From IMG/VR virus record IMGVR_UViG_3300042905_003821: a DNA stretch of 20,000 nt; one strand, given 5' to 3'. This DNA comes from an uncultured virus (IMG/VR IMGVR_UViG_3300042905_003821) (taxonomy: Duplodnaviria; Heunggongvirae; Uroviricota; Caudoviricetes). Each line of letters opens with the position of its first letter. Positions within the stretch are counted from its first letter, which is position 1. Made by a program: the position numbers and the translations under genes. Positions 1-20,000 of this stretch are shown here, piece by piece. Under the pieces are notes generated by a model. The model had not been told where the DNA came from. It searched no databases and saw only the letters and a program-made list of their open reading frames with translations.

Positions 1-5
1 ATCGT

Positions 6-398
6 TTACCCCGTAATGGTCAGCAGGAATTGTTGTGCGTAGTGGTATCGCCGGGTCTGTTGCTCTTGCCCAGAGAATCCTATTGTATTAGATTTGGTAA
101 TGACTTGCAATTTTTGGCCGTCCGACAGCGGGAATCTATACACGGATTCCGTCATGTCGGAGATTTGCCTGAGGATTCCGCCTGCGGCGGAATCCACGCC
201 CCTAACACGGACTTCAACGCGAGGATGCTCCTCGCGTTTTCCGGTGCGATGGAGGCGAGGTTCGAGTCGGCCTCTGCCGATCTCGTAGATCAGGATCGCG
301 TTGTCGGGCTCGTCGGGGACGTGGTTGACGAAGATCGAATATCCCAAGTTTGGGAGATTCGCTTCGATCACTTCTGCTAATGCTTCTGCGCCGGTCAT
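6..398 (-). CDS. Tail terminator / minor capsid-like neck protein (~130 aa)
   Basis: Start moved to MTGAEALAEV (ATGA overlap with the upstream stop). The motif FVNHVPDEPDNAILIYE...HPRVEVRVRG resembles the Minor_capsid_3/SPP1 gp17-like family. It is the fourth gene of the neck cluster. Confidence 0.65.
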   Translation of the reverse strand: MTGAEALAEVIEANLPNLGYSIFVNHVPDEPDNAILIYEIGRGRLEPRLHRTGKREEHPRVEVRVRGVDSAAGGILRQISDMTESVYRFPLSDGQKLQVITKSNTIGFSGQEQQTRRYHYAQQFLLTITG

Positions 399-811
399 AC
401 TCTGGACATCTCCTGTACGATCAGGTTGCTCATATCTTCCGAGAAGTAGTCGATCCCATGAACAATCCACTCGTCGGTCGTGACGGGGAACAACGCCCCT
501 GCGATGTCCTCATGCTGTCTGCGAGCGTACAGTTCGGGTTGTTGGGGGTAGTCCCTACCCTCTCGGTAGTAATCGGTAGTGATCTTCGCCCCGTACCCGA
601 TGATGGTTTCCGTTTGGAAACCCTCCTTCTCCTGAAACCAGACTCCGGATTCCCGAAGGGCTCCGGTTTCGTACTTGACCAGAACGTCCGTTCTGTTCAA
701 GAACGTCTCGGCGGCATCCTCACAGCCTTTTGCAAAGGCTGTGCCGAGGCTCTTGGCATACTTGCCAAGAGCTTTCTCTAATTCCGGGAGTCCTAGTACC
801 GTGACTTTCAT
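395..811 (-). CDS. HK97 gp10-like tail-completion protein (~138 aa)
   Basis: Start MKVTVLGLPELEKAL via TAATG overlap. Carries the V..ETGALRESG and YARRQHE motifs typical of HK97 gp10-like proteins, in the expected gene position. Confidence 0.7.
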   Translation of the reverse strand: MKVTVLGLPELEKALGKYAKSLGTAFAKGCEDAAETFLNRTDVLVKYETGALRESGVWFQEKEGFQTETIIGYGAKITTDYYREGRDYPQQPELYARRQHEDIAGALFPVTTDEWIVHGIDYFSEDMSNLIVQEMSRV

Positions 812-1155
812 TACCCACAAGCCTCGTACAGAGTCTCGGTGTTCCGCAGGTTGGGGGTCATCGACGAGTCGATGACCTCGTACACGTCTGGATTCTGCTT
901 AGGGTTGTCCCAGTAGGCTGTGTCGGCCAGCGTCCCGAGTCGCATCAGTCCGCCTACCTGTAGGCGGACTTGCGTGATCGTTTGCACCCGAGACATGACT
1001 CGGGTGTTGGTGTTGGAAATCACTTCCTTGAGCATTTCCTCCCACCGGCAGGTGTACTCGACCGGCGAACCCCAGATGGGTTCGCCGGTCTTTTGTGTGC
1101 CAACCCTAGGCCAAAAGACCAGGGTTTGGCGTTGGCATCGCTTAATAAGTGACAT
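811..1155 (-). CDS. Head-closure / head-tail adaptor protein (~114 aa)
   Basis: Start MSLIKRCQRQTLVFW downstream of GGAGG. Beta-rich with a TGEPIWGSPVEYTCRWEE pattern, and located after the connector as for SPP1 gp16-like genes. Confidence 0.6.
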   Translation of the reverse strand: MSLIKRCQRQTLVFWPRVGTQKTGEPIWGSPVEYTCRWEEMLKEVISNTNTRVMSRVQTITQVRLQVGGLMRLGTLADTAYWDNPKQNPDVYEVIDSSMTPNLRNTETLYEACG

Positions 1156-1543
1156 CCGTAGCCGCCTCCTTGCCTGCCCAAAACAGGTCAAACTTGACCA
1201 TGCCTTTGACCACCTTGTTATTCCAGACGGCAAGTTTGCCGCTGGAATCAAGCATCATGGCAGTGGTCCCGAAGTGCGTGATGCCAAGTCCGTCTGAAAG
1301 ACGGACTTGGTAGGAGGCTTGGATCGTCTTGACTTGCTCACTCTGGAGTCGCGGGTCACTGATGGCAATCAGGTGGGCCGCTAGGTAGCGTTCCACCAAC
1401 TCGGCTGTCGCCTCGTTGAGTGCGACACCGATGACGTTGGTAACCATCAGCGATGCGCTGTCAATCATCAACTGCGGGTCAGGCACGTTGGTCGAATCGT
1501 ATTGGATGATCTTGTTGACCGCAGCCAGCGTTGTTCTTGCCAT
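1142..1543 (-). CDS. Head-tail connector protein (gp6/gp15-like, DUF4054-like)
   Basis: 133 aa and helical, with ERYLAAHLIA and ...GITHFG motifs. First gene of the neck cluster. Confidence 0.7.
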   Translation of the reverse strand: MARTTLAAVNKIIQYDSTNVPDPQLMIDSASLMVTNVIGVALNEATAELVERYLAAHLIAISDPRLQSEQVKTIQASYQVRLSDGLGITHFGTTAMMLDSSGKLAVWNNKVVKGMVKFDLFWAGKEAATDVTY

Positions 1544-1547
1544 TTGA

Positions 1548-3233
1548 CTACCCTACGATTGAGCCGAGTGCCACGGAGTCCCCAGCGGTGCTGGGGACGA
1601 CGATGTTGTACTTCCGGGAGCTTCCGGTGCGATATACGATGTATGTCGCACCTTTGACAAGGTTGTTGAACTGGACCACCCCTTGGTTGTCGGCGGTTGC
1701 CGTCCGGGGGGCATCCTCCATCGCCAATCCTGTCGATCCGGGCGGCGGTGACGATGCTTGGATCGTCACCTGCGCCCCTGCCTGAGCGACCCCGTTGACA
1801 TCGTTTACGGTCCAGAAGCCCGTCGTCCGTGGAGCCACGCTCGGCGTGACTCCACCGGTACTCGTCAGCGTGTACGTCTGAGAGACGTTCCCGCTGACTA
1901 CCAGCGAAACAGGCGTGAAGCTGAATCCGGCGGCGGTGATCGCGACGGTGAACGTCGCGTCATCGAGGCTGAATGATGCGACCCCGCTAGCGTTGGTAAC
2001 GCCAGCGTAGGTTTCCCCCGCGCGGTACACGCGAACCGTAGCTGCTTCGACGGGGCTGGCCGAGGAATCTCGGACAGTGATTGTCACGATCCTCGCGCCC
2101 GACCCTTGGCCGGTCGCCCCAGTGATCCAAGCCGCATCGCCGCGATCTCGGATCGCTTCGAGCGAGTCGGTTGTCTCGTTAAAATTCGCTCCGGCGGTCG
2201 TGGCGTTGATCTGCGTGCGGGTGGTCGAGTCTGCGGTCTTGCCTGCAATGGCCCCGAGCCAGTTGGCTAGCGACGTGATCCCCGCAAACAGGGTTGCGGG
2301 GATTCGGGTAACCAGAGCAGTCACGTTGGTCGCCACGGCGGCCAACGCTGTGCTGGTAGCCAAACCGTTTTGGATGGCCGCGATTGAATGGACGTGATTG
2401 GTCGGAATGATGATAAATTCATCGCCGACTGTCGGAGCCGTAGTAAACGGCTCCTCTACTGTTATCACACCGTTGGTGTTGACGTAAGTGAGTAGAGGGC
2501 TGTTCTGTTCGTTGATCGCCGCAGCGTTCGTGAACAACAAAACAGCGTGCTTAAACGCACCTGTTGGGTAGTTGACATTCGACGAAAAGCTAGTGGTTGA
2601 TGGAGTGGTCGCACTTGTGACCACTCCATCGATGACTGTGTTTGCCTTCTTGATGATGCTGATGTACTTGGCGAGGCTGTGGGCCACGTTGTCGTGGGCG
2701 TCGACACTTTCCTCTAAGACAGCATCGGCGATAGCCGATGCTGTTGGGACATCGCTTTTCTTTGCCAAAACTGTCGAGCCTTCGATCTGGACCAGTGTTG
2801 GCCGGTTGCTTACCGTTGATTCATTTGCCACACTCGCCGGGAACGCCACGGGGGCAGCGGCACTAGCCGTCTGCCCTGCGATCTTCGTGACGTTGGCATC
2901 GACGTTTCGATTCTCAATCGAGAATGTCCGAAGGATCGTTCGAGTCAAGTCTTTTCCGTCGACTGTCCCCGCAGTGAATACAATGTCGTAGTCTCTACCG
3001 ACCTCATATACCGCATCGGAAGTGTCGATCACCAGTTCATGGAACCCAGCTTTCCCATCATAATCTACGGCGGGTTGGGTTACTCCGGTAGTGAATTCTG
3101 TTGTCGAATCTTTATAGATTGCAACACTCAGAGCGACTGATGGGGTAGTCGGAATGAGCGACTGGGCAAACGTGTTGAACTTTACACGAATGACCTGACC
3201 TTTCTTGAAATCTCCAATGTATTTGTCGGACAT
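1548..3233 (-). CDS. Putative virion appendage/fibre protein with C-terminal carboxypeptidase-regulatory-like (Ig/transthyretin-like) domains (~561 aa)
   Basis: Start moved to MSDKYIGDFKKG, just after the upstream stop. Thr/Ala/Ser-rich. The C-terminal ITVRDSSASPVEAATVRV...TNASGVASF and VNDVNGVAQAGAQVTI...TADNQGVVQFNNL segments match the CarboxypepD_reg/Cna-B pattern. Confidence 0.6.
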   Translation of the reverse strand: MSDKYIGDFKKGQVIRVKFNTFAQSLIPTTPSVALSVAIYKDSTTEFTTGVTQPAVDYDGKAGFHELVIDTSDAVYEVGRDYDIVFTAGTVDGKDLTRTILRTFSIENRNVDANVTKIAGQTASAAAPVAFPASVANESTVSNRPTLVQIEGSTVLAKKSDVPTASAIADAVLEESVDAHDNVAHSLAKYISIIKKANTVIDGVVTSATTPSTTSFSSNVNYPTGAFKHAVLLFTNAAAINEQNSPLLTYVNTNGVITVEEPFTTAPTVGDEFIIIPTNHVHSIAAIQNGLATSTALAAVATNVTALVTRIPATLFAGITSLANWLGAIAGKTADSTTRTQINATTAGANFNETTDSLEAIRDRGDAAWITGATGQGSGARIVTITVRDSSASPVEAATVRVYRAGETYAGVTNASGVASFSLDDATFTVAITAAGFSFTPVSLVVSGNVSQTYTLTSTGGVTPSVAPRTTGFWTVNDVNGVAQAGAQVTIQASSPPPGSTGLAMEDAPRTATADNQGVVQFNNLVKGATYIVYRTGSSRKYNIVVPSTAGDSVALGSIVG

Positions 3234-3235
3234 GG

Positions 3236-3913
3236 TTAGCCTATCAAGAGGTTGTCGATTGGAGAGTATGAGCCGCCGCCACTGCCGCTGGTTGTTTTGT
3301 GGTCGATTTCTAGCAACTCTAAAACGAAGGTCGCCCATACTACACTCGTAGCCTGAGTTACATTTGTTGCTGGCCAAATTGCCGATCTAGTTGAATTCGT
3401 GTCGTAAGAGGCAACCTCAAAACTTGCACCTATAGAATTGTTAATAAATGTCATCCCGGACGGAGCCAAGCTTGAAAGGTTGTTGCCAGTTGCTCGGGTT
3501 GCTGCTAGGCCGACAAGCCACAAGTCTAGGGCGGATTCTTTGAATACCGGGGAAGTGATAGCCGCTTGAGCAGCGTAGCTTATTACCGTACCGGATGATC
3601 CATTTTGAGAAAGAAGTGTAGGTATTACAACTGATCTTGGGCCACCCCTGTAAGCAATAGCTGTTACGTTGGATGCTCCTGTCCACCCTGATGTACCCGT
3701 TGTTTCGGAAGCCGATTCAGCAATGTAATATCCGAGCCTGTGCGATCCGCCACTATTTGATCGTGTGTAAAGTCCTAATACACCGGGAGGCAAGGATGGA
3801 ATTCCAGCCCCCGCAAAATACGCACTATACAAAATCAGATCGCCCTTGACGTGAGTGCCAAGGGTGACACCTGTTCCGTTATTGGTTGAAAAACTGACTC
3901 GCGAGATCGCCAT
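3236..3913 (-). CDS. Putative virion structural beta-sandwich protein (225 aa)
   Basis: Ser/Thr/Gly-rich with a GDLIL...P..GWT pattern seen in phage fibre and decoration modules. TAATG-coupled to the upstream gene. Lower GC than its flanks. Confidence 0.5.
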   Translation of the reverse strand: MAISRVSFSTNNGTGVTLGTHVKGDLILYSAYFAGAGIPSLPPGVLGLYTRSNSGGSHRLGYYIAESASETTGTSGWTGASNVTAIAYRGGPRSVVIPTLLSQNGSSGTVISYAAQAAITSPVFKESALDLWLVGLAATRATGNNLSSLAPSGMTFINNSIGASFEVASYDTNSTRSAIWPATNVTQATSVVWATFVLELLEIDHKTTSGSGGGSYSPIDNLLIG

Positions 3914-4506
3914 TACAACTCTGGTTCTGGTCCAATGCCTTTGTTGTCTATGTGGTCAGTCCAGGCTTCCCGATAGGCTTGGACTCGGTCTAGTGCTTGC
4001 TCGATTCGCAGCTCACTCAATGCGACGAGTTTCATGTGAGCAAGACATGCATCGATTTCTTCGATGCTTGGGACTTCAATCACGATGTGAAATTTTTCGA
4101 TGCGATCTTGGATTCGGGCTTGCTCTAGCAGGCTGATGTTTCGCTTGACTTCGCGAGCAAGGTGTCTTGCTCCGGGGACCAAGCCAACTTGGTCGAGAAA
4201 GTTGAACGTGTTTTGGATGTCAACATCGTTCAAGGGCATCCCAGAAGATAGCTGCGAGATAGCCCAAGTTTCCCCCTGCTGCAAGAGAACGTCTTGCAGC
4301 AGTTTGCACCCACCCCTACCAAATCGCATTCCCGTTTCGGGAATCCAAACAGACGCTAGCCCTTTCCACGTAAAATCACCGGAGTTTTCAAATGGAATAT
4401 CTTCGACCAGTAACGCATCCAAGACTTCTTGCGAAGTCTTGGACTCCCAGCCGGGGACTAAACGAATCAATACTTTCAATTCTTCTGGGGTCACAGCAGT
4501 CTCCAC
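3913..4506 (-). CDS. Hypothetical protein (197 aa)
   Basis: GTG start overlaps the upstream TAG and the stop overlaps the next ATG. No recognisable motif. Confidence 0.7.
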   Translation of the reverse strand: METAVTPEELKVLIRLVPGWESKTSQEVLDALLVEDIPFENSGDFTWKGLASVWIPETGMRFGRGGCKLLQDVLLQQGETWAISQLSSGMPLNDVDIQNTFNFLDQVGLVPGARHLAREVKRNISLLEQARIQDRIEKFHIVIEVPSIEEIDACLAHMKLVALSELRIEQALDRVQAYREAWTDHIDNKGIGPEPEL

Positions 4507-4862
4507 TAGGAATTTTTGTGATTCAGGTGTCGATCCACACTATCCATGCGCTGCGACAAGTCAGAAACCTGACTAGAAAGGCCGTCGACTTTCTCAGGTA
4601 GAACCGACAGTTTTTGTAAACTGCAAGACACGTCTTGCATAGTTCCCGTATTCTGTTCCAAGTTGGAGAGTAGCTTGTCTACGGCAAGGAATAGCTTGTC
4701 CCTACAGGGAATCAAAAACTCCTTGCCGACCCAACCGCATACTCGCCACAAGGCGAACGCGACGGCGGCGAGAATGACCAAAACTACACCTGTGACGGTG
4801 TAGTTTGTTTCGGTCAACCACTCCTTCGCTTGCGAAGGATCAACGACCTGTGCCAGAAGCAT
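4506..4862 (-). CDS. Single-TM membrane protein with C-terminal coiled coil (holin/BhlA-like architecture)
   Basis: Hydrophobic stretch VTGVVLVILAAVAFALW followed by heptad-like LQKLSVLPEKVDGLSSQVSDLSQRMDSVD. Confidence 0.6.
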   Translation of the reverse strand: MLLAQVVDPSQAKEWLTETNYTVTGVVLVILAAVAFALWRVCGWVGKEFLIPCRDKLFLAVDKLLSNLEQNTGTMQDVSCSLQKLSVLPEKVDGLSSQVSDLSQRMDSVDRHLNHKNS

Positions 4863-5319
4863 TTCGACGCTCTCTCTCTACCTTGTCGGTGGATAGGGGG
4901 CCTTGGAATGTGTATTGTCGGCCATCGACTTCGGTGACTTTGTACCAGGGATACATTTTACCAGATTCTCGAAAATCGCTCTCGTAGATGGTCACGTCCC
5001 AACCAGCATCCACCCAAGAGCCGATCTGGCTCTTGTCTGTCTTGCATGGTGGGCAGTTAGGGATGCTGAACATTTCAAGTTTCGGCTTAGGAGCCGAAAC
5101 TTGAGACTTCCCCGGAGGCTTCGCCCCGGCTCCCTGCTCAGGCTCGATCCCGCACTTGCAATCCTTGCAAGTGCAATCCTCGCAGGGGCAAGCAGCGTTG
5201 TTGCATTGCTTGCTGACTTCGGACTTGGATTCACCCCTGTGGGTGAATCCCCACCCTAGGAGGACTGTTGCCAGCAACAGTCCGAGGATGACGGCTAGGT
5301 TCTTGTCTTGATCTTTCAT
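4840..5319 (-). CDS. Membrane-anchored thioredoxin/glutaredoxin-fold protein with metallothionein-like Cys cluster
   Basis: N-terminal TM LAVILGLLLATVLLGWGF, then CNNAACPCEDCTCKDCKC, then LEMFSIPNCPPCK (CxxC after a beta strand) and a downstream YPWY candidate cis-Pro motif. Confidence 0.7.
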   Translation of the reverse strand: MKDQDKNLAVILGLLLATVLLGWGFTHRGESKSEVSKQCNNAACPCEDCTCKDCKCGIEPEQGAGAKPPGKSQVSAPKPKLEMFSIPNCPPCKTDKSQIGSWVDAGWDVTIYESDFRESGKMYPWYKVTEVDGRQYTFQGPLSTDKVERERRNASGTGR

Positions 5320-6212
5320 TCGCGCACCTTGTTTCCTACAAACACCCAGAAGTCATGCCACTTCGTACATTGAAAGGCATTCTGCATGGTGAAAAGGCCA
5401 AAGCCGTTTTCACCCCACCCTTGCGAGCCGGTAGGCCCGTACATTGGATTGGAGCTTGGTCCCCAAGAATTCTCGATGTCTGGGTGAACCAGATCATCGC
5501 CACCTACCCACTTCCCAGAATGGAAAAGCGTAGCGTGGTTGCCCACGCCATTGCCTTGAACGGCGTAGCCGTTCTGCAATCGCATCGAGTTGTTCCCGAC
5601 GTGCCAAGCGTGGATCACTTGGTGATCCCTCGCGAGCGCGCTCGCGAGGGCGATCTTGAACGTCCGGTAGTCGCCTACCGGAAGTTTGTACGCCTCGAAG
5701 GAAGTGTACATGGTGGCCGCTTCCTGCGCCGCCTTGTACCACTTCTCAGGCATCTGGTTCTTGAGGTAGATGTCGTGGGGAATCGTGTACGCTTCCCCAT
5801 TCGAGTTCAGCTTGCGAGGGGCCAAGCCTCGCTTGGCCCACTCCATAGCATCTTGGAGCAGTGCCCCTTGGTCCCTGCCTCGGTTGATGTGCATGTACAA
5901 GTAGCAGTCGCTAATCACGATGTGCGGAAGCCCATCGAGATCCCTGCGGTTGTGCTTGGCGTTGACCGTGGCCGACGCTGCGCACTTCCCGAGTCGGGCT
6001 TGGTTCAAGACCCAAGCCTGACGACGCTTCCGCATCTGCTTGTAAACGTCCCCTTTGAGGGACTTCTCGATGTCGCTGGCTTCGAGGTAGAACTCCTCGC
6101 CATAGACAGGCATGTCGGCTACCAACACCCGCTCTGCGGGTGTTGGGGCCATACAACCAGCTACGACTTTGGAGCCGTCTGGGAGGGTGAAGATTTCTTG
6201 CTCGTCGCTCAT
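5316..6212 (-). CDS. Papain-like (peptidase C1 family) cysteine protease (~298 aa)
   Basis: Oxyanion Gln and catalytic Cys in NQARLGKCAASA, catalytic His in GNHATLF, Asn in IENSWG, plus GWGENGFG. Start MSDEQEIF has a GAGGAG RBS and an ATGA overlap. Confidence 0.85.
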   Translation of the reverse strand: MSDEQEIFTLPDGSKVVAGCMAPTPAERVLVADMPVYGEEFYLEASDIEKSLKGDVYKQMRKRRQAWVLNQARLGKCAASATVNAKHNRRDLDGLPHIVISDCYLYMHINRGRDQGALLQDAMEWAKRGLAPRKLNSNGEAYTIPHDIYLKNQMPEKWYKAAQEAATMYTSFEAYKLPVGDYRTFKIALASALARDHQVIHAWHVGNNSMRLQNGYAVQGNGVGNHATLFHSGKWVGGDDLVHPDIENSWGPSSNPMYGPTGSQGWGENGFGLFTMQNAFQCTKWHDFWVFVGNKVRE

Positions 6213-6592
6213 TTCAAGGACTCCTCGAACGAAGATTTCCAAGGTACGACTTTGCGTACCTTGGAGACGTTGCCGTCTTTCAGATCAACGTACCCAACGA
6301 CAGGCGGTTCGAGCTTCTTAGCTCGACCCGCTTCGACGATGGGCTTTGCCCACTCGTCGTCGCGATCTGCGTTACGGTAGCCTTTGAGTTTGTTGGCCTC
6401 AACAAACTCATTGGCACTCCGCAGGGCAATCGTCTGATCGACGGTTGCCGCAGTTTTCTCATTGACCAACACGACAGTCGAACCCGCTACATTTGTTGCA
6501 AAACTGCCCCATTGCTGGGGCAGTTTGTTTCCGAACAGTAGGAGCAGACCGCCTGCGATCATCAGCCAAGGGCCGACTCGGTTGCGGTCCAT
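6209..6592 (-). CDS. N-terminally membrane-anchored hypothetical protein (127 aa)
   Basis: AAGGAG RBS. TM WLMIAGGLLLLFG followed by a soluble alpha/beta domain. Confidence 0.7.
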   Translation of the reverse strand: MDRNRVGPWLMIAGGLLLLFGNKLPQQWGSFATNVAGSTVVLVNEKTAATVDQTIALRSANEFVEANKLKGYRNADRDDEWAKPIVEAGRAKKLEPPVVGYVDLKDGNVSKVRKVVPWKSSFEESLK

Positions 6593-6595
6593 GTC

Positions 6596-6799
6596 CTACT
6601 CCTTGGTCTTGGGCATCGTTGGGCGAACGGAGTCGCCCAAGATCCAAGTCGAAACGATGGCCCCGATCCCGAGAAGCACAGCTTCGGGGATCGGCTCGCC
6701 TGCTTGAAGGGCCTGAACCGCTTGGTAAAGCAACGGTACGAGGGTAACCACAGCAACTACGTTGCGTTTGGACTTGACGAAAAGTGCGATGAAATCCAC
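6596..6799 (-). CDS. Holin-like two-TM protein (67 aa)
   Basis: Basic KSKR motif, two hydrophobic helices and a charged C-terminal tail, matching class II holin architecture. Confidence 0.55.
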   Translation of the reverse strand: MDFIALFVKSKRNVVAVVTLVPLLYQAVQALQAGEPIPEAVLLGIGAIVSTWILGDSVRPTMPKTKE

Positions 6800-6801
6800 G
6801 G

Positions 6802-7104
6802 TTATGCCTTTGGGGTTGAAGGTGGGGTGAGGATCAGTTGGAAGATGGATTGCAGAGGCTCAATAGCCTCTGCGGTCCCTCGTTGCTCGAAGTAGTCGAC
6901 GAGGACTTCGACGGCGTCGATGGCCTTGTCGCGGTCGATCTTGACGACCGCAGGTTCTTGGGCAACTTCCACAGGCTTTGGACGCAACTGGTTGATAAGA
7001 TCAGCCAGTTGTGACTGGGGGTCGACAGCGGGTTTCTTCCCGCTGGCAACCCAGTACAAACCAAAAGCGAGTAGGCCCAGACCTAGCATGGTAGTGAAGT
7101 CCAT
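6802..7104 (-). CDS. N-terminally membrane-anchored hypothetical protein (100 aa)
   Basis: TM MLGLGLLAFGLYWVA, Pro-rich linker and helical C-terminus. TAATG coupling. Confidence 0.7.
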   Translation of the reverse strand: MDFTTMLGLGLLAFGLYWVASGKKPAVDPQSQLADLINQLRPKPVEVAQEPAVVKIDRDKAIDAVEVLVDYFEQRGTAEAIEPLQSIFQLILTPPSTPKA

Positions 7105-7361
7105 TAGTCGGCCCCCACACCTGCTAGAACGTCATCATCATCGCTTTCCACACCGGAAGTTTTCCGGTCTTGGAAATACTTGATGACGGCCAAAACCAGT
7201 TGGATGAACAAGATGACCATAGCAGGGTCGATCCCTACCAGCGATTCATCTTTTTCAATAGCTTCCTTGATCTTGTCGGTGTCGCCGTTGAATTGTCCGT
7301 TGTATTTACGGGCAAGGCGAACAGCGAGACGGCGTTGCCTGAGTCGGAGTTTTCCAAACAT
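7104..7361 (-). CDS. Small membrane protein (85 aa)
   Basis: Basic N-terminus, hydrophobic GIDPAMVILFIQLVLAVIKYF segment and acidic tail. TAATG-coupled on both sides. Confidence 0.7.
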   Translation of the reverse strand: MFGKLRLRQRRLAVRLARKYNGQFNGDTDKIKEAIEKDESLVGIDPAMVILFIQLVLAVIKYFQDRKTSGVESDDDDVLAGVGAD

Positions 7362-7570
7362 TACTCTGCCTTCCCGCCTTTCTTGGGTTCGGGCTTCTTC
7401 TCGCCCTCCACCAATTCGGGCTTCTTCTCGCCCTCGACCAATTTGAACTTCTGCTCGCCAAAGACCGCGACGAGGTCGCGGTCGGATTCGACGATCTCAC
7501 CCCTCACTGCGAACGAGACAGGCTCGTTCTGGATGACGTGTGATCCTTCAAGCAATTCGTACTTAGCCAT
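7361..7570 (-). CDS. Small post-capsid protein (69 aa), possibly a packaging chaperone or head accessory
   Basis: Directly downstream of the MCP. Lys/Glu-rich tail with duplicated LVEGEKKPE. Confidence 0.65.
   Translation of the reverse strand: MAKYELLEGSHVIQNEPVSFAVRGEIVESDRDLVAVFGEQKFKLVEGEKKPELVEGEKKPEPKKGGKAE
7388..7441. repeat. 27-bp tandem duplication (2 copies, 1 mismatch), in frame
   Basis: ttcgggcttcttctcgccctc[c/g]accaa at 7388-7414 and 7415-7441. Confidence 0.95.
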
Positions 7571-7594
7571 GAGCTAAAGCCCTAAGCCCTTGCG

Positions 7595-7640
7595 AAAAGA
7601 AACCCCGACTGCACGCAAGGGCTTAGCGTACAGTCGGGGT
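7595..7640 (-). terminator. Rho-independent terminator after the major capsid gene
   Basis: 15-bp stem (7602-7616/7626-7640) whose single mismatch is a G-U pair on the minus-strand RNA, a 9-nt loop, then UUCUUUU. Confidence 0.8.
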
Positions 7641-7670
7641 GCAGCGGGTGGTCAGATTGTCGCTACAGCG

Positions 7671-8750
7671 TTAGACGCTGTAGTGGACGATTCCGCAGTT
7701 GGAGTTGATGTCAACTTTCATCTGCGGGACCATCATTGCCATCACTCGGAACTTCTCAAGCAAGCCGCCGCGCTCTTGCCATTGGACGGTTTGAATGTCC
7801 ATTCCGATGATGGTGCGAACGGTGCTGGAATCCTCTTGGACAAGCAACAGTTGCTTGCCGGTGAGGTAATCGCAGACTTCGACGCTCGAAATTTGCGGGA
7901 TCTGCTCGATCATTCTTAGCAACGAGGTCGAATCGTAGCTGGTGGAGAACGGACGCATCATGTATTGCATGAAGCCCGTCGAGTACCACAGCTTGAACGG
8001 CCCGTAGTGCAGCTTGTCATAAGCTGCTTGGATCATCGCGATCACGTTGGTATAGGTGTCGTTGGGAACCCAACTTCCGCCTGCGGGATCAGCCGCCGAA
8101 CCGGTAATCCGGTTCGGGAAATTGGTCAACCCGTAGAGGGTTGCCCCACCAAAGGTGAACGTACCGAAGGTTCCCAAGTGGAGCTTTTCGGCTTCTTCGG
8201 CGACCTTGATCGCGGCCAGTTCCAACATCGAAGTGTCAAGCGGCGTGTTGCCGTTTCGGCTGGTAGCCAATTGACGGCTCGACATCGTCACTTCTTTGTG
8301 GATGATCGGCAATGGCAGGTTGACGAGATCGTAGATCGGACGGTCGTTGTCCCCAGGAGCCAAGGCATCCATCGAGATCCGAGCGGCACTGATGTCGCTC
8401 TGACGTTCGTATTGGTAAACCGTCTTGCCGAACCCGTTCGGCAAGTTGACCGAGAGGCCGGAGCCTCGAAGCCAGTTGACGATCTTGAGTCGCTTGCGAG
8501 CCGCCTTGACGACTACGTCGTCAAGGTACTCCCACTCGTCCTTACGCAAGGTTGCCCCGGCGTTGGTGACGTAAGCCTTGACAACGGGGTTCCCGTTGTC
8601 ATCGACTTCGCCAGTGGCGTGGTTGATGTAGCTTCGACCATCGGCTCCCACGAATGGGCGGAGGACGTTGGTATCGAACCCAGTTGCGAGCAACTGGGAC
8701 GCCATACTTCCCGACGATTGGTTGTTCAAAACAAATTCAATGTTTTCCAT
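7671..8750 (-). CDS. Major capsid protein, HK97 fold, encapsulin/Linocin-M18-like (359 aa)
   Basis: LRKDEWEYLDDVVVKAARKRL, PLPIIHKEV, LDTSMLELAAIKVAEEAEK and YGLTNFPNR motifs. Located after the protease and decoration genes. Confidence 0.85.
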   Translation of the reverse strand: MENIEFVLNNQSSGSMASQLLATGFDTNVLRPFVGADGRSYINHATGEVDDNGNPVVKAYVTNAGATLRKDEWEYLDDVVVKAARKRLKIVNWLRGSGLSVNLPNGFGKTVYQYERQSDISAARISMDALAPGDNDRPIYDLVNLPLPIIHKEVTMSSRQLATSRNGNTPLDTSMLELAAIKVAEEAEKLHLGTFGTFTFGGATLYGLTNFPNRITGSAADPAGGSWVPNDTYTNVIAMIQAAYDKLHYGPFKLWYSTGFMQYMMRPFSTSYDSTSLLRMIEQIPQISSVEVCDYLTGKQLLLVQEDSSTVRTIIGMDIQTVQWQERGGLLEKFRVMAMMVPQMKVDINSNCGIVHYSV

Positions 8751-8771
8751 GAGAGTCGGTAGTCCTTACTA

Positions 8772-9206
8772 CTAGATGAAGCGAACTTGGATCAGTTCTT
8801 GGGTTGCGACGTTCGAGGCTTCCTCGCAGATCGCAAAGACCTTGACTGGGGAACCGGTGGTTTTGATGAGGGTTCCGTCTCCGCCGGAGATCAAGTTATC
8901 CCCAACTGCGACGTTTTCGCTCGCCTTGAGGCGAGCGTATCGCTTGGCTCCGGGAACCACGTACTCGGCGTACACGCGAGTACCCTCGGCGGCGGAGTCA
9001 TTGACTCCTAAGCCTTGCAAGGCATCTTCGTGGAGAATCAAGGTTGCGCCGTCCCCGCCCGAAGTGGCGTGGACGTTGCAAGCGGTCGCCGTGGTGCGGC
9101 GAACAAGCATCCCTGGTTTGAGAGTCGCGCCGGAAGCGACCAAGAACTCCTCTTGGACTCCATCAGGCCCAGCCAGTCGAATCGTTTGTGCGAGAGCAAT
9201 AGTCAT
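8772..9206 (-). CDS. Capsid decoration/cement protein (144 aa)
   Basis: Lies between protease and MCP. The patterns LKPGMLV and VAVGDNLISGGDGTL resemble beta-tulip decoration proteins. Confidence 0.65.
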   Translation of the reverse strand: MTIALAQTIRLAGPDGVQEEFLVASGATLKPGMLVRRTTATACNVHATSGGDGATLILHEDALQGLGVNDSAAEGTRVYAEYVVPGAKRYARLKASENVAVGDNLISGGDGTLIKTTGSPVKVFAICEEASNVATQELIQVRFI

Positions 9207-9212
9207 GTGTCA

Positions 9213-9692
9213 CTAAGCCTTTGCGGAGAAGGTGGACGGAGGCAGGAAGCCTTTGACCGCAGCGGTCGAAGGCTTTGGATCGGAGGGGGCAGCCGATCCG
9301 GCGTATCGTGGAGCCGGAGCGGGTGCGGAGCCAGCGGCAGGAGCAGGGGCGGCGTTGACCGCAAAGACTGCCATCTTGTCGAGCGTTGCCGTAGGCAACG
9401 CTGCGAGTTCGTCCCTGCTGAACTGGTTCCTCTCGTTGGCTACGATCTTGTCGATCAAGCCATCGCGATGTGCGGTGTTGACGGCGAAGGCTTCTTCGAT
9501 CTTCGCTTTGACCTCGGCAGGGGCCGATGCAAGCAACTCGTTGAGATTCTTCGGAGCTTCGTTGACCACCGGGATTTCAACAGTCACGGTTCGCTGCAAC
9601 TTCGCCAAGGCCGTAACCTGATCGTCGGAGAGGTTGGTCACAAATTCTTTGTGGGATTCGCCGATTACGGCGAGGATTTCGTCGCGTTTCAT
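9213..9692 (-). CDS. Nested in-frame scaffold protein (~159 aa, MKRDEILAVIG...)
   Basis: In-frame ATG preceded by GAGCAGG and by an AT-rich promoter-like segment. Analogous to lambda C/Nu3. Confidence 0.5.
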   Translation of the reverse strand: MKRDEILAVIGESHKEFVTNLSDDQVTALAKLQRTVTVEIPVVNEAPKNLNELLASAPAEVKAKIEEAFAVNTAHRDGLIDKIVANERNQFSRDELAALPTATLDKMAVFAVNAAPAPAAGSAPAPAPRYAGSAAPSDPKPSTAAVKGFLPPSTFSAKA

Positions 9693-10379
9693 TTTGACCT
9701 GCTCATTGACTATAAGAGGTTTTGATTCTCGAACTTCTTGTATTCGATTCTCTAATAGTTTACCACCCGTGTCAGAATCCGCCAAATTTTTCTCGGATTC
9801 TGGATTGACAGGCTCTTTGTTTACTAGCAGCCCTGCTCCGTCTTTGACGGAACAGGCCCCCACTCCGTTGACGATCACCGCAAGGTGATCGGGCCGGAAG
9901 TTGCGAGCTTTCCCTGAGTATTCCTTGCCATTGTGCTGGCCGGAAGTGATTTCCTTGTCGACAAACAGGCCGGTGGAAACCTCCATCGGCTCTTGCTTCG
10001 CAAGAGCCGCCTTGATGGCGTGCCCTCCGGGCACGACATCCAAACGGGATTCGTCGAACCACGCATCAGCACGAAGTTTCTTCGTGCTGCCGTTGAACGA
10101 CGTGTTGAGGATCATGCCAACGCTGTAGTTCTCGATGGCATCGGGCAGGCATCCCGATACGAATTGGTCACCCTGCTTAGGGTGACCAACCGTGATGGGC
10201 TTGTGGTTCCAAGAGGAGACGGACTTGGTAATCTCGGATCGTTCGTACAGAACGGCTCCTTGATTACCGGTGAACACCCCCTCAACGATCATCGCCACGG
10301 GGGCTACGAGGTAGCTACGACCCGCTAGGGTCTTGCGCTGAACTTTGCTCGCTGCGAGGTTCGCTACCAGTGTTTCCAT
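9213..10379 (-). CDS. Prohead protease-scaffold fusion (DUF2213-like, ~388 aa)
   Basis: Start METLVANL with an AGGA RBS. Motifs KPITVGHP, MEVSTG and PDHLAVIVNGVGACSVKDGAG, followed by a helical Ala/Pro-rich C-terminal region. Confidence 0.8.
   Translation of the reverse strand: METLVANLAASKVQRKTLAGRSYLVAPVAMIVEGVFTGNQGAVLYERSEITKSVSSWNHKPITVGHPKQGDQFVSGCLPDAIENYSVGMILNTSFNGSTKKLRADAWFDESRLDVVPGGHAIKAALAKQEPMEVSTGLFVDKEITSGQHNGKEYSGKARNFRPDHLAVIVNGVGACSVKDGAGLLVNKEPVNPESEKNLADSDTGGKLLENRIQEVRESKPLIVNEQVKMKRDEILAVIGESHKEFVTNLSDDQVTALAKLQRTVTVEIPVVNEAPKNLNELLASAPAEVKAKIEEAFAVNTAHRDGLIDKIVANERNQFSRDELAALPTATLDKMAVFAVNAAPAPAAGSAPAPAPRYAGSAAPSDPKPSTAAVKGFLPPSTFSAKA
9757..9785 (-). promoter_or_regulatory. 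Internal sigma70-like promoter TTGGCG-N17-TAAACT with TGn extension
   Basis: AT-rich island inside the protease gene, about 65 bp upstream of the internal ATG. Confidence 0.5.
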
Positions 10380-10695
10380 CTTGAGATTCCTGCGGTGGGA
10401 GTTCGATTCCCTTGAAAGCCTTGGAGGCGATGCAGATAAACTTGGGGAAGATTTCCCCGTAGGCTTGATCGAAGGGAGCAGTCTTTGCGTCAGCGAGTAG
10501 CTGACGCAACGCCAACACTGAATCATTATAACTTATGCTACAATGATCGCAATTTTCGGCGCAGGGGGCTTGACAACAAGCCTCAAGCTGTGATTCGCGC
10601 GCGAGGGTTTTCAGTCGAGCAGAGCCGAGGAAAACCTCGCCTTGCTCAAGTAGTTCGACGACTTCGGCGGCGAGGTCTGGGTTGAAATTAACCAT
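10315..10695 (-). CDS. Hypothetical Cys-rich protein (126 aa)
   Basis: AAGGAG RBS and a start overlapping the portal end. Contains CCQAPCAENCDHC. Overlaps the protease start by 65 nt. Confidence 0.45.
   Translation of the reverse strand: MVNFNPDLAAEVVELLEQGEVFLGSARLKTLARESQLEACCQAPCAENCDHCSISYNDSVLALRQLLADAKTAPFDQAYGEIFPKFICIASKAFKGIELPPQESQDGNTGSEPRSEQSSAQDPSGS
10525..10552 (-). promoter_or_regulatory. Putative promoter TTGCGA-N16-TATAAT upstream of the protease gene
   Basis: Perfect -10 in a local AT-rich patch about 145 bp upstream of the protease ATG. Confidence 0.4.
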
Positions 10696-12211
10696 TCTTC
10701 GGTTTCTCCTTTTGGACTACGTTTCTGGGCGTTTTGCTAGGGTCTTTGGTGTTCCCAGGCTTGGGAACAGCGGGAATGCTCGACGGGGTGTTGTTCTGCT
10801 GGCCTGAGAGGCCAGCAGCCAGTTCTTTCAGAACTGGCGAGAACTCGGTTCGCTCGGCCTTGGCTATCGCCTCGGCTTCCTCGAACCGCAACCCCATGAT
10901 CTTCGTGAGCCAATCGATCAGCGGGATGACGGCTTCGGAACCGGCGGTGGTGTACCGAGCCAAGGCTTCGGTACGTTTGAGTCCGATTTCTGCCTTCTCA
11001 GCTTCGGTCATCTCGGCAAGTGGCTTCCACTTGACGATGTAGGGCCTCGGCGAGCCTCCTACGGTCTTGGTTGGGGGCAAAGCTCCCATCTGTTGGATCT
11101 TGTTGATCGTCGCCCGAATGATCTTCGGGGTGACGAACAACTCTCGACGCTGGGCGATCTTGTTTCGCCAAGCGATCTCGTCCTGCTCGTTGGTCTGATT
11201 CCCGCCGTAGTTGCCAACCAGCTTTGTGATTGGGTATCCCTTGGCCGCTGCGATCATTCGCAGCGCGTTGTCGATAAACGGCGTCGGAGCTACTAGGGTG
11301 GGGGCCAAAGGCTTGACCTCGACGCCCACACCTGCGAAGTACCGAGACAGTCCGTTCTCGTACTTGTAGATCTCCTCCTTGATCGCTTCGCGATCTTCGT
11401 CGGCCAACTCCCCATTCTGCGGATCAACCTCGAAGGCGTACCCTGGGAAGCCTCCCTTGTAGTAGGCTTCCCCGGAGGCCACGTTGATCTTTCGCACGTC
11501 GTAGAGGCGGTTGAAAACCGCCTCCATTCGAGGGAAACCAAAGATTTCGCTGGTAGTTAAGCGAGTGTCCGCTACGTGGACGACTCGCGACCAGTGAACT
11601 TGGACGGTATCGGTAACTGGGGTAGCGTTCTTGTCGAGGGTGGAGTCAATCGTGTCTTGGAAGTCCAACTCGTACATCTTCGGTAGGCCGTACCGAGGGT
11701 TGGTACGGTCCCGTTCCCACTCGGAGATCCGAGCCGCCGACTGATCGAACACTCGGTAGTAGAGGACTTTGGCGGCTCCTCGCGATTCCGCGATCCTGTC
11801 CTCGGTAAAACCGGGGGCAGGTGCGTCAAAGTCCAGTCCATCGTCCACGCCGATGAACAACACAGCGTACTGGCCGATACCAGATATGGCATCGACCTTC
11901 GCCAAGTATTCGTGGAGACTCGTCTCCACGACAAATTTGGAAATGGCTTTCTCGAAGGCCGTTTCACGGCCTTCGTCGGTTTCGTAGATGTCGGGGTACT
12001 CGGACCACGATTCCTCAGGTTCGAGCGTCACGACTCGCTGTGCGATGTCTTGACGCCGATACATCTGGACGTAGTCGTCAGTTGTGATGACTTGGGGGTA
12101 TCCCGCCTCTTGGTCGATGTCGCGTTTTTCAGTCTTGCCGTCGAGCAGGCTGTTGTAGAATGCGGCTCGGGACAGCAGGGCATTGTTGACTAGCGTATCA
12201 ATGGATCTCAT
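10688..12211 (-). CDS. Portal protein (DUF1073-like, 507 aa)
   Basis: ATGA-coupled to TerL. Motifs YRRQDIAQRVV, PRYGLPKMY, VHWSRVVHVAD and G.P.MEAVFNRLYD. Confidence 0.85.
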   Translation of the reverse strand: MRSIDTLVNNALLSRAAFYNSLLDGKTEKRDIDQEAGYPQVITTDDYVQMYRRQDIAQRVVTLEPEESWSEYPDIYETDEGRETAFEKAISKFVVETSLHEYLAKVDAISGIGQYAVLFIGVDDGLDFDAPAPGFTEDRIAESRGAAKVLYYRVFDQSAARISEWERDRTNPRYGLPKMYELDFQDTIDSTLDKNATPVTDTVQVHWSRVVHVADTRLTTSEIFGFPRMEAVFNRLYDVRKINVASGEAYYKGGFPGYAFEVDPQNGELADEDREAIKEEIYKYENGLSRYFAGVGVEVKPLAPTLVAPTPFIDNALRMIAAAKGYPITKLVGNYGGNQTNEQDEIAWRNKIAQRRELFVTPKIIRATINKIQQMGALPPTKTVGGSPRPYIVKWKPLAEMTEAEKAEIGLKRTEALARYTTAGSEAVIPLIDWLTKIMGLRFEEAEAIAKAERTEFSPVLKELAAGLSGQQNNTPSSIPAVPKPGNTKDPSKTPRNVVQKEKPKNG

Positions 12212-13617
12212 AGAATTCCCAATCGGGTGCGTTGTTTATCGAGCATCGAGAATGCCCCTGAGCTTGCGTCCACTTGGTCGTCATGCTTCCCGTTCGGGAA
12301 GTATGCGAGTTCTTCGAGGTATGGTGTGTTGTAGGCCCCCTTGACCATGTACACGTTCCCAGCGTTCACCTGAACGCTGAACGTGTCTGCCCGGAGGGTT
12401 TTCTTACCAGAAGCTAAATTGGGATAAACGCGAAATCCGGATAGCCGTTTGACGGAATCCTTCACAGAATCCACACCTGACGACCCCGGCTCGCGTTCAA
12501 TCCCAATCCGGACGGATTTTCCATCCCTATGAGCGCAGGCGACAATCTGTCGCTCGCGATCATCTGATTCCCATTGCCCTCTAATTATATCCAAAATCCA
12601 ATATGAGCCATCCTTATGCAATCCCATCTTAACGCCTACTGTGTAGTCCCCGCCACCATCAGTAGCGGCTTTATCGTAGTAGCGCACAATCTTCTGGAAG
12701 GAATCGACTCCGGGCGGGTGTTCAACGATTTTGATTCGCTCAGGCTTGAACATCCCCCCACCGAGGGGGATGGGGTCTTGGAGGATCTGGCCTGAGTAGC
12801 CGAACTGACCGAGTTCAGTCTGCATTCGGGCCAAAACAGACCGTGACAGCCGTACCGGGTCGAATAAACCATTCTGATACCTAGCACGAAGTTCAGGTGG
12901 GTTGATCTTCGGGGTGTCCTCGCCGGGGACGCAGATGTGCCGAACGCCCCGCGCGATGTAAAGCTCACTTGGATCGTCTTGGTGTAGCCTTTGCATGACC
13001 ACGAACGTCGGCGTAAGGTCTTTGTTGACCTTACGCGAAGGGATCGTCTCTTTGCACCAAGTGTTGGCCGTCTCAAGGTCTGCCTTTGATCGGACCCCTT
13101 TGGGGTCGATGGGATCGTCGACCACGATGCCGTGGGCGTGCATACCCATCACCGAGCCGCCCACCGCAACTGCGTAGCGGTCGCCGCCTCGCGTGTTGGC
13201 CCAGTGGCTTTTGGAGTTTGTGTCTTTGCTCAAGCGAATATCGGGGAAAGTGCGCTGATACAGCGCACTTTCAACCACTTGTCGGGATCTTCCCGACAAG
13301 TCAAGTGCTAGGGCGTCCGTGTAGGACGCCCCGATCATCCGGAAGTGGGGCATCCGAGTCCATGCCCAAGGGGTGAGCATCACCGAGAACAAAGTGGACT
13401 TCGACGTTCCGGGGGCGATATTGACCAAAAGGTCGTGTGTGCTGTTCTCGCCTCGAAAGACCCGTTCAAGGGATTCTTGGATTTCGTCGCAAAGGTACTT
13501 GATGTGCCAGTTGCACACCAAGGGATCTTTGACAATCGTATGCCAAAACTGCTTCACGAACTCGAAATACGAGTCGCGACAAGTCGAGGCGAGGAGTTCG
13601 TAGTAGTCGAATTTCAC
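12208..13617 (-). CDS. terL: Terminase large subunit (~469 aa)
   Basis: Walker A variant NIAPGTSKST, Walker B GIVVDDP, coupling motif VMQRLHQDD, and nuclease motifs YYDKAAT..GGDYT and HDDQVDA. The GTG start at 13617 is preferred because the longer ORF overlaps the divergent gene and promoters. Confidence 0.92.
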   Translation of the reverse strand: MKFDYYELLASTCRDSYFEFVKQFWHTIVKDPLVCNWHIKYLCDEIQESLERVFRGENSTHDLLVNIAPGTSKSTLFSVMLTPWAWTRMPHFRMIGASYTDALALDLSGRSRQVVESALYQRTFPDIRLSKDTNSKSHWANTRGGDRYAVAVGGSVMGMHAHGIVVDDPIDPKGVRSKADLETANTWCKETIPSRKVNKDLTPTFVVMQRLHQDDPSELYIARGVRHICVPGEDTPKINPPELRARYQNGLFDPVRLSRSVLARMQTELGQFGYSGQILQDPIPLGGGMFKPERIKIVEHPPGVDSFQKIVRYYDKAATDGGGDYTVGVKMGLHKDGSYWILDIIRGQWESDDRERQIVACAHRDGKSVRIGIEREPGSSGVDSVKDSVKRLSGFRVYPNLASGKKTLRADTFSVQVNAGNVYMVKGAYNTPYLEELAYFPNGKHDDQVDASSGAFSMLDKQRTRLGIL

Positions 13618-13629
13618 AAAATGGCCCTG

Positions 13630-13657
13630 TAGACAGAATTCTGATACGAAGTAAGAT
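13630..13657 (+). promoter_or_regulatory. Rightward promoter TAGACA-N16-TAAGAT
   Basis: Near-consensus hexamers upstream of the first plus-strand gene. Confidence 0.4.
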
Positions 13658-13681
13658 ACCATTAGTTTGCCTAATCTACAA
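13653..13681 (-). promoter_or_regulatory. Leftward promoter TTGTAG-N17-TATCTT with TGn extension, driving terL
   Basis: In the AT-rich divergent intergenic region, with correct spacing. Confidence 0.5.
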
Positions 13682-13735
13682 GATTTTCCACCAACCCCAA
13701 GCAATCCGATGGTCGAACCCCCAACAAGGCACGAA

Positions 13736-14128
13736 ATGGCCGAGGACGAGCGTAAGGCTCGTCTGATCCTCTCCAAAAGCACCGACACCGACGTTCGGTA
13801 CGTCTGCAAGCGGTTCATCCACTGGGTCGGCGTAGCGGATCGCTACGCCGACTCCTTCTACCCCTGCTTCGGCCTGCTCGAAGCAGAGGTCCGGCAGCAC
13901 AGGTCGTCGTTTTCCTTGGAAAACGACGGCGTTTGGCGGCTACGATCTTCCGAAGGGAAGATCGTGCTGACGGGAACAAGTCTGAAAGACTTGTTCGTGA
14001 ACGTGGTTTTGTGGAAAGGGGAATGGCCTCAGGAGGAGCTTCTGCAAGAATGCGCCGACGAGGAGGACGAGATTTTGGAAGATGCCCGAAGGGAATCTAC
14101 CAAAAAGAAGGCCACCAAAAGCGTATAA
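13736..14128 (+). CDS. Hypothetical protein (~130 aa; alternative start 13709)
   Basis: First gene of the plus-strand arm, with an acidic then basic C-terminus. No recognised motif. Confidence 0.65.
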   Translation: MAEDERKARLILSKSTDTDVRYVCKRFIHWVGVADRYADSFYPCFGLLEAEVRQHRSSFSLENDGVWRLRSSEGKIVLTGTSLKDLFVNVVLWKGEWPQEELLQECADEEDEILEDARRESTKKKATKSV

Positions 14129-14177
14129 CCCTTCGTAAAGCCTTACTTCAAGGCGCATTTGCACACGAAAGGTTACT

Positions 14178-14804
14178 ATGATTGTCGAAGAACCTCGATC
14201 TGAGATCGAACTTGCCGTTGACCACCTTATGCTAAACGTCGTGGATTTTTCCACGCCTGAGGGGATGCTGAACGCTACGACAGCATTCGCTCGCGGCTTG
14301 GCCGCGAGCGTAGCCGCCCTCGACGAATACGCCGATCCCGACAAGTCGCCTGCGAACTACCAACGAAACATCGAATACTCCCACGTCTTTTTCAACGCCA
14401 TCGAAGGTGGGATGTGGTTGGCTCGGCAGAATGTGGAGCCCTCGAACGACGCTGAAATTCAGCTGTTGGAGGACACTTTGTCGCTAATCGGCGATCTTCT
14501 TTGCAAGAAGATCGCCCGATGCGACCCTGCCGGTGTTATTACAGCCCCCGCCATTGGATTTCCGACTGAGAACGCAAAATTCATTGACCGGGCACTTTTC
14601 GCTACGCGAAAACTGTACGCCAAGATCAATCTGATGGTGGGGCTTGCCCCGATGGCAGATGTGATCTCCGAGGAACTGGCCGACAGTCTCCATGACGAGT
14701 TTTACCGGCACACAAAAGCGTCGAGCCTCGCCAAGATCGGGGATTTTGTCACTCGGCTCCATGCGATGTTCCCCCAGCTTCGCAAGAAGGGGGAATCGCG
14801 GTAA
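14178..14804 (+). CDS. Hypothetical alpha-helical protein (208 aa)
   Basis: AAGG RBS, phage-like codon usage, and TAATG coupling to the methyltransferase. Confidence 0.75.
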   Translation: MIVEEPRSEIELAVDHLMLNVVDFSTPEGMLNATTAFARGLAASVAALDEYADPDKSPANYQRNIEYSHVFFNAIEGGMWLARQNVEPSNDAEIQLLEDTLSLIGDLLCKKIARCDPAGVITAPAIGFPTENAKFIDRALFATRKLYAKINLMVGLAPMADVISEELADSLHDEFYRHTKASSLAKIGDFVTRLHAMFPQLRKKGESR

Positions 14805-15976
14805 TGAGTAGATACAAACTGATTAACGCCGATTGCTTGGAAGCCATGACTCGGGCGAAGCCCGAGTCGGTGGATGCTATCGTGACCGACCCGCCCTACG
14901 GGTTGGCGTTCATGGGTAAGCAATGGGACCACGGCGTCCCTGGGACGCCGTTCTGGGAGGCGGCTTTGCGGGTCGCAAAGCCGGGCGCGCACCTACTGGC
15001 GTTCGGCGGTACGAGGACGTACCACCGACTCGCCTGTGCCATCGAAGATGCTGGTTGGGAGATCCGAGATTGTGTCATGTGGGTATACGGGTCAGGTTTC
15101 CCTAAAAGCCTTGACGTGAGCAAAGCGATTGACAAGGCGGCAGGGGCAGAGCGGGAGGTTGGCCCACTCAAACGAGGGGGTGATCGACTGCTACGCCTCG
15201 AAAACGGTAAACGAGACGGTGATGGTACTTGGGGGGATGAATCAGGTCGGAATGCCTACACTTCGATTCCATCTACCGAAGCCGCTAAGCAATGGGAAGG
15301 CTGGGGCACAGCCCTCAAGCCAGCTTACGAGCCAATTCTGTTGGCTCGTAAGCCATTTCCCACAACAGTCGCCGCGAATGTGCTAGTCCACGGAACAGGA
15401 GGGTTGAATATCGATGGCTGTAGGGTGGAGGGCGCACCGCCTAGTGTGCCGCAGCCTGTTTTCAATAGCCCCACCGGACGCACTTACGGCATGAAAACCG
15501 GCGAAGGCCGCAACGGTGAAATGAGCCAAGCCACAGGCCGTTGGCCTGCCAACCTCATCCACGATGGCAGCGAGGAGGTGCTGGCGTTGTTTCCTGAGAC
15601 GGGGCCAACAGGCGGTTCAGCCTTGCGTAGCTCAAGCCGCCAATCGGAATACGGGATGGACAATTGCGAACGCGAAGTTTACCTAGACTCCGGCAGCGCA
15701 GCACGATTTTTCTATTGTGCTAAAGCAAGCAAGAAGGATCGTGGCGGCAGCAACAAGCACCCCACGGTCAAGCCCACCGACCTGATGCGTTACCTATGCC
15801 GATTGATAACGCCGCCCAGCGGCGTTATCTTAGACCCCTTCATGGGATCTGGATCGACTGGCAAGGCGGCTATTCTTGAAGGATTCCGATTCATCGGAAT
15901 CGAGAAAGAAGCCGAATACTTGGAAATTGCCAAGGCGAGGATTGAGTTCGCCCCTTCCGAAGGAAGGGCCAAATAA
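14804..15976 (+). CDS. DNA methyltransferase, N6-adenine/N4-cytosine, beta class (390 aa)
   Basis: Catalytic TDPPY, then WVYGSGFPKS and HPTVKP, and the C-terminal SAM-binding DPFMGSGSTG. Confidence 0.93.
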   Translation: MSRYKLINADCLEAMTRAKPESVDAIVTDPPYGLAFMGKQWDHGVPGTPFWEAALRVAKPGAHLLAFGGTRTYHRLACAIEDAGWEIRDCVMWVYGSGFPKSLDVSKAIDKAAGAEREVGPLKRGGDRLLRLENGKRDGDGTWGDESGRNAYTSIPSTEAAKQWEGWGTALKPAYEPILLARKPFPTTVAANVLVHGTGGLNIDGCRVEGAPPSVPQPVFNSPTGRTYGMKTGEGRNGEMSQATGRWPANLIHDGSEEVLALFPETGPTGGSALRSSSRQSEYGMDNCEREVYLDSGSAARFFYCAKASKKDRGGSNKHPTVKPTDLMRYLCRLITPPSGVILDPFMGSGSTGKAAILEGFRFIGIEKEAEYLEIAKARIEFAPSEGRAK

Positions 15977-16071
15977 TGAGTACCACACTTGCCATTGTTT
16001 TGTGCGTGGGGCTGGAACTTTTGATTGCGGTTGTGGTTTTCCTTGTCTCTGATTCTGCTAGGAGACGGTAA
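15976..16071 (+). CDS. 31-aa single-TM micro-protein MSTTLAIVLCVGLELLIAVVVFLVSDSARRR
   Basis: Exactly fills the gap between the two MTases, with TAATG overlaps at both ends. Too short for the ORF track. Confidence 0.65.
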   Translation: MSTTLAIVLCVGLELLIAVVVFLVSDSARRR

Positions 16072-16985
16072 TGAGCAAAACTACGATCATCCTCGGTGAT
16101 TGTCTGGAACTCCTAAAGGAGTTCCCAGACAATCACTTCGACCTGTGCATAACCTCGCCGCCCTACGAGGCGGCGAGGACATACGGCGAACTCGGATTCA
16201 GCCTCAAGGGCCAGGATTGGGTCAATTGGGCCGTCGAAAGATACGTTGAGTGTGTACGAGTCACCAAGGGCCTTGTGGCCTGGGTGATGGAGGGGCAGAC
16301 TCGGCAGTATCAATGGTCAGCAACGCCTGCGTTGCTGATGGCCGATCTGCACCGATACGGCGTTCGCTTGCGAAAGCCGCCTGCGTTCCACCGAGTCGGG
16401 ATACCCGGCTCGGGTGGGCCGGATTGGCTACGCAACGACTACGAGTTCATCGTCTGTAGCTCCAAGGGACGACTCCCTTGGAGCGACAACACAGCGATGG
16501 GACACCCGCCCAAGTATGCGCCGGGTGGGGATATGTCCCACAGAACCCAAAAAGGTGATCGAGTAGGCAAGATGGCCGAGAACGCCACTGAACCAAAAGC
16601 CGTTGCCTTTCTCAATGGGGATTTTCCCGCCGGGAGCAAACTCCACACAAAGAGTGACGGAACGTCCAGACGGGTCCAATGCTACGTCCCACCGGCCCGA
16701 GCTAATCCCGGCAACGTAATCAAGTGCTCGGTCGGGGGTGGTCGTATGGGCCACCCCCTCGCGCACGAAAACGAGGCTCCGTTTCCAACGAGCCTCGTTG
16801 AGTTTTTCGTCAAGTCGTTCTGCCCTCCGGGCGGAACGATCATTGACCCGTTTTGCGGCTCGGGTACAACCCTACAAGTAGGGTTGGAAACAGGCCGCAG
16901 CGTCGTTGGCATCGACATACGTGATTCCCAAACCAGCCTATCCCAAAAACGTATGGATTCTCTTGCCGATTTGAAGGGAAATTGA
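16071..16985 (+). CDS. DNA methyltransferase, beta class, SPPY type (probably N4-cytosine; 304 aa)
   Basis: ITSPPY, APFPTSLVEFFV and DPFCGSGTT motifs, with an AGGAG RBS. Confidence 0.9.
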   Translation: MSKTTIILGDCLELLKEFPDNHFDLCITSPPYEAARTYGELGFSLKGQDWVNWAVERYVECVRVTKGLVAWVMEGQTRQYQWSATPALLMADLHRYGVRLRKPPAFHRVGIPGSGGPDWLRNDYEFIVCSSKGRLPWSDNTAMGHPPKYAPGGDMSHRTQKGDRVGKMAENATEPKAVAFLNGDFPAGSKLHTKSDGTSRRVQCYVPPARANPGNVIKCSVGGGRMGHPLAHENEAPFPTSLVEFFVKSFCPPGGTIIDPFCGSGTTLQVGLETGRSVVGIDIRDSQTSLSQKRMDSLADLKGN

Positions 16986-16992
16986 CAAAATT

Positions 16993-17323
16993 GTGCTGAA
17001 TCCAAGCCTTTTGGTTGCTATCGGTCAGTATCATCATGCAAAGCTCCAACTTGTTCGGAGCTTTTTGCAGATGGAACCCGAGGACACTCGGGTTCCGGCT
17101 CCCCTAATTCCATACACTTTTGCGTTTGGATCGGGTGCAGCTACGGCGGAGATGTCACTTTGTGTGGATTGTGGTGGTAGGAAACTGAGTCTTGAGTTTG
17201 TTGAAGGGGGTGTCTTGCTGCGTGTGCAGGGCAATTCGGAGCCTCTAAAGGCTCCGAATCTCTCCGATTTGGTGGTTTTTTACTCGGAAAACGAGTTTTC
17301 CGAGTGGTTAGGAAGGATTTCAG

Positions 17324-17334
<11 letters not shown>
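16993..17334 (+). CDS. Hypothetical protein (113 aa)
   Basis: Fills the gap between MTase 2 and the next gene, with a short overlap. Confidence 0.6.
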
Positions 17335-19219
<1,885 letters not shown>

Positions 19220-19245
19220 CCTCCCAGCCCAACACCAACAACCAC

Positions 19246-19281
19246 AAAAACCGGCACTAATCCTGCCGGTTTTTTCGTTTT
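19246..19281 (+). terminator. Rho-independent terminator, possibly bidirectional
   Basis: aaaaaccggca-ctaatcc-tgccggttttttcgtttt after the 631-aa gene. Confidence 0.85.
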
Positions 19282-19282
19282 C

Positions 19283-19311
19283 GTGACAACCCAACCAACC
19301 TAAGATACACT
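19283..19311 (+). promoter_or_regulatory. Promoter GTGACA-N17-TACACT
   Basis: Near-consensus with ideal spacing, immediately after the terminator and upstream of ORF 19357. Confidence 0.6.
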
Positions 19312-19356
19312 AAAGGCAGATCCCCCAACCCATCCCCCACCCATAAGGAACCTGCC

Positions 19357-19602
19357 ATGATCGACCTTCCCACCCTACTCCTAGTGGTAGCCCTCCTAGC
19401 CCTTTGGTCCTACTCCGTCTCCCTCAATCGCCGCCTCACCGACGTAGAGGCTGTTCTCGACGATCAGGACGAAGAACTCGAATACTTCTGGGATTACCAG
19501 AACGAGCGGTGGCAAGCCACCGCCGAGCGGTTCGAGGTCGTCGATACGGCATTTGCTCAGATTTTCCATCGGGGCTCTGGTGGCCGGGACGACCTCTCCT
19601 GA
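19357..19602 (+). CDS. Small membrane protein with acidic coiled coil (81 aa)
   Basis: AAGGA RBS and TM LPTLLLVVALLALWSYSV, with its own promoter and terminator. Confidence 0.7.
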   Translation: MIDLPTLLLVVALLALWSYSVSLNRRLTDVEAVLDDQDEELEYFWDYQNERWQATAERFEVVDTAFAQIFHRGSGGRDDLS

Positions 19603-19655
19603 CCATCGATTCAGCATTGCTACACCCCGTGTAGCAATGCGACAAGTCCTGTAGC

Positions 19656-19682
19656 AAAGCCCCGGTTTACCGGGGCTTTTTT
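19656..19682 (+). terminator. Rho-independent terminator
   Basis: aaagccccggt-tt-accggggctttttt. Confidence 0.85.
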
Positions 19683-19839
19683 CGTTTGTGGGGCGTATCT
19701 CGCGTTTCATGTTCCACAAACAACGCAGGTGCGCTGTAATCAGAAATACAACCTGCTGGTGTTGTATTTCGTCTGGTTGGTGGTTTTCCCATACGGGAAA
19801 ACCACCTGTGGGCCGATATGGGAACCCCCATATCGGCTT

Positions 19840-19902
19840 GCTTGAGCGACCCGCGAAGCGGGTCGCGTGTGTTGGCTTGAGCGACCCGCGAAGCGGGTCG
19901 CG
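19840..19902. repeat. 28-bp direct repeat x2, each containing a 9-bp-stem GAA-triloop hairpin
   Basis: gcttgagcgacccgcgaagcgggtcgcg at 19840-19867 and 19875-19902. Confidence 0.95.
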
Positions 19903-20000
19903 GGGTGGGAAAAGCCGGAGTTTCTAAAAATTTTGAAAATTATATGCGTAGCTGGGCGGCTCCTGGGGGGATGCCTCCGGCTTGGCGTCCCGCCGCGGGC

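Follow-up and report, generated by a model that had tools for sequence, protein, structure and literature searches.

Seven tightly packed genes of an uncultured siphophage probably form a lysis cassette in which the position of the endolysin is held by a zymogen-like cysteine protease of the C1A papain fold, and the hosts are most likely Planctomycetia. The genes fill positions 4506-7361 of the window, i.e. the whole 20,000-nucleotide stretch of DNA that was analysed, and follow the capsid region on the minus strand. The open reading frames called for the cassette, with the two genes that precede it, are the following:

7671..8750, minus strand: major capsid protein, given as context (PF19774, DUF6260, 1.3e-27 in Pfam; phrog_771, 5.9e-31 in PHROGs)
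7361..7570, minus strand: g06, 69 aa, which separates the capsid gene from the cassette and has no transmembrane (TM) segment (maximum Kyte-Doolittle mean 0.56)
7104..7361, minus strand: g07, 85 aa, small membrane protein
6802..7104, minus strand: g08, 100 aa, exported or anchored protein
6596..6799, minus strand: g09, 67 aa, protein with two TM segments
6209..6592, minus strand: g10, 127 aa, predicted thioredoxin-fold protein
5316..6212, minus strand: C1 protease, 298 aa, ATG at 6212
4840..5319, minus strand: g12, 159 aa, anchored CPPC protein
4506..4862, minus strand: g13, 118 aa, TM and coiled-coil protein

The intergenic spacing among the seven cassette genes is -23 to +3 nt, which bears out the packed and partly overlapping cluster noted in the preliminary description. 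The arrangement is not a matter of chance, since it was found again in 48 further loci. ATGA overlaps are present at both ends of the protease gene, i.e. between the stop of g10 and the start of the protease and between the protease and g12. TM segments were sought with our own Kyte-Doolittle scan (19-residue mean, threshold 1.6). Six of the seven proteins had been described as TM-bearing; g07, g09 (two segments), g12 and g13 reach the threshold, whereas g08 (1.51) and g10 (1.39) stay below it. The g06 gene is kept across the phage family of the window and probably lies outside the cassette.

Judged by its structural model, the protein of 298 aa belongs genuinely to the C1A papain-fold cysteine peptidases. 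Its homologues make up 86 clusters, and in an alignment of 34 sequences Q71, C77 and H226 are invariant, as are W250 and W266/G267, while N248 is present in at least 90%; the papain-family assignment with intact Q/C/H/N motifs was thus correct. In the AF2 model (pLDDT 94.4) the catalytic Cys77 begins a helix (77-92) and His226 begins a strand (226-237). The nearest structure is xylellain (3OIS; Foldseek E 1.4e-10; VIA Z 24.0, rmsd 2.6, 237 residues aligned), and no Pfam family matched at E<=0.1, PF00112 included. The protein has no signal peptide, as previously stated, its highest 19-residue Kyte-Doolittle mean being 0.96. The N-terminal segment is conserved (G13 and G19 are invariant in the same alignment) and aligns with the C-terminal parts of the propeptides of procathepsins K, B, L and H and of propapain. 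Among the matches listed, proenzymes align from model residues 8-9 and most mature enzymes from 34-51. We take this N-terminus to be a short region resembling a pro-segment, which would make the enzyme zymogen-like.

The constant partner of the protease is the cysteine-less g10-like protein encoded upstream, not the CxxC thioredoxin. In every one of the 48 assessable loci a single g10-like profile match ends 0-48 nt ahead of the protease, so that the cassette is indeed co-conserved, and the upstream protein accompanies all protease clusters (25/25 at 90% identity, 14/14 at 70%). A profile built from the phage family of the window alone finds it in 10 of the 12 divergent-context loci checked. 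The N-terminus of g10 carries a hydrophobic stretch of about 15 residues (Kyte-Doolittle 1.39), possibly a signal peptide or an anchor; its relatives in other loci score 2.0-2.5. The AF2 model (pLDDT 87) has a beta-alpha-beta-alpha-beta-beta-alpha topology, and the 50 Foldseek matches listed are without exception thioredoxin-fold chains, or fusions or complexes of thioredoxin. These matches are uniform but weak: the best, the b' domain of PDILT, is at 1.1e-3 and none reaches E<=0.001. As modelled, g10 is an N-terminal signal anchor followed by a cysteine-less thioredoxin-fold domain, where the preliminary description had counted it merely as a TM protein.

The protein encoded by g12 consists of an N-terminal TM segment (Kyte-Doolittle 2.23), a cysteine-rich stretch (7 Cys within residues 39-56) and a C-terminal thioredoxin/glutaredoxin-like domain with CPPC at residues 89-92; a CPPC protein ATGA-coupled to the protease is therefore present as described. 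No Pfam family matched the window protein. Several weak lines of evidence taken together suggest a thioredoxin fold: the CxxC, the cis-Pro position and a Gly are invariant among 18 g12 sequences, the profile matches are weak but point to thioredoxin, glutaredoxin, NrdH and DsbA chains in 13 of 14 rows (E 0.027-0.9), the closest Atlas clusters are thioredoxins/glutaredoxins (score 0.92), and the alignment with the Pfam-positive thioredoxin of locus L048 (hhalign E 3.5e-4) places CxxC and Pro in register. The L048 thioredoxin was missed by a profile built without the L048 sequence. The suggested partnership of protease and thioredoxin stands in part: a CxxC thioredoxin-like protein lies downstream of the protease in 35 of 49 loci, but it is not constant (15 of 25 protease clusters at 90% identity). 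In 10 loci the downstream gene encodes a signal-bearing coiled-coil protein, and in L038/L039 a secreted trypsin-like protease (PF13365, 3e-11), which points to the envelope. Among the loci listed, the gene next downstream of the protease always encodes an exported, TM or lipoprotein product.

Pfam and PHROGs assign none of the parts of the cassette to a known family of holins, endolysins or spanins, and the roles of the small membrane proteins are proposed from their anatomy. The g07 protein has a basic N-terminus, one TM segment (residues 42-60; 19-residue mean 2.39) and an acidic C-terminus, and is a candidate holin or antiholin; it has no match in Pfam or PHROGs, and its tblastn homologues (29 of 44 viral loci) all belong to the phage family of the window. 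In g08 an N-terminal hydrophobic stretch of about 15 residues, which could be a signal peptide or an anchor, precedes a helical domain, and its positional counterparts in distant family members, 100-108 aa long, have a TM segment at the N-terminus. The two TM segments of g09 (Kyte-Doolittle, residues 13-31 and 37-55) are compatible with the class II holin proposed previously, for which it remains a candidate, but its tblastn matches are confined to the nearest clade (8 of 44 viral loci: L001-L006, L008, L009). In 13 loci a homologous two-TM protein is encoded ahead of the g10-like gene. The g13 protein combines one TM segment (residues 23-41, Kyte-Doolittle 2.35) with a coiled coil (weak Pfam matches to NPV_P10, LPP and DUF1664, E about 0.01) and is a candidate i-spanin-like protein for the last lysis step; tblastn matches were found in 11 of 44 viral loci (L001-L010, L032).

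Canonical endolysins were sought in the window and in its relatives. The reported lack of such an enzyme holds for the 20 window proteins (lysozyme, amidase, M15 and M23 domains; Pfam and PHROGs) and extends to the ORFs of two relatives: G004, 70,242 bp and 100% complete by CheckV (110 ORFs against Pfam, 92 against PHROGs), and the 97%-identical G002, 52.8 kb and 75% complete (75 ORFs, Pfam only), where genes were called with a home-made codon model plus long ORFs, and ORFs spanning the boundaries of 20-kb pieces were covered in part. Nor was a canonical lysin detected by Pfam among 124 ORFs of L048, L046, L045, L041 and L035. Six-frame searches with five endolysin families gave no match in 5 records each (0/5 for PF00959, PF01510, PF01464 and PF13539; the control for the fifth, GH19, was silent). 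The proposal that the protease occupies an endolysin-like slot is supported.

The same searches bear on a different reading, which we consider unlikely: the protease would be an accessory lysis enzyme that, with the thioredoxin-fold proteins, clears a second barrier (outer-membrane-to-wall tethers or a cysteine-rich protein layer), while the peptidoglycan would be left to a muramidase that is encoded elsewhere in the genome and escaped recognition. Mycobacteriophages offer a parallel, as their LysB serves beside LysA. Most ORFs of G004 and G002 are unannotated and could include such a muramidase, and the architecture and position of the cassette would suit any lysis role. Moreover, planctomycetes possess peptidoglycan according to PMC12673574, and canonical endolysins are not foreign to Planctomycetota, since PF00959 domains (phage-type lysozyme) are present in 9 of the 401 genomes sampled. 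Against this stand the negative searches of the ORFs of G004 (Pfam, PHROGs) and G002 (Pfam) and with five families in 5 records each, and the fact that a signal-less enzyme amid genes for membrane proteins is in the classic place of a main endolysin.

The genomic position of the cassette varies. It is kept among protease clusters that share as little as about 40% identity, is carried by phages of at least four terminase types and moves between unrelated phage types. In the family of the window it is embedded in the head-neck module, with the capsid gene on one side and the head-tail connector genes on the other. In three prophage-like loci it instead separates early or replication genes from the terminase, with a DnaC-like loader and RusA on one side and TerL on the other in L046, integrase, primase and HTH genes opposite a gpA-type TerL in L045, and a serine recombinase opposite a gpA-type TerL in L048. 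We take this site to be the lambdoid lysis position, as in lambda. The position within the head-neck module would also fit a virion or assembly role. On such a reading a cytoplasmic or virion-borne protease would process head, neck or tail proteins or degrade host proteins during takeover, and the membrane proteins would be unrelated or merely regulatory neighbours. The lack of a signal peptide agrees with this, and zymogen-like proteases are common in virion maturation. We nevertheless find it improbable, given that separate head protease candidates exist (DUF2213 with head-maturation-protease PHROGs in the window, S49 by Pfam in L041), that the cassette is outside the structural module and upstream of the terminase in L045, L046 and L048, that exported or membrane proteins always accompany it, and that L038/L039 encode the secreted trypsin-like protease downstream. 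Non-lytic envelope remodelling (receptor destruction, superinfection exclusion, or modification of the periplasm or its redox state during infection) is very doubtful. Thioredoxin-fold proteins that face the periplasm could, with a protease, trim proteins of the cell surface or the periplasm, but exclusion genes tend to be confined to single lineages and to be expressed early or by a prophage, unlike this cassette, which is conserved among divergent proteases and sits in late or lysis positions. A protease that lacks an export signal, moreover, can reach the envelope only once the membrane has been permeabilised.

As regards the host, one genome per species was scanned for 185,579 cellular species, and all four confirmed matches are MAGs of Planctomycetaceae or Pirellulaceae (Planctomycetia), one within a 6.9-Mb chromosome and three on contigs that are possibly mis-binned phage. 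The earlier guess of a PVC host is thereby borne out for the family but not for the window's own clade: the capsid protein of the window was not found in the 401 sampled Planctomycetota genomes; for the window itself Planctomycetia are suggested through kinship of the cassette only. Two papers bear on the wall: cysteine-rich YTV proteins are reported from studies of planctomycete cell walls (PMC12673574), and in Planctopirus limnophila murABCDEFGJ are non-essential, while the essential genes include one for a cysteine-rich YTV-domain protein restricted to the class Planctomycetia (PMC10632474). Wall strength in Planctomycetes seems to rest on cysteine-rich proteins.

The anatomy of the cassette suggests a course of lysis in which timing, topology and protease activity are all putative. 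The genes would be expressed late, alongside the head genes, and the signal-less protease would build up in the cytoplasm, kept inactive by the short N-terminal segment that occupies the place of cathepsin and papain propeptides. Small membrane proteins, i.e. g07, g08 and g09 in the window and the conserved two-TM family in other phage types, would then open the inner membrane and free the protease. At the outer face of the membrane it would meet the anchored, redox-inactive g10, which by analogy with PDI b' domains may serve for docking, activation or chaperoning. In about half of the lineages a CxxC protein of the thioredoxin fold, anchored or a lipoprotein (g12), would be met there as well; it may hold Cys77 reduced in the oxidising periplasm or, alternatively, may reduce disulfide-linked cysteine-rich wall proteins and make them cuttable. 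Such wall proteins are the substrate we favour, peptidoglycan stem peptides being the alternative. The g13 protein, or elsewhere secreted coiled-coil proteins, would finish the disruption of the envelope.

Among known systems, the S, R and Rz/Rz1 genes of lambda are alike in their small membrane proteins, signal-less hydrolase and TM plus coiled-coil or lipoprotein components, in their overlapping stops and starts, and in their site just upstream of the terminase, shared with L045, L046 and L048; they differ in that the phage enzyme here is a C1A protease of no muralytic family and that two thioredoxin-fold proteins belong to the cassette. P1 Lyz, a SAR endolysin that is switched on by disulfide isomerisation, sets an example of a lysis enzyme that thiol-disulfide chemistry gates on its arrival in the periplasm, but it is a lysozyme with an intramolecular cysteine switch and no known separate oxidoreductase. 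Baculovirus V-CATH is a virus-encoded C1A zymogen, cathepsin L-like, which at the end of infection dissolves structural barriers of the host and frees progeny; it belongs to an insect virus, acts with a chitinase on tissues and has no known membrane or thioredoxin partners. Xylellain from Xylella fastidiosa is a bacterial C1A enzyme of similar size, and its match spans model residues 1-296, with its short N-terminal region aligned to the N-terminus of the phage protein, but it is a cellular enzyme, 22% identical, and neither a phage nor a lysis gene product; we know of no thioredoxin-fold or membrane-protein genes that accompany it. Cwp84 of Clostridioides difficile (4CI7; VIA Z 18.4 across model residues 1-298) is a bacterial C1A protease acting on a cell-surface (S-layer) protein, although this secreted cellular enzyme serves maturation, carries a lectin-like domain and is not lytic. 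The CHAP, NlpC/P60 and Amidase_5 enzymes and the pseudomurein endoisopeptidases PeiW/PeiP, all lysins of the papain-like superfamily, are, like the proposed lysin, phage thiol peptidases that cut the host wall; they belong to families C51, C40 and C71, have other topologies and cut peptidoglycan or pseudomurein peptides. The phage lysin classification, as excerpted from PMC10318531, includes no C1 enzyme, and the same excerpt presents PeiW and PeiP as a case where an unusual wall requires an unusual peptidase lysin.

The seven tightly packed genes that the preliminary description placed after the capsid gene, at 4506-7361 on the minus strand, are present as described, with gaps of -23 to +3 nt between them. 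The protease gene overlaps both of its neighbours in an ATGA. The cassette and the other recognisable genes of the window are as follows.

14804-15976, plus strand: N6/N4 DNA methyltransferase (PF01555, 8e-30)
16071-16985, plus strand: adjacent second N6/N4 DNA methyltransferase (PF01555, 4.5e-23)
12208-13818, minus strand: large terminase
10688-12211, minus strand: portal
9213-10526, minus strand: DUF2213 protein with head-maturation-protease PHROG matches
8772-9206, minus strand: decoration protein
7671-8750, minus strand: capsid protein, DUF6260/encapsulin-like
7104-7361, minus strand: g07
6802-7104, minus strand: g08
6596-6799, minus strand: g09
6209-6592, minus strand: g10, candidate thioredoxin-fold protein
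5316-6212, minus strand: putative protease
4840-5319, minus strand: g12, CPPC protein
4506-4862, minus strand: g13
Following the capsid gene on the minus strand, in order: the run of small genes, two tail-fibre-like genes, connector/neck genes

By hydropathy scan, clear transmembrane (TM) segments are found in g07, g09 (two), g12 and g13; g08 and g10 have only a shorter hydrophobic stretch at the N-terminus. In other words, small membrane proteins, holin candidates by hydropathy only, are tightly linked to an enzyme lacking a signal peptide. No known holin family was matched in PHROGs by the cassette membrane proteins of the window or of G004, a 70,242-bp complete relative, and no spanin family by the cassette proteins. 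As for a spanin pair, g13 consists of a TM segment and a coiled-coil, and the lipobox-bearing downstream proteins of distant relatives carry a CxxC domain. Genes were called with a codon-usage model together with long ORFs. A first calling by ORF length took an antisense ORF (5355-6380, plus strand, 341 aa) over the protease gene, which it exceeds in length; it would mislead length-based gene callers.

The 298-aa protease has no match in Pfam or PHROG, and its homologues (86 clusters, about 300 aa each) are all unnamed. Its residues are nevertheless those of peptidase family C1, i.e. the catalytic Gln/Cys/His/Asn and the NSWG and WGExG motifs are all there. Across 34 aligned sequences, down to 34% identity, no change is seen at Q71, C77, H226, W250 or W266/G267, and N248/S249 are conserved in at least 90%; the spacing of 6 between Gln and Cys agrees with papain numbering. 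In the AlphaFold model (AF2, pLDDT 94.4) the central helix (77-92) starts at Cys77, and His226 begins a beta-strand of the second lobe (226-237), which is the arrangement of the papain fold. Foldseek paired the model with xylellain and procathepsin K (E 1.4e-10). With VIA-align the similarity to xylellain 3OIS reached Z 24.0 (rmsd 2.6, 237 residues), some forty cathepsins, papains and mite allergens scored Z 18-20, and 348 of the 791 aligned chains had Z>=8, the best 50 listed all being C1 enzymes. By modelled fold and catalytic residues we therefore assign the protein to the C1A peptidases, with peptidase activity predicted. It belongs to a divergent, phage-specific C1 subfamily of its own, since the Pfam model PF00112 detects neither the window protease at E<=0.1 nor its relatives at E<=0.001. 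The neighbouring Atlas clusters are 80-96% viral, and PF00112 occurs in 28-29% of the members in two of the three clusters shown.

Proenzymes align from model residues 8-9, via the last part of their propeptides, and the listed mature enzymes mostly align only from residues 34-51. The N-terminal segment of the protease is conserved (G13 and G19 are invariant), and on the model we read it as a short pro-segment, a candidate block of the cleft. Among 401 sampled Planctomycetota genomes the family proper was found in only one, which was already known. The other eight matches were weak (E 1e-8 to 9e-6), formed parts of open frames of 331-1665 aa and were taken as cellular C1-like domains.

Gene order was compared over 44 viral and 4 cellular protease loci. 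A first tblastn picture, with co-conservation of g06, g07, g10 and the connector genes only and the CPPC protein confined to close relatives, was overturned by the flanking ORFs. The product of the gene upstream of the protease has the same layout in every case: a TM segment at the N-terminus, then a linker that varies and is often acidic, and then a domain of roughly 100 residues. Each of the 48 loci with upstream sequence (L032, a cut locus, was excluded) gave a single match to the g10-domain profile, and this match ends 0-48 nt ahead of the protease gene. Counted as protease clusters, these are 25 of 25 at 90% identity and 14 of 14 at 70%, and a profile built from the window's phage family alone found a match in 10 of 12 checked loci of divergent contexts. 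The AF2 model of g10 (pLDDT 87) has the beta-alpha-beta-alpha-beta-beta-alpha order of the thioredoxin fold. Each of the 50 Foldseek matches listed is a thioredoxin-fold chain or a thioredoxin fusion or complex, with weak scores (best E 1.1e-3, TM-scores 0.3-0.47), and the top row is the redox-inactive b' domain of protein disulfide isomerase (PDI). The sequence profile of the domain gave nothing significant against the PDB, the top match being a designed repeat protein (0.0037). The window g10 has no cysteine at all and its 24 aligned relatives no conserved one, i.e. there is no redox-active CxxC. If g10 does have a thioredoxin fold, it would be a redox-inactive one like the b/b' domains of PDI.

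This changes the picture of the preliminary description, in which the CxxC protein was the partner of the protease: the constant partner is the cysteine-less g10 (48 of 48 loci, versus 35 of 49 for the CxxC domain). Such an invariant partner, with its putative thioredoxin fold, is a new protease-associated module worth structural study.

The gene downstream of the protease always encodes an exported, anchored or lipoprotein product, and its small C-terminal CxxC domain is the part found in those 35 loci. In the domain alignment C15, C18, P50 and G66 are invariant in 18 sequences; the motif itself varies (CPPC, CKQC, CPAC, CxWC and others), and distant relatives have a lipobox in place of the TM anchor. 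The window g12 has no Pfam match. In the thioredoxin superfamily a CxxC opens helix 1 and a cis-Pro loop precedes strand 3, and the invariant Cys and Pro positions of the alignment agree with this pattern. The weak matches of the domain to PDB profiles (E 0.027-0.9) are almost only thioredoxin, glutaredoxin, NrdH and DsbA. The nearest ESM-Atlas clusters are likewise thioredoxin/glutaredoxin (feature score 0.92). The domain is also in register (hhalign E 3.5e-4) with the thioredoxin that stands at the same position in L048, a Pirellulaceae prophage (PF00085, 26.4 bits versus a cut-off of 23.5). With L048 and L029 left out of its making, a g12-type profile found L029/L030 (1.7e-4) and missed the L048 thioredoxin, which may have been recruited independently to this position. 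The g12 and g10 domains were also considered as paralogues, and no relation was detectable (hhalign E 0.37).

We note that residues 39-56 of g12 (window 5152-5205, minus strand), between the TM anchor and the CPPC domain, read C-x4-C-x-C-x2-C-x-C-x2-C-x-C, i.e. seven cysteines in 18 residues. Similar CxC-rich stretches occur in L005 and L007 and are absent from distant relatives; the cluster looks metallothionein-like or metal-binding.

The CxxC protein is replaced in 10 loci by a protein with a signal, a coiled-coil and a C-terminal cysteine pair, and in L029/L030 coiled-coil and CxxC domain are fused into a single protein. The post-protease genes of L031, L033, L035, L040, L041, L046 and L047 form a family-like set of secreted proteins, composed of a signal or lipobox, a coiled-coil, a stretch rich in Ser/Thr/Gly/Gln/Tyr, a C-terminal cysteine pair (e.g. 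CGPNGCY) and a basic tail. These proteins could represent a novel type of spanin or of outer-membrane disruptor. In two further loci (L038 6010-6702, L039 6027-6719) the C1 protease is followed by a trypsin-like serine protease with a signal peptide (PF13365, 3e-11); G004 has another trypsin-like gene in its early region (L051 18345-19010).

Further upstream, 13 loci share a homologous two-TM protein of 150-290 aa. No member of this family was detectable in the window's family, L038/39, L041 or L048. The window's family has g07 and g08 in its place, and the nearest clade adds the 67-aa two-TM g09. The phages that carry the protease and its partners have terminases of at least four unrelated types. 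Three loci are prophage-like, with the following gene orders.

L046 (Pirellulaceae contig): DnaC-like loader, RusA, two small genes, two-TM protein, g10-like, protease, several TM proteins and a coiled-coil protein, two unknowns, TerL, Mu-type portal
L045 (Planctomycetaceae contig): integrase, D5-type primase, HTH, two-TM protein, g10-like, protease, TM proteins, gpA-type TerL, lambda-type portal
L048 (within a 6.9-Mb Pirellulaceae chromosome, adjoining host-looking genes): serine recombinase, three small TM proteins, g10-like, protease, TM-anchored thioredoxin, gpA-type TerL

In lambdoid phages the holin, endolysin and spanins lie between the late replication/nin genes and the terminase. All three prophage-like loci have the cassette in this position, with replication or recombination genes on one side and the terminase on the other. 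The window's family and L041 differ: their cassette stands within the head module, an atypical place for lysis genes.

Judging from sequence, the window phage is a siphovirus-type tailed phage, because its 97%-identical 52.8-kb relative G002 has a gene for a tape measure protein as well as a complete replication module. A tail-terminator match was seen among the connector/neck genes of a relative. No cultured kin was found in 50,697 phage records, either by blastn of window 4000-9000 or by tblastn of the protease. Promoter and terminator scans of 3500-9300 stayed at chance level (2 found versus 2.2 expected; 6 versus 6.7).

The gene g06 (7361-7570, 69 aa) carries a C-terminal tandem duplication (LVEGEKKPE twice), and its 60-aa counterparts in L002, L003 and L005 have a single copy. 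The block at 1548-4506 (g14, g15 and g16), between the cassette and the connector genes, is inserted only in the window's clade and holds a minor-tail-protein PHROG match and a 609-aa fibre-like protein with Ig/prealbumin-like domains. It is 65-92% identical to 11707-14644 of the 97%-identical relative L001, with flanks at 97-100%, and in L007, L009 and L010 its counterpart exceeds it in length and has largely other content. The block resembles a hot spot for host-range swaps, in an unusual place. The two methyltransferase genes have no tblastn match in the 20.9-kb locus of L001 and may be a variable anti-restriction insert; the rest of the plus-strand genes in the window are unknowns. Directly after the tail genes, at L054 7633-10529 in G002 and L050 12570-16021 in G004, both relatives have a large family-2 glycosyltransferase gene (692 and 672 aa, respectively), then a second one. 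G002 also has a weak sugar O-methyltransferase-like match; in G004 two FkbM methyltransferases and, at L052 6842-7954, a gene resembling GT11 fucosyltransferases add to these, which suggests glycan modification of virions or host surface.

A host in the PVC superphylum had been guessed at the outset. For the protease family this guess holds well: the family appears tied to class Planctomycetia, because all four confirmed cellular matches, from a pattern-limited scan of one genome per species in 185,579 species, are Planctomycetaceae/Pirellulaceae MAGs. The window's own clade, however, is linked to these hosts via cassette kinship only. Between its protease and the one in L045 the identity is 56%, and the window's capsid protein was not found in the 401 sampled Planctomycetota genomes.

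The early statement that the window encodes no lysozyme, amidase or M15/M23 enzyme was borne out by Pfam and PHROGs. Transglycosylase, CHAP and NlpC/P60 domains were not found in the window either, and no enzyme of a known muralytic family was recognised in the relatives searched. Beyond the window, the search covered relatives of its phage. G004 (CheckV 100% complete) has no muralytic Pfam domain in 110 candidate ORFs and no lysis-category PHROG in 92 of them, and no muralytic Pfam domain was seen in G002 (75% complete, 75 ORFs) or in five other phage contexts (124 ORFs). Most of these ORFs, about 70 of them in G004, are unannotated and were compared by sequence only, and those spanning piece boundaries were covered in part. 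Six-frame searches of five records gave no Phage_lysozyme, Amidase_2, SLT or Peptidase_M15_4, with positive controls; the one for GH19 was uninformative, as its control gave no signal. Phage-type lysozyme domains are present in 9 of the 401 sampled Planctomycetota genomes, so ordinary endolysins are possible in the phylum.

What the data show is how the cassette is built and linked, where it lies in the genomes, which residues are conserved, what folds the models indicate, and that no lysin could be recognised. The idea that the protease occupies the endolysin slot is in part supported by the anatomy, linkage and positions and by the lack of a recognised lysin; it is sharpened in that the constant partner is the cysteine-less protein and not the CxxC one. 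On balance we lean slightly towards a function in lysis, in which the protease would be the enzyme that breaks the wall. The cassette would then be expressed late, and the signal-less protease would wait in the cytoplasm with its N-terminal segment as a restraint until the membrane proteins release it. The anchored cysteine-less partner could receive, position or activate it. Where present, the CxxC protein would keep Cys77 reduced or open disulfide-linked wall proteins, and the coiled-coil proteins would finish the envelope.

As to the substrate, the Planctopirus limnophila transposon study (PMC10632474) reports murABCDEFGJ and other peptidoglycan genes as dispensable, and a cysteine-rich YTV-domain protein, restricted to class Planctomycetia and a suggested regulator of wall rigidity, among the essential genes. 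YTV proteins were also reported in cell-wall studies of three planctomycetes, according to a review (PMC12673574). A protein target is plausible for these reasons. The same review lists peptidoglycan components in planctomycetes; the target may therefore be a peptidoglycan peptide instead, or the protease an accessory beside a hidden muramidase. The lysis role with a protein target can be carried further, and here we are distinctly more tentative: Planctomycetia phages might lyse their hosts mainly by proteolysis and not by peptidoglycan hydrolysis, with a holin-released, zymogen-like C1A protease, received by g10-type proteins and helped by a periplasmic CxxC reductase, digesting a load-bearing, disulfide-linked layer of cysteine-rich (YTV-type) proteins. 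If true, this would be the first protease-based 'endolysin' system and phage-side evidence for a functionally proteinaceous planctomycete wall.

What holds the planctomycete cell together has long been disputed. A lysis cassette would bear on this dispute, as the layer that a phage must destroy to escape is an independent read-out of the load-bearing layer. Planctomycete cells are also hard to lyse and to manipulate genetically, and the protease and its partners could serve as tools to open them.

To our knowledge, every endolysin described from a dsDNA phage is directed at peptidoglycan, or at pseudomurein in the case of archaeal viruses. In the open-access literature searched, in part among the matches listed, we found no report of a C1-family phage lysin or of a planctomycete phage lysis system. 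The phage lysins of the papain-like superfamily named in the consulted part of a survey (PMC10318531) are CHAP, NlpC/P60, Amidase_5 and pseudomurein endoisopeptidases, with no C1 enzyme among them. Compared with the holin-endolysin-spanin cassette, the present one is proposed to work alike but lacks the enzyme that defines it. A conserved mobile cassette with a papain-family protease and putative thioredoxin-fold partners in the endolysin slot, in phages apparently tied to Planctomycetia, would represent a new lysis chemistry.
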